Shown here in pieces: positions 1 to 64,000 of a DNA stretch of 64,000 bases. Source of the DNA: Planctomycetota bacterium (GTDB lineage: Bacteria; Planctomycetota; UBA8108; SXIK01); NCBI GenBank assembly GCA_965223265.1, contig OZ244999.1, forward strand, positions 1,344,001 to 1,408,000, in the 5' to 3' direction. Under the pieces are notes generated by a model. That model ran no database searches. It was given only the letters and a program-made list of their open reading frames with translations, and was not told where the DNA came from. Position numbers and translations under genes: made by a program. Position 1 is the stretch's first letter; every line of letters begins with the position of its first letter.

Positions 1-1432
1 GCGCGCTGCCGTTTTCAACGAGGGGAACCGGCCTGCCGTCGCGCGATGTGAACGGCATGTGCGGATCGAGGCCGAACGCGTGGTAGATCGTCGCCGCGAG
101 GTCTTCTGGGCTCGTCGGATCCTCCGCCGGATAGGCGGCGTACTTGTCGGAGCGTCCGTGCACCGCACCGCCGCGAATGCCGGCGCCGGCGAGAAGCGCG
201 GGGAAGCAATGCGTCCAGTGACCGCGACCCCAGTTCGCGTTGCCCTTTGGCGTGCGCCCCATCTCGCCGACTGCGACGACGAGCGTCTCGTCGAGGAGAC
301 CGCGTTCATGGAGATCTGTCAGCAGCGCTGAGTACGCCTGGTCCAGTCCAGGCAGCAGGTGTTTCTTGAGGTCGTGGCTATTGCGGTGCGAATCCCAGCT
401 GTAGCCGTCGGGCGCATCCCAGGTCACCGTCACGAACCGCGAACCTGCTTCGATGAGTCGTCGCCCCATGAGGACGGACTGGCCGAAGAGATGGCGGCCA
501 TAGCGCTCGCGCGTCGCTTCGGATTCGAGGCGGATATCCAGCGCCGTTCTGATTTCCTGCGACGTCGCTAGCTCGAGCGCCCGCCGACGGATCTTGCCGA
601 GCGCGTCCACATTGTCGCTGGCGTCCAGTGAGCGCTGCGCACTCTCGAACTGCTCGAGAAGTGATCGCCGCCTGGCGAAGCGATCGAGTCGCATCTCCGA
701 ACGCGGCGTCAGTCCTTTGAGCTGGAAGTCGAGCTCATCCTCCGTGCAATTGCGGAAGAACGGATTGTCGTTCTCGTCGCGGCGTTCGATGCCCGTCGCC
801 AGGGCATTGTAACCCCTGCCCAACCAGCCAGCGTATTGACCGCCGCGATCGATGCCCTGCAGCGCTCCGAGGCGATTCGGCAGGTACATATAGTCTGGGA
901 GCTTGCGCGCCTGGCCATCGTAGCGCTGTGAGAGGTACTCGATGACCGAGCCCATCGCCGGCCACTCGTCCGCGCCGATCGGAGTCTCGTCCGGGGTCGG
1001 TCCGAACCGCGCTGGATGCGGGCGACCGGTCTGGATGTAGTGAACGCTGCCGTGATCGTTGTAGGGATGGTTCAGCGTCCGAATGACCGCGAGTTTGTCC
1101 GTCAGCTTTGCGATCCGCGGCAAATGCTCCGACACGATCAATCCTGGCGTGCGCGATGGGATCGGTTGGAACGGCCCGCGGATCGAGGTCGGCGCCTCCG
1201 GCTTCATGTCGAAGGTCTCGAGCTGACTCGGCCCACCAAAAAGCAGGAGGAAGAGGACCGACTTCGCCCGCCCGCTTTGGAACGGAGTCGCTGCATTCGC
1301 GGCGACTGCTTCTTCCGCAGCCAAGAGCTTCGAGAGGCTCATGCCGAACAGACCTGCCCCTGCGGCTTGCAAGACTTCGCGACGTGTGAGTCCACTACAG
1401 ACGCGCTGTCGGGATCCCGAAATCGTCAGCAT
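1..1432 (-). CDS. DUF1501 family protein (Tat-type signal), 3' end runs off the window
   Basis: Not in the ORF track (no stop inside the window). Read by hand from ATG at 1432: MLTISGSRQRVCSGLTRREVLQAAGAGLFG...AKSVLFLLLFGGPSQLETFDMKPEAP...; near base 1 it reads ATIYHAFGLDP...RPVPLVENG, a typical DUF1501 C-terminus. Confidence 0.9.
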   Translation of the reverse strand, partial: MLTISGSRQRVCSGLTRREVLQAAGAGLFGMSLSKLLAAEEAVAANAATPFQSGRAKSVLFLLLFGGPSQLETFDMKPEAPTSIRGPFQPIPSRTPGLIVSEHLPRIAKLTDKLAVIRTLNHPYNDHGSVHYIQTGRPHPARFGPTPDETPIGADEWPAMGSVIEYLSQRYDGQARKLPDYMYLPNRLGALQGIDRGGQYAGWLGRGYNALATGIERRDENDNPFFRNCTEDELDFQLKGLTPRSEMRLDRFARRRSLLEQFESAQRSLDASDNVDALGKIRRRALELATSQEIRTALDIRLESEATRERYGRHLFGQSVLMGRRLIEAGSRFVTVTWDAPDGYSWDSHRNSHDLKKHLLPGLDQAYSALLTDLHERGLLDETLVVAVGEMGRTPKGNANWGRGHWTHCFPALLAGAGIRGGAVHGRSDKYAAYPAEDPTSPEDLAATIYHAFGLDPHMPFTSRDGRPVPLVENGSA

Positions 1433-1697
1433 CGCAACCTCCTGAGATCGGACCGCATCAGAAGCGACGCCTCATGTTAACCCCGCGGCGCTAAGTTCCA
1501 CAACAGCGGTGCTCTCCCCTCACGGCCCCGGCACGGAGTGCATGGCGGGTCGGCCTGCCGCCTGCGATTCGCCATCGGCCTCGGACCCGCCTGGTACGAT
1601 CGAAATGCACCCCAAAGTGACGTACGACGTGAGGCGAGAGCGCCGGTCGCGGCCCTTCGTCAGCGCGCACGCACCGCAGCGCGACCCCGCCGGTCCC

Positions 1698-1726
1698 TTG
1701 ACGCGGGTGAGCGGCCGCGGGACAAT
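1698..1726 (+). promoter_or_regulatory. Candidate sigma-70 promoter for the downstream DUF1501 gene
   Basis: TTGACG-17 nt-GACAAT ending about 40 nt upstream of ATG 1768. Confidence 0.4.
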
Positions 1727-1767
1727 ACGCTTCTGCCGAAGAACCAACCTTCTGAGCGGAGTGAACC

Positions 1768-3282
1768 ATGCGCAATGCGAACTGGTCTCACGCGACAATC
1801 TCGCGCCGAACAGCCATCCAGGCGGGTGCGGTAGGGCTGCTCGGACTAGGCTCCAACCACCTCCGTGGGCTTCAGGCCGCGGCGGCCGACGAGAGCGCTC
1901 CGCGCCCGACAGCCAAGTCATGCATCTATATCTTCCTCTCGGGAGGGTTGGCCCAACACGACAGCTTCGACATGAAGCCGGACGCGCCGGCCGAGATTCG
2001 CGGCGAGTTCAATCCGATTTCGACCAAGACGCCGGGAGTCCAGATCTGCGAACACCTGCCGATGCTCGCCGCACGGAGTGACAAATGGGCATTGGTCCGG
2101 TCACTCACGCATCCGACGAACGGGCATACGAAGGGGCATTTCTTCATGCTGACAGGCCGCAGCGAAGCGCCTCCCGGCTTCGCGGGCGACCGACGTCCTC
2201 GCCCGACGGACTGGCCGTCGATTGCTTCCGTCGTTGGCGATGTGGTGCGACAGCAAGACTCGCACCGCGCAGCATCTGGTAGCGCAGCAAATGATCGACA
2301 GCCCAAGAACAACTTGCCGCCGGCCGTCGTGTTGCCGGAACGGCTCGTGCATTGGTCAGGTGGCGTCATTCCAGGTGCGTACGGTGGGATGATGGGGCGA
2401 CATCGCGACCCGTTCTTCGTGGAGGCGACTTCCTACGGAGATCCGTTCTGGCGCGGCGCCTATCCCGAGTACACGTTTCACCAGCTACCCAAGAAAACTC
2501 CAACTTCCGCTCCGCCAACGGTGTTTCAGGCGCCGAGCCTCAAGCTGGTCGCCGACATGAGCACGCGGCGCTTTCGCGGACGGCTGCATCTGTTGGACGC
2601 GTTGAACGCCCAGCGACGGGAGCTGGCAGAATCTGCCGCCGTCGAGATGTACGACAAACATCGACAGTCCGCTATTTCTCTGCTGGACAGCGCAGAGGTC
2701 GAGCGGGCCATCAATGTGACGAACGCAGATGAGAAGATGCAGGAGCGATATGGTAAGAACAGTTTTGGCTGGTCGCTCTTGATGGCGTTTCGATTGGTCG
2801 AGGCAGGGGTCAATCTTGTGCAAGTGAATCTTGGCAACAACGAAGCGTGGGACACACACGGCGACGCTTTCTGGCGTCTACGCGAAAAACTTCTGCCACC
2901 TACTGACCGCGCACTTTCCGCGCTGCTTGACGATCTCGACGCTAACGGACTCCTCGACAGCACAATGGTTGTCATGGGCGGCGAGTTTGGTCGAACTCCC
3001 AAACTTTCCGTGCTGCCCGAACACTACAGAGCACCCGGCCGCGATCACTGGGGGGCGGCGCAGACGCTGTTCTTCGCTGGCGGCGGCGTCCGCGGCGGAA
3101 CCGTGATTGGCGCCACGGACAAAACCGGCGCCTACCCGGCCCACAGCCCGCAGCGACCTGAGAACATGGCGGCGACGATTTATCAGGCGCTGGGGATTCC
3201 GCGGAGCACGGTTTGGTACGACGAGGTCGACCGTCCGCATCACGTGTATCACGGCGAACCGATTGCGGGATTGATGGCGTAG
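1768..3282 (+). CDS. DUF1501 family protein (Tat signal)
   Basis: SRRTAIQ twin-arginine leader; KSCIYIFLSGGLAQHDSFDMKP, WDTH, GEFGRTP and GRDHW motifs. Confidence 0.92.
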   Translation: MRNANWSHATISRRTAIQAGAVGLLGLGSNHLRGLQAAAADESAPRPTAKSCIYIFLSGGLAQHDSFDMKPDAPAEIRGEFNPISTKTPGVQICEHLPMLAARSDKWALVRSLTHPTNGHTKGHFFMLTGRSEAPPGFAGDRRPRPTDWPSIASVVGDVVRQQDSHRAASGSAANDRQPKNNLPPAVVLPERLVHWSGGVIPGAYGGMMGRHRDPFFVEATSYGDPFWRGAYPEYTFHQLPKKTPTSAPPTVFQAPSLKLVADMSTRRFRGRLHLLDALNAQRRELAESAAVEMYDKHRQSAISLLDSAEVERAINVTNADEKMQERYGKNSFGWSLLMAFRLVEAGVNLVQVNLGNNEAWDTHGDAFWRLREKLLPPTDRALSALLDDLDANGLLDSTMVVMGGEFGRTPKLSVLPEHYRAPGRDHWGAAQTLFFAGGGVRGGTVIGATDKTGAYPAHSPQRPENMAATIYQALGIPRSTVWYDEVDRPHHVYHGEPIAGLMA

Positions 3283-3786
3283 GCCTCCGGCCGTCGCGGC
3301 TATCACTCGTGCGTCTTCTCTACTTCTTCGAGAAGTGATCCGCGAGTACCTCACGACTGTCATGCCCCGGGGTCATAGTCCATTAAAGAAGAGACGTCGG
3401 GAGAGAGCGCAAGAAAACCTTCAACAGAAGGAAACGATGGGCAACGAAGAGGCGTTCGGAGAATAGAATTCCTTCTTGGTCTTCCTCGTGGACTGATCGG
3501 TCGCACCGATTCAGTTTTTTCACCGGTGAGGCTAGCAACGGCTTTGCGGCGCCGAAGCTTCTCGGAAGGAATTCCGCACCGTCTCGACTCCAGACGTGAA
3601 CTGTTGCGGAGGAAGCGACCAGCCACCGTTGGAGTTTGCGGCATAGGAGTGGCGTCTTCTCCTAATCTTCAACGTCGCCGAATTCACCCGCCTTCACCAC
3701 GAGTCGTTGACCGCGTCCCGTCGCCAAGCCAGCGTCGTCACTTATAGCTCTTCGCGGCAGAACAACGTGACGGAGATGAGACACCT

Positions 3787-5040
3787 GTGAAGCGAATTCG
3801 CTACCTCGACGCGCTGCGGGGCGTCGCAATTTTCGGGATACTCCCCGCGAACATCGCCATGTTTGGCCTTCCGCTGTCGACGTACACCGATCCGGCGTGG
3901 CCTACGGGCGGCTCAGCGCGCGAGTTGGTCGCGTTTGGCTTCGTTCGCTTTTTCTTTGATTACAAATTCATCACCTTGTTTTCACTCTTGTTTGGCGCCG
4001 GGCTGATGATCGTGCGACTTCGGGCGGACGCGACAGGGAGGTCTGTGCCAGGCCTCGTGGTGCGTCGTCTTTTGGCGCTGTGGCTATTTGGGATCGGGCA
4101 CGCGGTGTTGCTGTGGTTTGGCGATATCGTTTCGTACTACGCTCCAATTGGCTTGCTACTTGTGTGGGCTGGGAAATGGGAGGTCAAGACCCTGAAGATC
4201 GTAGGACTCGGGCTCCTGCTCGTTCCTGCCGTGTTCATGATCATCGCAATCCCAGTGGTGTTCGCAATCCAAGACGATCCGCGGTTCGCCGAAGTATTCG
4301 CGGGAACGGGCGACGCGACTTTCGGGGGCGACTACCAAGCGGGGTCGGCCCTCGGCGACTGGGGGAGCTTCTTCAAGTCTTTCGAGCATTGGGGCCCCGG
4401 TCTCGAGACGGACGTGTATCGCGAGGGTGGGTTCGCCCGCATTACGATCATCCGGGTTTTGCACTGGTTCATCGGCTTGTTTATGTTCGGCATCTACTTC
4501 GCGTGGCGCATCGGAGGGCTGTTCTTACTTGGAATGGCGTTCGTGAAGAGCGGCCTGCTGCGCGAGCCGGAAAAGCACCTCGGCACGTTCAAGCGGGCGG
4601 CAACCCTCGGGCTGATCGTGGGCCTGCCGCTCCACATCGCCAACCTCGCGCTGTCCCTTGCACCCCACGTGAGCGCGGGCTGGACTGTCGTCGCCGAACT
4701 CTGTCTCTATATCGGGAGCTTCGGCTTCTCGGCTGCGATTGCGGGCACGATCGCGTGGCTCGTGGCGCGTCCGAAGTTTCCGGGATGGCTCGTTCCGTTC
4801 GAGGCGATCGGCCGCACTGCTTTCACAAACTACCTGCTGCAATCGCTCGTCTGCACGACGATCTTTTACAGCTATGGGCTCGGCTACTTTGCGACTTGGG
4901 ATCGCTCACAACTTTGGCTCGTCGTCGCCGGAGTCTGGGCGGCGCAGCTCTCAATCAGTCCGCTGTGGATCTACCGTTACAGGACTGGGCCCGTGGAGTG
5001 GGCGTGGCGTAATCTGGCGTACGTCGGTATGAAGAAGTAA
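3787..5040 (+). CDS. DUF418 (YeiB-like) membrane protein
   Basis: N-terminal RIRYLDALRGVAIFGILPANI, KFITLFSLLFGAG, GRTAFTNYLLQS and C-terminal GPVEWAWR; many TM segments. Confidence 0.88.
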   Translation: MKRIRYLDALRGVAIFGILPANIAMFGLPLSTYTDPAWPTGGSARELVAFGFVRFFFDYKFITLFSLLFGAGLMIVRLRADATGRSVPGLVVRRLLALWLFGIGHAVLLWFGDIVSYYAPIGLLLVWAGKWEVKTLKIVGLGLLLVPAVFMIIAIPVVFAIQDDPRFAEVFAGTGDATFGGDYQAGSALGDWGSFFKSFEHWGPGLETDVYREGGFARITIIRVLHWFIGLFMFGIYFAWRIGGLFLLGMAFVKSGLLREPEKHLGTFKRAATLGLIVGLPLHIANLALSLAPHVSAGWTVVAELCLYIGSFGFSAAIAGTIAWLVARPKFPGWLVPFEAIGRTAFTNYLLQSLVCTTIFYSYGLGYFATWDRSQLWLVVAGVWAAQLSISPLWIYRYRTGPVEWAWRNLAYVGMKK

Positions 5041-5230
5041 GCCGTTCGTTCACCGAGTTTCGAGTTTCTGCTGGTCCTGAGGCTATGCGCAGTCACACGG
5101 CCAGGAGCACGTCCAGGCGAGACGGAATAACATCTGCGATCCCGAGTCGAAAGCAGATCCTTGTGACGGTCGCGGCGAGCTGCTAAGTTCGTCGACCTAT
5201 TGACGCATCGCTGCGGAGAGGTGAATCGCT

Positions 5231-7144
5231 GTGACGGACGGGGAACGCTACTCGTTGGGGTGGAAGGCGGCGTACTGCGCCTTGTCCGCGTCGCTCATGG
5301 GGTTTGCGTGGGGCTATCGGGGGACGGTTGGGCATGAGGCGGGGGCAATGGTGCCGGGGGCGCTGCTGGGACTCGCGCTGTGCATCGGTGCGCCCCGGGC
5401 GGACTGGCATCGCCGCGGCGCGGTGGCTGGGCTCTTCGGTGCGGCGGGCTGGGCATGGGGCGGCTCGCTGAGCTACATGGAGCACACGTTCTACGTCGCG
5501 TCCGATTCATTCCCCGACATCCTCTACGGCTACGCGATGCTGTTCTTCTTGGGCGCGCTTTGGGCAGGGTGCGGCGGAGCGATCTTGGGGATGGCGTTCA
5601 CTCTGTCGCGCTCCGATCTCGCGATGTATGCGCGGGTCTTTGCATTCGTGAGCGGACTCTTTTTCGTTTCGTATGTCGTATTTCGACTCAATCCCGAGCT
5701 CGCCGAAGCGAATGAAACCTTGACGGTGCGCCATTTCCACGACGGAGATTGGCTCTCGGCGACGCTGACGATCGTGGCTGGCGCCGTCTACTGGTTCGTT
5801 CGTCCCCGAGATCGCGCTGCGACGAAACTGTTCCTCGCTGCGGCGATCGGTTGGTGGATCGGATACGGCGTTTTGACCCAAGGGCTCGGCCTTCGCCTTG
5901 CCCCATGGCACCGCAGCGAAAGCTGGAGCGGTGTCCTCGGTGTCCTCGTCGTCCTGGCCGTCCACCACGTACGTACGCGCAACACTGCCGCGCTCCTCCT
6001 TTGTCGGTATGGAGTTCTCGGCGGCGGCATCGCCTTTGCTGTGGCCGTCTTTCTGCGTCATCCGGCCATGGCGAACTGGGGTGTCTTTGCAGAGTGGCCT
6101 TTCTTCGCGGGTTGGCGATTCTCCGAAGTCTCCTTTGGCGTGCTCATGGGCGGCGCCATGGCCCTCGGCGCCATGCGTCTCATCCAGGGAGGCATCCACG
6201 TCGCGAGGGACGACGGTCCTCGAGTGGGGCTGGACGTCTTTGCGGTGTTCGCGATCTTGATTGCGTTGCCGTGGATGAACTTTCGCCGCCATCTCGTGCG
6301 CTGGATCCGCGCAACGCCAGGATCGACCGAACCCGGTTTCTTAGGTCTGAGCGTGGTAGCCTGGATCCTCATCGTGGCAGCAGCCTTGTCGATGCTTGGA
6401 GGCTACATCCTGTACCGCTATTACCGCGGCGACAGAACCCTCGTCCCCGCATCGGCCTTGGGAAAGGCCGCGGCGCTCACGCTCATCGCCACATGGCTGA
6501 ACGTGGTCGGCCAACTGTTCGATGGCCTACCCAATCGGGGCGTCTTGTTCGGACATCTCTTGCTGTGGATTCCTGCTCTGATCGGCTCCGCGCTGGTCAT
6601 CGTTTTCGCGACGGAAAGACGACACCGTGGGGCGGCCACGGAAACGGTTGAGCCAGCCGACTCGCGTTGGCGGGTCGGCATCGGCCACTATCTCGTCTGC
6701 GGTTTTGTTCCAGTGCTCCTCCTCGGTCTGGCGGGAATGAATGCCTCCATGCAGGAGGCACCCCTGGGCGGCCATGCGCGAAAGCGGTTCGGTCCGGATG
6801 CGTACCATGTGAAGACCGGACGACTGATTGGCACGTGGACCTGTCTAAAACGGGTTCGCGACGCCGACGACCTGGAAGCACTGCCGGACCCACCGCCGCT
6901 CGGGACTCTCTCGTTCGACGCGTATCGCAATGTGATCGCCACGCTCGTCGACGGCAGCGAGGTCGCGGCCCACCGGTGGTCGCTGATGAATCAGTACACC
7001 TGGCTCGATTGGTACGACCGCGCGCCGGATCATGCCGAGAAGGGGCGGGCTCCGCTTCGTTTTGAAGGTGAGTCGCTCTTGATCGAGTGGCCCCCGGGCG
7101 ACGGAGGGGACGGGTTTCTGCTGTTTCGCCGCGTTGCGGATTAA
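5231..7144 (+). CDS. Large multi-pass membrane protein of unknown function with a soluble C-terminal domain
   Basis: 637 aa; GFAWGYRGTVGHEAGAMVPGA motif; over a dozen hydrophobic stretches followed by a hydrophilic tail (LIGTWT...). Confidence 0.75.
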   Translation: MTDGERYSLGWKAAYCALSASLMGFAWGYRGTVGHEAGAMVPGALLGLALCIGAPRADWHRRGAVAGLFGAAGWAWGGSLSYMEHTFYVASDSFPDILYGYAMLFFLGALWAGCGGAILGMAFTLSRSDLAMYARVFAFVSGLFFVSYVVFRLNPELAEANETLTVRHFHDGDWLSATLTIVAGAVYWFVRPRDRAATKLFLAAAIGWWIGYGVLTQGLGLRLAPWHRSESWSGVLGVLVVLAVHHVRTRNTAALLLCRYGVLGGGIAFAVAVFLRHPAMANWGVFAEWPFFAGWRFSEVSFGVLMGGAMALGAMRLIQGGIHVARDDGPRVGLDVFAVFAILIALPWMNFRRHLVRWIRATPGSTEPGFLGLSVVAWILIVAAALSMLGGYILYRYYRGDRTLVPASALGKAAALTLIATWLNVVGQLFDGLPNRGVLFGHLLLWIPALIGSALVIVFATERRHRGAATETVEPADSRWRVGIGHYLVCGFVPVLLLGLAGMNASMQEAPLGGHARKRFGPDAYHVKTGRLIGTWTCLKRVRDADDLEALPDPPPLGTLSFDAYRNVIATLVDGSEVAAHRWSLMNQYTWLDWYDRAPDHAEKGRAPLRFEGESLLIEWPPGDGGDGFLLFRRVAD

Positions 7145-7707
7145 CCCCAACACTGGCGCGCCTTGCGCGTTTGCGCGAGAAAAAGAGGATCGCGCCAAGC
7201 CCGCGAAGCTCGCACTCGCAACCGCTGTCCTGCTTTGAGCGATTCTTGAGTCACCGCGCGTGTACCGAGTAGAACGGGAATTTCGTTGCCCGGCACTCGG
7301 CTGCGACTCGTCGAGACGATGCTCCCGGTACTCATCGAGTTGGGCGTCTCGGGACTGCACGTTGTCACAGCCGAAGCACAGACCCCTCCCTGAGTGGGGT
7401 TGTTCAGAGGCAGCTGCTTCGAATGAACAAAATCCAAGTCCGACCCGGGCAGACATGACGGATGTAGAAAGTCGCAGGATCAAGCACCGGGAGGAGTGCA
7501 GGCCCTTCGCCGCAAGTGTGCCTCTTGAAATCGCTTCGTCGATCGTCGATCTTCGAACTCGTTGGGACGTGTCTCCCTACATGCAATTCGTGGTCCCTGT
7601 CCGTGGAACTGCCCAGGACAGGTTCCCAGCGGTGGTCCACTTGGTACCTGTAGAGTTCAGACAGATGCGTATCCGCCCCGTGCAGCTTGGCTGTGAGGAC
7701 ATTGCAA

Positions 7708-8895
7708 ATGAAGATCAAGGAAGTCCGCGTCATCGTCACCTCACCGGGGAGGAATTTTGTCGTCGTCAAGGTAGTTACGGACGACGGGGTCTACGGAGTC
7801 GGTGAAGGCACACTCAATGGCAGTGAGCTGGCGGTGGCGGAGGCGTTGCGTCACGCCTCGGGCCTACTCATCGGTATGGATCCCCAGCGAATCGAGGATA
7901 TCTGGCACTTCCTGTATCACCATTCCTACTGGCGGGGTGGTCCGGTGCAGATGGCCGCCATCGCAGCCGTCGATCTCGCGCTTTGGGACATCAAGGGCAA
8001 ACTCGCGAAGATGCCCGTGTACCAGCTCCTGGGAGGCAGGGCGCGTCAGGGCTGCATGGTGTACGGTCACGCGAGCGGCGGTACGTACGACGAGATCACT
8101 CGGTCGGTACGCAGCCTCCAGCAGCGCGGGTATAAAGTCATTCGCGTGCAGCATGGACCCTACGGTGGTCCGGGCTCGCGACGGTCCGAAGAACCCCGCC
8201 GTCCGGGCATCCCCGCGGTGCGGACTTTTGAGCCCACGCCCTATCTGATCGATACGCCCCGCATGTTCGAGCACTTGCGACGCGAGCTTGGCGACGAAGT
8301 GGAGCTGTGCCACGACGTGCACGAACAGCTCACGCCGCAGCAGGCGGCCGACCTCGCCAGGAAGCTGCAGGACTTTCGCCTCTTCTTCCTCGAAGACCCC
8401 GTGAGGCCCGAGCACAAAGCGAGCTTCAAGATGGTCCGGGAGGCATCCACCACACCGCTGGCGATGGGAGAGCTCTTCGTCTCGCGATGGGACTGCCTGC
8501 CGCTCTTCGTCAACCAATGGATCGACTACATCCGCATCAAGCCTCTGCACGTCGGCGGCATTACGGAGGCCAAGAAGATCCTCGCCATGGCCGAGCCCTA
8601 TCAGGTCAAGAGTGCGTCGCACGGCGCCATGGATATAGGACGCATCGGTCAAGCGGCTTCGGTGCATGTCAACCTGACCATCCCCAACTTCGGCATCCAG
8701 GAGTGGGTCGATTTTCCGCGGGAAGCTCACGAGGTTTTCCCGGGCGGTGCCATGTACCACGATGGCTACGCGCTCCCGCCGGAGACGCCCGGGCTGGGCG
8801 TGGACGTCAACGAGGCGGCAGCCAAGAAGTACCCGTACCGCAAGGCCTACATGCCGCTTGTGCGACGGGAGGATGGGACGATGCACGTCTACTGA
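7708..8895 (+). CDS. manD: Enolase-superfamily sugar-acid dehydratase, ManD/RspA subgroup
   Basis: MKIKEVRVIVTSPGRNFVVVKV, GTLNGSEL, YWRGGPV, HDVHEQ, FFLEDP, MGE and C-terminal YMPLVRREDG match the mannonate dehydratase/RspA pattern; actual substrate not certain. Confidence 0.75.
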   Translation: MKIKEVRVIVTSPGRNFVVVKVVTDDGVYGVGEGTLNGSELAVAEALRHASGLLIGMDPQRIEDIWHFLYHHSYWRGGPVQMAAIAAVDLALWDIKGKLAKMPVYQLLGGRARQGCMVYGHASGGTYDEITRSVRSLQQRGYKVIRVQHGPYGGPGSRRSEEPRRPGIPAVRTFEPTPYLIDTPRMFEHLRRELGDEVELCHDVHEQLTPQQAADLARKLQDFRLFFLEDPVRPEHKASFKMVREASTTPLAMGELFVSRWDCLPLFVNQWIDYIRIKPLHVGGITEAKKILAMAEPYQVKSASHGAMDIGRIGQAASVHVNLTIPNFGIQEWVDFPREAHEVFPGGAMYHDGYALPPETPGLGVDVNEAAAKKYPYRKAYMPLVRREDGTMHVY

Positions 8896-8919
8896 CCGAC
8901 GCGCGAGGAGCAGAGTCGC

Positions 8920-10359
8920 ATGTCACCCGATGGAAACCATGACTTGAGAGCCGGCGTTTCTCGAGTCGCCATCACGGCGCCACTCGGCATCCGGATGATG
9001 GGGTACACAGTGCAGGAGTGCTTGGCGGAGTCAGTAGAGCGTCAGCTGACAGCGACGGCGCTCGTCCTCGCCAGTGCCGAGACCACCGTCGTTCTCATCG
9101 CCTGCGACCTTCTCTTCATCCAGAGTCCCTACGTCGACCGCGTCCGCGAGAGCGTAGCTAACGCACTGGGCCTCTCCGCAGAGGCGGTCCTCATCAACTG
9201 TAGCCACACTCATTTGGGACCGATGCTGCCCGGGTGGCACGCGGACACGCCCGAGCAGACGGAGCTGCAAGCCCAGTACTTTTCGTTTCTGGAGGATGCT
9301 CTCGTGCGCGTCTCCACGGACGCCTCGGCGTGCCGCGAGCCGGCGCGCATCGGAGGAGCGCGCGGTACCACCGCGATCGGCATGAATCGCAGGGAGAGGC
9401 TGGCGGACGGCAGCGTCATCATCGGTGAGAATCCCGCCGGCCCCGTCGACCGCGACGTCCACGTCCTGCGCATCGACGACCTTGCCGGCAGACCTTTGGC
9501 GACGGTGTTCTCGGCTGCGGCGCATACCGTCGTCCTCGGTCCAGCGACTGCGCAGCTCTCTCCGGACTATGTCGGCCCGGCGCGCAAGATCGTTGAAACG
9601 ACAACCGGTGCGCCGTCGCTCTTTCTGCAAGGAGCCGCGGGCAACGTCAACCCGCGATGCGGCATCGGCGCCGGAGGCGGGGAGCAGCACGACGACCTCG
9701 AGCGTTTGGGGGCGGAGCTCGGCGGCGAGGTCCTCAGCGCATGGGCGGGGATTCGCACGCACAACCGCCAGGGACCGCGGCGTGTCGTGCGCTCCGTAGC
9801 GGCGATTTCAGTCTGGGACTACGAGCCTGTACCCGCCAAATGTGTGGAGCACTTCGCCCTCGCGTCGAGACGCCTGACCTTGCCGTTGGCTCCGCTGCCC
9901 TCGCGCAGGCTGGCAGAGTCGAGCGTAGAGGCCCATCGCGCGCGCCTCGAGGAAACCGAGGCGAGTGGCGCTTCCGTGGGTAGAGTGCAAGTGGCGCGCC
10001 GGCTGCTTCACTGGGCAGAGAACGTCCTTCGTGCCGTCGACGCCGGTGAGAACCCGCCTCGCAGGGAGCTCATATTCTGGGCTTGGTGTGTCAACGACAT
10101 CGCGCTCGTCGCCGTCTCCGGGGAACCCTTTGCTGAGCTTGGCCTCGAGGTCAAGCGTCGCTCACCGTTCGCGCACACTCTCTTCCTCGGCTACAGCAAC
10201 GGCTGCATCGGCTATCTGCCCACCCCGGAAGCGTTCGACGAGGGTGGCATGGAGGTCTACGAGTCCTACCAGAACTATCTGCTCCCCGCTCCACTGACGA
10301 ACGAATGGGGGCCGGCGGTCGTGCGCACGGCGCTGGAGCTTCTCGAGGGCCTCAAGTAG
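8920..10359 (+). CDS. Neutral/alkaline ceramidase N-terminal-domain family hydrolase
   Basis: LRAGVSRVAIT, NCSHTHLGP, GMNRR, LFLQGAAGNVNP, GEPFAELG, GYSNGCIGYLP. Confidence 0.8.
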   Translation: MSPDGNHDLRAGVSRVAITAPLGIRMMGYTVQECLAESVERQLTATALVLASAETTVVLIACDLLFIQSPYVDRVRESVANALGLSAEAVLINCSHTHLGPMLPGWHADTPEQTELQAQYFSFLEDALVRVSTDASACREPARIGGARGTTAIGMNRRERLADGSVIIGENPAGPVDRDVHVLRIDDLAGRPLATVFSAAAHTVVLGPATAQLSPDYVGPARKIVETTTGAPSLFLQGAAGNVNPRCGIGAGGGEQHDDLERLGAELGGEVLSAWAGIRTHNRQGPRRVVRSVAAISVWDYEPVPAKCVEHFALASRRLTLPLAPLPSRRLAESSVEAHRARLEETEASGASVGRVQVARRLLHWAENVLRAVDAGENPPRRELIFWAWCVNDIALVAVSGEPFAELGLEVKRRSPFAHTLFLGYSNGCIGYLPTPEAFDEGGMEVYESYQNYLLPAPLTNEWGPAVVRTALELLEGLK

Positions 10360-10466
10360 AGGGGCGCGCCGGGTCTCCGGTGTCGTCCACGGGCGCAGCT
10401 CGCCGCGGAGTCGCGGAGCTGCAACAGAAGAAGGCGACGGACATACACGTAGATGAAGCTTCCACC

Positions 10467-11293
10467 ATGAATGGCGGCACAGCGCACGAGCGCGACCCCC
10501 CGGAGCCGTCTCGCCAAAGCATCGAGATCCCCACGCCGGACCCGCTCCTCACGGCGCCGTGGTCGATGCACAAGGCGATGCGGCTCGCCCGTTCCTTCGG
10601 CCCCGCCGCTGTGGTCGCCTCGCTGTCGATCGGGGCGGGGGAGACGATCCTCGTGACCGGACTCGGGGCCTGGGCCGAGTACCGGTTGCTGTGGTTTCTC
10701 CTCCTCAGCGTGGCCGTCAAGGGCGTCGTGGTGATCTACCTGATCGGTCGTTACACGGCAGTGTCCGGACAATCCGTCGTGCGGCGCCTCGTCGAGCTCC
10801 CGGGACCCCGCGGTTGGCTGCCGCTTGCCATGGTTGTCGCGGAGGTCGGTCTTCTCAGCCTGGCGTATACCGCGGTGGGGAAGCCCTGTGGGAATCTGTT
10901 GGCGCACCTAACGCAGGACTTCCTTCCCGCGGGCCTGAGCTTCGCAGTCGTGTCAGCCATGACTGTCTGAGCGCAATCTGGCCCAGCTTCGGAGCCTTCT
11001 CCAAGCGTCGTCTGCAGGGGTTGATCGCGGCCTGGTTCTTCGTCACCTCTCTCATCTGGACTTGGACCGGCGTCACGTTTGACGTGTTGACGCAGATCGG
11101 CGCTTTCGTCACCACCAACCTCGGTCTCTGCCTGGCCACCTTGTGCGTCCTCGTCTTTACGGCTCGCTTGCCGCGTCTCTACCGCCCCCCGTGGTGGGTG
11201 CTGGCCGGCGGTGCGCTCTCTGTACTGACTCTTCTCGCTTGTTCCGTAGGCGGCGCTGTCGGCCTATGGCGTAGACTGTGGGCGTCCCTTTGA
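10467..11293 (+). pseudogene. NRAMP/APC-superfamily transporter remnant with internal deletion and frameshift
   Basis: N-terminal half (FGPAAVVASLSIGAGETIL...LIGRYTAVSGQS) stops at 10970; a C-terminal TM part (SRVSHDCLSAIWP...LPRLYRPPWW) continues in another frame to 11293; the central helices are missing. Confidence 0.75.
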
Positions 11294-11334
11294 GCTGCTT
11301 GCCTGTCTCAAGGATTTGCGAAGATGGACGCTAA

Positions 11335-11426
11335 CCTCGAGCTTGGCCATTTCGCGCCGGCCTGGCCGGACGAGTTTCGCGGGGATTCAAAGGCCCGTTC
11401 GACTTTTTTTTGTACCTGAGAACCCT
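11335..11426. repeat. Partial (left-end) copy of MITE-like element B
   Basis: CCTCGAGCTTGGCCATTTCGCGCCGGCCTGGCCGGACGAGTTTCGCGG...GAGAACCCT is near-identical to about 24408-24498; preceded by CTAA. Confidence 0.85.
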
Positions 11427-11481
11427 CCACAAGCGCATTCGGGCAGACCGTCAGAGAGTCGCGAAAAGCCGGGAGCGTCAC

Positions 11482-12891
11482 ATGTCTCGCGTAATCAGGA
11501 TTCCTGACTCCGCGTTTGGCGGGGTGTGGTCGGTCGCGGCGCGAAGGCACTCTCTCGTGTTGCTCGTCTGTTGGCTGGCGTGGAGTGTGCAAGGCGCCGA
11601 AGTGCTGGTGATTCGCGGCGCTACGATCTTCGACTCGGCTTCCGGCCGGCTGCTACCGGACCGCACCATCGTGGTCGATGGAGAGCGCATCCGGGCCATC
11701 GGGACACCGCAAGACCCAGTGACGGTGCCGCTCGACGCTCGGGTGCTTGACGCCGCGGGGAAGTACGTGCTCCCGGGCTTCATCGACGCGCATGTCCATC
11801 TCGTACACCTGGCCGATCGCACGCGCGTCACCGGCGATGAATTCCTGCCTCTCTTCCTGGCGGCTGGGGTGACCTCGGTACGCAGCACGGGCGATGCCAT
11901 CGTCGCTCAGGCGGGAGTTGCCCACTACGCGGAGGCTCGCCCGAATCTCTGCCCACGGGTGTTCCTAGCCAGTCCGCTGATCGACGGAGATCCTCCCGTG
12001 CACCGGGACGTCGGCTACAGCTTGACGGATCCAACGCAGATCGTGTCGTTCGTCGACGACATGGCAGCTTGGGACGTCGTGACCCTGAAGATTTACGTCG
12101 GAACACCGCGAAGCATTGGCCGCGAAATCATCCGCGAGGGGCACCGAAGAGGCATGACGGTCACAGCTCACCTCGGGCGATACACGGCGCAGGATGCAGT
12201 GCGCGATGGCATCGATGCCTTGGAGCATATCTGGAGTGTCTTCAACTACAGTATTCCGCCTGAGGCGAAAGCCGAACCTCACCATCGGGCGCGTCTCGAC
12301 TTGAACAACCCGCAGTGCCAAGCGCTCGTCGCGGCGATCGCTCAGAACGACGTCGCTGTCGATCCGACGCTCGTCGTCTTCCGCAACATGATCTATCTCA
12401 ATGACCTCGAGGAAGTCCACGCACACGCCGATTTGAAGCACGTCCCCAAGCGTATGCTGCGCTATTGGGACGCCTACCGTGCAGAAAAGAACCTACCGCT
12501 GGCGACGCGGTATCTTCGCCTTCAGGAGGTGCAGAAGTACCAGGAGCTCACGGGCATGCTGCACCGGGCTGGCGTCTCGCTTCTCGTCGGCACCGACAGC
12601 CCGGAGCCCTACGTGACGCCGGGGTTCTCTCTGCACGAGGAGCTAGCGCTGCTCGTCGAGTCGGGCTTGTCCCCCGCCGATGCTCTGCGAGCGGCGACCC
12701 TCAACAACGCCGCCATCATCCAGCAGACGGACCAGCTGGGAAGCGTCGAAGTCGGCAAGCTCGCCGATCTGGTGATCCTTGGCGCCGATCCCACGGCGGA
12801 CATTCGCAATACGCGTCGCATCGAGTGGGTCGTGCGCGGCGGAGAGCTTTGTGAGCCGCGTGCGGTCTTGCGTGCAGTCCCACGAGAATGA
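11482..12891 (+). CDS. Amidohydrolase family protein (imidazolonepropionase-like fold), probably exported
   Basis: PGFIDAHVH metal motif, VGTDSP, GSVEVGKLADLVIL. The ORF-track start (11410) lies inside a repeat, so the start was moved to ATG 11482. Confidence 0.88.
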   Translation: MSRVIRIPDSAFGGVWSVAARRHSLVLLVCWLAWSVQGAEVLVIRGATIFDSASGRLLPDRTIVVDGERIRAIGTPQDPVTVPLDARVLDAAGKYVLPGFIDAHVHLVHLADRTRVTGDEFLPLFLAAGVTSVRSTGDAIVAQAGVAHYAEARPNLCPRVFLASPLIDGDPPVHRDVGYSLTDPTQIVSFVDDMAAWDVVTLKIYVGTPRSIGREIIREGHRRGMTVTAHLGRYTAQDAVRDGIDALEHIWSVFNYSIPPEAKAEPHHRARLDLNNPQCQALVAAIAQNDVAVDPTLVVFRNMIYLNDLEEVHAHADLKHVPKRMLRYWDAYRAEKNLPLATRYLRLQEVQKYQELTGMLHRAGVSLLVGTDSPEPYVTPGFSLHEELALLVESGLSPADALRAATLNNAAIIQQTDQLGSVEVGKLADLVILGADPTADIRNTRRIEWVVRGGELCEPRAVLRAVPRE

Positions 12892-13095
12892 GCCAGGGCA
12901 TGCCAGCGAGGTTCTTCTCACAGCTTTGGTAGCGAGACGCCGCAAGTCGTGGCCTGACGTTCTCCTCGCAGCCATCGTGTTGGCCGGCGTCGTGTTGCAG
13001 TCGTCTCCCGACCGCGACAAACTGGTAGCGCTCGAATCCGGCGCGTCGCCTTCAGGCGCAGGCTGATCTTGATCTGTTGACTCCGGAGCTCCGAC

Positions 13096-16000
13096 ATGCT
13101 GAAGCGACTCGTTCTTGTCGTAGTGCCCATCAGCGCGCTCTGCTGTGGCGAGTCCGCTGCGGGAGAGCACACGACTCCTCGCGGAGAACCGTGGCCCTAC
13201 CATGTCATCGATGACTCGTCGCGAGGCGCAGACGGCGTCAAGCTCGCCGATCTCAACGGCGACGGCCTCATGGATATCGCGACGGGGTGGGAGGAGGGCG
13301 GTGTGACCGTAGTCTACCTCCACCCCGGATTCGCTCGCGCGAAGTCGAAGTGGCCGGCGGTCACCGTCGGCCAAACTCCCTCCGTCGAGGACGCGGTGTT
13401 CGCCGACTTGGACGGCGACGGCGCCCTGGACGTCGTGAGCTGCTGCGAGGGAGCGACGCGGAAGATCTTTGCACACTGGGCGCCGAAGGATCGCCGAGAG
13501 ATTCTCACGCAGGATACATGGGAGCAAGCTCCGTTTCCCGAACCACCAGGCGGCGCACAGGAGTGGCTGTTCGCGTGGCCCATGCAGGTGGACGGCAAGA
13601 ACGGCGTCGACCTCGTCGCAGGTTCAAAGGGCGATGGTGCAAGCGTCGGTTGGTTTCAAGCACCGCAGAACGGGCGGGACCTAGCTGCGTACCGCTGGCA
13701 TCCGATGTCGCGCGCGGGGTGGACCATGTCGATTTGGAAGCGCGACATGGATGGGGATGGAGACCTCGATATCGTCGTGTCGGATCGCTTTGGCGAGCTT
13801 CGCGGCTGTCGGTGGTTAGAAAATCCTGGCGCGCTGCCAGCACAGACGCAGCCTTGGAGGTCCCGTTTCATGGGAGCGCAGGGCGAGGAGGTCCTGAGCA
13901 TGGCACTCGCAGACCTGGACCGCGACGGCTTGGAGGACGCCGTCGTGGCGGTCAAGGACAAGAGGATTCTGTTTCTCAAGAGACTCGACACGGCCGGTTT
14001 GAGGTGGCAGACCCACGAAATCTCCGCCGACTTCGACACCGGCAACACACGCGCGGTGGTCGTGGCGGATGTCAACAGCGATGGGCGGGACGACCTGGTG
14101 TTCACGACCTGGAACTCGCAGGGCAAGCACGGAGTGCTCTGGATGGAGTACCAGCGAAGCCCGACGGATCGGGATTGGATGCCGTACCCGATCAGCGGGA
14201 AAGAGAAGGGGATCAAGTACGACCGCATTGAGATGCTCGACATGGACGGAGACGGGGATCTCGATTTGCTCACGTGCGAAGAGCGCGAAGGGGGGCATGG
14301 GATGGGGGTCTTCTGGTATGAAAACCCAATCGACCAGGGCCCGAACCCGTCGGCCGTTGCCAATGAGCCCTCCGCGCCGCGGGATCGCTTGCTCTTAGAC
14401 GATGACTTCTCCGGCCTAAAGCCAGGGCAGTTTTCCAGCGTCGTCGGTGCCCACACCGAGTACCACTATCTGCCCGCTAGCGCTCCGAAAGGTGGATGGT
14501 CCGTGAGCTCCTTCACTTCACGGATTGGCTTCCAGCGTGCCTGGAAGGTCTTCGCCGTCGACGGTGACGCGACGCTCGCGCAGACTTTCGACAACGTGAA
14601 GACCAAGCACGCTCACCCCTTCGTCGTCTCCGGCGATCCAGCGTGGCGCGATTATACCCTGACCGTCGACCTCGTGCCCGAGTCGAAACGAGCGCGCAGC
14701 GGTGTCGTGTTTCGCTACCGTAACGATCGCTGCTACTACTTCTTCGGAGTGCATGGAGACGAAGCGGTACTCAAGCTCGTACAGCATGGGACCGCGTTCC
14801 GCAAACCTCTCGAAAGACAGCTCGCGTCGAGACCGTTCGATTGGAATCCCGGCGCTCGGCTCACGGCGCGCGTCCGCCTGGAAGGTAAGACCATTCACGC
14901 AGAGTTCGAAGCCGGTCCGACGCTCATGGCGCGCGACGCGACCTTTCCTACGGGCGGCATCGGCCTGCTGGCGGACGTGCCGACGCGATACCATCGCGTC
15001 TCCGTAGCAGTGGACGCTGCGGAAGAGCGGCGTATCGTCAGCACGATCTCCCAGCGTGTGCGCGAGCTGAGCACTCTGCAAGCCGCTCACCCGAAGCCCG
15101 TTCTCTGGAAAAAGTTCAAGACCGAAGGCTTCGGTGTCGGTCGCAACCTGCGCTTCGGCGACCTCGACGGCGATGGCCGACTCGACCTCCTGATCGGCCA
15201 GGTGATCCACCACGGGCCGAAGGATCGCAACAGTGAGGTCGGCTGCCTGACCGCGATGACCTTCGACGGGGAAAGGCTCTGGCAGCTCGGTGAGCCAGAC
15301 CCGTGGAAGGACCACTTGACGAACGACGTGGGCTTCCAGATCCACGACCTGGACGGCGATGGCGCGACGGAAGTGATCTATTGCAAGAACATGGAGATCG
15401 TCGTCGCCGAGGGTGCGACCGGCAAGACGAAATACAAAGCGCCCACACCCGAGACGCCGCCGTACACCAAGCCGCCGTACAACAAGTTCCCCCGCATCCT
15501 TGGCGACGCGCTCCTCTTCTGCGATCTGCGCGGCACGGGGCACCCGCGCGACATCATCATCAAGGACCGCTACCGGAGCTTCTGGGCTCTCGACGACATG
15601 CTCCGGGTGCTCTGGAGCGGCAGCTGCAATACAGGACACTACCCGTTCCCGTACGACCTGGACGGCGACGGCCGGGACGAGGTCTCGATCGGCTACAGCC
15701 TTTTCGATGACGACGGTAAGCTTCTATGGACGCTCGACGACAGACTGGAAGACCACGCCGACGGCGTGGCCTGGGTGCACTACGGGAAAGACCACGCCGA
15801 GCCACGCCTGATGTGCGCCGCCAGTGACGAGGGCATGGCGTTCGCCGACCCGCGCGGGAACCTGATCAAGCACCACCACATCGGCCACGTGCAGAACCCC
15901 GCAGTCGCCGACTTCCGACCCGATCTCCCGGGTCTGGAAACGGTCTCCATCAACTACTGGGGCAACCAGGGCATCATCCACTTCTTCGATGCCGACGGCG

Positions 16001-16362
16001 AGATCTACCACGACGTCGAGCCCTGCCAGCACGGCAGCATGTGTCTACCGATCAACTGGACGGGCAAGCCGGGTGAGCTCTTTGTCCTCTCACCAAGCGT
16101 CGTCGAAGGCGGTCTCTTGGACGGGTGGGGGCGACGCGCCGTGCTCTTCCCCAATGATGGGCACCCCGAGCTGTGTAACGCGGTAATGGATCTCACGGGC
16201 GACTGCCGCGACGAGATCGTCGTTTGGGACGCTAGCGAGGTCTGGGTCTACACGCAGAGCGACAACCCGCTGCCCGGTCGCCTCTACAAGCCAGTGCGCA
16301 ATCCGCTCTACAACTACTCCAACTATCAGGCTACGGTCTCGCTTCCGGGATGGAGCGAGTAA
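13096..16362 (+). CDS. Secreted three-module protein: FG-GAP/VCBS propeller + DUF1080/ConA-like domain + second FG-GAP propeller (rhamnogalacturonan-lyase-like)
   Basis: Signal peptide; many DxDGDGxxD calcium loops in both ends; central GDPAWRDYTLTV...SGVVFRY...GGIGL segment. Confidence 0.7.
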   Translation: MLKRLVLVVVPISALCCGESAAGEHTTPRGEPWPYHVIDDSSRGADGVKLADLNGDGLMDIATGWEEGGVTVVYLHPGFARAKSKWPAVTVGQTPSVEDAVFADLDGDGALDVVSCCEGATRKIFAHWAPKDRREILTQDTWEQAPFPEPPGGAQEWLFAWPMQVDGKNGVDLVAGSKGDGASVGWFQAPQNGRDLAAYRWHPMSRAGWTMSIWKRDMDGDGDLDIVVSDRFGELRGCRWLENPGALPAQTQPWRSRFMGAQGEEVLSMALADLDRDGLEDAVVAVKDKRILFLKRLDTAGLRWQTHEISADFDTGNTRAVVVADVNSDGRDDLVFTTWNSQGKHGVLWMEYQRSPTDRDWMPYPISGKEKGIKYDRIEMLDMDGDGDLDLLTCEEREGGHGMGVFWYENPIDQGPNPSAVANEPSAPRDRLLLDDDFSGLKPGQFSSVVGAHTEYHYLPASAPKGGWSVSSFTSRIGFQRAWKVFAVDGDATLAQTFDNVKTKHAHPFVVSGDPAWRDYTLTVDLVPESKRARSGVVFRYRNDRCYYFFGVHGDEAVLKLVQHGTAFRKPLERQLASRPFDWNPGARLTARVRLEGKTIHAEFEAGPTLMARDATFPTGGIGLLADVPTRYHRVSVAVDAAEERRIVSTISQRVRELSTLQAAHPKPVLWKKFKTEGFGVGRNLRFGDLDGDGRLDLLIGQVIHHGPKDRNSEVGCLTAMTFDGERLWQLGEPDPWKDHLTNDVGFQIHDLDGDGATEVIYCKNMEIVVAEGATGKTKYKAPTPETPPYTKPPYNKFPRILGDALLFCDLRGTGHPRDIIIKDRYRSFWALDDMLRVLWSGSCNTGHYPFPYDLDGDGRDEVSIGYSLFDDDGKLLWTLDDRLEDHADGVAWVHYGKDHAEPRLMCAASDEGMAFADPRGNLIKHHHIGHVQNPAVADFRPDLPGLETVSINYWGNQGIIHFFDADGEIYHDVEPCQHGSMCLPINWTGKPGELFVLSPSVVEGGLLDGWGRRAVLFPNDGHPELCNAVMDLTGDCRDEIVVWDASEVWVYTQSDNPLPGRLYKPVRNPLYNYSNYQATVSLPGWSE

Positions 16363-16375
16363 CCGACGAGTCCGA

Positions 16376-16579
16376 CCCCAACGCCTGCAGAAAAATGACG
16401 GCAAGAAACGCCTTCGGCTCGGTGAATAGCACGCCATTAGCGACGTTCGAACCGCGTCGGCAATGCTCACGTACAGTGAAGTACGCTCCGCGCGCCGCCA
16501 CGTCCCGTCACGTCCTGAAACGCCGCTACTGACGCACTCTTCACCGTTCTTACTCGCCATTTTTCTGCAGGCGTTGGGG
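16376..16579. mobile_element. MITE/REP-like element C with perfect 22-bp terminal inverted repeats
   Basis: CCCCAACGCCTGCAGAAAAATG (16376-16397) and its exact reverse complement (16558-16579); internal GCTCACGTAC-N-GTACGCTCCGC hairpin; lies between convergent genes; no coding capacity. Confidence 0.7.
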
Positions 16580-16702
16580 GTCCGAGTCGAGAAGACGCAC
16601 GGACGAAAACCGAGTTTCGGAGTGACCCTTCCCGAGCGCTCTACGTCGCGACCATCTGAGATCTTGAATGTTGGACAGAGCTCATAGTCCAGCTGCAGCG
16701 CC

Positions 16703-18127
16703 TCACTGGTACCGCCGTCCGGCAGGCTTCTTCGGTTCGCGCTGCGGTCGCGGTTCTGTGCGTGCGGTGGCGAGATACCTTTCGATGCGCGCTACGACGT
16801 CGGGATGCTCTGCAGCGACATCCTGGGTCTCGCCTGGATCGACGCGGAGATCGTAGAGCGCCAGTTTTCCAGCTTCCTCGGAGGCATTTTCTCTCGGCCG
16901 GATGGCCTTCCAGTGCCCGGCACGCACTGCCGAACTTCCCTTGTGTTCCCAGTAAAGGAACTCATGCACGGCTTGCTTGCGTCCGGCCGCGGTCTCACCC
17001 AGGAGCGTCGGCACCACGGAGATACCGTCGGTTCTGTCAGGGACAGTCGTCTGCCCCAGCTCCGCCAACGTCGGGAGCACGTCCGCAAAGTACCACGGGT
17101 GATCGTTCACCACGCCGGCAGGGATCTTGCCGGGCCAGCGAACGATCATTGGCGTGCGGAGGCCGCCCTCGAACAGCCTGCCCTTGCGGCCCCGAAAGGG
17201 CCCGCAGGCCTTGAAGAACTGCGGATCGCTCGCCCCGCCCGTGGCGCCGTTGTCGCTGGTGAAGAAGACGACGGTGCGGTCATCGAGCTCGAGCTCTTTC
17301 AGGAGCCCGAGCAGCTTACCGACGCTGCGGTCCATGTGGGAGATGATCGCCGCGGTGGCGGCCTTCGGCGTCGGCTGCTTGGCGTAGTCGTGCGGGTATC
17401 CGGTCGGCCGTCCCTTCCTGCCTTCATAAGGAGTCTCTGGAAACTTCCCGACGTACTGAGCTAGCGACTCCTCGGGCACGAGCAGCTCGTAGTGGGGGAC
17501 TGCGAACGGCACATAGAGGAAAAAGTGTTCGTCGTGGTGTGATCGGAGGAAGTCCATCGCCTTACTGACGATTTCGTCGTGGGTGTACTGCCCGCGTCGT
17601 CCGTCCGAGTTGCCCGGTAGTGGGTACTTGCGCTCGTTCTGCCAGAGATACTCGGGGTAGTAAAAGTGCGCATGGATCTGATGCAGGTAGCCGAAGAACT
17701 CGTCGAAGCCCTGCTTGTAGGGCACGCCGGTGGTGCCGTGCTCGCCAAGTCCCCACTTGCCGAACAACCCCGTAACGTATCCCGCGCCCTTGAGGACCTC
17801 AGCGACGGTGACATCCTCGGGTGCCAGAGGGATGCCACCACTGTTGCCACGCACCGGAGTGTGGCCAGCGTGGAGCCCGGTCATGAGAACACTACGCGAC
17901 GGCGCACACACAGGGGCGCCCGCGTACGCTGAGGTGAAGCGCATCCCTTCTGCCGCAAAGCGGTCCAGGTGAGGGGTCTGGATCTTCGTCTGGCCATAGC
18001 AACCCAGGTGCGCGTAACCGAGGTCATCGGCCATGATGAAGACGATGTTGGGACGCTCCCCATCGGCCGCACGGAGGGGTTGGACGAGACCCAGGAGACA
18101 GCACATCCATGCAAAGAGAATCTTCAT
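16703..18127 (-). CDS. Arylsulfatase (formylglycine-dependent, S1 family)
   Basis: Signal peptide; PNIVFIMADDLG; CAPSRSVLMTG (CxPxR); GKWGLG; FTSDNG. Alternative start 18157. Confidence 0.93.
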   Translation of the reverse strand: MKILFAWMCCLLGLVQPLRAADGERPNIVFIMADDLGYAHLGCYGQTKIQTPHLDRFAAEGMRFTSAYAGAPVCAPSRSVLMTGLHAGHTPVRGNSGGIPLAPEDVTVAEVLKGAGYVTGLFGKWGLGEHGTTGVPYKQGFDEFFGYLHQIHAHFYYPEYLWQNERKYPLPGNSDGRRGQYTHDEIVSKAMDFLRSHHDEHFFLYVPFAVPHYELLVPEESLAQYVGKFPETPYEGRKGRPTGYPHDYAKQPTPKAATAAIISHMDRSVGKLLGLLKELELDDRTVVFFTSDNGATGGASDPQFFKACGPFRGRKGRLFEGGLRTPMIVRWPGKIPAGVVNDHPWYFADVLPTLAELGQTTVPDRTDGISVVPTLLGETAAGRKQAVHEFLYWEHKGSSAVRAGHWKAIRPRENASEEAGKLALYDLRVDPGETQDVAAEHPDVVARIERYLATARTEPRPQREPKKPAGRRYQ

Positions 18128-18184
18128 ACGTTTGTCCTTCCGTTGGCTCGGACTCATCGATGGGTCCTGAATCGTAGCGAGACC

Positions 18185-20404
18185 TCAGGGTTCCGAGCTC
18201 TCGATGCGAAGCAGGAACAACTGGCGGGTGTGCTCCTGGTCATCGGCGATTGAAGGGAAAAGGATCTGTGTGCCGTCTCGGTTCCAGCACGGGGCTGGGT
18301 CGTTTCGGAGCTCTCCGGATGTCCAGCCGTGTTGGTCGAAGGCTTTCGTCTGCAGGTGAAAGCCATCCGCGAGTCGGAGCAAGACGAAACGGTTCTTGCC
18401 CTCTACCCGGTACCCATTGACGAGCCACGAGCCGTCCGGCGAGAGCGCGATGTCCCCGCCTGGCCGCGGCAGCAGTTCGCGCGTTCCGAGCGTTTTCACG
18501 ACGCGCTGCGTTTCCGTGTCGTAGAGGACTTGGTCGTCTCCGAGCGCGCCGATCATGTGTTGCCCTGACTCCCATTCGGGGTGCCCTCCGATGTGATCCT
18601 TCAAACGAACCAGCGCCGTGCCGTCCGGGCGCATGAGGAACGAAGCGTTGATCTTTCTTTCTCCAGGATTGCGGTCCTGTCGCCAGCCCCCGCGAGCGAA
18701 GAAGAAGATCTGGTTGCCGTCTCGATTCCAGAGCGTGTGGTTGATGAAAAGCGGCGTCTCGGCGACGAAGGGATGCGATCTGGCGAGCGCGTCCCGCAGC
18801 TGAGCGAAAGACACGAGAAGGTGTTTCGTTCCGTGTTCGATGTCGACCCGGTAGATGCCGTCGTCCTCGGGGTGGAATACGCCCTGCGTCCAGTCGGGAG
18901 CGCCTGCGTATCCCGTGACGGGGCGCAGCCGCGCCATGCGCGCGTAGTTGATCGCGAGAAAACTGCCTCCGCTCTGAGCGACGCCGCTGTTCGCCACCGG
19001 CGTGTCGTCGAAACGGTACTCACGGACGCGGACTCTCTTCTCCACGTCGTAGAGAACCGTGAAGATGTGGCCGGTTCGACGGTCCCGGTCGTTGAAGAAG
19101 AACTGTGTCTCCGCTGCATCCGGATTCCAGTAAAGCATCGTTCCCTGTTGCGGATTCCAGCCTCGGGTCTCGTCTACTTTGATGGCGTTGTAGTCGCTCT
19201 TCGTGTCGAGCAAGACGATGTCCGCGGGCTCGTCGGCTCCGGGCATGTGATCTTGGAAAGACGTGCGTAGAGCCGCGATGTAGCGACCGCTCGCGTTCCA
19301 CGGGATCGTGCCGACGTGGCCGATGTAGCCGAAGAAGTGGTGGCGTGGTCCGGTGGTGATCTGGCGGACCGTGAGCTTCGGGGAGCGCGCCACCCCGCTT
19401 GCGGCCGGACCGCGAGAATGCGGCCGGGGCGGCTCGGGGCTGTCGGGAACGGCCGCTGGCTGGAGAGTTCTTGCGAACACTGCGTCCTGAAACAGCGCGG
19501 CTTCCACGCCCTTGGCTTCGTAGACCCGACGGGCGTTGTGACCCACGCCGGGGACAAGGCTCAGCTCACAGGGTAGCTCCTTCGCCAGCAGTGCGTCTCG
19601 AAACGTGACGGCCGACGCTTTCCACTTGTCGGCGTCGCCGCAGATGAGCAGGAAACGTGTCCCGCGCTCGCGCAGGACGGCGTGGTTTTTTTCGAGAAAG
19701 TGATAGGTGTTGTTCTGACGGATCAGCTCCGGGTCGCTGTTCAGGTTGCGACGGAGAATATCGAGGAGCCACGGGTCGGTGGTATGTTCCAGGTCGATAG
19801 CACCGCCCCCTCCTGCAACGGCGGCGCAGAAGAGATCTGGATACTTGATCGTGAGCTTTAACGCGCCGCTGGACCCCATCGAAAAGCCGTGCACCGCTCG
19901 CGCGTCGCGCGTCGCGACGGTCCGCAGGGTCGCATCGATTCTGGGGACCAACTCGCGAACGATCATCGATTCGACCATCGTCTTGCCGTCATGGTGATCC
20001 ATGTAGCCGGATCGATACCCGGTGGGATAGACAAGAATCACCTCACGGATTCCTCGCCCTTGGCGAGAATAGAGCTCACTCCAGAAGCTCGCAGTAAAGA
20101 GCCCCGTCGTTTCGTTCCCGCCGCCGCCGTGCAGCCAGTAGACAACCGGATAGCGCCTGGCCGTGTCGCGTTCGTAGCTCGGCGGCAGGACAACGCAATA
20201 TCCCACCTCGATTCCCATCCATCGGCTCTCGAACGTCTCGTGGCGAAGCCCCGGAATGTCGCTGCGTTGCCGATCGGAGGGTGGATGCACCCACGTCGAC
20301 CGGGGTTGATCTGCGGCGAGCAGGAGTAGAGCCAGGCTCAGCGACGCTGCAAGATTCGCGGCGCTGCGACGTCGGACTCGGCGTTTGGTCAGGAGAGGTC
20401 TCAT
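18185..20404 (-). CDS. Fusion of an alpha/beta-hydrolase esterase and an oligogalacturonate-lyase/TolB-like beta-propeller
   Basis: YPVVYWLHGGGG, GFSMG nucleophile elbow, PGVGH; Pro-rich linker; then HHFFGYIGH...WNPQQGTML...HPEW...DPAPCWNRDG. Start chosen at ATG 20404 before a hydrophobic signal. Confidence 0.75.
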   Translation of the reverse strand: MRPLLTKRRVRRRSAANLAASLSLALLLLAADQPRSTWVHPPSDRQRSDIPGLRHETFESRWMGIEVGYCVVLPPSYERDTARRYPVVYWLHGGGGNETTGLFTASFWSELYSRQGRGIREVILVYPTGYRSGYMDHHDGKTMVESMIVRELVPRIDATLRTVATRDARAVHGFSMGSSGALKLTIKYPDLFCAAVAGGGGAIDLEHTTDPWLLDILRRNLNSDPELIRQNNTYHFLEKNHAVLRERGTRFLLICGDADKWKASAVTFRDALLAKELPCELSLVPGVGHNARRVYEAKGVEAALFQDAVFARTLQPAAVPDSPEPPRPHSRGPAASGVARSPKLTVRQITTGPRHHFFGYIGHVGTIPWNASGRYIAALRTSFQDHMPGADEPADIVLLDTKSDYNAIKVDETRGWNPQQGTMLYWNPDAAETQFFFNDRDRRTGHIFTVLYDVEKRVRVREYRFDDTPVANSGVAQSGGSFLAINYARMARLRPVTGYAGAPDWTQGVFHPEDDGIYRVDIEHGTKHLLVSFAQLRDALARSHPFVAETPLFINHTLWNRDGNQIFFFARGGWRQDRNPGERKINASFLMRPDGTALVRLKDHIGGHPEWESGQHMIGALGDDQVLYDTETQRVVKTLGTRELLPRPGGDIALSPDGSWLVNGYRVEGKNRFVLLRLADGFHLQTKAFDQHGWTSGELRNDPAPCWNRDGTQILFPSIADDQEHTRQLFLLRIESSEP

Positions 20405-20470
20405 CCGTTGATGCGTTGCGACGTCGACGTTGAACATCCCGTCGTCGATGGCGACGTCCCGCGGGACGCA

Positions 20471-20531
20471 GCCATCGTGCAGAGCGCCATCGTGCGGAGG
20501 GGCAATCGTGCAGAGGGCCGTCGTAGCGGGC
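20471..20531. repeat. Degenerate 15-16 bp tandem repeat (3-4 units)
   Basis: GCCATCGTGCAGAGC / GCCATCGTGCGGAGG / GGCAATCGTGCAGAGG / GCCGTCGTAGCGGGC. Confidence 0.55.
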
Positions 20532-20983
20532 AGGACCACAAGTAGGAACCCTCGGAGTCACCGCATGTGTGCTTCCTTCTTCACACAGGGACAGCGGCCC
20601 GGTGCGCCCGCGCCGGCCAACCCAGATCGTAGTCAGTAGATAGGAAACCTCGACCCAAGTCCACGGATGTACCCGCCTACCGGCATCGATTCCGTTGAGC
20701 CGAGCCGTGCGATCGCACACAAAGACAGTTCAACAGGAGCGTCACGGTGTCACTCTATCGACGCGAGAATCGCGGAGTTAGAAACGCGATACTCCTCGAG
20801 TCAGCAGCCTCACCAGACTCCGCTTTCTAATCTCGCGGGATTCGAAAAGTTAATCTGGTGACGACCTTCTCTCACCAGAAGATCGGTGACTCTTCGTCGG
20901 GGATTCGGAATAGCGATACGCAGCGACAGTATCGACTTTTTTCGTAGATCATGACAACAAGAGGAGAAGAATCTGCTTTCTTC

Positions 20984-22756
20984 CTATGTCCCAACGAACT
21001 TACGAACTTGGGCGGCGAGACGGCGACCGAGTTGATCCTCTTCGTCCACGACTTCATGTGCCCCGGCGTTGAGTAGTTCCCAATGTAGAACGTGGTAGCG
21101 GCATCGGGCGACAACGAAGACGTGCGGAGCGAGGTCGCGAACCAGGTGGATTAAGTGGCGTACGGTGGCATGATCTGGCACCGTGACGACGACAGCACGA
21201 GCTTTGTAGATGCCGGCGTGCTCCAATATGTCCCGATGGGTCGCGTCCCCGAGGTGGGCGACCAAGCCGTATTGATGTGCGATTTCGATGTTCTTGGGAT
21301 CCAGATCGATTGCCACTACGTGCTGCTGGTGTGAGTCCAGCAGACTTGCCGCAACACGCTGTCCGGCCGGGCCGAAACCGACGACAAGGATCAAATCGGA
21401 GGGCGCATTGACGGCTTCCTCTTTCCCCTCGGGACTGGTAGCGCGTTCGTCGAGTGGCACGGGCTCGATGTTCGCACCTGCCGGCCTCTGTTTCCTTCGC
21501 AGCAATATTCGCTCACAGCGAGCCCCGGCCCATGGCGCGGCGGCAACAAAGTAGGGCGTGAATAAAAGGGTCAAAATGGTCGCCGACACCATCGCGCGAA
21601 AGGTGACCGGCGACATCAGCGCCGCGCCTCCGATATTGCTCTGGGCGATGGTGGCCAACACGAAAGAGAACTCGCCCACTTGCGCCAGACACAATGCCGC
21701 CGCAATCGCGTGTCGCCAGGGGTGCCCAAAGGCCCGTGCTAAAAGGGCGATGACCAGCGGTTTGCCGACGATAATTGCTATCACGACCCCGGCAACGATC
21801 GCCCAGTATCCGAAGAGCCAGACCGGATCGCCGAACATCCCGATCGCTGCAAAGAACAACGTGACCATCAGTGTCGTTAGCGGCCTCGTGTCGGCGCGGA
21901 TTTGTGTGGCAAACGGCGAAACGGCCAAAAGAATGCCGGCGGCGAAGGCCCCCAAAGCCGGACTCAGACCCACCGCATGTGTGGCCCATGCCGAGCCGGT
22001 GGCCATAATGACGGCTAGAAGAATCGGCAAGTCACGGTTCTTGCGCCAAGTAGGCAACAGCAAGACACGCGGCGCAACGATGTTAAACAGGACATAGAAC
22101 AAGCCGACAAGCACGGCAGCGAAAACCAGCGAAAGGGAAAGTTTGCCGATGATTAGCCCCCACGTTCCGCCGGTGGCCATGACGCTAACCAGCAACATCA
22201 TCGGAACCACGGCAGCATCCTGAATGAGCAGTATGCCGAGTGCGCTCCGTCCATGCTCGCCGTCGATTTCCGCCCGATCCGTCAACAACCGCAGGACACA
22301 TGCGGTGCTGCTCACGGCGACCATCATGCCGACGACGATCGCTTCGCGAGCGTCCAGCCCACAAGCGGTCGCTCCCGCGAAGCCAAGGGCCGTCGTCAAG
22401 ACAACCTGAAGTGGACCGGTTTTCAGCACGATGCTGCCGAGCGACAACAGGCGCCGAGGCGAAAACTCCAGGCCAATGGCGAACAGCAACAACGCCACGC
22501 CCAATTCAGCAATGTTGAAAAGTTCACGCTCGGTAGCAATCCAGCCCAGGACGTTTGGCCCAACCAGGGTGCCCGCAATCAAGTAACCGACAATAACGCT
22601 TTGGCCCAGCCGTTCAGCAAGCGTTCCCAAGACAAGGGCCACCGCCAGCAAGACAAGAATGTCCGACAAGACTCCCCAGACGCCCAGCGGCGGAGCGGCC
22701 AGTATCGGTAGCGAGTCAACGATCACCGGAGTGCTCTCCTCTTCGTCAGTGTCCAT
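20984..22756 (-). CDS. CPA2 cation:proton antiporter with C-terminal TrkA-N/RCK domain (KefC/YbaL-like)
   Basis: AELGVALLLFAIGLEFS, GILLIQD, LAQVGEFSFVL, ILVVGFGPAG, GDAT. Confidence 0.92.
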   Translation of the reverse strand: MDTDEEESTPVIVDSLPILAAPPLGVWGVLSDILVLLAVALVLGTLAERLGQSVIVGYLIAGTLVGPNVLGWIATERELFNIAELGVALLLFAIGLEFSPRRLLSLGSIVLKTGPLQVVLTTALGFAGATACGLDAREAIVVGMMVAVSSTACVLRLLTDRAEIDGEHGRSALGILLIQDAAVVPMMLLVSVMATGGTWGLIIGKLSLSLVFAAVLVGLFYVLFNIVAPRVLLLPTWRKNRDLPILLAVIMATGSAWATHAVGLSPALGAFAAGILLAVSPFATQIRADTRPLTTLMVTLFFAAIGMFGDPVWLFGYWAIVAGVVIAIIVGKPLVIALLARAFGHPWRHAIAAALCLAQVGEFSFVLATIAQSNIGGAALMSPVTFRAMVSATILTLLFTPYFVAAAPWAGARCERILLRRKQRPAGANIEPVPLDERATSPEGKEEAVNAPSDLILVVGFGPAGQRVAASLLDSHQQHVVAIDLDPKNIEIAHQYGLVAHLGDATHRDILEHAGIYKARAVVVTVPDHATVRHLIHLVRDLAPHVFVVARCRYHVLHWELLNAGAHEVVDEEDQLGRRLAAQVRKFVGT

Positions 22757-23085
22757 TCATTTGAGTGTTGGCGAGCAGTTCGTCGCTCTATCCGTGTCTA
22801 TCGCCGGTCTTTCTTCAGGACCGCAGGAGCAGCTTATGTGCCCCACCGCCCAAAACACGAGGGTGCTCAATGCAAGCCACGCGAACAGTTCACCGGCAGT
22901 TACTCCCGTCGTGTTGAAAATGCTTTGCAGCGGTGGCCAATAGACCACGGCCATCTGACGTCCGAATGTCAGCGCTACCGAGCCAATGAATGCCTTGTTT
23001 GACAAGACACCGATCTTGAATAATGAGTCGTGAGAAGAACGGAACGCCAGGGCGTTGCCCATTTGGGGCCCAGAGCCAGTAGTTC
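22757..23085 (-). pseudogene. C-terminal remnant of a P-type (Ca2+-ATPase-like) cation-transporting ATPase
   Basis: QMGNALAFRSSHDSLFKIGVLSNK...VYWPPLQSIFNTT matches the last helices of the Cation_ATPase_C region; the rest of the gene is absent. Confidence 0.75.
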
Positions 23086-23136
23086 ATCGTCAGAAATTCG
23101 CGCTTTTCTCCCGAACCGGGGCGGCGTTGGCGGGGG

Positions 23137-24231
23137 TTACAGGAGCTCATCTGCGTCCTGGTCATCCACGGCCCCTGACGACGTCTGCCCGACTGACCTG
23201 GGCTTGCTGTCCATGACAATCGCGATCCAGCGGAACGCTTCGCTGTTTTCCATGAAGATCTTCACGACCATGGTGAGCGGCACGGAGAGGAGCATGCCGA
23301 CGGGGCCCCAGATCCAGCCCCAGAAAACCAGCGAGACGAACACCACCAGGGGAGAAAGCCCGAGACGGCGCCCCATCAGCACCGGCTCCAAGAGATTGCT
23401 CACGGAGATGTTGAACAACAGGAAGCCAAAAGCCAGAACGAGAGCCATACTCAGCCCGAGTTGCACCGCAGCAAGCAAGACGGCCGGCACCGCCGCCATG
23501 ATCGAGCCGAGGACGGGAATGTAATTCAGAAGGAACGCCAGCAATCCCCACAACAATGGGAAGTCGACGCCAATCGCAGCGGCCCATCCCCAGATCAAGG
23601 TACCCGTCAAGAGACTCGTGGCGGTCTTGACCGCGAGGTACTGCTGGACTTCTGTCGTCATCGCGGCGAAGCGCCTGAGATCGACACCGGTCCCGAGGGC
23701 CGCCTCGAGTTTGCCGCGAAAACTCGCCGTCTCAAAGAGCATGAACATGGTCGTCAACAGAACCAGGAGGGTATTGGAGAGAGCCGACAGGACCCCCCGC
23801 AGGCCTTTGACGACGAAATCCAAGAGCGTCGCTGGATCGAAGCCGGCTGGCATATGATCCTCGGGGACTTCCAGGCCATACTCGCGAAGCCAGTCTATGA
23901 CGACCCGGGAGACGTCGTTCAGCTTGTCACGATACTGATTGAGTTCCCTCGCGAACTCGTTCACCAAACCGCCGACCACGGAGGCGATGGTCGTCAGGGC
24001 TCCCATGATGCAGGCGACGACCAGCCCCACCGCCACCAAAGTGGGCACGCGCTTTCGCCTCAGCCACAAGACGGCCGGTGCTGCGAGTAGAGAGAGAAAA
24101 ACGGAAAACATGAAAGGCAAGACAAGTGCTTGCGCTTCTCTCAAGCCCGCAAACACGATCACGAGCGCCGCTGCGACCACCAAAGCGTTCGGACCGAAGA
24201 AACGCTTACCCTGTGATGGAGTGGCTTTCAC
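23137..24231 (-). CDS. AI-2E family transporter
   Basis: QQYLAVKTATSL, LWGLLAFLLNYIPVLGS, NLLEPVLMGRRLGLSPLVV, WGWIWGPVGMLLSVP. Confidence 0.92.
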   Translation of the reverse strand: MKATPSQGKRFFGPNALVVAAALVIVFAGLREAQALVLPFMFSVFLSLLAAPAVLWLRRKRVPTLVAVGLVVACIMGALTTIASVVGGLVNEFARELNQYRDKLNDVSRVVIDWLREYGLEVPEDHMPAGFDPATLLDFVVKGLRGVLSALSNTLLVLLTTMFMLFETASFRGKLEAALGTGVDLRRFAAMTTEVQQYLAVKTATSLLTGTLIWGWAAAIGVDFPLLWGLLAFLLNYIPVLGSIMAAVPAVLLAAVQLGLSMALVLAFGFLLFNISVSNLLEPVLMGRRLGLSPLVVFVSLVFWGWIWGPVGMLLSVPLTMVVKIFMENSEAFRWIAIVMDSKPRSVGQTSSGAVDDQDADELL

Positions 24232-24244
24232 ACTGGAGCCCTAG

Positions 24245-24403
24245 CAGCCTGTTGAAAAAGTGCTTCGAGCCGAAAACTGGTCTCTTCGCGTCCAGATCGG
24301 CCGCGGCAAACGCAGGTAATCTCCGAGATTTTCGAGTATTGACGCGGTCGAGCTGGGCGTGAAGAGGCCGGTTTCTCGGCCGAATGACTTTTTCAACGGG
24401 CTG
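24245..24403. mobile_element. MITE-like element A, copy 1 (159 bp)
   Basis: Ends CAGCCTGTTGAAAAAGT...ACTTTTTCAACGGGCTG; flanked by CTAG on both sides (24241-24244 and 24404-24407); second copy at 30226. Confidence 0.9.
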
Positions 24404-24407
24404 CTAG

Positions 24408-24661
24408 CTCGAGTTTGGCCATTTCGCGCCGGCCTGGCCGGACGAGTTTCGCGGGAATTCAAAGGCCCTTTCGACTTTTTAGTACCCTGAGAACCCTTGT
24501 GCATGTTCAAAAACTCCTGTCCGGCCCTTCGGGGAACGCCAGGAGCGCCGATGCCTGCGTCGCTCCTCCGCCACGATCGCAGCGGGATCGCGTTGTCGTC
24601 GCTCCTTGGCCTCGACGCTCCTGGCGTTCCCAGGCTCGACGCGAAATGGCCGAACTCGAGG
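24408..24661. mobile_element. MITE-like element B, full copy
   Basis: CTCGAGTTTGGCCATTTCGCG...CGCGAAATGGCCGAACTCGAG terminal inverted repeats, CTAG on each side; inner inverted repeat GGGAACGCCAGGAGCG / CGCTCCTGGCGTTCCC. Confidence 0.8.
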
Positions 24662-24676
24662 CTAGGATCGCCTCGT

Positions 24677-25615
24677 CTACGTGTCACCCGCCACGAGGAC
24701 GGGGCTGACAAACCCGTCGGGTTTCACGGCCAGGACAGAACACTCGACCTGCGCGAGGACTTGTTCGGCGGTGTTGCCGATGAAAAACCCAGGAACACCC
24801 GTTCGGCCGACCGTTCCCATGACCAGGAGATCGACGCGATTCTCCTCGACAAACTGTGGAATCAGGCGACCGGGTGCGCCCTCGAGAAAGTGTATCGCCG
24901 TCGGGGCAAAGTCTGAAAGCGCATCCTGGAAGGCGGCCTGGACCTTGTGCTTGGCTTCCTCAAGAGCCTCCCTGATTCTCTCCATCGGCACCCATTTCAC
25001 GGGTCCAAACGAGCCTTCTTCGACACGCTCCCAGCAATGCATCGCGTGAAACTCCGCCCCTTGGGTCTCGGCAAGTGATGAGCCCAGCTCGAGGATCTTC
25101 CGGCTCAAACCCGCATGCTCTGAGTCCTTGGAGCCCGTGTCCACCGCGGCCAGCACCCTTTCGAACTTAGGCGACTCCTTCGGTTTCACGATCCACACGG
25201 GGCAAGGGCACTTCCTCAGGAGATGCAAGTCCGTCGCCCCGAAGAACCGTTCCTTGAACCAGCCCTCCTCTCCCGTCGCCTTGATGACAAGGTCGTGGCG
25301 GCCTCGCTTGACCTCGTGAATGACTTCGAGGAAAGGGGTACCGTGCAGGCTGTGCGTTGTTACGTCTATGCCGTCTTCCCGGATCGGCGCCACGAATTCT
25401 TCAAGCCAGTCCTTCGTCGAAGCCGCGGTACTGCTGTAGAGGTCGTCGACGCGGACGCTCGACGTCAACATGTGGGCGTACTCTGGCAGTTTTTTGGAGA
25501 CGTGGACCACGCGCAACGCCGCCCGGTTTCGCTTCGCCAGCCTCGCGGCCTGTGCCAGCGCTGGCTCGCCTCGCGGCCCCTCGATGTAGACCAGAATCTT
25601 CTTGAATCGCTTCAC
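24677..25615 (-). CDS. Tandem-domain universal stress protein (UspE-like)
   Basis: FKKILVY, HDLVIKA, FFGATDLHLLRKCPCPVWIVK, DLLVMGTVGRTGVPGFFIGNTAEQVL. Confidence 0.92.
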   Translation of the reverse strand: MKRFKKILVYIEGPRGEPALAQAARLAKRNRAALRVVHVSKKLPEYAHMLTSSVRVDDLYSSTAASTKDWLEEFVAPIREDGIDVTTHSLHGTPFLEVIHEVKRGRHDLVIKATGEEGWFKERFFGATDLHLLRKCPCPVWIVKPKESPKFERVLAAVDTGSKDSEHAGLSRKILELGSSLAETQGAEFHAMHCWERVEEGSFGPVKWVPMERIREALEEAKHKVQAAFQDALSDFAPTAIHFLEGAPGRLIPQFVEENRVDLLVMGTVGRTGVPGFFIGNTAEQVLAQVECSVLAVKPDGFVSPVLVAGDT

Positions 25616-26107
25616 TCTCTAATTCCTTTCGCCGCGCGATGCCCAGCGGTCATCTAAGGTCTCCGCCGCCGCCGAAGCAAGCGCAAAAAACACCGGGCTG
25701 CGCGCCGAAGGCGCAGGGTGCTTCCGTCATCGAATGTTGGAAATCATAGGTAGTTGATTCTGCTACGGTGTCTCTCGTCCGTAGATCTCTCGGTCCCGTG
25801 GTCAAGGGCGATCGTGGAAAACCGCAGCTTTCTCAGCGAAGTTCCTTCCTCGACGTCACCGTGACTTTTCCCACCACCCACTCTCTCTGAACGTCATACA
25901 GAACCAGAACCCCGCAAGAACCGCCAGTCTCGCGAGCGGCTCACTCTCCTTCGAGGTCCCACCTCCGAATCTCCCTTCCAACGACCTCGTGGAAATCTCC
26001 TGAACGATCTCGGACAATATCGAAATCAAGGAGAGAGAGCCCGTGTCACCGATCCTGATTGCCGTTTGCCTGAACGCTCCAGCCCGTTTGCCTCAAGGAG
26101 CTTGCCA

Positions 26108-26737
26108 ATGGGCACCTATCCTTCTTTCTCGATGGCGAGAGAAGAGTTCGACCAGGCCTCTAACAACCCGGATCACACCCTGATCGAAACCGCGCCCGTG
26201 GACGTGAATGCTCTGTTGGAGACGTATTACTCCGCGAGTGAACCGATCCGTCTTACGAAGACGATGTTGTGGGACGCCGAGGTCAAGAAGGCTTGGGACC
26301 CAATGACATATATTCCCGGCGTTGTTCGTGAAGGCTCGTCGTGGGGCAGGAAGCCTTTGGAGAACGGGGAAGAATGTTTTCTACGGGAGAGCCAGCAGCT
26401 TGCCTGGAGGGCGGAGATCTACGGACAGGTTCTGGAAGAGGTCTACTTAAATCCCCGGGAGCAAACGGTCCTGTTTCTCGGAAGAGCAGAGCTCTTGACA
26501 GATGACGGCTCACTCCTTCAGGCTGGCAGCCATCAGCCCTTGTTTCACGTTGAACACGCCGTCGGTGGCACCGACTCTCACCCTGAGAACTTGTGGCGTA
26601 TCGTGCACCTGACATCTAAAAGAGACGACACATTGCTCGAGGAACACTTGGCACAGACGGGTACTCCGGAGTGGCTCCGAAGATTCGTCGCGATCTACGT
26701 CGAAAAGGATCTTGGGATAGGGCTGACCCGCCGGTAG
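26108..26737 (+). CDS. Hypothetical protein, possibly SRPBCC/DUF1857 (AtaL)-like
   Basis: AAGGAG RBS before ATG 26108; LTKTMLWDAEVKKAWDPMTYIP segment; family guess is from weak recall only. Confidence 0.6.
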   Translation: MGTYPSFSMAREEFDQASNNPDHTLIETAPVDVNALLETYYSASEPIRLTKTMLWDAEVKKAWDPMTYIPGVVREGSSWGRKPLENGEECFLRESQQLAWRAEIYGQVLEEVYLNPREQTVLFLGRAELLTDDGSLLQAGSHQPLFHVEHAVGGTDSHPENLWRIVHLTSKRDDTLLEEHLAQTGTPEWLRRFVAIYVEKDLGIGLTRR

Positions 26738-26928
26738 GTCGCAGGTCTTCTTCGGCTGGGGTAAAGCGGTCGCCTGCTTCCACGAGTACGAGTTCGCTCC
26801 TACGATCGAAAAAACCGCAGTCATCGCCTGTCTGGTTGAAATCGAACTGTTGCTAGCGCGCTGAGAAACAGTGATCAGGGGCTGACCAACCTGGAGGGCC
26901 GCCTTTCCAGGGACGGCCGAGAGAAGCA

Positions 26929-27504
26929 GTGAGCCCCAAGTTCTTCAAGACTCCCGACGACTTTCGACGTTGGCTGGAAAGAAACTACGACGGCGCGTCT
27001 GAACTCCTCGTCGGTTTCTACAAGAAGCACACCGGTAGGCCGAGCATCGACTGGGAAGGAGCTGTCGATCAGGCTTTGTGCTTTGGCTGGATCGACGGCA
27101 TTCGCAAGCGAATCGATGACGACACCTACCAGATCCGATTCACCCCTCGCAGACCGGGCAGCATGTGGAGCGGAAGGAACATCCGTAGAGTCGCTGAGCT
27201 GCAGAGAGCGGGCGTAATGCACCAGTCCGGCATGACGGTCTTCAGGTCAAGGGACAAACAGGAATTGCGCCAGTCCGAGAAGCTGAAGGTCAGCGAGCTT
27301 GACCCGCCCTACGACCGAGCCTTCAAGAAGCACAAGCGAGCCTACACGTTCTTTCAAGCTCAGCCGCCGTCCTACCGGAGGGCAGTGTGCACCTGGGTGA
27401 TGAGCGCTAAGAAGGAGGAAACTCGCCAGCGGCGGCTCGCCACCGTGATCGAGGACTCGAAAAACCGCAAGCGCCTGATCCTGCTGTCACCAAAAGTGGA
27501 GTAG
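26929..27504 (+). CDS. YdeI/OmpD-associated family protein
   Basis: FRRWLERN, AVDQALCFGWIDG, RFTPRRPGSMWS, WVMSAKKEETRQRRL. Confidence 0.93.
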   Translation: MSPKFFKTPDDFRRWLERNYDGASELLVGFYKKHTGRPSIDWEGAVDQALCFGWIDGIRKRIDDDTYQIRFTPRRPGSMWSGRNIRRVAELQRAGVMHQSGMTVFRSRDKQELRQSEKLKVSELDPPYDRAFKKHKRAYTFFQAQPPSYRRAVCTWVMSAKKEETRQRRLATVIEDSKNRKRLILLSPKVE

Positions 27505-27724
27505 CGCAGCAATGCGCCACAGAGGGACTAGAGGCTTCTCGGCCGCTAAGACGGCGGATGACAAGACACGATCCAAAAGCCAACCACTCCCTCAAGCACG
27601 CCTCACAAATCGAGAAACCCGCAATAACCGACGGTTCCTCAACCGAAGATTCCAAGCTCGAGTCTCGACTCCGTTGATTGAACCTCTCCGATCGTTGACA
27701 ATCGAACGGAAAGGAGAGAGCCGC

Positions 27725-30208
27725 GTGATCATTCTGGTCGTCAGCCTGACTCTGCTCGGAGCCCCGGAAGCCGATCGTGGTGCGATCGAACGCATCGAGT
27801 TCTTCGAGAAGAACGTACGCCCGGTCCTTGCCGCTCGCTGCTACCGCTGTCACTCGGACGCGAGCGAGAAACTTCGCGGCGGCCTGGCGCTCGATCGCTC
27901 TGAGGGTTGGATTCGCGGCGGTTCGCGCGGCGTCGCTATTGTGCCAGGTGAGCCAGAGAGCAGCCTGCTCATTCGGGCTGTTCGCTACGGCGACAAGGAC
28001 CTGAAGATGCCGCCAGACGGCAAGCTGACGGATCGTGAGATCGACCGGCTTGTCGAGTGGGTGAAGTTAGGGGCACCGGCGCCGCGTTCGGCTGAGTCGC
28101 TGCAAGAAGGGACCACCGACATTGCGTCGGGGCGCAGCTTCTGGGCGTTTCAGCCACCCGAGCGGCCGAAGGTGCCGCAGGTCCGCGACACCTCGTGGCC
28201 TCGCACGCACCTGGATCACTTCGTCTTGGCGCGTCTCGAACCCCATGGCCTGAAACCTGCGACGGACGCGGACCGCACGACGCTCATCCGCCGCCTCTAT
28301 TTCGATCTGCTTGGGCTGCCACCACCGCCCGAAGCCATTGCCGCCTTCGTGGCAGATCCTTCTCCTCTCGCCACCGACGAACTCATCGATCGGCTGCTTG
28401 CTTCACGGCACTTTGGTGAGCGCTGGGGGCGCCATTGGCTCGACGTCGCTCGCTTTGCCGAATCCACGGGCCGCAGCGTCAATTTTCCCTATAACTACGC
28501 CTGGCGATACCGCAACTACGTGATCGACGCTTTGAACGCAGACAAGCCGTACGATCGCTTCATCCGCGAACAAGTCGCCGGCGATTTGCTCATGGCCGCA
28601 AGTCAAAGGGAAGCGAACGAGAACATCATCGCCACCGGTTTTCTCGCGATCGGCCCGCGCGAACTCAACTACGACGACCGCGAGCTCGCGAACACCGAAC
28701 GCTATTTCCTCCACAGTGTCGATGAGCAGATCGACGTCACGATGCGTGGGATCCTCGGGCTGACCGTCTCGTGCGCTCAGTGTCACGACCACAAATTCGA
28801 TCCGATTCCCACCGTCGACTACTACGCCCTGGCGGGGATTTTTCGCAGCTCAGAGACGCTCGTCGGTTACGTGCATGGTCTCGGCAACTCAGGGCGATAT
28901 TTTCCCGAGCGTCTGGCGCTGCTCAAGGATCTCCCCGGCGCCGACTACGACACGGTCGGCGCGTATCGCCGCGAGGCGACCGCGGCGTGGCGGGCGCTCA
29001 AGAAGGAAATGACGGACCTTTGGTTGGTCCGCAGACAGGAGGGGCAGGTCGGCTTCACCAACGAGTTGCGCGAGAAACAGGAGAAGGTCGTCCGCGATCA
29101 CCGCGCCAAGCTCGACGCCCTCGCCAAAGAGTTACCGCCGAACCTGCCCGTTGCACTGGGTGTCGTCGATGGGGAGGAGCCTGCAGACATGCGCGTCTAC
29201 ATCGCGGGCGACCCCGAGAACCTCGGTCCCCTAGCACCGCGCGGCTTCTTAAGAGTTCTCGGGAGTGCCGGGACGACGACACCCATTCCGGCAAACCAAA
29301 GCGGCCGCGCCCAGCTCGCCGACTGGCTCGCGTCGCGCGAGAATCCGCTCACCGCCCGCGTCATGGTGAATCGCATCTGGCATCACCTCTTCGGACGCGG
29401 CATCGTGCGAACAGTCGACAACTTTGGCGCGACTGGCGAGAGACCGAGTCACCCGCGGCTGCTCGACCATCTGGCGCACCGATTCATGGACCAGGATTGG
29501 TCGGTGAAGTCGGTGATTCGTGAGATCGTGCGCAGCCGCGTGTATCAGCTCGCCAGCGATCACGACGCCGAGAACTACGCGATCGACCCGGACAATCGGT
29601 TCCTCTGGCGCAGGTCTCGGCGAGCACTAGAAGTCGAGGCACTGCGAGATGCTTTGCTCTCCGCCAGCGGTCAGTTGGACCCGAGCCGACCGAACGGCTC
29701 CCCGCTGATGCGTAGCGGAGCCGCGCAGATTCGTAGTACGAAGAATCTGCCGCCCGAAGCCACGACCATCCATCACCGTCATCGCACCGTCTACCAGACC
29801 CTGATTCGTGACATGGAACCGGACATGCTGCGGCTGTTCGACTTCCCTTCCACCAGCAGTGTCCACGGGCGCCGAAATGCAACGATCGTCGCTGCACAGG
29901 CTCTCTTTTTCCTCAACGACCCTTTTGTCACGAAGCAGTCACACCATGCCGCCCTGCGGGTGCTGGGTCGACAGGATCTCAGCCGCCGGCAGCGCATCGA
30001 CTTGGCCTATCGGCTGATTTTGGGCCGGGCAGCATCGGTCGACGAGAAGCGGAAGGCAGAGCGGTTTCTCGACGCGCGGGTCGCCTCGACCTCCGTCGCC
30101 ACGGCCGGTGCTGGAGAGGGCCCCGATCAAGAGAATGAGAGGATCGAAGCTTGGTCTCGTTTTGTTCAGTTGCTATTCGCCTCGGCCGAGTTCCGTTATA
30201 TTGAGTGA
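27725..30208 (+). CDS. Planctomycete cytochrome c (PSCyt1) + DUF1549 + DUF1553 protein
   Basis: FFEKNVRPVL, CYRCH and CAQCHDHKFDP CxxCH motifs, GERWGRHWLD, NPLTARVMVNRIW. Start moved to GTG 27725 after an AAGGAG RBS. Confidence 0.92.
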   Translation: MIILVVSLTLLGAPEADRGAIERIEFFEKNVRPVLAARCYRCHSDASEKLRGGLALDRSEGWIRGGSRGVAIVPGEPESSLLIRAVRYGDKDLKMPPDGKLTDREIDRLVEWVKLGAPAPRSAESLQEGTTDIASGRSFWAFQPPERPKVPQVRDTSWPRTHLDHFVLARLEPHGLKPATDADRTTLIRRLYFDLLGLPPPPEAIAAFVADPSPLATDELIDRLLASRHFGERWGRHWLDVARFAESTGRSVNFPYNYAWRYRNYVIDALNADKPYDRFIREQVAGDLLMAASQREANENIIATGFLAIGPRELNYDDRELANTERYFLHSVDEQIDVTMRGILGLTVSCAQCHDHKFDPIPTVDYYALAGIFRSSETLVGYVHGLGNSGRYFPERLALLKDLPGADYDTVGAYRREATAAWRALKKEMTDLWLVRRQEGQVGFTNELREKQEKVVRDHRAKLDALAKELPPNLPVALGVVDGEEPADMRVYIAGDPENLGPLAPRGFLRVLGSAGTTTPIPANQSGRAQLADWLASRENPLTARVMVNRIWHHLFGRGIVRTVDNFGATGERPSHPRLLDHLAHRFMDQDWSVKSVIREIVRSRVYQLASDHDAENYAIDPDNRFLWRRSRRALEVEALRDALLSASGQLDPSRPNGSPLMRSGAAQIRSTKNLPPEATTIHHRHRTVYQTLIRDMEPDMLRLFDFPSTSSVHGRRNATIVAAQALFFLNDPFVTKQSHHAALRVLGRQDLSRRQRIDLAYRLILGRAASVDEKRKAERFLDARVASTSVATAGAGEGPDQENERIEAWSRFVQLLFASAEFRYIE

Positions 30209-30225
30209 CTGTAGTGTAGGATTGA

Positions 30226-30403
30226 CAGCCTGTTGAAAAAGTGCTTCGAGCCGAAAACTGGTCTCTTCGCGTCCAGATCGGCCGCGGCAAACGCAGGTAA
30301 TCTCCGAGCCCTCTTCTATATAAGGTATACGGCGAGTATTGACGCGGTCGAGCTGGGCGTGAAGAGGCCGGTTTCTCGGCCGAATGACTTTTTCAACGGG
30401 CTG
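30226..30403. mobile_element. MITE-like element A, copy 2 (178 bp)
   Basis: Same arms as 24245-24403; flanked by a TTGA direct repeat (30222-30225 and 30404-30407); central 5 nt replaced by 24 nt. Confidence 0.9.
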
Positions 30404-30443
30404 TTGAGGCAAGTCTTCGACCCTGTCCGTCAGGAATCTCGAC

Positions 30444-31802
30444 ATGACGCTTTCGTTTGAATTTCCGATCTCTCGCCGCCAGCTTCTGAGCAGCGCTACG
30501 TGTGGCTTCGGCAGCATCGCGCTGGCTGGCCTGACGGCGGCGGCTTCGGAACGGCCCTCCCATGCTGCAGCGGCCCCGCTACCGCACTTTCGGCCGCGGG
30601 CGCGGCGAGTGATCTTCCTGTTCATGCGCGGCGGGCCGTCGCACGTAGATACCTTCGACTACAAGCCGGAGCTGCAATCGAATCACGACCAAGTGCTCTC
30701 CGACGGCAAGCTCATGGCGTCGCCGTGGAGCTTCCGGCGCTATGGCGACTCGGGACTCACGATCTCAGCGCTCTTCCCTCATTTGGCCAGGCACGCCGAT
30801 GAGCTTTGTGTCATCAACAGCATGCACTGCGACAGCTTCGCCCATCCGGGCGCGACGATCCAGATGCACACTGGCTCGACGACGTTCGTCCGCCCGTCGA
30901 TGGGGGCGTGGGTGCTCTACGGTTTGGGTACAGGTAATGACGACCTGCCTGGATTCGTGACGATCAACCCGACGTCGAACTTCGGCGGCGCGCAGAACTA
31001 CGGTAGCGCCTTTCTGCCGGCGAAACATCAGGGGACGCCTTTGAGCGACAAGGCGCATCCGATGGTGTCCAATTTGACGAACGCCACGGTGACGCGCGCC
31101 GCTCAGCGCCAGCAGCTCGATTTTTTGCGCGACCTGAACGCAGAGCTGCGTAAACGCTGGGAAGAAGACCAGCGTATCGATGCTGTGATCGAGTCGTACG
31201 AGCTTGGATTCCGCATGCAGGGCTCGATGGGCGACGTACTCGATGTTGGACGCGAGAATGCAACGACTCGTGAGCTCTACGGCGTCGACGACAGGGCGAC
31301 TGCCAGATTCGGGACGCAGTGCCTCATGGCTCGGCGGATGATCGAAGCTGGAGTAAGATACGTTGAGATCGACAACGGCGGCTGGGATCAACACACCAAT
31401 CTTCGCGGTCAACACGCAGCCCGCGCACGCGGCGTCGACAAACCGATCGCCGGACTGCTCACTGACTTGAAGCAGCGCGGACTGCTTGACGACACGCTGG
31501 TCGTCTGGGGCGGCGAGTTCGGTCGTCGGCCGTTCGTGCAGTTCGCCACGGGACGAGGCCACAACAACCTCGGCTTCTCAATGTGGATGGCCGGCGGCGG
31601 CAGTCGAGGCGGGCTGCAGTTCGGCGCCACCGATGAGATCGGCCATCGTGCAGTCGAAGACCGCGTGCATGTTCACGACCTCCACGCAACGATCCTCCAT
31701 CTCCTCGGGCTCGATCACACGCGCTTGACGTACCGCTATGGTGGTCGCGACTTCCGCCTGACGGACGTCTACGGCCGAGCCGTCCCTGAGCTGATTGCGT
31801 GA
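30444..31802 (+). CDS. DUF1501 family protein (Tat signal), partner of the upstream cytochrome c/DUF1553 gene
   Basis: SRRQLL leader; RVIFLFMRGGPSHVDTFDYKP; GWDQH; GEFGRRP; GGRDFRLTDVYG. Confidence 0.93.
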   Translation: MTLSFEFPISRRQLLSSATCGFGSIALAGLTAAASERPSHAAAAPLPHFRPRARRVIFLFMRGGPSHVDTFDYKPELQSNHDQVLSDGKLMASPWSFRRYGDSGLTISALFPHLARHADELCVINSMHCDSFAHPGATIQMHTGSTTFVRPSMGAWVLYGLGTGNDDLPGFVTINPTSNFGGAQNYGSAFLPAKHQGTPLSDKAHPMVSNLTNATVTRAAQRQQLDFLRDLNAELRKRWEEDQRIDAVIESYELGFRMQGSMGDVLDVGRENATTRELYGVDDRATARFGTQCLMARRMIEAGVRYVEIDNGGWDQHTNLRGQHAARARGVDKPIAGLLTDLKQRGLLDDTLVVWGGEFGRRPFVQFATGRGHNNLGFSMWMAGGGSRGGLQFGATDEIGHRAVEDRVHVHDLHATILHLLGLDHTRLTYRYGGRDFRLTDVYGRAVPELIA

Positions 31803-31928
31803 AAGGAAGGTCGCGCGTCAGAAACGGGCGAGCGAATGGGCAGCGTCGAGGCAAATCGTGCGTCCGTGCCGCGCGTCGATTCGGTGACTTTCGACGCCGT
31901 CTTGTGTTTCCAGAAATCGGTCACAATC

Positions 31929-33155
31929 ATGCCCAAGATCACAGCCATCGAGACGACCGTTCCCGTGAATGTCATGCCCCACCTGATCTTGGTGCGAATC
32001 CACACCGAAGACGGCCTGATCGGATGTGGGGAAACTTTCTACACGCCGGACGCCATCGCGGCGCTGATCCACGACTGGATGGCGGAGCGCCTGCTCGGTG
32101 CGGAAGCAACCGACATCGAAGCGCACTGGCGTTTTCTGTACGAACGTGCCACCGCGTTCGGTACTCCCGGAGCAGAGATGCGCGCCCTCTCCGCGATCGA
32201 CGTTGCGCTCTGGGATCTCCTTGGGCAGGTGTGCAACCAACCGGTTTGGAAGCTGCTCGGCGGCGCGGTTCAAGAACGTGTCCGCATCTACAATACGTGC
32301 GGCGGGCCGGGCTATGGTGCCATCCTGCGATCGACGAGCGACGCTCCGAGTCACCCGGGCTGGCCCGGCTACGGGGACGAAGGCGAGCCCGGGCCGCTGC
32401 AGGACAACTGGTCATCGACTCATGCCGCTGGCGACCTCGCCGAGGAGCTCGTAGCGGAAGGCATCACCGGCATGAAGGTGTGGCCGTTCGACCGCTACGC
32501 CCACCGCAGCGGCGGACTTTATCTCTCGCGAGCTGATCTTGAAAAGGGCATGCAGCCCTTGCGAGAGATTCGCGCGCGCGTTGGCGACGCGATTGAAATC
32601 ATGATCGAGGGGCACGCTTTCTTCGAACTGCCGGCGGCGCTGCGGTTGGCTGACGCGCTGAAGGAGATCCATCCTCTTTGGCTCGAGGACGTTTTGCGGG
32701 TCGACAACGTGGAAACGCTTGCGGACTTCCGCCGGCAGTCGCGGCTGCCCGTTGCGGCGACGGAGATGCTGCTGGGGCGGTCGTCGTATCTATCCCTCCT
32801 GAAAGCCGGTGCGTGCGACTACGTCATGGTCGATCCCACCTGGGCGGGGGGCATCAGCGAGACTCGGCGCATCGTTGAGCTGGCGCAGACGTTCAATGTC
32901 CCGGCCACGATGCACGACTGCACTGGTCCATTGACTCTCTTCGCAGGGCTGCATTGTGCTGCCGCCTCGGCGAACGTCGTCCTTCAAGAGACCGTCCGCG
33001 CCCACATTCGGACGTTCTACTCGCGGCTCATCGATCGTCAGCCGCAGATCGACCATGGCTTTCTCATGCCGCCCGCGGACCCTGGCCTAGGCACTGCACT
33101 GCTGCCGGAGTTGTTTGCATCGGGTGGACGTCAATTCCGGCGTAGTGAGGTTTGA
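31929..33155 (+). CDS. Mandelate racemase/muconate lactonizing enzyme family dehydratase
   Basis: LVRIHTEDGLIGCGETF, ALSAIDVALWDLLG, GMKVWPFD, IMIEGH, WLED, MHDCTGP. Confidence 0.88.
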   Translation: MPKITAIETTVPVNVMPHLILVRIHTEDGLIGCGETFYTPDAIAALIHDWMAERLLGAEATDIEAHWRFLYERATAFGTPGAEMRALSAIDVALWDLLGQVCNQPVWKLLGGAVQERVRIYNTCGGPGYGAILRSTSDAPSHPGWPGYGDEGEPGPLQDNWSSTHAAGDLAEELVAEGITGMKVWPFDRYAHRSGGLYLSRADLEKGMQPLREIRARVGDAIEIMIEGHAFFELPAALRLADALKEIHPLWLEDVLRVDNVETLADFRRQSRLPVAATEMLLGRSSYLSLLKAGACDYVMVDPTWAGGISETRRIVELAQTFNVPATMHDCTGPLTLFAGLHCAAASANVVLQETVRAHIRTFYSRLIDRQPQIDHGFLMPPADPGLGTALLPELFASGGRQFRRSEV

Positions 33156-33167
33156 ACCAAAAGCGCG

Positions 33168-34433
33168 ATGCCGACTCGGACTCGCTACCGCATCCTCGGA
33201 GTCACCACGCTTGCCGCGGTGCTCCTCTACTTAGATCGAATCTGCATAAGCGAGATCGTCAAGCTGGATGCGTTCCAGAGCGAGCTCGGCCTTTCCCCCG
33301 AACAGATCGGGGCCGTGCTGTCGTCTTTCTTCTTTGCGTACGCGCTGGCCCAGGTTCCGGCCGGGTGGCTCGCCGACCGTTTTGGGGCGCGCCGCATGAT
33401 GCCGGTGTACATAGTTTTGTGGTCTGTCTGCACGGTGCTGACGGGATTGGCGAGCGGTTTCGTCATGCTGATCATCGCGCGACTGGTTTTCGGCGTCGCG
33501 CAGGCCGGGTGCTACCCCACTGCCGGCAGTCTGATCAAGCGGTGGACGCCGCTTCAGGCGCGCGGGACGGCCAGCAGCATCGTTTCCGTCGGTGGCCGGA
33601 TAGGCGGTGCGATCGCCCCGGCGCTGACTGCGTGGCTTCTCGCGGATTACTTGGAGTGGCGCGGTGTGCTGTTTCTGTACGGCCTTTCCGGACTTCTCGT
33701 GGCCCTCGCCTTCTCCATCGAATTTCGGGAATCGCCTCGCGAGCATCCAAGGTGCGACGCGGCGGAACGGGAGCTCATCGAAGCCGGCACTGCGGTCGCT
33801 TCGGATACTTCGCCGCCGCCGTTTCCCCCTCTCCTTCCGCTCGTGCGTAGCACGACGATGTGGCGCATGTGCGCGCTGCAGTACGGTATCAACATCGGGT
33901 GGGTGTTCCTGGTCACTTGGCTGCCGACGTTTCTGAAGGACGTGAAGGGTGTTGATCCGAAGGTGGGGGGATGGATGTCGACCCTTGTTCTCGTCGCCGG
34001 CATCGCCGGCATGCTCTGCGGCGGGCGTGTTACCGATTTTGCCGCGCAGCGGCTAGGAGTGCGGTGGGGGCGGTCACTTCCTCTGATCGTCTGCTATGCC
34101 ATAGCCGTCCTCGCGTATCTCTCGTGTCTTCTTTGGGATTCGGCGTGGGCGTTCATCGCAGCAGCCTCGGTGGTGGCGTTCTTCACTGATCTCAGCGTTC
34201 CTGCGATTTGGGCTTACATGCAGGACGTCGGCGGTAAGAACACGGCGGCCGTCTTCGGCTGGGGAAACATGTGGGGCAATCTGGGAGCAGCCACCACACC
34301 GCTTCTCGTGCCGATCGTGCTTGAGAGGTGGGACGGGAACGGCGACTGGCACGAGGCGTTTCTACTCTTCTCGGGTGGCTACCTGATTGCAGGGTTCGCT
34401 GCGCTTGGTATCGACGCTCGCGACGAGGTGTAG
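33168..34433 (+). CDS. MFS transporter, anion:cation symporter (sugar-acid) type
   Basis: LYLDRICIS, AQVPAGWLADRFGAR, GWGNMWGNLG; co-oriented 12 bp after the dehydratase. Confidence 0.88.
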   Translation: MPTRTRYRILGVTTLAAVLLYLDRICISEIVKLDAFQSELGLSPEQIGAVLSSFFFAYALAQVPAGWLADRFGARRMMPVYIVLWSVCTVLTGLASGFVMLIIARLVFGVAQAGCYPTAGSLIKRWTPLQARGTASSIVSVGGRIGGAIAPALTAWLLADYLEWRGVLFLYGLSGLLVALAFSIEFRESPREHPRCDAAERELIEAGTAVASDTSPPPFPPLLPLVRSTTMWRMCALQYGINIGWVFLVTWLPTFLKDVKGVDPKVGGWMSTLVLVAGIAGMLCGGRVTDFAAQRLGVRWGRSLPLIVCYAIAVLAYLSCLLWDSAWAFIAAASVVAFFTDLSVPAIWAYMQDVGGKNTAAVFGWGNMWGNLGAATTPLLVPIVLERWDGNGDWHEAFLLFSGGYLIAGFAALGIDARDEV

Positions 34434-34560
34434 CCCCAGGAAATGGGTGACGGGTAGGCCTGATCACTCGGCGCGGCAGCTGATCGTGGCGGCGGTAATG
34501 TGCATCGACATCGTGCTCGAGGAGTATCTGTCCCAACGATTTCCAGAGTGCGAAGGGACG

Positions 34561-36930
34561 TCACTTACGCTCGACGATGAACCCGTGGTAGAGCCCCATG
34601 TAGTACGGGAGTAGGAACGCTGCGCCGTCGTCGAGGCGTCGACCGTCGCCGCCGTAGTCCAGCTGCCACGGGTCGTGATTCCAGTGAGAGACGTTGCGTT
34701 CGTCGATGGGCAGCACCTTGCCGTTGACTCGATGGCCTCGTCCGACTCTGCGGAAGCCAGTTGCCAAAAGCTCAACGTCGATGCGGTGACTGTTCTTGAG
34801 CGCCCACTGGACGCGGTCGAGCGGAAAGCGCTTGAGGGTGTCGAGCGCGTCGACAAGTATGTCCTGCGGCATCAGTCGCCGACTCCAGCGACTCTCCACT
34901 CCCTCCATGCACGCCGCAAAGATGTAGTTGAAGAGCGGGCAGAGCTCCGGCTGTTCCATGCGCCAATAACTGAAGAGAGATCGAATGTACTTTTGCCGGT
35001 GCGCAGGGTTCTTCGCGTACTTGAGCAGATTGTAGTAGCACATGAACGCCATCTCGTCGTCCGATTGGTTGCCTGTTCCCGGCCCCTCGAAATACTTCGC
35101 GACGACGGCGTTCATGGCGTAGCCGTGATCTTTGATCAACTCTTCGTAGGCGTCGTGGTAGCGGGCATCGCCGCTCATGTGTTCTGCAACCTTCAGATAG
35201 GAGAGGATGCTGAGCGAGTTGAGGCCGCGGCCACCCGACCAGAGCTCGTGATTCAGAACCTGAGGACCGAAGTGCGCCCAGCGCGTCGGTTTGCCGTCGT
35301 GGTCGATCAAGTTGAAGTCGTTGCGGAGGAGGTGATCGGTGATGGCGAGGCAGACTTCGCGCACCGCAGCTCTCTCGTCGTCGGTTTCAGCGACCAAGTC
35401 GTAGTAGCATGCATAGAAGAAGTAGTGGCCATCGAGTTCGTCGGAGCTGGTGTCAGTCTTCCAGTACCACTTGCCGTCCTCACTGACGGGCCAGCGGGGC
35501 TCGATGATCTTCCATTGCGGGTCACGTTCGCGGCGCGCGCGATCGCGCTCCGCGTTGGCGTGATCATTCGGATTTCGACCCGAGGTTGGGAGGATGCTGC
35601 GCGCTGGGAATCCTGGTTGTGTCGGGTGTGTCCCGCCCTGTGTTACCTCGCTCAAGAAACGGAGCGCCTCGAACACCTTGGTGGCTCGCGACTTGGCCGC
35701 TGGTTCGCGCGTGACCGCATAACGGAAGCATTCAGCTGCTCCGTACATGGCTGTCCAAAGGCCATCGTTGTCGCTGTCGTGATTGGACCATTCGCTGCGG
35801 TCGTCGGGGCGCGCCAGCATCGCTTCCAAAACGTAGCCGTACGGTGTGCGTCGGTGATATTTGTCGATCGCATCGCTCAGCAGCTGCGCCTTGCGCGCTA
35901 GAGTCATGGGGCGTCGTTCGATGACTCCTACGCCGCTAGAGGTCGCGAACCACGCGTCGCCCTTTTCGGTGACTGCGATCGCTCGCACCTCATCGGCTGG
36001 CAACCATCGTCGTCCCTGCCGGTACGCCCAATGAGCGCCGTCGTATCGAATCGCACCCATGCGTGTGCCAAACCAGACGACGCCCTCCTCCGCGGCGGCC
36101 ACTGTTGTGAAGTCGTTGTAAGGCAAACCGTCGTGGCCGGTGAAGAGGGTCCAACCCTCTTTGTCTTTGCAGCCCACGCCTTGCACGCTGGCAAACCACA
36201 ATCTTCCGTCTCGATCAAAGGTGACTCCGCGCACGTCCTGCGGCGCCCAGCTTCGCGTGGCTGTGCGTGGGTAGACGATCGTCCAGTCGCCGCCACGATC
36301 GCGCGCAAACAACCCCGACGAGGCTGCGACGGCGACGCGTCCGTCGCTTGCGACGGCAACCTGTCGTACGCTGCGATCGTGCCCAAGGAGTCGGTCCAAC
36401 GCGCGCAGCGATTCAAACTCACGGCCATTCGACGTGAACAAACCTTGGCTTGTGGCCAGCCAGAGAGTGTCACTAACTGCCAAATCGTTCAAGTCGTCGG
36501 TGGAGATATGGGTCGGCAGCTTCGCGACGAGGCTGACTCCGCCCGCCGCCAATCGGTAGACCGCATCGCCGGCGGCCACCAGAAGACCGGTGCCGGACGA
36601 GCTCGCGAGGTAGACCTCCTTCGGTAAATCAGGCACGACGCTCCAAGTGCCGTTTGCAAGCCGTACCAGACCTTGTGTGGTTCCGGCGTACACACCCTCA
36701 GGCGTCACGGCGACAGTGCGGACATCGTCTGACGGGAGTCCGTGCTGTGAAGTGTAGACCGTACGGACTTCTGCGTCGAACGTGCCGACGTCGACCCCTT
36801 CGAGTCTCGCGCCGTCCGCACCCTCTTGAGCAAAGGTCAGGGCAGCCACCGGCGAGACGATCACGGACACGGCGAGGGCGACTGCGAGCAGTCGACTCTG
36901 AGTGGCACTCCACTTTGCGCATCGTCCCAT
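34561..36930 (-). CDS. Secreted protein: two-component-regulator-type beta-propeller + putative helical (alpha/alpha) catalytic domain
   Basis: GLPSDDV, GLPYND and WLPADEV propeller repeats; C-half SDNDGLWTAMY, WKTDTSSDELDGH, NQSDDEMAF. Start uncertain (ORF track gives 37053). Confidence 0.7.
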   Translation of the reverse strand: MGRCAKWSATQSRLLAVALAVSVIVSPVAALTFAQEGADGARLEGVDVGTFDAEVRTVYTSQHGLPSDDVRTVAVTPEGVYAGTTQGLVRLANGTWSVVPDLPKEVYLASSSGTGLLVAAGDAVYRLAAGGVSLVAKLPTHISTDDLNDLAVSDTLWLATSQGLFTSNGREFESLRALDRLLGHDRSVRQVAVASDGRVAVAASSGLFARDRGGDWTIVYPRTATRSWAPQDVRGVTFDRDGRLWFASVQGVGCKDKEGWTLFTGHDGLPYNDFTTVAAAEEGVVWFGTRMGAIRYDGAHWAYRQGRRWLPADEVRAIAVTEKGDAWFATSSGVGVIERRPMTLARKAQLLSDAIDKYHRRTPYGYVLEAMLARPDDRSEWSNHDSDNDGLWTAMYGAAECFRYAVTREPAAKSRATKVFEALRFLSEVTQGGTHPTQPGFPARSILPTSGRNPNDHANAERDRARRERDPQWKIIEPRWPVSEDGKWYWKTDTSSDELDGHYFFYACYYDLVAETDDERAAVREVCLAITDHLLRNDFNLIDHDGKPTRWAHFGPQVLNHELWSGGRGLNSLSILSYLKVAEHMSGDARYHDAYEELIKDHGYAMNAVVAKYFEGPGTGNQSDDEMAFMCYYNLLKYAKNPAHRQKYIRSLFSYWRMEQPELCPLFNYIFAACMEGVESRWSRRLMPQDILVDALDTLKRFPLDRVQWALKNSHRIDVELLATGFRRVGRGHRVNGKVLPIDERNVSHWNHDPWQLDYGGDGRRLDDGAAFLLPYYMGLYHGFIVERK

Positions 36931-37104
36931 CTGTCTCCACTTGGGCAACGAATAGACCTCGAAGTCGGAGGTAGGCACATTTCTCACGAGTTTCATCTCT
37001 CTAGTTTGGGCGTCGACGAAATGCGCGATCTCTCCGAAGAAAGAAGAGTTCACGCCTTGGGCGGGGAAAACAGCTCGGGAACTTTAAGTCGTTGCGGCAA
37101 GGCA

Positions 37105-37126
37105 GGCGCGAAATGGCCGAACTCGA
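37105..37126. repeat. Isolated terminal-repeat remnant of element B
   Basis: GGCGCGAAATGGCCGAACTCGA shares CGCGAAATGGCCGAACTCGA with 24640-24659. Confidence 0.65.
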
Positions 37127-37174
37127 ACCGATCGAGATGGACGACGTGCGCCAAGCCGGGAGCGAGGAGGACGT

Positions 37175-38605
37175 TCAGGCGAGAATGCTTTTGACGACTT
37201 TGCCGCCGTGGGCGATCGGCACCGGGCGGTCGAGGCGATCGGCGACGGTCAGATCTGGGTCGACGCCGAGAAGATGATAGATCGTGGCGACAAAGTCAGC
37301 GGGTGAGACCTTGTCAGACGTCGGTGACGCGGCATACCTGTCAGTGGTTCCATGCACGTAGCCCTGCTTGACGCCGCCGCCGGCGAGCAGACTGAAGCCG
37401 CACTGCGGCCAGTGGTCGCGCCCGGCGCGTCGGTTGATCCGCGGCGTGCGTCCCATTTCTCCCATCACGATGACGAGTGTCGATTCCAGCAGCCCACGCT
37501 CCTCGAGGTCTTCGATCAAAGTCGGGAACACCGTGTCGAGCAGCGGCAAATTGAAGTCGCGCAGCATGCCGAAGTTGTTCGAGTGCATGTCGTACGCGTG
37601 GCCGTAGTGCGCGTAGATGTCTTGGTGGACGCTGACGAACGGCACTCCAGCTTCCACGAGACGCCTCGCGGCGAGCAAGCTCGAGCCGAAGAGGTTGCGT
37701 CCATAGCGCTCGCGAATAACGTCGGGTTCGCGTGAAATGTCGAACGCTTCTCGAGCACGACTAGAAAGAAGTAGGTCAAACGCTTGCTGTTGAAACCGGT
37801 TCATGCTGCGCAGCGATCCTGACGACTCGAGCGTCCGCAGTTCGTCGTCCAGCTGCCGCAGCAACGAGCGGCGACTTTGCAGCCGGTCCGCAGTGATTCC
37901 TGGTACGTCATCGAGTGACGGCATGCGCGGCTCGCCTTGCGGCATGACAGGATCGTAGTGCTGAAATGATGGCTCACGGTCGAAGGTCGGCGCCGAGCGG
38001 GTGAACAGCGGATCGTACTCCTGGCCAAGGAAGCCCCCGTACGGTCCACGTCGACGCCAGTTCTGCCCTTCGCCCGGAAAGTTTGGCATACAGACAGCAC
38101 CGGGAAGATCCTTGGGCCCCAAACCGAGATATTGGCAGACCGCACCGATGTCCGGTGGGTCTGTTGGCATCGCCTGGGAAAGCGGCTTGTCGTCCGTGAA
38201 GCCGGTCATGATCGGCAAGGGGTCGTGAGAGTTGAAGCCGTGCGAGAAGCTGCGGATGAGGGTCGCCTTGTGCATCAGACGAGCCGTTCGCGGCAGGAGC
38301 TCGCAGATCTGCAGACCAGGTACCGAGGTGGAGATCGGACGGAACTCGCCACGGATTTCACTCGGCGCGTCCGGCTTCATGTCGAACATGTCGATGTGGC
38401 TGGGCCCACCGAGCAGGTTGAACAGGATCACCGACTTCGCTTTGGCGGTGCGGCGGCGTGAGGGATCAACTCGCGCGGCTGCGAGCAACCGCGGAACGGT
38501 CATGCCAGAGAAACCGGCGAAGAGCGACAAACCGCCCACGCGCATCATCTCTCGACGCGGGATCGCATCGCACAACTTCGTGGTACCACCGAGGATCCGA
38601 AGCAT
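37175..38605 (-). CDS. DUF1501 family protein
   Basis: PRREMMR leader; KSVILFNLLGGPSHIDMFDMKP; YDMH; GEMGRTP; GRDHWP. Confidence 0.92.
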   Translation of the reverse strand: MLRILGGTTKLCDAIPRREMMRVGGLSLFAGFSGMTVPRLLAAARVDPSRRRTAKAKSVILFNLLGGPSHIDMFDMKPDAPSEIRGEFRPISTSVPGLQICELLPRTARLMHKATLIRSFSHGFNSHDPLPIMTGFTDDKPLSQAMPTDPPDIGAVCQYLGLGPKDLPGAVCMPNFPGEGQNWRRRGPYGGFLGQEYDPLFTRSAPTFDREPSFQHYDPVMPQGEPRMPSLDDVPGITADRLQSRRSLLRQLDDELRTLESSGSLRSMNRFQQQAFDLLLSSRAREAFDISREPDVIRERYGRNLFGSSLLAARRLVEAGVPFVSVHQDIYAHYGHAYDMHSNNFGMLRDFNLPLLDTVFPTLIEDLEERGLLESTLVIVMGEMGRTPRINRRAGRDHWPQCGFSLLAGGGVKQGYVHGTTDRYAASPTSDKVSPADFVATIYHLLGVDPDLTVADRLDRPVPIAHGGKVVKSILA

Positions 38606-38943
38606 CGCCGCACTCCTTCGTTTGGGGGCGGATGGAATTGAGGACCATATCGTAACATCACGAAGGATCCTTAAACTACGATTCTCAACGCATTTTCAGA
38701 AGCCTGGAAGGGGACTCACCCGTAGGCGTTACGTATTCACTTCTCAGTGTCGTGCGGGTAGAACATCTTCAACGAAATCGTCGGTTGGGGATTCAGAGGG
38801 ACGTCCGAACGAGACGCCAACTCTCGGTGAGAGCTGAAAAGGTGGCGCATCAAGCGTCTTCTTCTTGAGGTGGCCCCACCGCAGTGACGCGTGGCGTTCA
38901 CCGGCCGGCCGGGTCTCGATGCACAAGCTGGAAGCGATTGGGT

Positions 38944-40212
38944 ATGGCTGACTTTCCGAAGGTCTTGCGGTTGACCCCGCACTTCTACCGCAGCGGGATC
39001 TGGCCGATTGCGTTTGACCCCGTGGGCGGGCTTCAGACCCAGACGTGGAGACTCACAGAAGAGTTAGCGAAGTCCGGGATTTCGCAGACGGTCTTGACGA
39101 GCCACATCCCTGGTCACCCTCGCCGCACACGATCGACCCCTTTTGTGCAAGTTGACAGTGTTGGCGTGCCGCTTCCACAGGTTGCCGCATTTCGACTTTC
39201 AAATCTGGCTTGGTTTCTTGGCGTTGCATGGCGCTTGATTGCGAGTCGGTTCGAGCACGACCTGATCCATATTCACTACAATCATTCGGTTTGGTGCCGC
39301 GCGCTGACGATGGTTGCGCAGCGACTCGACGTGCCGGTCGTAGTGACGCTCAGCACTGAGCTCTGGGTGAACAAGGAGCGTCGCGTCCGTCCGTCGAAGC
39401 GAGGTCTTGACGTCGGGCGTTGGATCGAGCGCAAGGCGATCGGATCGTGCGATCGTGTGGTCACACTGACGCATCGAGATGCTGATCGCTGGTTGGGTGA
39501 GCTTGACTTAGAGCCTGAGCGGGTCATCGTGATTCCCGATGCAATCGACGTCGAGGAGTTCTCCGTGCCGATCAGCGGCGACGTTACGCAAGCATTTCGC
39601 AGACGCTTTGCAATCCCTGAGGATCGGCCAGTCGTCGCCTTCATCGGCAGAATCCGAAGCGAGAAGGGGTGGCAGGACTTGCCGTTCCTCCTGCGAGAGC
39701 TTTCCAGTACCGGAGCTCATCTATTGGTCTGTGGCGATGGCCCGGATCGATGGAAGCTCGAACAGGTGCTCCGCGATTGCGGAGGTGGAACATCCTGGAG
39801 CGTTACCGGGTTTCTGAATCCGACGGACGTCAAGGTGGCGCTCCAAATTGCCAGCGTTCTGATCTTGCCGTCGCGGCGCGAAGCGTTTGGTGGTGTGTTG
39901 CTGGAAGCCATGGCGTCCGGGGTCCCGGCCGTTGCGTACGCGGTCGGCGGTGTCGTGGAGGTCGCGGGGACGCCAAATGCGATTGTTCTCGCTCCGCCCG
40001 GTGATCGGTCTCTCTTCGCCACCGCGGTTGTCGAGATCCTTCAGTGTGGTCGGAGGCGGAACCTCATGATCGAGCGCGGGCGCCGTCGGGTGACGGAGTA
40101 CCGTTTGCGCAGCGCGGGTCGGAGGACGGAGCACCTCTACCGAGAGCTGTGCCGTGGCGGCGCTACAATACCAGGTCAGGACTCGCTGGCTTCTCAGATA
40201 GGGGCTTCATGA
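38944..40212 (+). CDS. GT4 glycosyltransferase resembling aminoglycoside 2-deoxystreptamine glycosyltransferases (NeoD/BtrM/KanF type)
   Basis: GT4 motif PSRREAFGGVLLEAMASG (E-x7-E). N-terminus KVLRLTPHFY...WPIAFDPVGGLQTQ...PGHPR and GRIRSEKGWQD resemble the NeoD-type VLRLTPFF...WPAEFDAVGGMQ signature as I recall it. Confidence 0.85.
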   Translation: MADFPKVLRLTPHFYRSGIWPIAFDPVGGLQTQTWRLTEELAKSGISQTVLTSHIPGHPRRTRSTPFVQVDSVGVPLPQVAAFRLSNLAWFLGVAWRLIASRFEHDLIHIHYNHSVWCRALTMVAQRLDVPVVVTLSTELWVNKERRVRPSKRGLDVGRWIERKAIGSCDRVVTLTHRDADRWLGELDLEPERVIVIPDAIDVEEFSVPISGDVTQAFRRRFAIPEDRPVVAFIGRIRSEKGWQDLPFLLRELSSTGAHLLVCGDGPDRWKLEQVLRDCGGGTSWSVTGFLNPTDVKVALQIASVLILPSRREAFGGVLLEAMASGVPAVAYAVGGVVEVAGTPNAIVLAPPGDRSLFATAVVEILQCGRRRNLMIERGRRRVTEYRLRSAGRRTEHLYRELCRGGATIPGQDSLASQIGAS

Positions 40213-40304
40213 TCACTTTCGTTACGACTCACTCGCGGCGCGGTTTTTCGTCCTGGAAGCGCGCGCCGGATTCTGGGTTGATCCGTGTCTCGGTTCGTCC
40301 GTGA
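40209..40304 (+). CDS. Putative 31-aa small ORF, translationally coupled at both ends
   Basis: ATGA overlap with the GT stop and GTGA overlap with the GNAT start; MITFVTTHSRRGFSSWKRAPDSGLIRVSVRP. Confidence 0.35.
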   Translation: MITFVTTHSRRGFSSWKRAPDSGLIRVSVRP

Positions 40305-41320
40305 TCACGCTGACGTGCGAGGTGAGTTTCGATTTCGACTCACTGGAGTATCGACATCTTCTTCGCCGCGCACAGACGACGGCGTTTCAACAGCCTGACT
40401 GGTTGACCGCGTTCTATCGACACCTTGTCGAGTCGCCAGATGTGGAGCCCGCCATCGTTGTTGCACGGACAAGTGAGTCCAGGGAGCTTGTCGCGCTGCT
40501 TCCAATGTTGAAGCGGAGGGTGGGCGAGGCCATCCTCGTCGAGTACGCCTTTCAAGGCGTTACGGATTACGCCTGTCCGATCGTCGCGACGGAAGCGATC
40601 TCGGAGTTGAAACATTCGAACGAGGCGCGGCTTCGATTGCAAAAAATCTTCGGCGATCACGACGTGCTTCGCATCGAGCCGGTGAGACAAGAAGACGTAA
40701 GCATGTGGGGAGGACTTCTCGGCGCAGATCCTGAGTCGCTCGACTTTGGCGCGCATTCAGTTCAGTTCTCAGTACCTTTTCGTCAATGGCGATCTCAGAA
40801 TCTAGGTCCAATCTGGAGAAGTCAATTGGATCGCAAGGGGAGGAGACTGGCTGACAGGGGAGAGGTTAACTTACGGATCGTCTCTGCGGACGAAGCTCGC
40901 GCGGCTCTGAGTCTCGCACGGGAATTCCGTGAAGGTCGTTTCGTGAATGACCCACTGCAGACGGACGAGGGGTTCAGGTTCTACACCCAAGTCGCGGCGC
41001 GTGGCGCGAAATCGGGTTTCGCACGTACCTACCAGATGACATGTGGTGACCGCGTTGTCGCGATCGCTTTTGGGATTGTCGTCGAAAAGCAGTTTTGCTA
41101 TCTGATTCTTGGGTGTGACTATGAAACCTACGCTCGGCACTCGCCCGGACTACTCATGCTCGACCGGATGATGGAGGAGTGGGCGTCCGTCGGGGGGCGA
41201 CTGTTCGATTTCACAATCGGGGATGAGCCGTTCAAGAGTGTCTTTCGCTGTCAACGCAGGAAAATGTATCGACTGGTTCGGGCCAACACGCGGCGCGGTG
41301 TCGAGTTGATTCGAGGGTAA
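40301..41320 (+). CDS. GNAT-fold acyltransferase, CelD/BcsL (Acetyltransf_6) type
   Basis: TAFQQPDWL, GVTDYACPI, YARHSPGLLML, FDFTIGDEPFK. Confidence 0.85.
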   Translation: MITLTCEVSFDFDSLEYRHLLRRAQTTAFQQPDWLTAFYRHLVESPDVEPAIVVARTSESRELVALLPMLKRRVGEAILVEYAFQGVTDYACPIVATEAISELKHSNEARLRLQKIFGDHDVLRIEPVRQEDVSMWGGLLGADPESLDFGAHSVQFSVPFRQWRSQNLGPIWRSQLDRKGRRLADRGEVNLRIVSADEARAALSLAREFREGRFVNDPLQTDEGFRFYTQVAARGAKSGFARTYQMTCGDRVVAIAFGIVVEKQFCYLILGCDYETYARHSPGLLMLDRMMEEWASVGGRLFDFTIGDEPFKSVFRCQRRKMYRLVRANTRRGVELIRG

Positions 41321-41367
41321 GCGACGACGTCGACTGAACGAGGATAGTTGATCGAGAGCGACGAAGA

Positions 41368-42180
41368 ATGGACGAACGTGCGGAGACAAACGAGGGTGCG
41401 CTGCGGAACTCACTCTTGGTTGTTGCGCACCCTGACGACGAAGTCCTTTGGTTCGGTTCGCTGCTTGACGAGATCGATCAAGTCGTCATCGTCTTCTGCG
41501 ATGACGACGCGGTGCCGGGCCTCGGTGCGCGACGTCAGCGGGCGATTGGCGAACTCCCGTTCTCTGTCACCTGCTTAGGAATCCCCGAAGCTGGGTCGTA
41601 CCAGCTTGCGAACTGGGGGCAACCCATCGTGTCGCCGGCTGGGCTCGCGTTGGAGCCAACCCCAGCTGTCGACGTCAATCGCGTATATGAACAGAACTTC
41701 GTTTTCATTCGAGCCGCTCTCGCGAAGAGATGTTCCCCAGACATGAACGTGTTCACACACAATCCTTGGGGGGAGTACGGTCACGAGGATCACGTCCAGG
41801 TGTTTCGAGCGCTTGAGAGCCTCGGAGCGGAGGTCGGGTTCAACCTGTGCGTGTCCACCTACATTTCGAGCCGTGCAGCGCCTCTGGCGGAACTCTACGC
41901 GTCGGACGAAACGACCGAGACGATCCATCGCGTCGTTGACCCCTGGAGGGTGAACCAGATCGCTGACATCTACAAGCGGCACGATTGCTGGACGTGGGCC
42001 GACGATTGGGTCTGGAACGAATCAGAACACTTTGTCGGCTGCCCGACTTTGCGCGCCGCCGGCGTCCCAAAAACGGGGCCCCCGAACATGCGATGGTTGC
42101 AGCAGATCCCCTCGTGCGTCGAGGCTCGGTTGCCGGCGCCGAAGGGCAATCCCCCTGGTCCGCCATCGCTGCCGTTCTGA
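41368..42180 (+). CDS. PIG-L/LmbE family N-acetylglucosaminyl deacetylase-like protein
   Basis: LVVAHPDDEVLWFG and THNPWGEYGHEDH zinc/catalytic motifs. Confidence 0.82.
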   Translation: MDERAETNEGALRNSLLVVAHPDDEVLWFGSLLDEIDQVVIVFCDDDAVPGLGARRQRAIGELPFSVTCLGIPEAGSYQLANWGQPIVSPAGLALEPTPAVDVNRVYEQNFVFIRAALAKRCSPDMNVFTHNPWGEYGHEDHVQVFRALESLGAEVGFNLCVSTYISSRAAPLAELYASDETTETIHRVVDPWRVNQIADIYKRHDCWTWADDWVWNESEHFVGCPTLRAAGVPKTGPPNMRWLQQIPSCVEARLPAPKGNPPGPPSLPF

Positions 42181-42232
42181 TGTCGCGTTCGTCGAGAACA
42201 CTCTTTTCGATCATTTTGCAAGCGGAGGTTCG

Positions 42233-43621
42233 ATGAAACTTGAGTATGCCAAAGCCTCGACCATCGATCCGAAATCGACTTTCACGTTCTCTCAAAAGCG
42301 AATGATTCTCACGTTCAGCGCGGTACAAGGAGCGAGGTTTCTTACCTTGCGGGCGACTGATGCATGGTTACGACAGAGCTTTGGCGCGGCAAATTCTTCC
42401 CGACGTCGCTTCTGCCAGCTTGCTATGCTGTGTTTTCTGTTTGCAGCATGCGAGACGCCAACGACACCAGATCCCACTCTCAGCCCCACGACGCATCGAT
42501 TCGAGAACCGTGACGCGTGGAAACTCGAGAACGACCGCTTGCGGATTTCGATTCTGCATGGAGGTGGGCACATCGCGGAGGTCGTGCTCAAGGGCGATGT
42601 GGCAGATTCCGTCAATCCTTTGTGGGTGCCCCCGTGGCCATCGATCGAACCGTGGACCTTCGACGTCGAGAGACACGGGCGGGTCTATGGCACCAACGCT
42701 GAAGCCTCACTTCTCTCTGGGATCATGGGGCACAACCTATGTTTTGATTTCTGGGGCACTCCGTCTGCAGCCGAGTCTCGAGCCGGAATCGCCTATCACG
42801 GCGAAGCCTCGATCCTGAGAGCCGAGATGTTGACGAGGGAAGAGAACTCGTTGACGCATCGGCTGAGTCTTAAAGAGTCCGGCACTTCCATCACGAGGAC
42901 GATGACGCTGGTCCCTGGCCAGTCTGTACTCTACGTCGAAGAGACGGCCGAGAATCACACCAGCCTCGACAGGCCGTTTGGTTGGGTCCAGCACGCGACG
43001 TTCGGGCCTCCTTTCGTGCATCCCGAGACGGTGTACTTCGACGCGTCCGCGACGCACGGCGACCTTGGAGGAGACACATTTGAACCTTTAGGCACGTGGC
43101 CCGTAGGTTCACCGTCGGACGGCCAGGAGGATTACCGCCGTTTTTCCCCGGAATCTCCGAGTTCGAAGATGGCCTACTTCTTGATGGATCCGGGACGAGA
43201 ACTTCAGTTCGTCACGGCGCTCAGCACCGAGTTCAATTTGCTCATTGGCTATCTCTTTTGGCGCAGTGAGTACCCATGGATGATGGTTTGGGAGGAGAAT
43301 CGCCAGCTCCAAGCGCCACCGTGGAACGGCGAGACGATCACCCGGGGGATGGAGTTCGGCAACACTCGCATCCCGGGCAGTGCTCGACAGTATTTCAAGA
43401 GACCGGAGCTCTATGCTACACCAACTTTCGGGTGGCTGGATGCGAGGGCGCAAGTGACGAAGCGCTATGCACTGTTTCTTGTTGAGATCCCGGCAGGGAT
43501 GACGGGAGTGCGCGACGTGCAGTTGGAGGGAGCGGTCATCGTCGTCGACGCTCAAGGTGTTTCCGAACGGCTGCGGATTCCTTTCGATCCACATCGCTTT
43601 CCTCGTCCTTCGTCAGACTGA
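42233..43621 (+). CDS. Galactose-mutarotase-fold (aldose 1-epimerase/DUF4432-like) putative lipoprotein
   Basis: LENDRLRISILHGGGHIA, GHNLC, YHGEAS, WVQHATFGPPF, RGMEFG; lipobox-like LFAAC; true start uncertain. Confidence 0.7.
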   Translation: MKLEYAKASTIDPKSTFTFSQKRMILTFSAVQGARFLTLRATDAWLRQSFGAANSSRRRFCQLAMLCFLFAACETPTTPDPTLSPTTHRFENRDAWKLENDRLRISILHGGGHIAEVVLKGDVADSVNPLWVPPWPSIEPWTFDVERHGRVYGTNAEASLLSGIMGHNLCFDFWGTPSAAESRAGIAYHGEASILRAEMLTREENSLTHRLSLKESGTSITRTMTLVPGQSVLYVEETAENHTSLDRPFGWVQHATFGPPFVHPETVYFDASATHGDLGGDTFEPLGTWPVGSPSDGQEDYRRFSPESPSSKMAYFLMDPGRELQFVTALSTEFNLLIGYLFWRSEYPWMMVWEENRQLQAPPWNGETITRGMEFGNTRIPGSARQYFKRPELYATPTFGWLDARAQVTKRYALFLVEIPAGMTGVRDVQLEGAVIVVDAQGVSERLRIPFDPHRFPRPSSD

Positions 43622-43698
43622 CTTGGCAGCAGTCCCCGTGACGGTCATGTTCGGAGCGATCTGGCGCTCGGCCGTTCATACCGAACGTGTGGAGGAGG

Positions 43699-46218
43699 TT
43701 ACTGCGTCAACTTCAGCGGCACGCGCGCCAAGTAGATGTCCGCTGCGTCTTTGGATCGAAACTCGCCCTCGTACTCATGCGCGGCTCGGTGGTAGACGAT
43801 CAGCAGGTCGTCACCGTCGCGAACGGCGGCAGCATAGGAGCTGTCATGGTTACCGTCGAGTGCTCCGAGTTGGCAGTAGGGGTGCAGCCGTCCGTTCTCG
43901 TACGTGTAGACCATCGTCGCTTGCTTGACGTTGACTGTGCCAGTCGAGGACGGTGGGCGCGCTGCCGCTGGATCGAGCGGCGGGTCATAGGCGAGCAGTC
44001 GTGAGATGACGTATATGACGCCGTCGAACGTGTAGGCTGCGTGTCCGGAAAGATGGACCTCCGCCGGACGTTCTTGCCATTTGGCATAGGGTGGTTCCGA
44101 CACCAGGATTGCTCCGCCCACCGTCGCTTGGCACCGCAAGAACGCGGTCAGCTGACCACTCGGTTCGAAGAGCAGTGTCGTTTCGCTTTCCCCCTGACCG
44201 GATCTGATGGTGGAGATCCTGTGCCAATCGATACCGTCCGACGAGGTCACGAGGTGCGAGGAACGCGCAGTGTTAGGGCCCGGCCGGTGTGCCCCGGCCC
44301 AATACCTTCCAGCATGTTGGATCGGCTTCCACAAAATGAATCCTGGCTCGAGGATCGTCTGCGGAGTGCTCCAGGCCTGGCCGTCGCCGGTGTGAGTGAC
44401 GGACACATCAAATCGTCGCTCTTCGAACAAGCTATTGGTGTAGAGAAACAGCTTGTCCGCAGTGACGAGAAACTGCGCATCTCGGTCGTCGCCGGAGATG
44501 TCCATTCGCAGAATCTCCGTCCATTTGTGTGTGTCGGCCGATCGCAGCACGATCATGTCACCGTCACGCGCGACGTGCCCTGTCGCTTTGCGAAACGCGA
44601 GCCAGTAGTGACCTTTCCATTTCACAAAAGCTGCGAACGCATTGTGCCGCCCGTCTGAGACAACCTTGCGAACATTCGAAGGTTCTATCAGACCGTTTTG
44701 CTTCGCGCTCTGCTTCAAGGCGCGTTGAAGGAGATTTTGCGTGATCTGCTGGACGCGTGCGTCAGGCCCATGTGGGCGACTCCAATGGGACCAGGGGAGC
44801 GTGTGACCCGGCGGCGAGCTGAGCCCTTGAGCCCAGAAGATGGTCGCGGCGTTGAAAACGAAATTGTCCTTGGGGCCAGGATAGACCGTCGCGGTCCAGC
44901 GCTGGGGACGCTCGCCGCCGACAAACGCGGTGCCAGCCGCCACCACTTCCAATCCGGCGATGTCGGCGGGTGCGCCGTGGTACTCCCAGCCAACAAGCCC
45001 CGGAATCCGGTCGCCGCGTTTGACGTCCGCGCCGGCGAAGATCCAGTGGTCGGGTCGCTCGATGATCCAGTCCCCACCGCCGTTGACCGGTTCGACATTG
45101 CGAGCGCCCATCAGCAGGCCTTCGTCCGGTCCGCGTTCTGAGAACGGACCGAAGTTGCGCTCGCGCTCGAGGGCGTAGTCGTTGTTCGCACCGTACGGCC
45201 CAGCTCGAGAGAAGATGCGATGCGGGCGGCCGTTGCCGCTGGGGCGGAGCGGCGCAACCCAGCAAACGGAGTTTCCCGACAAGAAGAGCAAGCTGACGCC
45301 AGCGTCGCGCATCTGCTCGACTGAGCGAAACTGGCGGATGTCCCAGTACTCGTCGTGTCCGACACTGATGAATGCCTTACACTTCAAACCTCGTTCCGGC
45401 GTGAGTAGGTCGCTGTTGGAGCAGTAGGTTACGTCGTAGCCGTGTTGTTCGAGCCAGAAAGCGAGCGGGAACTCGAACGGCAAAAACTCTCCCGAGCCGA
45501 ACGTTAGCGGGTCGTTGACGACGCCGATGTGTTGGGCTTCGCGTCCGTACGGCCGTTCGAAGCTCACATCTGCCCATGGTCCTTGTGTTCCGTTCGGATG
45601 GGTGTAGAGGGAGTAGTGATTCGGCCAGCGGTTGTAGGCCTGCCAAGTGTTGTCGGAACACTGGAATAAGATGTCAGCGGGGCGGTCGTCGCGCACGATG
45701 AAGACCACGTAACTCTGCCAGTACGGGGTGTCTTCGCTGACGGGCAGCGTTGTGAGTCGACCCAGATAGACGCCACTCAGCCAGTCGGATGGGATCGTCA
45801 GACTTGTCGTTGGCTGCCATTGGCACTCATGAACGTTCTTCGCCCCGATTTCTGGATCAGGTTGTGGAGCGCCGTCGAACGGCCCCAATTTCGTCATCAG
45901 CCGTGCACCGCGGCCGCCGTAGAATCCCATGCGGAAGATTTCGATGTGAAAGCGCTGCGGCGGATTCGCGGAGACCATGATGTCGATCGACTCTCCGGAT
46001 CGAACGCTTTGTTTGGAGCAGTAGCCTTCGATCCACGGCGTGCGAAATCCATTCCGGTCCGGTCGAACTCGCGTCAGCTGCCAGTCGGTCGTGCCTTGTT
46101 TGCGGTTCTCCGCTGCAACGAGAGTTTCCGCTCTCTGGTCCGCTGCCGCGAGTGTTGGTGACAAAGCGAAGGCCAAAAGCCACCCGCCCAGACGGATCTT
46201 CCACGAAAGGCCAGACAT
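43699..46218 (-). CDS. Secreted fusion: N,N-dimethylformamidase large-subunit-like (DUF6605) domain + sialidase/BNR-like propeller
   Basis: IEGYCSKQSV, IFRMGFYGG, NTWQAYNRW, SVGHDEYW, GLVGWEY, VFNAATIFW; then HNAFAAF, SADTHKW and SSDGIDW Asp-box-like repeats. Confidence 0.78.
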   Translation of the reverse strand: MSGLSWKIRLGGWLLAFALSPTLAAADQRAETLVAAENRKQGTTDWQLTRVRPDRNGFRTPWIEGYCSKQSVRSGESIDIMVSANPPQRFHIEIFRMGFYGGRGARLMTKLGPFDGAPQPDPEIGAKNVHECQWQPTTSLTIPSDWLSGVYLGRLTTLPVSEDTPYWQSYVVFIVRDDRPADILFQCSDNTWQAYNRWPNHYSLYTHPNGTQGPWADVSFERPYGREAQHIGVVNDPLTFGSGEFLPFEFPLAFWLEQHGYDVTYCSNSDLLTPERGLKCKAFISVGHDEYWDIRQFRSVEQMRDAGVSLLFLSGNSVCWVAPLRPSGNGRPHRIFSRAGPYGANNDYALERERNFGPFSERGPDEGLLMGARNVEPVNGGGDWIIERPDHWIFAGADVKRGDRIPGLVGWEYHGAPADIAGLEVVAAGTAFVGGERPQRWTATVYPGPKDNFVFNAATIFWAQGLSSPPGHTLPWSHWSRPHGPDARVQQITQNLLQRALKQSAKQNGLIEPSNVRKVVSDGRHNAFAAFVKWKGHYWLAFRKATGHVARDGDMIVLRSADTHKWTEILRMDISGDDRDAQFLVTADKLFLYTNSLFEERRFDVSVTHTGDGQAWSTPQTILEPGFILWKPIQHAGRYWAGAHRPGPNTARSSHLVTSSDGIDWHRISTIRSGQGESETTLLFEPSGQLTAFLRCQATVGGAILVSEPPYAKWQERPAEVHLSGHAAYTFDGVIYVISRLLAYDPPLDPAAARPPSSTGTVNVKQATMVYTYENGRLHPYCQLGALDGNHDSSYAAAVRDGDDLLIVYHRAAHEYEGEFRSKDAADIYLARVPLKLTQ

Positions 46219-46273
46219 TACGCGTTCTCCACAAGGTCGGAATCTCTTCGGAAAAACAAACTCATCAACCAGG

Positions 46274-47797
46274 TTACGATCGCGTCTCGTTCCTGTCGGT
46301 CCGCTTTTTCTGTGTCGACGTGTTGGTCGATTTGCGGCTGGCTCTCTTCCACAAAACTATGCCGTCGATGTCGTTGGTAGACTCCGCACCCGGCGTGGTG
46401 CGGCCGCTTCTGATGTCGGCTTTTAGTTGTTCGAGGAGCTGCTTGACCACGTCTGGTCTTTGTCGGTAGAGGTTTCTTCTCTCGTCGACGTCAGCGGAAA
46501 GATCGTAGAGCTGCCCTTTTGGGGCGCCGCCTTCGACCTGATCCTCTTTCGGTGACGACCATCCACCCGAGCCCCGAGCTAAGATCAGTTTCCACCTGCC
46601 GCTACGGTAGGCAAAATGTCCGCTGACCGAATGGTGGACGACGCCTTTTCTGGTGGATTCGATCGTCTGGCCGAAGAATGCCGGCAAGAAACTGACGCTG
46701 TCCTCGCAGCTGCCGGTGGGTCGATTGACCCCGAGGATGTCGGCGACTGTGGCGAAGACGTCGGTTAGACAAATCAGCTGATTGCTCGTCGTACCTGGTT
46801 CGACCTTTCCCGGCCACCGCACGATGAACGGAACGCGATGGCCTCCCTCCCAAATGTCAGCCTTTGAGCCGCGAAAGTGCGCGCTGACTTTGTGACCCTG
46901 CCTAGCGAGTGCGGGAATGTCTGCGGCTCTGGAGCAGCCGTTGTCGCTCGTGAAAATGACGAGTGTTTGGTCGGCGATGCCGTTCTCCGCGAGTGCTGTG
47001 GTGATCTGGCCAAGAGCGTGATCCGTTTGCATGACGAAGTCGCCGTACTCTCCGAGGCCGCTTTTTCCCTGCCACTCGGGTGTCGGGACGATCGGTGTGT
47101 GCGGCGAGCCGAGTGGGACATACAGAAAGAATGGTTGTTTCGCCTTTGCCCGCGCGTTGATGAAGTCGACGCTCTTTTCTATCAGGCGTGGGAGGAAGTT
47201 GATGACCTCGTCGTGTTCGATCACACGATCGTTCTCAATGATGGCCCTCATGCTGCGCGCGTGGTGGACGCCATGGAAGTAGTCAAAGCCTCGGTGGACT
47301 GGGCCGTCGGGAATCCTTGCGCCGACCGGTCCTACCCCTTTGTGCTTCTGTTTCGTGTATTCACGACCGTTGGCATCGAGGTAGCGGCAGTTCAGATGCC
47401 ACTTTCCCACGATGCCGGTGTCATATCCCTGTGATTTGAGGAAGCTCGCGATCGTCGGACGATCTTTTGCGATGAGACACGGCTCAAATCCCTGCACAAC
47501 ACCTCGCTGCAGCTTTGTTCGCCAGCTGTATCGTCCGGTCAGTAGGCCATACCGCGTTGGAGTGCATACCGACGAACCTGAGTGCGCGTCGGTGAAGATC
47601 AGGCCTTCGCGCGCGAGCCGATCAACGTGAGGCGTCTTGATGCGGCCGTGATTCGGGTTCAGGCACTGGACGTCGCCGTAGCCAAGGTCGTCGCACATGA
47701 CGAGAACGATGTTGGGCGGCGCCGCGAGAGTGGCTTGCGTGATGGCAAACGCAAGGATGCACGGGATCAACTGAGCCGAGTGCGTGAGTGTCTTCAA
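46274..47797 (-). CDS. Arylsulfatase (S1 family)
   Basis: PNIVLVMCDDLG, CTPTRYGLLTG, GKWHL, SPHTPI, FTSDNG. Start TTG 47797 follows a GGAGGAAGG RBS (ORF track gives 47911). Confidence 0.92.
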   Translation of the reverse strand: MKTLTHSAQLIPCILAFAITQATLAAPPNIVLVMCDDLGYGDVQCLNPNHGRIKTPHVDRLAREGLIFTDAHSGSSVCTPTRYGLLTGRYSWRTKLQRGVVQGFEPCLIAKDRPTIASFLKSQGYDTGIVGKWHLNCRYLDANGREYTKQKHKGVGPVGARIPDGPVHRGFDYFHGVHHARSMRAIIENDRVIEHDEVINFLPRLIEKSVDFINARAKAKQPFFLYVPLGSPHTPIVPTPEWQGKSGLGEYGDFVMQTDHALGQITTALAENGIADQTLVIFTSDNGCSRAADIPALARQGHKVSAHFRGSKADIWEGGHRVPFIVRWPGKVEPGTTSNQLICLTDVFATVADILGVNRPTGSCEDSVSFLPAFFGQTIESTRKGVVHHSVSGHFAYRSGRWKLILARGSGGWSSPKEDQVEGGAPKGQLYDLSADVDERRNLYRQRPDVVKQLLEQLKADIRSGRTTPGAESTNDIDGIVLWKRASRKSTNTSTQKKRTDRNETRS

Positions 47798-48006
47798 CGG
47801 TTTCCTTCCTCCTTGATCGGCCGAAGATGCAGCATGAAAAGGGTAGCATAGAGGAGAGAGGAAAGAACGAATGGACAGAGAGCGGGACACACGATTCGCG
47901 CTGAGTTTCATAACTGCCTAAGGCTCGGCTCGAAGAGGTTACGGCGGCGGCTACGGGCTCGATCTTCGACCGCGAATCGCTGTTTGATGCGGCTCTGAGC
48001 GTGGAC

Positions 48007-48028
48007 CTCTGTGATCTAAGTCACAGAG
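48007..48028. promoter_or_regulatory. CRP-family operator (perfect TGTGA-N6-TCACA)
   Basis: CTCTGTGA-TCTAAG-TCACAGAG with perfect 8-bp arms, in the divergent sulfatase / cytochrome c intergenic region. Confidence 0.65.
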
Positions 48029-48164
48029 ATTCTCGCTAGGAGTCGGTAGCGTGCCTGGACTCCTGGTCGAGACGCCATTGCTTCAGGATCGGCCCAACAA
48101 AAGCCCTTTTTCGGCAAAACGACCGTACAGACTCGTACCGTCGTGAAAGTGAGGAAATTGCCTC

Positions 48165-50804
48165 ATGAGGATGCATCACCCGTCCATTTCGCTGCTGGTG
48201 GCGATCGCGTCGATTGTCCTCTGTAGGGGCCTCGGCCGTAGCGAACTTGCCGCGGAGGAGACTCCAGCCGTCGGGGAAGAAGGCCGGGGAGTGGAGCTGT
48301 TTGAGAAGCGCATCCAGCCTCTGCTGGTGAAGGAGTGTTATGAGTGTCATTCCAAGGCTGCGAGGAATATCGAGGGAGGGCTCGAGCTCGACGTCCCGAA
48401 CGGACTGCGCCGAGGCGGCGACTCGGGTCCGACTTTGATTCCTCACCAAGTCGATGAGAGTCCACTCCTGAGGATGCTACGTCACGTAGATGGCGTCTCG
48501 GCGATGCCACCGGAGCGCAAGCTGGCGGAGGACTCGATTGCTGCGTTTAGCGAATGGATTCGACTTGGCGCCCCTGACCCGCGCCGGGACTCCGGACCGA
48601 CAGCGAAAGAACAACGCCTGGCGGCGGGTTTGGCCCATTGGGCGTTTCAACCGCCGCGACCGGTCGAGCTACCGCCAGTCCGGCGGGTCGACTGGCCACG
48701 CGACGATCTTGACCGTTTCCTACTGGCCCGCATGGAAGAACGTGGCGTGCAGCCGGTGGACGACGCGAGCCGCCGCAGTCTGGTGCGTCGTGTCTTCTTT
48801 GATCTGATCGGTCTGCCGCCATCGCCGCGCGATGTTGAGGCTTTCGTGGCGAGCGACGCGCCGGATGCGTTGGCCAAGCTGGTGGACCGGTTGTTGGATT
48901 CGCCTCGATTCGGTGAACGCTGGGGGCGTCATTGGTTGGACGTCGTGCGCTACGCGGAGTCGAGTGGCATGGAGTTCAATTTCACATATCCGCACGCATG
49001 GCCCTATCGAAATTATGTGATCGATGCTCTGAACGACGACAAACCATTCGACTTGTTCCTGCGTGAACAGATCGCGGGCGACCTCATGGCAGCGCGAGAA
49101 AACGATACGCCAGAGGCGATCGAAGCACGCCACATCGCCGTGAGCGTCTTGGCTTTTGGTCCCAAAAGACACAACTCTGGTGGGGTGCAGTTTCAGATGG
49201 ACGTCGTGGACGACCAGATCAACACGGTCACTCGTGCGACGTTGGCTCTCACGGTCGCTTGCGCCCGTTGTCACGACCACAAGTTTGATCCGATCCCGAC
49301 GCGCGACTACTACGCCCTGGCGGGAATCTTTCTGAGCACGGAGCCGCTCTATGGGACCATCCAGCAGAAATACAGCAATAACCCGACCGACCTACTTCCG
49401 ATTGGCCTGAACGCGGCTGCGCGGCATGCCATTGCCGAGGATTACGAAGAGGTAACGAAGCAGATTCAAGAAACCTTGGCCGCTCAGCGCGAAGAGTTGA
49501 AAAAAGCGGCGGCGGCTGAGCACGCAGCGGCAGCGAAGAAGGAAGAGATCGAGGCTCAGCTACTAGCGGTCGCCGCGCGTTCGGTTGATGGAGAGTCGAT
49601 CCGAGAATTTGAGGTCGCCGAAGAGGAGTTGGAAGAGGTTGCCGCGGCGCTGGAGAAGGCGTCAGCGCGGGTCGGCGAGCGCCGGGCGGCAGTCGCGAAG
49701 CTCGAAACCGAGGCGGCCGAGCGCCAGAAGCACCAGCCGTCGCGGCCGGCATATGCGATGACCGCTCGCGACCGTGCTGAGCCGGCCGATACTAAGATTG
49801 CTATTCGTGGCGATCCTGGCACCAGGGGCGATCTTGTGCGGCGAGGATTCCTCAGCGCTGTGCGAGTGCCAGATGCACCCAAGATCAATCCCCAGCAGAG
49901 CGGCCGCTTGGAGCTGGCTCTCTGGATCACAAGTCCTGAGAACCCACTCACAGCACGCGTCATGGTCAATCGCATTTGGCATCACCTCTTCGGACGAGGA
50001 TTGGTCTCGACGGTCGATAACTTCGGTGTCATCGGGAAGACGCCGAGCCATCCCGAGCTCCTCGACATGCTCGCCCGACGCTTCGTCCGTGAGGGTTGGT
50101 CGATCAAGCGCCTGATTCGCTCGATCATGCTCAGCCGAACCTATCAACTCGGCACTGCGCCAAGCACGTCAAACATGGCGATCGACCCGGACAACCGGTT
50201 GTTCTGGCGAGCGACGCCGAGGCGCCTTCAGGCCGAAGCGATTCGCGACACGATTCTCGCGGTCAGCGGCCAACTCGACCTCAGACGTCCTGATGGTTCG
50301 AGCGTCACCATGCTGGGAGATCAACTCGTGCGCGGCATCGCGACTGAGAAGATTCAGCCACCGAGCAACCACCGAAGTGTCTACTTGCCTGTCGTGCGGG
50401 ACTATGTCCCGGAACTCTTCGACCTGTTCGATTTTCCGTCTCCCAGCCTTGTCAGTGGACGTCGCTCGGTGACTAATGTCCCCTCGCAAGCGCTCTATTT
50501 GTGTAATTCACCATTCGTCGCCGAGCACGCGCGACACGCCGCGCGCCGCTTGCTGGCGTTGACTGCCGCGACCGACGACGCGGCACGCGTCGATCTGGCG
50601 ATGCGTTGGGCCTTGGCGCGTCGCCCTTCCGACAGCGAGCGAGCCGACGCTCTGCGCTTGGTCGATGAGGTCCGGAACACTGAATCACGGAGCGATGCAT
50701 CCGAAGAGAGAGCTTGGGCGGCTTGGTTCCATGCACTCTTTTCTGGGGCGGAGTTTCGCTACCTCGTTGATGTTGATGCGGTTGGAGACGCACGAAATGA
50801 GTAA
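48165..50804 (+). CDS. Planctomycete cytochrome c (PSCyt1) + DUF1549 + DUF1553 protein with long central coiled coil
   Basis: CYECH, CARCHDHKFDP, GERWGRHWLD, Ala/Glu/Lys-rich middle, NPLTARVMVNRIW. Confidence 0.93.
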   Translation: MRMHHPSISLLVAIASIVLCRGLGRSELAAEETPAVGEEGRGVELFEKRIQPLLVKECYECHSKAARNIEGGLELDVPNGLRRGGDSGPTLIPHQVDESPLLRMLRHVDGVSAMPPERKLAEDSIAAFSEWIRLGAPDPRRDSGPTAKEQRLAAGLAHWAFQPPRPVELPPVRRVDWPRDDLDRFLLARMEERGVQPVDDASRRSLVRRVFFDLIGLPPSPRDVEAFVASDAPDALAKLVDRLLDSPRFGERWGRHWLDVVRYAESSGMEFNFTYPHAWPYRNYVIDALNDDKPFDLFLREQIAGDLMAARENDTPEAIEARHIAVSVLAFGPKRHNSGGVQFQMDVVDDQINTVTRATLALTVACARCHDHKFDPIPTRDYYALAGIFLSTEPLYGTIQQKYSNNPTDLLPIGLNAAARHAIAEDYEEVTKQIQETLAAQREELKKAAAAEHAAAAKKEEIEAQLLAVAARSVDGESIREFEVAEEELEEVAAALEKASARVGERRAAVAKLETEAAERQKHQPSRPAYAMTARDRAEPADTKIAIRGDPGTRGDLVRRGFLSAVRVPDAPKINPQQSGRLELALWITSPENPLTARVMVNRIWHHLFGRGLVSTVDNFGVIGKTPSHPELLDMLARRFVREGWSIKRLIRSIMLSRTYQLGTAPSTSNMAIDPDNRLFWRATPRRLQAEAIRDTILAVSGQLDLRRPDGSSVTMLGDQLVRGIATEKIQPPSNHRSVYLPVVRDYVPELFDLFDFPSPSLVSGRRSVTNVPSQALYLCNSPFVAEHARHAARRLLALTAATDDAARVDLAMRWALARRPSDSERADALRLVDEVRNTESRSDASEERAWAAWFHALFSGAEFRYLVDVDAVGDARNE

Positions 50805-50855
50805 ACGATCTCGAACCTCAGTTCGTCCAGGAATGTTGACCGGAGCACCGTCGAT

Positions 50856-52229
50856 ATGACTGCTGCATCAGAACCGACTCTTTCACGCCGAGAGTGGCTC
50901 AAGGTGGGCGCGTGTGGGCTGGGAGGCCTGACGTTGAGCGGTTTCACGCCGGCCCGGTCTGAGGCGGGCTTGTTGTCACCGAAGTCGCCTCATTTTCGCG
51001 CCAAAGCGAAGCGTGTTATCTTTCTGTTCATTAACGGCGGACCGTCGCAGTTCGAGTCGTTTGACTACAAACCGCAGTTGCGGGCCAACGGCGGCAAAAA
51101 GGGTGCGAAGAAGGGAACGCTGCTGGCACCGCTCTACGACTTCGCGCAGTATGGCGAAAGCGGGATGTGGATCTCCGACGCCTTCCCACACTTGGCGCAG
51201 CACGCCGACAGCCTTTGCATGCTCAATGGCATGCGCGGACCCAGCCGTGCTCACCCAATCGCGATTCCGATGTTGCACACGGGGGAGTTTCAGTTCGTAC
51301 GTCCTTCGCTGGGATCGTGGATTCTCTACGGCCTGGGAACGGAGAACCAGAATTTGCCGGGCTTCTTCACGATCAAGCCCACGCGCACGTTCGGCGGGCC
51401 CGCGAATTATGGCAGTGCGTTTCTGCCCAGCACTCTTCAAGCTACGCGGCTTGGATGGAGTGGACAGCCTGTCAAGGACGCCGGGATCCGCAACCTCACT
51501 CCTGGCCATGGCCTGCAGCCCGTTTCAGCGCGCGGCGCTTTCGCTCTGGCACAGAAGATGAATGAGCGGCTGCTCACACAGAGCCAAGACGTCGCTGGGG
51601 TGATGGATTCGCTCACGCTGAGTGAGCGCATGCAGCGTGCGGTGCCTGAGGTGCTCGACCTAGGTCGCGAGTCGAAATCGACGCTCGCGATGTACGGCGT
51701 CGGATCGGGAACGACCGACGACTTCGGGCGCCAATGTCTGTTGGCGCGGCGATTGGTGGAATCGGGTGTACGTTTCGTCGAAGTGAGCTCCGGTGGTTGG
51801 GATCACCACTCTAAGCTAGACAACTTCAGAAAGAAGGCCGCGCAGATTGACCAACCGATCGCTGCTTTACTCGCCGATCTGAAGCAACGCGGTCTGTTGG
51901 ATGAAACGCTTGTTCTGTGGACCGGCGAGTTCGGGCGTGAGCCGGAGACGCAGATCCTAGAAGGCAAGGAGACGCTCGGGCGTGACCACAACGCGTCAGG
52001 CTATACTGCCTGGCTAGCTGGCGGCGGCGTGCGCGCCGGCTTGACGCACGGGGCGACCGACGACCTGGGCTATAAGGCCGTGAGCGGTGAGGTGCACCTG
52101 CACGATCTACACGCCACGATGCTTCATCTTCTCGGCCTCGATCACACGCGTCTCGTTTTTCGCTACGGTGGCCGTGACTTCAGGCTGACGAACATCCACG
52201 GCAAGGTGGCGCACGACATCATTGCCTGA
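50856..52229 (+). CDS. DUF1501 family protein (Tat signal)
   Basis: SRREWLK; RVIFLFINGGPSQFESFDYKP; GWDHH; GEFGREP; GRDHN. Confidence 0.93.
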   Translation: MTAASEPTLSRREWLKVGACGLGGLTLSGFTPARSEAGLLSPKSPHFRAKAKRVIFLFINGGPSQFESFDYKPQLRANGGKKGAKKGTLLAPLYDFAQYGESGMWISDAFPHLAQHADSLCMLNGMRGPSRAHPIAIPMLHTGEFQFVRPSLGSWILYGLGTENQNLPGFFTIKPTRTFGGPANYGSAFLPSTLQATRLGWSGQPVKDAGIRNLTPGHGLQPVSARGAFALAQKMNERLLTQSQDVAGVMDSLTLSERMQRAVPEVLDLGRESKSTLAMYGVGSGTTDDFGRQCLLARRLVESGVRFVEVSSGGWDHHSKLDNFRKKAAQIDQPIAALLADLKQRGLLDETLVLWTGEFGREPETQILEGKETLGRDHNASGYTAWLAGGGVRAGLTHGATDDLGYKAVSGEVHLHDLHATMLHLLGLDHTRLVFRYGGRDFRLTNIHGKVAHDIIA

Positions 52230-52437
52230 GGCAGACTTCGTTCTTTGGCCTTGCCGTTTGCCAAACGCGCGTTTGTTCGCTGTTGCAGGACCCGTCGCGA
52301 AAAAATTCGTGTGGTCGGGGAAAATTCTGTGTTTTCCTGCGATCGCAGAGTGTGAGGTTCGACCGGACGACTCGGTCAAGCCTCGGAGAGGTGGTTGGCA
52401 CTGCCGGGAGTTGCCCCGCGCGTGGATCGTCGTCGAC

Positions 52438-52453
52438 AGTGACGTAGGTCACA
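52438..52453. promoter_or_regulatory. Candidate CRP-family operator upstream of the Crp/Fnr gene
   Basis: AGTGA-CGTAGG-TCACA, one mismatch to TGTGA-N6-TCACA, about 240 bp upstream of 52691. Confidence 0.45.
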
Positions 52454-52690
52454 TTCGGTCTCTGCTCTGAGTCCGTATCATGAGCGTCACGGTTGCCTCT
52501 ACAGGTCTGCGATCCGAGACGTACGCTGTGGAATGCTACGTGCTACGACGATTGGGAAATGTCTGAGGCCCGCGCGGCTGGCGTTGTCAGCGACGCTCGA
52601 TCGTGCGGCCGAAAGGAACGCGGTGTGCACGACGCTACTGCACGATCAGTGACCTCGGACGTGCGGGTCACTCTTCACTCGTAATGAAAA

Positions 52691-53365
52691 ATGTCCAACG
52701 AACATCAGAAAGAAGTTCTTCAGTTCCTTGCAGGGGAATCGATTTTCGGGAATGTCGGACAATCTGCGCTCGAGCGGCTTGCAGCGCTTGGGCAGTTTCG
52801 AGACGTCTCCACTGGCGATTCGCTCTTTCGTGCCGGGCAATCTTGTGAGGCTCTTCACTTTCTGGTTGTCGGGCAAGCGCGCGTTATCTTGCTTTCCCCG
52901 GACGGTCGAGAGCGAACGCTTCACTTGGTCCTTCCGGGCGACATGGTGGGGGCGGTGGCGTTCTTCGATTGCATGGTCTATCCGTGTAGCGTCATCGCTG
53001 ACCTTGATTGCCGATTCTTGATGTTTCACCGCTGCGACTTGCTTCAACTCCTCACCGAAGAGGGGGAGGTTACCCTCAGCCTTCTCGGCGGCCTGGTGGC
53101 CAGGCAGCGAAAAATCGTCGGCCATCTCGAGAAGCTCTCCTTCGAAGATACGTCATCTAGACTCTGGAGTTACCTCCTGGAGAATTCTCAACCCGCCGTC
53201 GACGGCTACCCGCGATGCGTGGAGCATTTGCCGACGCGGGAGAAGATAGCGGGAGCCATCGGTACGGTTCGTGAGGTCGTCTCTCGCCGGCTTTCGCAGT
53301 TGATCAAATCTGGACACATCAGCATCGAGGGAAGAAAGCTCATCCTACACAAACCGATCAGTTGA
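52691..53365 (+). CDS. Crp/Fnr family transcriptional regulator
   Basis: cNMP-binding-like N-domain (LFRAGQ, DGRERTLH, PGDMVG); HTH TREKIAGAIGTVREVVSRRLS. Confidence 0.92.
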   Translation: MSNEHQKEVLQFLAGESIFGNVGQSALERLAALGQFRDVSTGDSLFRAGQSCEALHFLVVGQARVILLSPDGRERTLHLVLPGDMVGAVAFFDCMVYPCSVIADLDCRFLMFHRCDLLQLLTEEGEVTLSLLGGLVARQRKIVGHLEKLSFEDTSSRLWSYLLENSQPAVDGYPRCVEHLPTREKIAGAIGTVREVVSRRLSQLIKSGHISIEGRKLILHKPIS

Positions 53366-53556
53366 TCTGTTCGAGTGAGTTTTTGCTGTGCGCCGAAGCG
53401 GGACGATTGTTCGGCGTTTGGCCCGTACGCGCAATGGTGTTTGTTTGCTCCGATATTATCGCGTTTGTTCTTGGCGTTTCTTTTTCGCCGGAAGACATTG
53501 ATCGATTCGAGCCAGGATCTCGAGGAGTTTGCCCGGTACGACGTTAGTGGGCGAGA

Positions 53557-54999
53557 GTGAGCATGAGTGAAACGAGGGATCCGTTCATCGACGCCGCATG
53601 TGCCGCCGCGCCAGGGGCAGAAGACGACGCTCTTTCGCTGCTGCAGCGTTACGACCGACCCGGTCCTCGGTACACGTCCTACCCGACCGCAGTCGAGTTT
53701 CATGAGTACGACGACCGTGCTTATCGAGCACGGTTGAAAGAAGCCGACGCTGCCGTAAACGAGCCCTTGTCGTTCTACGTTCACATTCCGTTTTGTAAAG
53801 AACACTGTTCCTACTGCGGCTGCAACGTCGTTCGTACCAAGAAGCGCACAGTCGCTGTCGACTACTTGAATCGGCTTTACCGAGAGATTGATTTGCTCGC
53901 CGAGCATCTGCCCAACCGCCGGCGTGTCTCACAATACCACTGGGGCGGTGGCACGCCGACCTACCTGTCGACCTCCCAGATGGAGACGCTTCACGCCTGT
54001 TTTACGACTCATTTCACGCTGGATCCGGGTGGCGAGAGGGCGATCGAAGTCGACCCGCGGGTCACCACCGACGAGCAGATCCGGCTGCTCCGAAATCTCG
54101 GGTTCAATCGCATATCGATGGGCGTGCAAGATTTTGACACGCAGGTGCAAGCCGCCATCGACCGCAACCAGACCGAAGCGGAGACCCGGGAGCTCTACGG
54201 CAAGTGTCGTAACCTCGGTTTTTCGTCGATCAACTTGGATCTGATCTACGGTCTGCCGCGGCAATCACCACGCTCGTTCCAGGAAACGATGCGTTCAGTC
54301 GTCGACTTGCAGCCAGATCGCGTTGCGATCTACTCCTACGCGCATGTGCCCTGGTTGAAAGCGCACCAGAAGCGAATCCGGGCCGAGGACTTGCCGCTAC
54401 CGGAGATCAAGCTGCGGTTGTTCTGTATCGCACGAGAAGAGTTGCTCGCTGCTGGCTACGTGCAGATCGGAATGGATCATTTTGCTCGACCGAACGATGA
54501 ACTGGTTGCAGCCGTTAGGAGCCGTCGACTCCACCGGAACTTCATGGGCTACACCGTCAAGATGGGAAGCGACATGGTCGGTGTCGGCATCTCGTCGATC
54601 GGAGACGTGTGTGCGAGTTTCGCCCAAAACCACAAGAAGCTCTCGTCGTATTACAAAGCGCTCGACGAAGGTCTTTTCCCGGTTGAACGCGGGTACGAGT
54701 TGACCGACGACGACCGGGTGCGGCGTGAAGTCATCGCACACTTGATGTGTAACTTCTACGTGGATCGGCGCGATGTCGAACAGCGGTTTGGAATCAAGTT
54801 CTCAGATTACTTCGCTACCGAGATCGCGGAACTGAGTGCGGCGGATGGCCCGATCGAGCATGGGTTTCTCACTTGCGATGAGACTCATCTAGAGGTCGTC
54901 GGCAACGGCAAGTTGTTTGTGCGGAATATCTGCATGGTGTTCGACGCTCACCTGCGGCGTGAAAAGCCGCAGGCGCAGGTCTTCTCGCGCACCGTGTGA
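53557..54999 (+). CDS. hemN: Oxygen-independent coproporphyrinogen III oxidase (radical SAM)
   Basis: YDRPGPRYTSYPTA, YVHIPFC-x3-C-x2-CGC, HWGGGTP, IGMDHFA, HRNFMGY, C-terminal FSRTV. Confidence 0.95.
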   Translation: MSMSETRDPFIDAACAAAPGAEDDALSLLQRYDRPGPRYTSYPTAVEFHEYDDRAYRARLKEADAAVNEPLSFYVHIPFCKEHCSYCGCNVVRTKKRTVAVDYLNRLYREIDLLAEHLPNRRRVSQYHWGGGTPTYLSTSQMETLHACFTTHFTLDPGGERAIEVDPRVTTDEQIRLLRNLGFNRISMGVQDFDTQVQAAIDRNQTEAETRELYGKCRNLGFSSINLDLIYGLPRQSPRSFQETMRSVVDLQPDRVAIYSYAHVPWLKAHQKRIRAEDLPLPEIKLRLFCIAREELLAAGYVQIGMDHFARPNDELVAAVRSRRLHRNFMGYTVKMGSDMVGVGISSIGDVCASFAQNHKKLSSYYKALDEGLFPVERGYELTDDDRVRREVIAHLMCNFYVDRRDVEQRFGIKFSDYFATEIAELSAADGPIEHGFLTCDETHLEVVGNGKLFVRNICMVFDAHLRREKPQAQVFSRTV

Positions 55000-55136
55000 A
55001 AGAAAGAGTCTTCGGCGATTTGTCTTCTTCGTGTGGACGCTCCGGGGAATCGGTCGCTTCACCGGCGCCGATGCGATACCATCCGGTGTCGCTCCGTGAG
55101 AGTGGCGGTTGTCTGCGGCATACGTGGAAGGTGCGG

Positions 55137-55730
55137 ATGGAGCCCATCGATCCGGAACTCGTGAAATCACAGCCCTGCGCTGAGGCCTTTGGCCGGATGT
55201 TTTGGGCGTTTCTTTTCTTCTTCGATTTTCGGCTCGGCGTTAATGAGGTTCGCGTCGACGTTCTTCCGGATGTCGTCGGCTGGTGCCTGTTTGCGGTTGC
55301 GCTCGCGAAGATTTCTGAAGTTTCGCCTGCAGTCGTGAGTCTTCGTTGGTTTGCGCTCTGGCTTCTTGTGTGGTCGATCTTTGACGTAGTTCAGTTTCGT
55401 GGCGCTAGCGACATCGAGGAGTTGAATGCGGTTTTCCTCATTCTTGGGATCATTGCCGGCGTCTTGAACGTTGTTTTCGTCTGGAAACTTTGTGGTTTGA
55501 TCATCGAGATGGCTTCGGCCGTTGGTGATACAGTGGTGCGGCGGAATGCGGACGCACGTCGGAAGATCTATCTCGGTTTCCACATCTTTCTTCTGGTCTC
55601 CATCGGCCTTGCCGCTGCGGCGCCGCCGTTCGCTCTCGTCGCCGTCATCGTCGGCATTCCCTTGGCGATCGTCATTCTCTGTCTCATGATGGGACTGATG
55701 AAGCAGACGGAGAGAATGTGTCTGGCGTGA
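55137..55730 (+). CDS. Hypothetical membrane protein
   Basis: About six TM segments; FFFDF...DVLPDVVGW motif; start moved to ATG 55137. Confidence 0.7.
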   Translation: MEPIDPELVKSQPCAEAFGRMFWAFLFFFDFRLGVNEVRVDVLPDVVGWCLFAVALAKISEVSPAVVSLRWFALWLLVWSIFDVVQFRGASDIEELNAVFLILGIIAGVLNVVFVWKLCGLIIEMASAVGDTVVRRNADARRKIYLGFHIFLLVSIGLAAAAPPFALVAVIVGIPLAIVILCLMMGLMKQTERMCLA

Positions 55731-55740
55731 GCGGGTCGGC

Positions 55741-56331
55741 AGCAGCTATGTAGCGAACAACGAGAACGGTACGATCTATCGGGTCACGCCGGAAGGGGAT
55801 GTGCAGGTCTACGTCGATGGTCAGACGCGGCCCGAGATGCTGGCGTTCGATCGCCACGGCGCTCTCTTTTTTACCGCGTTTACTTTTGGCAAGGTCTACA
55901 AGATCGACGCCGAAAGGAATGTTAGCTTGTTCGTAGATGGCACAGAAGAAACTGACATTCGTGGCATCGCTTTCGATGACAATGGGGACCTCTACGCCTG
56001 CGGCGATCCTCGAGGTGTCATCTATAAGATCACTGGGCCTCGCTTCGTTCGCGGCGAGTGCAACGGCGACAGCGAGGTTGACTTGGCGGATGCTGTCTGC
56101 AGTCTCGACAAGCTCTTCCTCTCCGGCGCTGCCGATTTCGAATGCGCCGCGGCGTTCAACGTCAACGGCGACAATTCGGTCGATATCTCAGATCCGATCG
56201 CGCTGCTCAATTTCCTCTTTGTGACTGACGCCTTTCCAACGCCCGCCGAGCCGTTTCCAGACTGCGGACCGGAAACATTGGCTGTGGACAACGAGCTCGG
56301 GTGCGAGTCACGGCCGAGCCGCTGTCAGTAG
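55741..56331 (+). pseudogene. 5'-truncated NHL/SMP-30-like propeller protein with planctomycete dockerin-like C-terminus
   Basis: Frame reads YVANNENGTIYRVTPEG before the first usable start, with an in-frame stop at 55699 inside the previous gene; tail RFVRGECNGD...DISDPIALLNFLF...PFPDCG. Confidence 0.6.
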
Positions 56332-56483
56332 TGCGAGAACGAGGATCTTCACCCTGCAACTGTGCGCCACAGGGACCGATCGACGTCTGATGTCCTCGAC
56401 GTGAGAGCCTCGTCGCATCTTTTCCCTCCCGCGACCGCGTTGCGGCTCGAAGCCGTTCAAAAACTTCCCAGCCCTCGCGTGCT

Positions 56484-57590
56484 CTACAACCGCCAGAAGA
56501 TCCGCTTGCGGTATAAGAAGTAGAGCAGGAACCACTTGATCGAAAACATGACGACTTCGAAGAAGAATGGATGTAGTTTGCGCTCCTCGTCATGCAGGAG
56601 GAGATGCGTCAGGTCTCGAAAGGCGATGAACTGCTGCGCAATGTAGATCACGAGTGGATTCATGCCGATGACGACGAAGAGGAAGGACCAGCGTCGGATC
56701 CTCCAGACGTCGATCACTAGATAGAACGAAGCCAACAGGATCAGACTCCAGCCAACCGTCACCATCACGAACGAGCTGCTCCACAGGTTCTTGTTGATGG
56801 GAAACGCGCTGTCCCACACCTGGCCGCTCGCCCAGCACGCGAGACCCGCCAGAAACATGGCGCTGGTCTTGCGGTAGTCGGACTTTCCTGATGTGCGGAA
56901 AAATTCCCCGGCGATGATGCCGGCGAGCACGTTGACGACGGACGGTAGCGTCGCCAAGAGGCCGTTCGGGTCGCGGTCTGTCTGGTACAACCTCCCCGGC
57001 ACCAGGAGACGGTCGATGTAGCTGGCCAGCGTGTGCCCTGGCGTCAGATCCCCAGCACCGAATCCCGGCACGGGAATCAACGTCATGGCAGCCCAGTACC
57101 CAAGCAACAGCGCGGCACAGATGGCGACACGGCCAGCTACCCCTCGGATGTGGAGCGCCAGCAGTGTCCCTGCCAAATACCCGAGCCCGATCCTCCCGAG
57201 GACACTGCAGTAGATGATGTTCGGAAAATCCAGCGTGAGAATGCCGTTGTAGATCAAGCCCCACAGAACCAGAAGGAAGCTGCGCTTGACGACGTGGACA
57301 TGAATGCGCGCGACGCTTTCGCCTCGCTCGAGGCGCTTGTGGAGCGAGAATGGAAAGGACACGCCCGCGAGGAACATGAAGAGTGGAAAGATGAGGTCGA
57401 AGAACGTGAACCCGTTCCACTCCACGTGCTCGAACTCGGCGTTGACCCATTGCAGCCACCCCCAGCCGGTCGACTCGGTAAGGATCTGCGTCATGGCTTG
57501 CGCGCCGGCAATCATGAACATGTCGAACCCCCGCAGCGCATCGAGGGAGAGCAACCGCTCGGGGTGTCGCCGAATGTCTTGTGTCGTCAT
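56484..57590 (-). CDS. HGSNAT/NagX-like (DUF5009) membrane acyltransferase-family protein
   Basis: RLLSLDALRGFDMF, HVEWNGFTFFDLIFPLFMF, SVLGRIG, PINKNLWSSSF, IGMNP. Confidence 0.88.
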   Translation of the reverse strand: MTTQDIRRHPERLLSLDALRGFDMFMIAGAQAMTQILTESTGWGWLQWVNAEFEHVEWNGFTFFDLIFPLFMFLAGVSFPFSLHKRLERGESVARIHVHVVKRSFLLVLWGLIYNGILTLDFPNIIYCSVLGRIGLGYLAGTLLALHIRGVAGRVAICAALLLGYWAAMTLIPVPGFGAGDLTPGHTLASYIDRLLVPGRLYQTDRDPNGLLATLPSVVNVLAGIIAGEFFRTSGKSDYRKTSAMFLAGLACWASGQVWDSAFPINKNLWSSSFVMVTVGWSLILLASFYLVIDVWRIRRWSFLFVVIGMNPLVIYIAQQFIAFRDLTHLLLHDEERKLHPFFFEVVMFSIKWFLLYFLYRKRIFWRL

Positions 57591-57821
57591 CGAAGGGATC
57601 CTCTCGTCCCGCGGCGAGATCGTGCGTGTCTTCGGGACGTTGTTTACTTGCCGGTCGGTTGGGTTCGTGCGTCTGGCAGACGCCGTCGTTTGTTGAAGCG
57701 GCTACCAGTGGCGGAAAGTGTCCCGCCCCGAGTGTGGGGAAGCGCCGATGACCCGGGAGCCAGGAGAGACCAAGGGGACAACGATAACGAACCAAGCCTT
57801 CACCGACTACAATCGATCCAC

Positions 57822-58568
57822 ATGTCTCTACGAAAGTCTGAGTCGCAGAAGGATGGTGCGGGCGCACTAGAAGAATCGGTGAGCGCAGCAAGCCACCGGT
57901 TTAGCGAAGAGGCCGCGCGACCTCTCGCAGTGACCACCTTCTTGCGAGCGCTGCCCATTCTCTTGTACGTTCCGCTTGGCATACTGATCGCTTGGCATCT
58001 CAAGGTGTTCAGATCGGATCCACACCCGTTGGTCTTCACGCCGCTGATTCTCCCAGTGCTGCCGCTGCTACTGCAGCCGTCGCGCCGTACCTTTGTATTC
58101 ACTGGGATCGTCGTTCTTGAGATCTTGTGCGGAGGACTTGCGTATCACACCATCGGGGAAATCGTTAGCCAGTTCGTTTTGGTTAACATCTTCCTTCTCA
58201 ACGCTATTCCGACAGTGAGTCTCTGTTTCCGTTCCAAGAAGATGTCAACCGCTGGAATCGTCATTGCGTCAGCGGCCGCAGTATTCGTCGTACCCCAGCA
58301 CGCCTGGCTTGGATGGCGCTGGATCGCGGTGCACGCTGAAGCCGAGCGGGTCGTGCAGTGGGCGGAAGAGTCTTGTCGTGTCAGCGGGGTGTATCCCGAG
58401 GACCTCAAGGACTACTCGCACGCTCGAAGCTGGACGGCACGCTACATTCACTACGGGCAGTCGGCTGTCGGATACCCGCCCCCGTTTTACTTGAGTTACT
58501 ACGTCGGTACGACGTCCACGTCACACACGTACATGGGGAACGGGGATTGGTTCTACTACCCCGATTGA
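57822..58568 (+). CDS. Hypothetical membrane protein
   Basis: 3' part of ORF 57033-58568; about five TM segments then a GVYPEDL...WFYYPD soluble tail. The 5' part of that ORF is antisense shadow. Confidence 0.6.
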   Translation: MSLRKSESQKDGAGALEESVSAASHRFSEEAARPLAVTTFLRALPILLYVPLGILIAWHLKVFRSDPHPLVFTPLILPVLPLLLQPSRRTFVFTGIVVLEILCGGLAYHTIGEIVSQFVLVNIFLLNAIPTVSLCFRSKKMSTAGIVIASAAAVFVVPQHAWLGWRWIAVHAEAERVVQWAEESCRVSGVYPEDLKDYSHARSWTARYIHYGQSAVGYPPPFYLSYYVGTTSTSHTYMGNGDWFYYPD

Positions 58569-58603
58569 GCCTGGGAGTCGAGTAGCATCCGGCAGTTATG
58601 CCC

Positions 58604-59545
58604 TCACGCAAGCCGCGGCCTCAAGAATTCCGCGCTCCGTCGCACCGCCTCCTCGACCGACATCTTTTCGAACGCGGCTTGGTGTGCGGTGAAGTAGCCG
58701 CGGTAGCCGATCTCGTCGAGTCCGGCGAACACCTCGTCGAAGTCGACGCCGCCTTCGTCCCACAGGCCGATCGGCTGGATGCCGACTTTGCCGCGCGCCC
58801 ACGTTGTGAGGCGTACCGTACCGTCCGGATCGTTCCTGTGATTCTGCACGTAGACGTTGAAGAGATAGGGCGACAGCCTTTTGATCGTCTCGCGGCCGTA
58901 GTCTTGATCGGTCGCCATCCAGTTAGCTGGCTCGTAGATGATGCCGAAGTTCTCGCGTCCGACGGCTTGCAGAACGCGCAGCGACCCATCGACCGTTTCG
59001 AAGAGGCTGGCGCAGTGGGCTTGGTGGACGAGGCGAATTCCCCTCTCTCGTGCCTCGTCCGACGCCCGCTGAGCCCATGGGATGTCCTCATCCTTTTTCA
59101 TACAGATGCGGATCAAGTCCGTTTCGAACGCTTCCGCAAGATCGAGGTAGGGCGTGATGTTGCGGAGGCCGTCCGGACCGTGCTCGTCGTTTCTCGGCAC
59201 GGCGTAGTCGCCCGTCACCATCGAGACGCGGAGCGCGGCTGCGCGGATACCGGCGTGCATCGATTTCAAAGTGTCCGCGACCGTATGCGTTCCTGCCTGC
59301 GAGGCACGCATGCAGAGCGCTCGGTAGCCGTTGCCCTTCGCCAAGCCGATCAGCTGCTCGAGCGTCATCGATGACGTGTCCTTGCGACCGAAGGGTTCGG
59401 CCACGCGCACCGAGAGAGAAAGTTCCATTCGCGATTCCACCTGTTGTTTTCTGCGCGACCAAGAACAACCGCCGACGAGTCCGGCGGCGAGCACGTTGAG
59501 CGAGGTTGCGAGAGCCTCGCGGCGCGTCAGCTGGGGACTGACCAT
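58604..59545 (-). CDS. Xylose-isomerase-like TIM-barrel (sugar phosphate isomerase/epimerase family), Tat signal
   Basis: TRREAL leader; HQAH, NFGIIYEPAN, VYVQN, GVDFDEVFAGLDEIGYRG. Confidence 0.82.
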   Translation of the reverse strand: MVSPQLTRREALATSLNVLAAGLVGGCSWSRRKQQVESRMELSLSVRVAEPFGRKDTSSMTLEQLIGLAKGNGYRALCMRASQAGTHTVADTLKSMHAGIRAAALRVSMVTGDYAVPRNDEHGPDGLRNITPYLDLAEAFETDLIRICMKKDEDIPWAQRASDEARERGIRLVHQAHCASLFETVDGSLRVLQAVGRENFGIIYEPANWMATDQDYGRETIKRLSPYLFNVYVQNHRNDPDGTVRLTTWARGKVGIQPIGLWDEGGVDFDEVFAGLDEIGYRGYFTAHQAAFEKMSVEEAVRRSAEFLRPRLA

Positions 59546-60819
59546 GGCGTACGGTACTCCTTGGTGAGGAGACGATTGGCTTCGTCGTCACCGCGCACGG
59601 TTTCGGACTTGGGATCGAAGTGAAGGACGCGTCCCGTGCGGTACGCCACTTCACCGAGATGCACCAGGGCGCAGGAGAGATGCGCTGCTTCGGCGGACGC
59701 CGCCGGCGTCGTGCGGTTACGTACATGCTCGAGAAAACCAGGTAGGTGGCGGTCGCCACCGCGACCGCCCTTCATGCCCGGGCCCTTCTCCTGGCTCTTT
59801 CCCAAATACGTTTGAAAGTAACCACGGCGCGAAAACACCATGCGTCCCTCGGTGCCGTAGAACTCATTGCCGCTGTCGAACCCTTGCATGCCGTACGGCG
59901 TCCAACCGCGATCTTCGTAAAGCAGAACCTTTCCCTCGTCGTAGTGGTAGGCCACCATCATGTTGTCGGGGAACTCGCGTTCGCCTTCGAGGTCGATGCG
60001 GCTGCCATGGGCGGTGATGCGGACGGGATGTACGTTCACGCCGAGACCCCAGCGGGCGAGGTCGATGTCGTGGATCCCGTCTCCGCCGATGTCTCCATTG
60101 CCGTAGTCGCGGTACCAGTTCCAGTTGCGGTGGAAGCGGTTGACATTGAACGGCCGCTGCGGCGCCGGGCCGAGCCACATGTCGTAGTTGACCCCAGCAG
60201 GAGCCTGCGAGTCGGGGACTCTCCGGCGGTGACTGTGGCGCTGGACGTTCCACGCTTTCGTCATCTTGATGGTGCCGAGGATTCCCGAGGCCAGTACCTT
60301 GGCGGCCTCTGCGGTCACTTCACTCGAGCGCATCTGTGTCCCATGCTGGACGACACGCTTGGATCGCCGCGCCGCGTCGACGAGGAGGCGTCCCTCTCGA
60401 AAGACATGACTCGCAGGTTTTTCGAGGTAGATGTCTTTCTCTGCCTGCAGCGCAGCGACGGCGATCGGGCAGTGCCAGTGATGCGGAGTCGCGATCACCA
60501 GCGCATCCACGGAGTTGTCGTCGAGCACGCGACGATAGTCGCCGAAAAGCGTTGGCTTCTCACGGGTCGCCGACTCGAGGATGTTCGACGCTATCTCGAG
60601 TTGCCGGGGGTCAACGTCGCAGAGGCCGACGACTTTCGCGTCCGAGCGTCCTGCGAGCAACTTGACGTGAGAGAGTCCCATGCCCCCGACACCGATGACC
60701 GCGATGCGAATTGTCTCGTTGGCTGCGGCAAACGTCGCACGAGTGCTGCGCGCACCAAGCAGAGTGAAGCCTGCACCGCTACAGGCGCGAAGGAACGTTC
60801 GTCTTGTCTTTCGTCGCAT
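59527..60819 (-). CDS. Gfo/Idh/MocA family NAD(P)-dependent oxidoreductase, Tat signal
   Basis: TRRTFL; IAVIGVGGMG; IATPHHWH; YLEKP; YDMWLGPAP; GIHDID. Confidence 0.93.
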   Translation of the reverse strand: MRRKTRRTFLRACSGAGFTLLGARSTRATFAAANETIRIAVIGVGGMGLSHVKLLAGRSDAKVVGLCDVDPRQLEIASNILESATREKPTLFGDYRRVLDDNSVDALVIATPHHWHCPIAVAALQAEKDIYLEKPASHVFREGRLLVDAARRSKRVVQHGTQMRSSEVTAEAAKVLASGILGTIKMTKAWNVQRHSHRRRVPDSQAPAGVNYDMWLGPAPQRPFNVNRFHRNWNWYRDYGNGDIGGDGIHDIDLARWGLGVNVHPVRITAHGSRIDLEGEREFPDNMMVAYHYDEGKVLLYEDRGWTPYGMQGFDSGNEFYGTEGRMVFSRRGYFQTYLGKSQEKGPGMKGGRGGDRHLPGFLEHVRNRTTPAASAEAAHLSCALVHLGEVAYRTGRVLHFDPKSETVRGDDEANRLLTKEYRTPWSVPS

Positions 60820-60829
60820 CGGAGTTCCT

Positions 60830-61894
60830 CTATACTTGCGCGTCCATTTTTTTCAACATCTCATTGAGACGCGTCATGTTGATCCGCATCGCTTCCTCCC
60901 GCGAGCCGCTTGCTGGGCGGAAGTGCGTCGACATTGACAGCACGACGTCGAGGCGGTCACGACGGAGTGTGCGTAGAATCGTTGGGTAATCCACGTCGCC
61001 CGTTCCGAACGGACGGTACTCGAATTTGAGGCGCAGGCCATCGAAGACGTGGAGGTCTTTGATGTGCAGGCCGTGTAGATACGGGCGGACGTTGCGGTAA
61101 CCAGCTGTGGCAGCATCTGACTCGCCGCAGTTGACGTTGTCGGCGGGCCCCCACATCACCTTCAGCCGCTTTGAACCGACGCGTTCGACGACGCGCCGAA
61201 AGTTGCCCGTAGTGTTCGTGTAGTTCCACGGCATCATCGACAGAGCGACGTCGACGCCATAGCGTTCGGCCTCGTCCGCCACTAGTGTGAAGGCCTTGAC
61301 GAGCTTCTCCATGTCGACGTCCGCGATGTAGCCGCCACGGGTGAGCCAGCGCATCGGCCACGTTGGCTTTCCGGCGCTATACTCGCCAGGCCACGCGAAT
61401 GTGAATGCGCCGACCGCGGAAACGCCGATGCGCGATGCGATCTGCATCGACCGCACCAAGGCATTGAAGTCGCGCCGAAAATCGGCCTGATCTGGGAGTG
61501 TCTTCACTTTCAAGTCGGTGAGGTGAATTTTTTTGAACGGGTTGTCTGCATTGAGGAGAAAGATCGCGAGCCCATGTCGAGCCACGCGCTGTGCCATGCG
61601 ATCAACCGTTGCGTCGTCCATCTCCGCGATCGGAGGTTCGTCGAGCATGCGGTTGAACCAAACGTACTGTGCGCCGAGCTCTTTGGCTTTCGCCAACGAT
61701 GCGTCGAACGGCAGGTTTAGCTCCGGCAGGTACATGCCGAGCTTGAAGCGGTACGCACCGTCATCCGAGGCGTTCTGACCGCGCTGCGACACGTCACCCG
61801 CGGCGGCGGGCGATGCGTGCGCTCCCAGTGCCGCAGTGCCCGCCAAGCCGATCGTGGTTTTCTGAACGGCGGTCAAAAAATCTCTGCGGTTCAT
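60830..61894 (-). CDS. Xylose-isomerase-like TIM-barrel protein, Tat signal
   Basis: MNRRDFL; LKVMWGPADN; LHIKD; GTGDVDYPTIL; STH. Confidence 0.82.
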   Translation of the reverse strand: MNRRDFLTAVQKTTIGLAGTAALGAHASPAAAGDVSQRGQNASDDGAYRFKLGMYLPELNLPFDASLAKAKELGAQYVWFNRMLDEPPIAEMDDATVDRMAQRVARHGLAIFLLNADNPFKKIHLTDLKVKTLPDQADFRRDFNALVRSMQIASRIGVSAVGAFTFAWPGEYSAGKPTWPMRWLTRGGYIADVDMEKLVKAFTLVADEAERYGVDVALSMMPWNYTNTTGNFRRVVERVGSKRLKVMWGPADNVNCGESDAATAGYRNVRPYLHGLHIKDLHVFDGLRLKFEYRPFGTGDVDYPTILRTLRRDRLDVVLSMSTHFRPASGSREEAMRINMTRLNEMLKKMDAQV

Positions 61895-62116
61895 GGATCA
61901 GTGTCCTCCAGTGGTGCCGCTGGCTGTTCTGGGCTCGAATTTGGTCCGCTGAGAATCGTACGGCCCTGAATCAGAACGTTCCATACCAATACGGATTTTG
62001 AGACTCGACGCACAGGCCCACAATGGTGGCGCCATCGTGCCGAGACCTGACACGAAGTTCCTGAGAGTCGCGATTTTCTAGAAAAAGAAGAGTCGCCGAG
62101 GTGTCTTCGCTCTCCC

Positions 62117-63613
62117 TTAGGAAACGGGTAGCTCGATCACAACTCGTGTTCCACCACTGCATGGGCAATCTATCGAAATCTCGCCTTCGTGGAGCTCCAC
62201 CACGCGCTTCGCGATCGGCAGACCGAGTCCGGTACCACCACCTTTGGTGGTAAAGAACGGCTCGAAGATCCGTGCGAGCCGGTCGGTGGGGATTCCTGGC
62301 CCAGTGTCGGTCACGGTGATGCGACACTGGTCCCCCGGACAACGAACTTCGACGTGAATCTTCCCCTTTCCTTCCATCGCCTGCGCTGCATTGTGAAACA
62401 CGTTCAAAAACACCGGCCGCAGGAGCTCGGCGTCGCAGCAGCAGGTCGCGGACGCGTCGCAGTCAAGCTCGATTTCGACTCCATCGAACCCTGCGTCTCT
62501 TGCGACGAGAGCTATGAGATCGTCAAAGATGATCCTGGCGGGAGTCGCTATCTTGTTCGGTGTCCTTGGTCTCGAGTAAGTGAGTATGTCTTTCACGCCT
62601 TCGCTTAAGCTCAAAGTGCGCGAAATGGTTTCGTCGATGACGTCGCGCTCAAATGACCCCTCATCCATACGCCGTTGAAGAAGACGTAGACCGCTGATGA
62701 TTCCGGCAAGTGGGTTCTTGACCTCGTGTGCTACGATCGCTGACATCTCTCCAAGCTTGGCGAGACTTTCTTGATGAAGAAGCTTCTTTGTCAGCGCCTT
62801 GCGTTCTGTGATGTCGACGATGATTGCGACGAAGACGGGTCGATCGTCGACAAAGGTCGTGTGCTGGAGGTGAACTTCCACACTGTAGTGCGTGCCGTCG
62901 CTTCTTCGATGAATCGTCTCGAAGACTGCGCTCTTTTTCTCTCCCGAGCGGAGCGGCGAGAGGAGTTCTTGAAACGACTGCAAAGTGAACTCAGGTTTCA
63001 GGTCTATGGGAGTGAGCTTTCGGAGCTCGTCGAGTGTGTATCCGAGGTTGACCCGTGCACCATGATTGACTTCGAGAAAGCGCAGCGTCTCTTCATCAAA
63101 GACGTAAATCTCATTCAGCGACTCCTCGATAATTCGCCCAAACGCTTCGCTTCGAGTCTCCGCGGACTTCCGCTGGGAGATATCGCGCACAATCCCAGTG
63201 AACATGCGGCGTCTCCCGATGAGCATTTCGCTCACCGACAAACTCATCGGAAAGACAGTGCCGTCTTTTCGCCGGCCTTCGACGTTTCGTCCGGTGCCGA
63301 TGACCTTGGGGTCGCCTGAGAGGAGATAGTTTCGAATGTAGCCGTCGTGCTCCTCGGCGTAAGGCGGCGGCATGAGTACGGAGACGTTTTTGCCGACGAC
63401 TTCCTCGGGGTCATAACCGAAAACGCGAGCAAGAGCTGGATTGGCGGACTCGATAGCCCCTGTCTCGTCGATGACGATGATGGCGTCGATCTCGGTCGTG
63501 AGGATCGCGTGGAGGCGGGCCTTCGTGTCACGAAGCGCCTGCTCGTTTGGGTCAGCTGGAGGATCGTCGAAACGGGTTGCTCCGAGCGCCTTCTGAGGTT
63601 CCCTACGCACCAT
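62117..63613 (-). CDS. FixL-like PAS-PAS sensor histidine kinase
   Basis: Heme-PAS-like LMPPPYAEEHDGYIRNY...IGTGRNVEGRRKDG; H-box AHEVKNPL; NAAQAM; DTGPGI; FEPFFTTK; GTGLGL. Alternative start 63715. Confidence 0.9.
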   Translation of the reverse strand: MVRREPQKALGATRFDDPPADPNEQALRDTKARLHAILTTEIDAIIVIDETGAIESANPALARVFGYDPEEVVGKNVSVLMPPPYAEEHDGYIRNYLLSGDPKVIGTGRNVEGRRKDGTVFPMSLSVSEMLIGRRRMFTGIVRDISQRKSAETRSEAFGRIIEESLNEIYVFDEETLRFLEVNHGARVNLGYTLDELRKLTPIDLKPEFTLQSFQELLSPLRSGEKKSAVFETIHRRSDGTHYSVEVHLQHTTFVDDRPVFVAIIVDITERKALTKKLLHQESLAKLGEMSAIVAHEVKNPLAGIISGLRLLQRRMDEGSFERDVIDETISRTLSLSEGVKDILTYSRPRTPNKIATPARIIFDDLIALVARDAGFDGVEIELDCDASATCCCDAELLRPVFLNVFHNAAQAMEGKGKIHVEVRCPGDQCRITVTDTGPGIPTDRLARIFEPFFTTKGGGTGLGLPIAKRVVELHEGEISIDCPCSGGTRVVIELPVS

Positions 63614-63719
63614 AAGCCAACCCTCCCGCCTGCGTGACCGGCAGTGGAAAAACTGGCAAGCTGCGGAAAACTCCGCCAGGACCCGCCGGATGTCCTTCGC
63701 GTAGCTTGCGGTCATGCTC

Positions 63720-63735
63720 TGGCACAGCGATTGCT
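63720..63735 (+). promoter_or_regulatory. Sigma-54 (-24/-12) promoter
   Basis: TGGCACAGCGATTGCT, canonical GG-N10-GC spacing, about 30 nt before ATG 63767 with an AGGAG RBS in between. Confidence 0.8.
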
Positions 63736-63766
63736 AGCATTGTCGCCACAGGAGTAGAATACGTCA

Positions 63767-64000
63767 ATGGTGTTTGAAAAAGACGATAACAAGTGGCCTA
63801 CCATCCTGCTCGTCGAAGACGATCGGCTCTACCGGCTCGGACTTGTCGAGGAGCTCGAGCGGGCGGGCTACACCGTCGTTCAAGCGACGAATTGCGAGGA
63901 GGCTCGTGCCAGATTCCGAGACGGGATCGACTTGGCGATTCTTGACTATCACCTTCCGGATTGCACTGGCTTCTGCCTTCTCGATGAAATCCGGCAAGCT
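63767..64000 (+). CDS. Response regulator receiver domain (runs off the window)
   Basis: Read by hand: MVFEKDDNKWPTILLVEDDRLYR...AGYTV...IDLAILDYHLPDCTGFCLL, with the EDD pocket and phospho-acceptor Asp. Confidence 0.88.
   Translation, partial: MVFEKDDNKWPTILLVEDDRLYRLGLVEELERAGYTVVQATNCEEARARFRDGIDLAILDYHLPDCTGFCLLDEIRQA

Follow-up and report, generated by a model that had tools for sequence, protein, structure and literature searches.

Bacillithiol (BshA/BshB/BshC) and mycothiol (MshA/MshB/MshC/MshD) are made with a GT4 GlcNAc transferase, a PIG-L/LmbE deacetylase and an enzyme that places an amino acid on the GlcN amine, and the aminoglycoside 2-deoxystreptamine glycosyltransferases NeoD, BtrM and KanF are also GT4 members. 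In the biosynthesis of teicoplanin and A40926 (Orf2*/Dbv21) and of butirosin (BtrM/BtrD), GlcNAc is added, an LmbE-family enzyme deacetylates it and the amine is then modified; according to the same review, GlcNAc or N-acyl-GlcN is the substrate core of all characterised LmbE-like enzymes (PMC4101496). In the BD-12 pathway, as outlined in excerpts of its description, a Fem-like Gly-tRNA-dependent enzyme acts on the C2 amine of streptothrisamine, and the title of a cited reference assigns a glycosyltransferase and an N-acetyl-gulosamine deacetylase to the BD-12/streptothricin branch (PMC10156733). GpgSDF of P. aeruginosa (glucosaminyl-phosphatidylglycerol) and HexSDF of C. difficile are operons whose cytoplasmic GT4 and deacetylase yield a cationic GlcN lipid, according to part of a recent account (PMC12713373). 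Finally, FemX-like enzymes stand beside glycosyltransferases in the EPS loci of PEP-CTERM/XrtA FemAB (TIGR03019) and in the C. difficile type B flagellin locus, presumably producing peptidyl-amido sugars (PMC5207246, in part).

The planctomycete locus analysed here consists of three genes and resembles these systems to different degrees. By analogy, it may follow the steps of the BD-12/streptothricin branch, namely HexNAc transfer, de-N-acetylation and tRNA-dependent aminoacylation of a C2 amine (PMC10156733, PMC12945691, each in part), but it carries no streptolidine or other antibiotic genes; teicoplanin/A40926 and butirosin likewise belong to large actinomycete antibiotic clusters, a context that the trio and its related loci lack. 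The bacillithiol and mycothiol pathways share its enzyme logic, whereas its amide-forming enzyme is a FemX-fold GNAT rather than BshC or a CysRS paralog, and its proteins score below all equivalog cut-offs. GpgSDF and HexSDF also combine a GT4 with a deacetylase in a small operon; however, GpgD belongs to COG3233 and the deacetylase of the trio to PIG-L, and GpgSDF has a flippase gene and no acylating third enzyme, while the reverse is true of the trio (PMC12713373, in the parts on gene content). Membership of the GpgSDF group was rejected on the GpgS model score of the GT4 (72.2 bits, cut-off 480), the PIG-L type of the deacetylase and the absence of a membrane protein among the three genes.

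Our tentative preference, held at slightly less than even confidence, is for a horizontally acquired, self-contained three-gene module that makes a cytoplasmic N-aminoacyl-hexosaminide. The GT4 would move an N-acetylhexosamine to an acceptor, the sugar being most likely GlcNAc and its donor UDP-GlcNAc; as acceptor we favour a small molecule or the head group of a membrane lipid over a polymer. The PIG-L/LmbE enzyme, judging from its family and intact catalytic residues, would strip the N-acetyl group and expose the C2 amine, which the GNAT, judging from its fold, would acylate, most likely with an amino acid from aminoacyl-tRNA. An earlier note on this DNA had proposed the same order of glycosylation, de-N-acetylation and re-acylation or aminoacylation, and this general logic is supported by the enzyme families, the FemABX fold, the gene order and a gene fusion described below.

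Gene content and catalytic residues of the trio

The window (the whole stretch of 64,000 nucleotides that was analysed) contains the three genes on the forward strand, divergent from a DUF1501 gene on the reverse strand (37175-38605; DUF1501 304 bits, Pfam); ORF calls and Pfam agree on the arrangement described in the earlier note, and all three domain families named there score above their Pfam cut-offs. The 338-nt intergenic region (38606..38943) is the presumed promoter region of the trio, a function assigned from position only; it holds no credible small ORF, and searches of it gave neither a sigma-70-like site nor, at E ≤ 1, an Rfam match. The composition of the trio is ordinary for the host genome. 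Its GC content is indeed lower, as had been noticed by eye (59.3% versus 60.8% for the genome), but 3.2-kb windows of the genome place it no lower than the 19th percentile, and in tetranucleotide distance it ranks at the 35th percentile among 400 random windows.

The first gene (38944..40212, + strand) encodes a GT-B, retaining-type GT4 glycosyltransferase; of the two starts of its ORF, 38884 and 38944, the ATG at 38944 gives a protein of 422 aa. Both GT-B half-domains are present (PF00534, 106.5 bits, cut-off 26.4; PF13439, 79.1 bits, cut-off 28.5), and the EX7E pair E313/E321 together with R236/K241 is invariant in 19 of 19 aligned sequences. The phylogenetic check suggested earlier separated the enzyme from the BshA clade and placed it in a 17-row clade of its own, formed by cassette-linked GT4s (SH-aLRT 100). 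BshA (TIGR03999) is its top NCBIfam match, at 100.7 bits against a cut-off of 273.7, and MshA (TIGR03449) reaches 88.6 bits against 462.5; in a PDB sequence search the best matches were MshA and BshA, at ~69 bits. Judged by these scores, the resemblance to the small-molecule enzymes MshA and BshA is weak and non-specific, because nine other GT4s of the same genome outscore the protein on the BshA model (10th of 31 GT4 matches). NeoD, BtrM and KanF do not appear among the names of its NCBIfam and PDB matches, a comparison by match name alone. The N-terminal stretch previously read as an aminoglycoside glycosyltransferase signature equals, in an alignment of subfamily members, the consensus of the enzyme's own GT4 subfamily.

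The third gene (41368..42180, + strand) encodes a PIG-L/LmbE-family zinc hydrolase of 270 aa (PF02585, 32.4 bits, cut-off 28.2), a predicted HexNAc de-N-acetylase. Its HPDD and HEDH motifs are intact, and H21, D23, D24, H139 and H142 are conserved without exception in the alignment of homologs (20/20). The spacer of 118 residues between HXDD and H142 is inside the range of 97-148 residues that the relevant part of a family review gives for the LmbE-like metal motif, HXDD plus H (PMC4101496). On the MshB model the protein scores 18.3 bits against a cut-off of 224.35, the NCBIfam search gave no match to BshB models (BshB1 cut-off 182.5), and no strong hydrophobic segment was found.

The FemX-fold GNAT and its probable acyl donor

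The middle gene (40301..41320, + strand) encodes a tandem GNAT of 339 aa, a predicted N-aminoacyl (or N-acyl) transferase. Its only Pfam match is PF13480 (Acetyltransf_6; 99.4 bits, cut-off 22): neither FemAB nor DUF2156 was found, and there is no MprF-type membrane domain. A PDB sequence search at E ≤ 1 gave no match, and neither did an NCBIfam search at E ≤ 0.01, TIGR03019 included (cut-off 260.35 bits). The COG name of its family is 'CelD/BcsL ... cellulose biosynthesis'. The genome encodes a second PF13480 protein (L082, at 8.10 Mb), which scores 270 bits as a TIGR03019 PEP-CTERM FemAB; for the window GNAT this identity was rejected.

The AF2 model of the GNAT (mean pLDDT 95.2) confirmed the double-GNAT, FemABX-type fold that had been anticipated. 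In VIA-align, FemX and FemA gave Z scores of 18.4-20.0 over 292-302 residues; Sbb17/Sba18 with streptothrisamine, the Fem-like Orf11 of BD-12, gave 19.2-19.4 (rmsd 3.1-3.3, 270-272 residues) at an identity of only 10-11%; and aaPGS/MprF gave 15.8-18.1. With the exception of 2hqy, whose function is not known, the top 23 structures are all aminoacyl-tRNA-dependent transferases. Acyl-CoA tandem GNATs aligned at Z 13.6-15.4 with rmsd >5, compared with 3.1-4.6 for the aminoacyl-tRNA-dependent enzymes, and Foldseek TM scores were 0.38-0.51 versus 0.55-0.64 (FemX/FemA 0.61-0.64). The gap in Z between the two groups is only ~1-4 units, and tRNA use is not proven by the modelled fold.

Near the C-terminus (~27 residues from it), K312 is invariant in 24 of 24 sequences and is preceded by Phe in 21 and Tyr in three. 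By sequence position this pair resembles FemX Lys305 and DhpH-C Phe328/Lys329, which the sections of PMC12945691 on catalysis describe as the catalytic pair. The GNAT is like FemABX, MprF and aaPGS in its double-GNAT fold (Z 15.8-20.0), its Phe/Tyr-Lys pair being a candidate for a further common trait, and unlike FemABX and MprF in matching PF13480 alone and in having a GT4 and a PIG-L gene as partners. On the basis of the model, aminoacyl-tRNA is the most likely acyl source.

An acetyl- or acyl-CoA donor is one of the two leading alternatives, though an unlikely one; the N-acetyl group would then be exchanged for another acyl, as happens when teicoplanin matures or Nod factors are made. Members of PF13480, which belongs to the GNAT clan, are usually annotated as acetyltransferases or N-acetyltransferases; in Brucella the PF13480 domain of BspF is discussed, in part of one report, as a possible protein acetyltransferase (PMC8488576); and deacetylation in the teicoplanin pathway comes before attachment of the long acyl chain, as the passages on that pathway state (PMC4101496). 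The acyl-CoA enzymes do align with the model, but every better structural match is aminoacyl-tRNA-dependent, and the C-terminal pair resembles that of FemX and DhpH-C.

Related loci and the four-gene cassette

At E ≤ 1e-30, 109 relatives of the GNAT were found among representatives of 50%-identity clusters. Of 80 related genome loci, 61 have the GNAT and PIG-L genes side by side in the same orientation, with PIG-L directly downstream, and one protein (P0364) is a fusion of the two, its PIG-L part being 45% identical to the window hydrolase over 253 aa. The coupling of GNAT and PIG-L is beyond chance. The glycosyltransferase partner varies among loci (GT4, GT2, another glycosyltransferase or none): a GT4 is present in 15 of the 80, always with an ATP-grasp ligase between GT4 and GNAT (15/15), whereas 47 hold the GNAT and PIG-L pair without a dedicated glycosyltransferase. 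The four-gene cassette consists of GT4, ATP-grasp ligase, FemX-like GNAT and then PIG-L or GT2. In six Mesorhizobium loci GT2 stands where PIG-L would be, which means that the cassette family can do without deacetylation. Where it occurs, the ATP-grasp enzyme would presumably add a further amide-linked residue; the C. difficile type B flagellin locus has an ATP-grasp as well (PMC5207246, in part).

The window GNAT groups with the ATP-grasp-linked sequences (a clade of 29 rows with a support of 100) and the trio has no such ligase; on this phylogenetic ground the trio looks like a reduced version of an uncharacterised four-gene cassette. Carriers of that cassette are mainly soil and marine proteobacteria, mostly Rhizobiaceae and other proteobacteria, and carriers overall include planctomycete, proteobacterial, acidobacterial and verrucomicrobial genomes. 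Since an ortholog of the GNAT was found in none of 60 relatives and in one of 400 other Planctomycetota, horizontal transfer is its probable origin, although not a recent one.

The enzymes might instead decorate an envelope polysaccharide, LPS or glycoprotein glycan, aminoacylating an amino sugar of the repeat unit, with the building and export genes elsewhere; we regard this as improbable, to the same degree as an acyl-CoA donor. A Wzy_C-type (O-antigen-ligase-like) gene adjoins six of the 80 loci and L082 sits by three GT4 genes, which makes a glycan acceptor possible; the COG name of the family points the same way, as does, in the portion of the source on that locus, the C. difficile type B flagellin locus, where a FemAB-like enzyme and an ATP-grasp lead to a peptidylamido-sugar (PMC5207246). 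Against it, genes for a polymerase, flippase, Wzx, Wzy, export or a priming transferase were not found among the scanned window genes flanking the trio, polysaccharide machinery is absent from most inspected cassette loci, and, unlike the TIGR03019 and flagellin loci, the trio has no EPS or flagellin context and its GNAT no TIGR03019 match. Flanking genes of the four-gene cassette differ completely from carrier to carrier, which suggests an autonomous module. The outcome that was to count against the aminosugar-cyclitol pathway of the earlier note, similar trios inside ordinary polysaccharide loci, was mostly not observed, contexts being varied and only six of the 80 loci having a Wzy_C neighbour.

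A change in the order of steps is less likely still. UDP-GlcNAc would first be converted to UDP-GlcN by PIG-L and then to UDP-(aminoacyl)GlcN by the FemX-like enzyme, before transfer by the GT4. The conserved GNAT and PIG-L core, with its variable or missing glycosyltransferase, suggests that the GT4 may take the final step, with a nucleotide sugar that has already been modified, and FemX itself acts on a UDP-linked precursor (PMC12945691, in part). However, none of the LmbE-family enzymes reviewed in the passages of PMC4101496 on substrates acts on a plain nucleotide sugar.

Search for thiol and cyclitol genes, and the possible product

The genome searched is a single contig, 91.65% complete. 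It already carries a canonical bshC-bshB1-bshA cluster, 5.25 Mb from the trio: bshC scores 279.6 bits (cut-off 265.8), bshB1 (L088) 246.3 bits (cut-off 182.5) and bshA (6637841-6638956) 481.6 bits (cut-off 273.7). This cluster speaks against an additional pathway to a low-molecular-weight thiol, with the FemX-like enzyme and Cys-tRNA standing in for BshC or MshC. The step logic and the top NCBIfam match of the GT4 would suit such a pathway, but the BshA likeness is non-specific and no sign points to cysteine, and we consider it very unlikely.

As the earlier note had stated, no BtrC-, MshC- or BshC-like gene was found in the scanned window flanks. In the genome-wide search it proposed, the bshC found is that of the canonical cluster, MshC-model matches stay at 227.7 and 214.8 bits (cut-off 485.1), and no btrC-type gene appeared: a 2-deoxy-scyllo-inosose synthase was found neither in the window flanks nor in the genome, and an accompanying aminotransferase was not found in the flanks. 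Inositol-1-phosphate synthase (PF01658) gave no match in the genome. Three genes match PF01761 (DHQ-synthase-like), the nearest ~110 kb from the window: aroB (372 bits, cut-off 305), a PRK06203 DHQS (539.6 bits, cut-off 333) and a glycerol-1-phosphate-dehydrogenase-like gene, the first two being AroB-type equivalogs. The aminosugar-cyclitol pathway (aminoglycoside- or mycothiol-like) or aminoglycoside-modifying system first proposed for this locus, which has in its favour the GT4 and PIG-L pairing known from BtrM/BtrD and MshA/MshB (BtrD and MshB in part of PMC4101496) and the PDB match to MshA, is hardly credible given the GT4's own clade, the MshA and MshB scores, the missing synthases and MshC, the AroB-type identity and distance of the DHQS-like genes and the carriers, around whose cassettes no antibiotic-type clusters were found.

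The preferred N-aminoacyl-hexosaminide module may also be seen more broadly. It is conceivable, though doubtful, that the GNAT and PIG-L core, extended in some loci by GT4 and ATP-grasp genes, represents an uncharacterised, widespread pathway family for tRNA-dependent N-aminoacyl- or N-peptidyl-glucosaminides, of which the planctomycete trio would be a minimal three-enzyme version. If so, Rhizobiaceae and scattered other phyla might make a cationic head group for a glycolipid, or a soluble cofactor or protectant, that would in either case be new.

Organization and origin of the trio

We confirmed the three-gene observation of the earlier note: three ORFs in the same orientation, with intergenic gaps of 88 and 47 nt, encode a GT4 glycosyltransferase (38884/38944-40212, + strand; Pfam PF00534 at 106.5 bits and PF13439 at 79.1 bits), an Acetyltransf_6 GNAT (40301-41320, +; PF13480, 99.4 bits), and a PIG-L deacetylase (41368-42180, +; PF02585, 32.4 bits for a cut-off of 28.2). 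In the GT4, the EX7E motif (E313/E321) and R236/K241 are invariant in 19 of 19 subfamily members. In the PIG-L protein, H21-P-D23-D24 and H139-E-D-H142 are invariant in 20 of 20 and agree with the HXDD+H motif given for the LmbE superfamily in the available text of a review (PMC4101496). The catalytic residues of both proteins are intact. PADLOC linked none of the three proteins to a defense system. A complex prediction for the GNAT and PIG-L scored 0.00 (mark 0.32), which gives no verdict on their pairing.

The genes flanking the trio (PSCyt/PSD1, DUF1501, sulfatases, an MFS transporter) are typical of planctomycetes, and none is tied to glycan synthesis. Two pairs of PSCyt1/PSCyt2/PSD1 and DUF1501 genes are found at 27512-31802 and 48165-52229; the DUF1501 gene at 37175-38605, which points away from the trio, has no PSCyt/PSD1 partner and is followed by a gene for an 830-aa protein with Reg_prop repeats. 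About 50 nt past the PIG-L gene, in the same orientation, lies an ORF (42233-43621, +) whose product begins like a lipoprotein signal, with an Arg-rich stretch, a hydrophobic one, and a Cys, and has DUF4432-like features (Pfam E 0.0015, below the cut-off; atlas score 0.94). Searches of the cassette loci and of 5 relatives turned up no homolog of this ORF. As this ORF is unmatched and the upstream 830-aa protein is 55-63% identical to its counterparts in relatives, synteny is too remote to define the insertion site.

Rfam gave no match at E<=1 over 38000-43800, which is why a 92-nt "tRNA-Thr(cgt)" called by ARAGORN within the GNAT coding sequence (40907-40998, +) is probably a false positive. 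At the trio, a promoter scan returned 0 promoter-like sites and terminator-like sites were no more frequent than in shuffles; 5' of the GT4, no credible candidate for a small carrier-protein ORF was seen.

The lower GC content suspected in the earlier note does exist, but the dip is small (59.3% versus 60.8% for the genome; 19th percentile among 3.2-kb windows) and the tetranucleotide distance is unremarkable (35th percentile of 400 random windows). Searches for the GNAT ortholog detected it in none of 60 relatives (E<=1e-20) and in a single one of 400 further Planctomycetota sampled (E<=1e-30). The closest homologs of the trio proteins, at 52-62% identity, have Acidobacteria, Verrucomicrobia, Methylococcales, and Mesorhizobium as named sources, and the best relative found in JGI metagenomes was at most 49% identical. 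Together, this scattered distribution and the normal composition point to a horizontal acquisition that was not recent. The longest contigs of the three closest homologs are equal in size, which suggests that these homologs share contigs of 41785, 4810, 52200, and 143722 nt.

Family placement of the GT4 and fold of the GNAT

Judged by profile scores, none of the trio proteins belongs to a named pathway family. Against NCBIfam models, the GT4 reached 100.7 bits for BshA (cut-off 273.7), 88.6 for MshA (cut-off 462.5), and 72.2 for the GpgS-type GlcNAc-PG synthase (cut-off 480); the PIG-L protein reached 18.3 bits for MshB (cut-off 224), and the GNAT had no NCBIfam match. When the BshA model was run on the genome, 31 GT4s matched and the window GT4 ranked only 10th, so its likeness to BshA is generic. 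A search of 5.8 billion proteins returned 104 GT4 homologs (P0002-P0105) at E<=6e-41 and 27-58% identity, past which scores drop to E ~1e-20 to 1e-16 and the source-named proteins are mostly called BshA. In a quick IQ-TREE tree of 39 rows (SH-aLRT support only), the GT4 falls in a 17-row clade (100) nested in a 23-row clade (99), apart from a BshA clade (8 rows, 99) that includes the BshA of its own genome, with deeper branching unresolved. The top matches in a PDB sequence search were MshA, BshA, a sucrose-phosphate-synthase-like protein, and GlgM, at 62-69 bits.

The aminoglycoside or cyclitol pathway proposed in the earlier note finds no support in these comparisons. The N-terminal motif likened there to the signature of aminoglycoside glycosyltransferases is the consensus sequence of the GT4's own subfamily, and the GT4 lies below the MshA cut-off. 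In the genome, a single contig of 9.18 Mb, no inositol-1-phosphate synthase was found and no MshC scored above cut-off; the search for 2-deoxy-scyllo-inosose synthase-like genes yielded three DHQ-synthase-like genes, two of them AroB-type equivalogs and one glycerol-1-phosphate-dehydrogenase-like, none close to the window. The bshC gene, also sought, is present in a canonical bshC-bshB1-bshA bacillithiol cluster (G000:C1:6635393-6638956, loci L093, L088, and L180), 5.25 Mb from the trio and not at it, with NCBIfam scores of 279.6 bits for bshC (cut-off 265.8), 246.3 for bshB1 (cut-off 182.5), and 481.6 for bshA (cut-off 273.7).

The FemABX-type fold expected of the GNAT was borne out by AF2: the model, computed from an alignment of 24 rows (mean pLDDT 95.2), has the FemX fold. 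Foldseek matched it to FemX at TM 0.61-0.64, to Sbb17/Sba18 at 0.55-0.57, to MprF/aaPGS at 0.53-0.59, and to acyl-CoA tandem GNATs at 0.38-0.52. With VIA-align, FemX(Sa) scored Z 20.0, FemA 19.8, Sba18/Sbb17 19.2-19.4 (rmsd 3.1-3.3), FemX(Wv) 18.4-18.9, and aaPGS/MprF 15.8-18.1; the top acyl-CoA enzyme had Z 15.4 and rmsd 5.5. All 24 aligned sequences have K312, with Phe (21) or Tyr (3) just before it. By position rather than superposition, we infer that it may be the counterpart of FemX Lys305 and DhpH-C Lys329, which are named among the key residues, with DhpH-C Phe328, in the accessible part of PMC12945691.

Elsewhere in the genome (G000:C1:8095363-8102106; loci L082, L183, L186, and L187), a second PF13480 protein adjoins three GT4 genes. 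It is a PEP-CTERM/XrtA-associated FemAB (TIGR03019, 270 bits, cut-off 260), and its locus shows what an "ordinary EPS locus" with a GNAT of this family looks like.

Gene neighborhoods and the four-gene cassette

A GNAT profile search of genome contigs gave at least 602 pattern matches, of which at least 518 were confirmed as relatives; the analysis used the best 80 loci. ORFs were called with a GC3-aware caller, and neighbors were scored by tblastn (E<=1e-10) within 3.5 kb on the same strand. Among these best 80 of at least 518 loci, a PIG-L gene lies 3' of the GNAT in 61, and the GNAT-PIG-L neighborhood is in this sense conserved: 47 carry the pair, 6 the pair with Wzy_C, 6 GT4-ATPgrasp-GNAT-PIGL, and 2 ATPgrasp-GNAT-PIGL. 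The others show GT4-ATPgrasp-GNAT-GT2 (6), GT4-ATPgrasp-GNAT (3), ATPgrasp-GNAT-GT2 (1), ATPgrasp-GNAT (1), or the GNAT alone (8, one without downstream room). Conservation does not extend to all three genes as arranged in the window: the order GT4-GNAT-PIGL occurs in 0 of these 80 loci, and in each of the 15 with a GT4 an extra gene of ~325 aa separates it from the GNAT. Informative close loci in a metagenome scan (80 loci) repeat the pattern of the genome loci, with all four genes in L102 and L103 and ATPgrasp-GNAT with or without GT2 in L099-L101, L104, and L166.

On profile and structural evidence, the extra gene encodes an ATP-grasp ligase. It has no Pfam match at E<=0.001; ESM Atlas places it in ATP-grasp clusters (scores 0.95-0.98), a 14-row profile matches the D-Ala-D-Ala ligase C-terminal region (E 0.026), and its AF2 model (pLDDT 83.4) has LysX/ArgX, RimK, and Ddl as structural neighbors (TM 0.45-0.52), all listed matches being ATP-grasp ligases. 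With the relatives' ATP-grasp protein as query, no such gene was found in the window's genome.

A FastTree tree of the GNAT comprised 99 rows (the window, two copies of its own locus included by accident, L081 and L092, and 96 other loci), each with a tblastn segment of >=280 query residues at >=30% identity. Its two clades both have support 100. Every ATP-grasp-bearing locus (25) falls in clade I (29 rows), as do the window (3 rows) and L112, a long branch without neighbors. Clade II (70 rows) represents the Rhizobiaceae-type pair; a PIG-L match accompanies 59 of its rows and is missing from 11. At a support of 90, the window GNAT is nested with those of two MAGs, one from Methylococcales and one from Planctomycetota, and of the gill symbiont of Solemya velum. 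By this phylogeny, the trio appears to be a reduced member of the four-gene type.

Carrier contexts vary and are mostly unconnected to polysaccharide assembly. Dongia cassettes are followed by an ABC ATPase and a multi-pass membrane protein; in Mesorhizobium, a soluble GT2 replaces PIG-L and the flanks hold KDO8P-synthase-like and glyoxalase-like genes; the Solemya symbiont has a further GT after PIG-L. A hydrophobic C-terminal tail is present in 22 of 62 pair-type PIG-L homologs and in 0 of 10 clade-I homologs, and is absent from the window PIG-L. Clade-I PIG-L homologs, including the fused P0364, carry a short C-terminal I/V-P-S-x-V motif past the catalytic domain, instead of which the Rhizobiaceae-type homologs have an insert of ~25 aa.

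Across 8 relative loci, Rfam matched only a cobalamin riboswitch and one tRNA. The riboswitch (L017:4081-4309, 105.9 bits) shares its strand with a four-gene cassette of Dongiaceae and lies 3.2 kb 5' of it. ABC-ATPase and PCuAC genes separate the two, and the riboswitch probably regulates these genes rather than the cassette. A KGG-type small ORF near Dongiaceae cassettes was rejected as a cassette part, reflecting lineage synteny only.

Proposed chemistry and significance

Against 1.84 billion cluster representatives, phmmer with the GNAT gave 109, 533, and 2225 relatives at E-value limits of 1e-30, 1e-10, and 1e-3, respectively, fusions among them. P0364 (616 aa) joins GNAT and PIG-L, its PIG-L half being 45% identical to the window PIG-L over 253 aa, and P0489 (769 aa) joins a GNAT to a non-orthologous GT4. 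In P0450 (883 aa), the fusion partner of the GNAT (31% identity) is GINT1_N, the N-terminal domain of glucosamine inositolphosphorylceramide transferase 1, a further link of this family to glucosamine-conjugate chemistry.

All characterized LmbE-like enzymes hydrolyze a GlcNAc or N-acyl-GlcN core, according to the available text of the review (PMC4101496). Since the FemX-fold enzyme is coupled, and sometimes fused, to an LmbE-type hydrolase, the simplest reading is that the GNAT would re-acylate the amine freed by PIG-L. The "glycosylate, deacetylate, re-acylate" logic of the earlier note is supported by the domain families, the FemX fold, and the GNAT-PIG-L adjacency and fusion; we infer the sugar donor, acceptor, step order, and acyl donor. 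The bacillithiol and mycothiol pathways parallel this logic, and MprF reportedly offers a parallel in acting on a glycolipid (PMC8893666).

The exact precedent is BD-12, for which the accessible part of PMC10156733 describes a Fem-like enzyme transferring glycine from Gly-tRNA to the C2 amine of streptothrisamine; the title of a work cited there mentions both a glycosyltransferase and an N-acetyl-gulosamine deacetylase in connection with this sugar. Further parallels, from the accessible parts of their sources, are teicoplanin (PMC4101496), GpgSDF (PMC12713373), and the C. difficile type B flagellin locus (PMC5207246). The cassette is an uncharacterized variant of a known biosynthetic logic, and literature searches on its GNAT family and on FemAB/LmbE/ATP-grasp combinations yielded no paper describing it.

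Outside translation, few substrate classes are known to be aminoacylated from tRNA: precursors of peptidoglycan, membrane lipids, and a small number of antibiotics. Should the trio only decorate a glycan, the finding is ordinary. If the aminoacylation reading is true, a conserved module pairs a FemX-fold enzyme with an LmbE deacetylase, to which relatives add a GT4 and an ATP-grasp ligase, and the substrates of tRNA-dependent aminoacylation would come to include a conjugate of an aminosugar that belongs to primary or envelope metabolism. A function would also be assigned to a gene pair found in many Rhizobiaceae, and the planctomycete trio, as the smallest version, would be convenient for expression and analysis.
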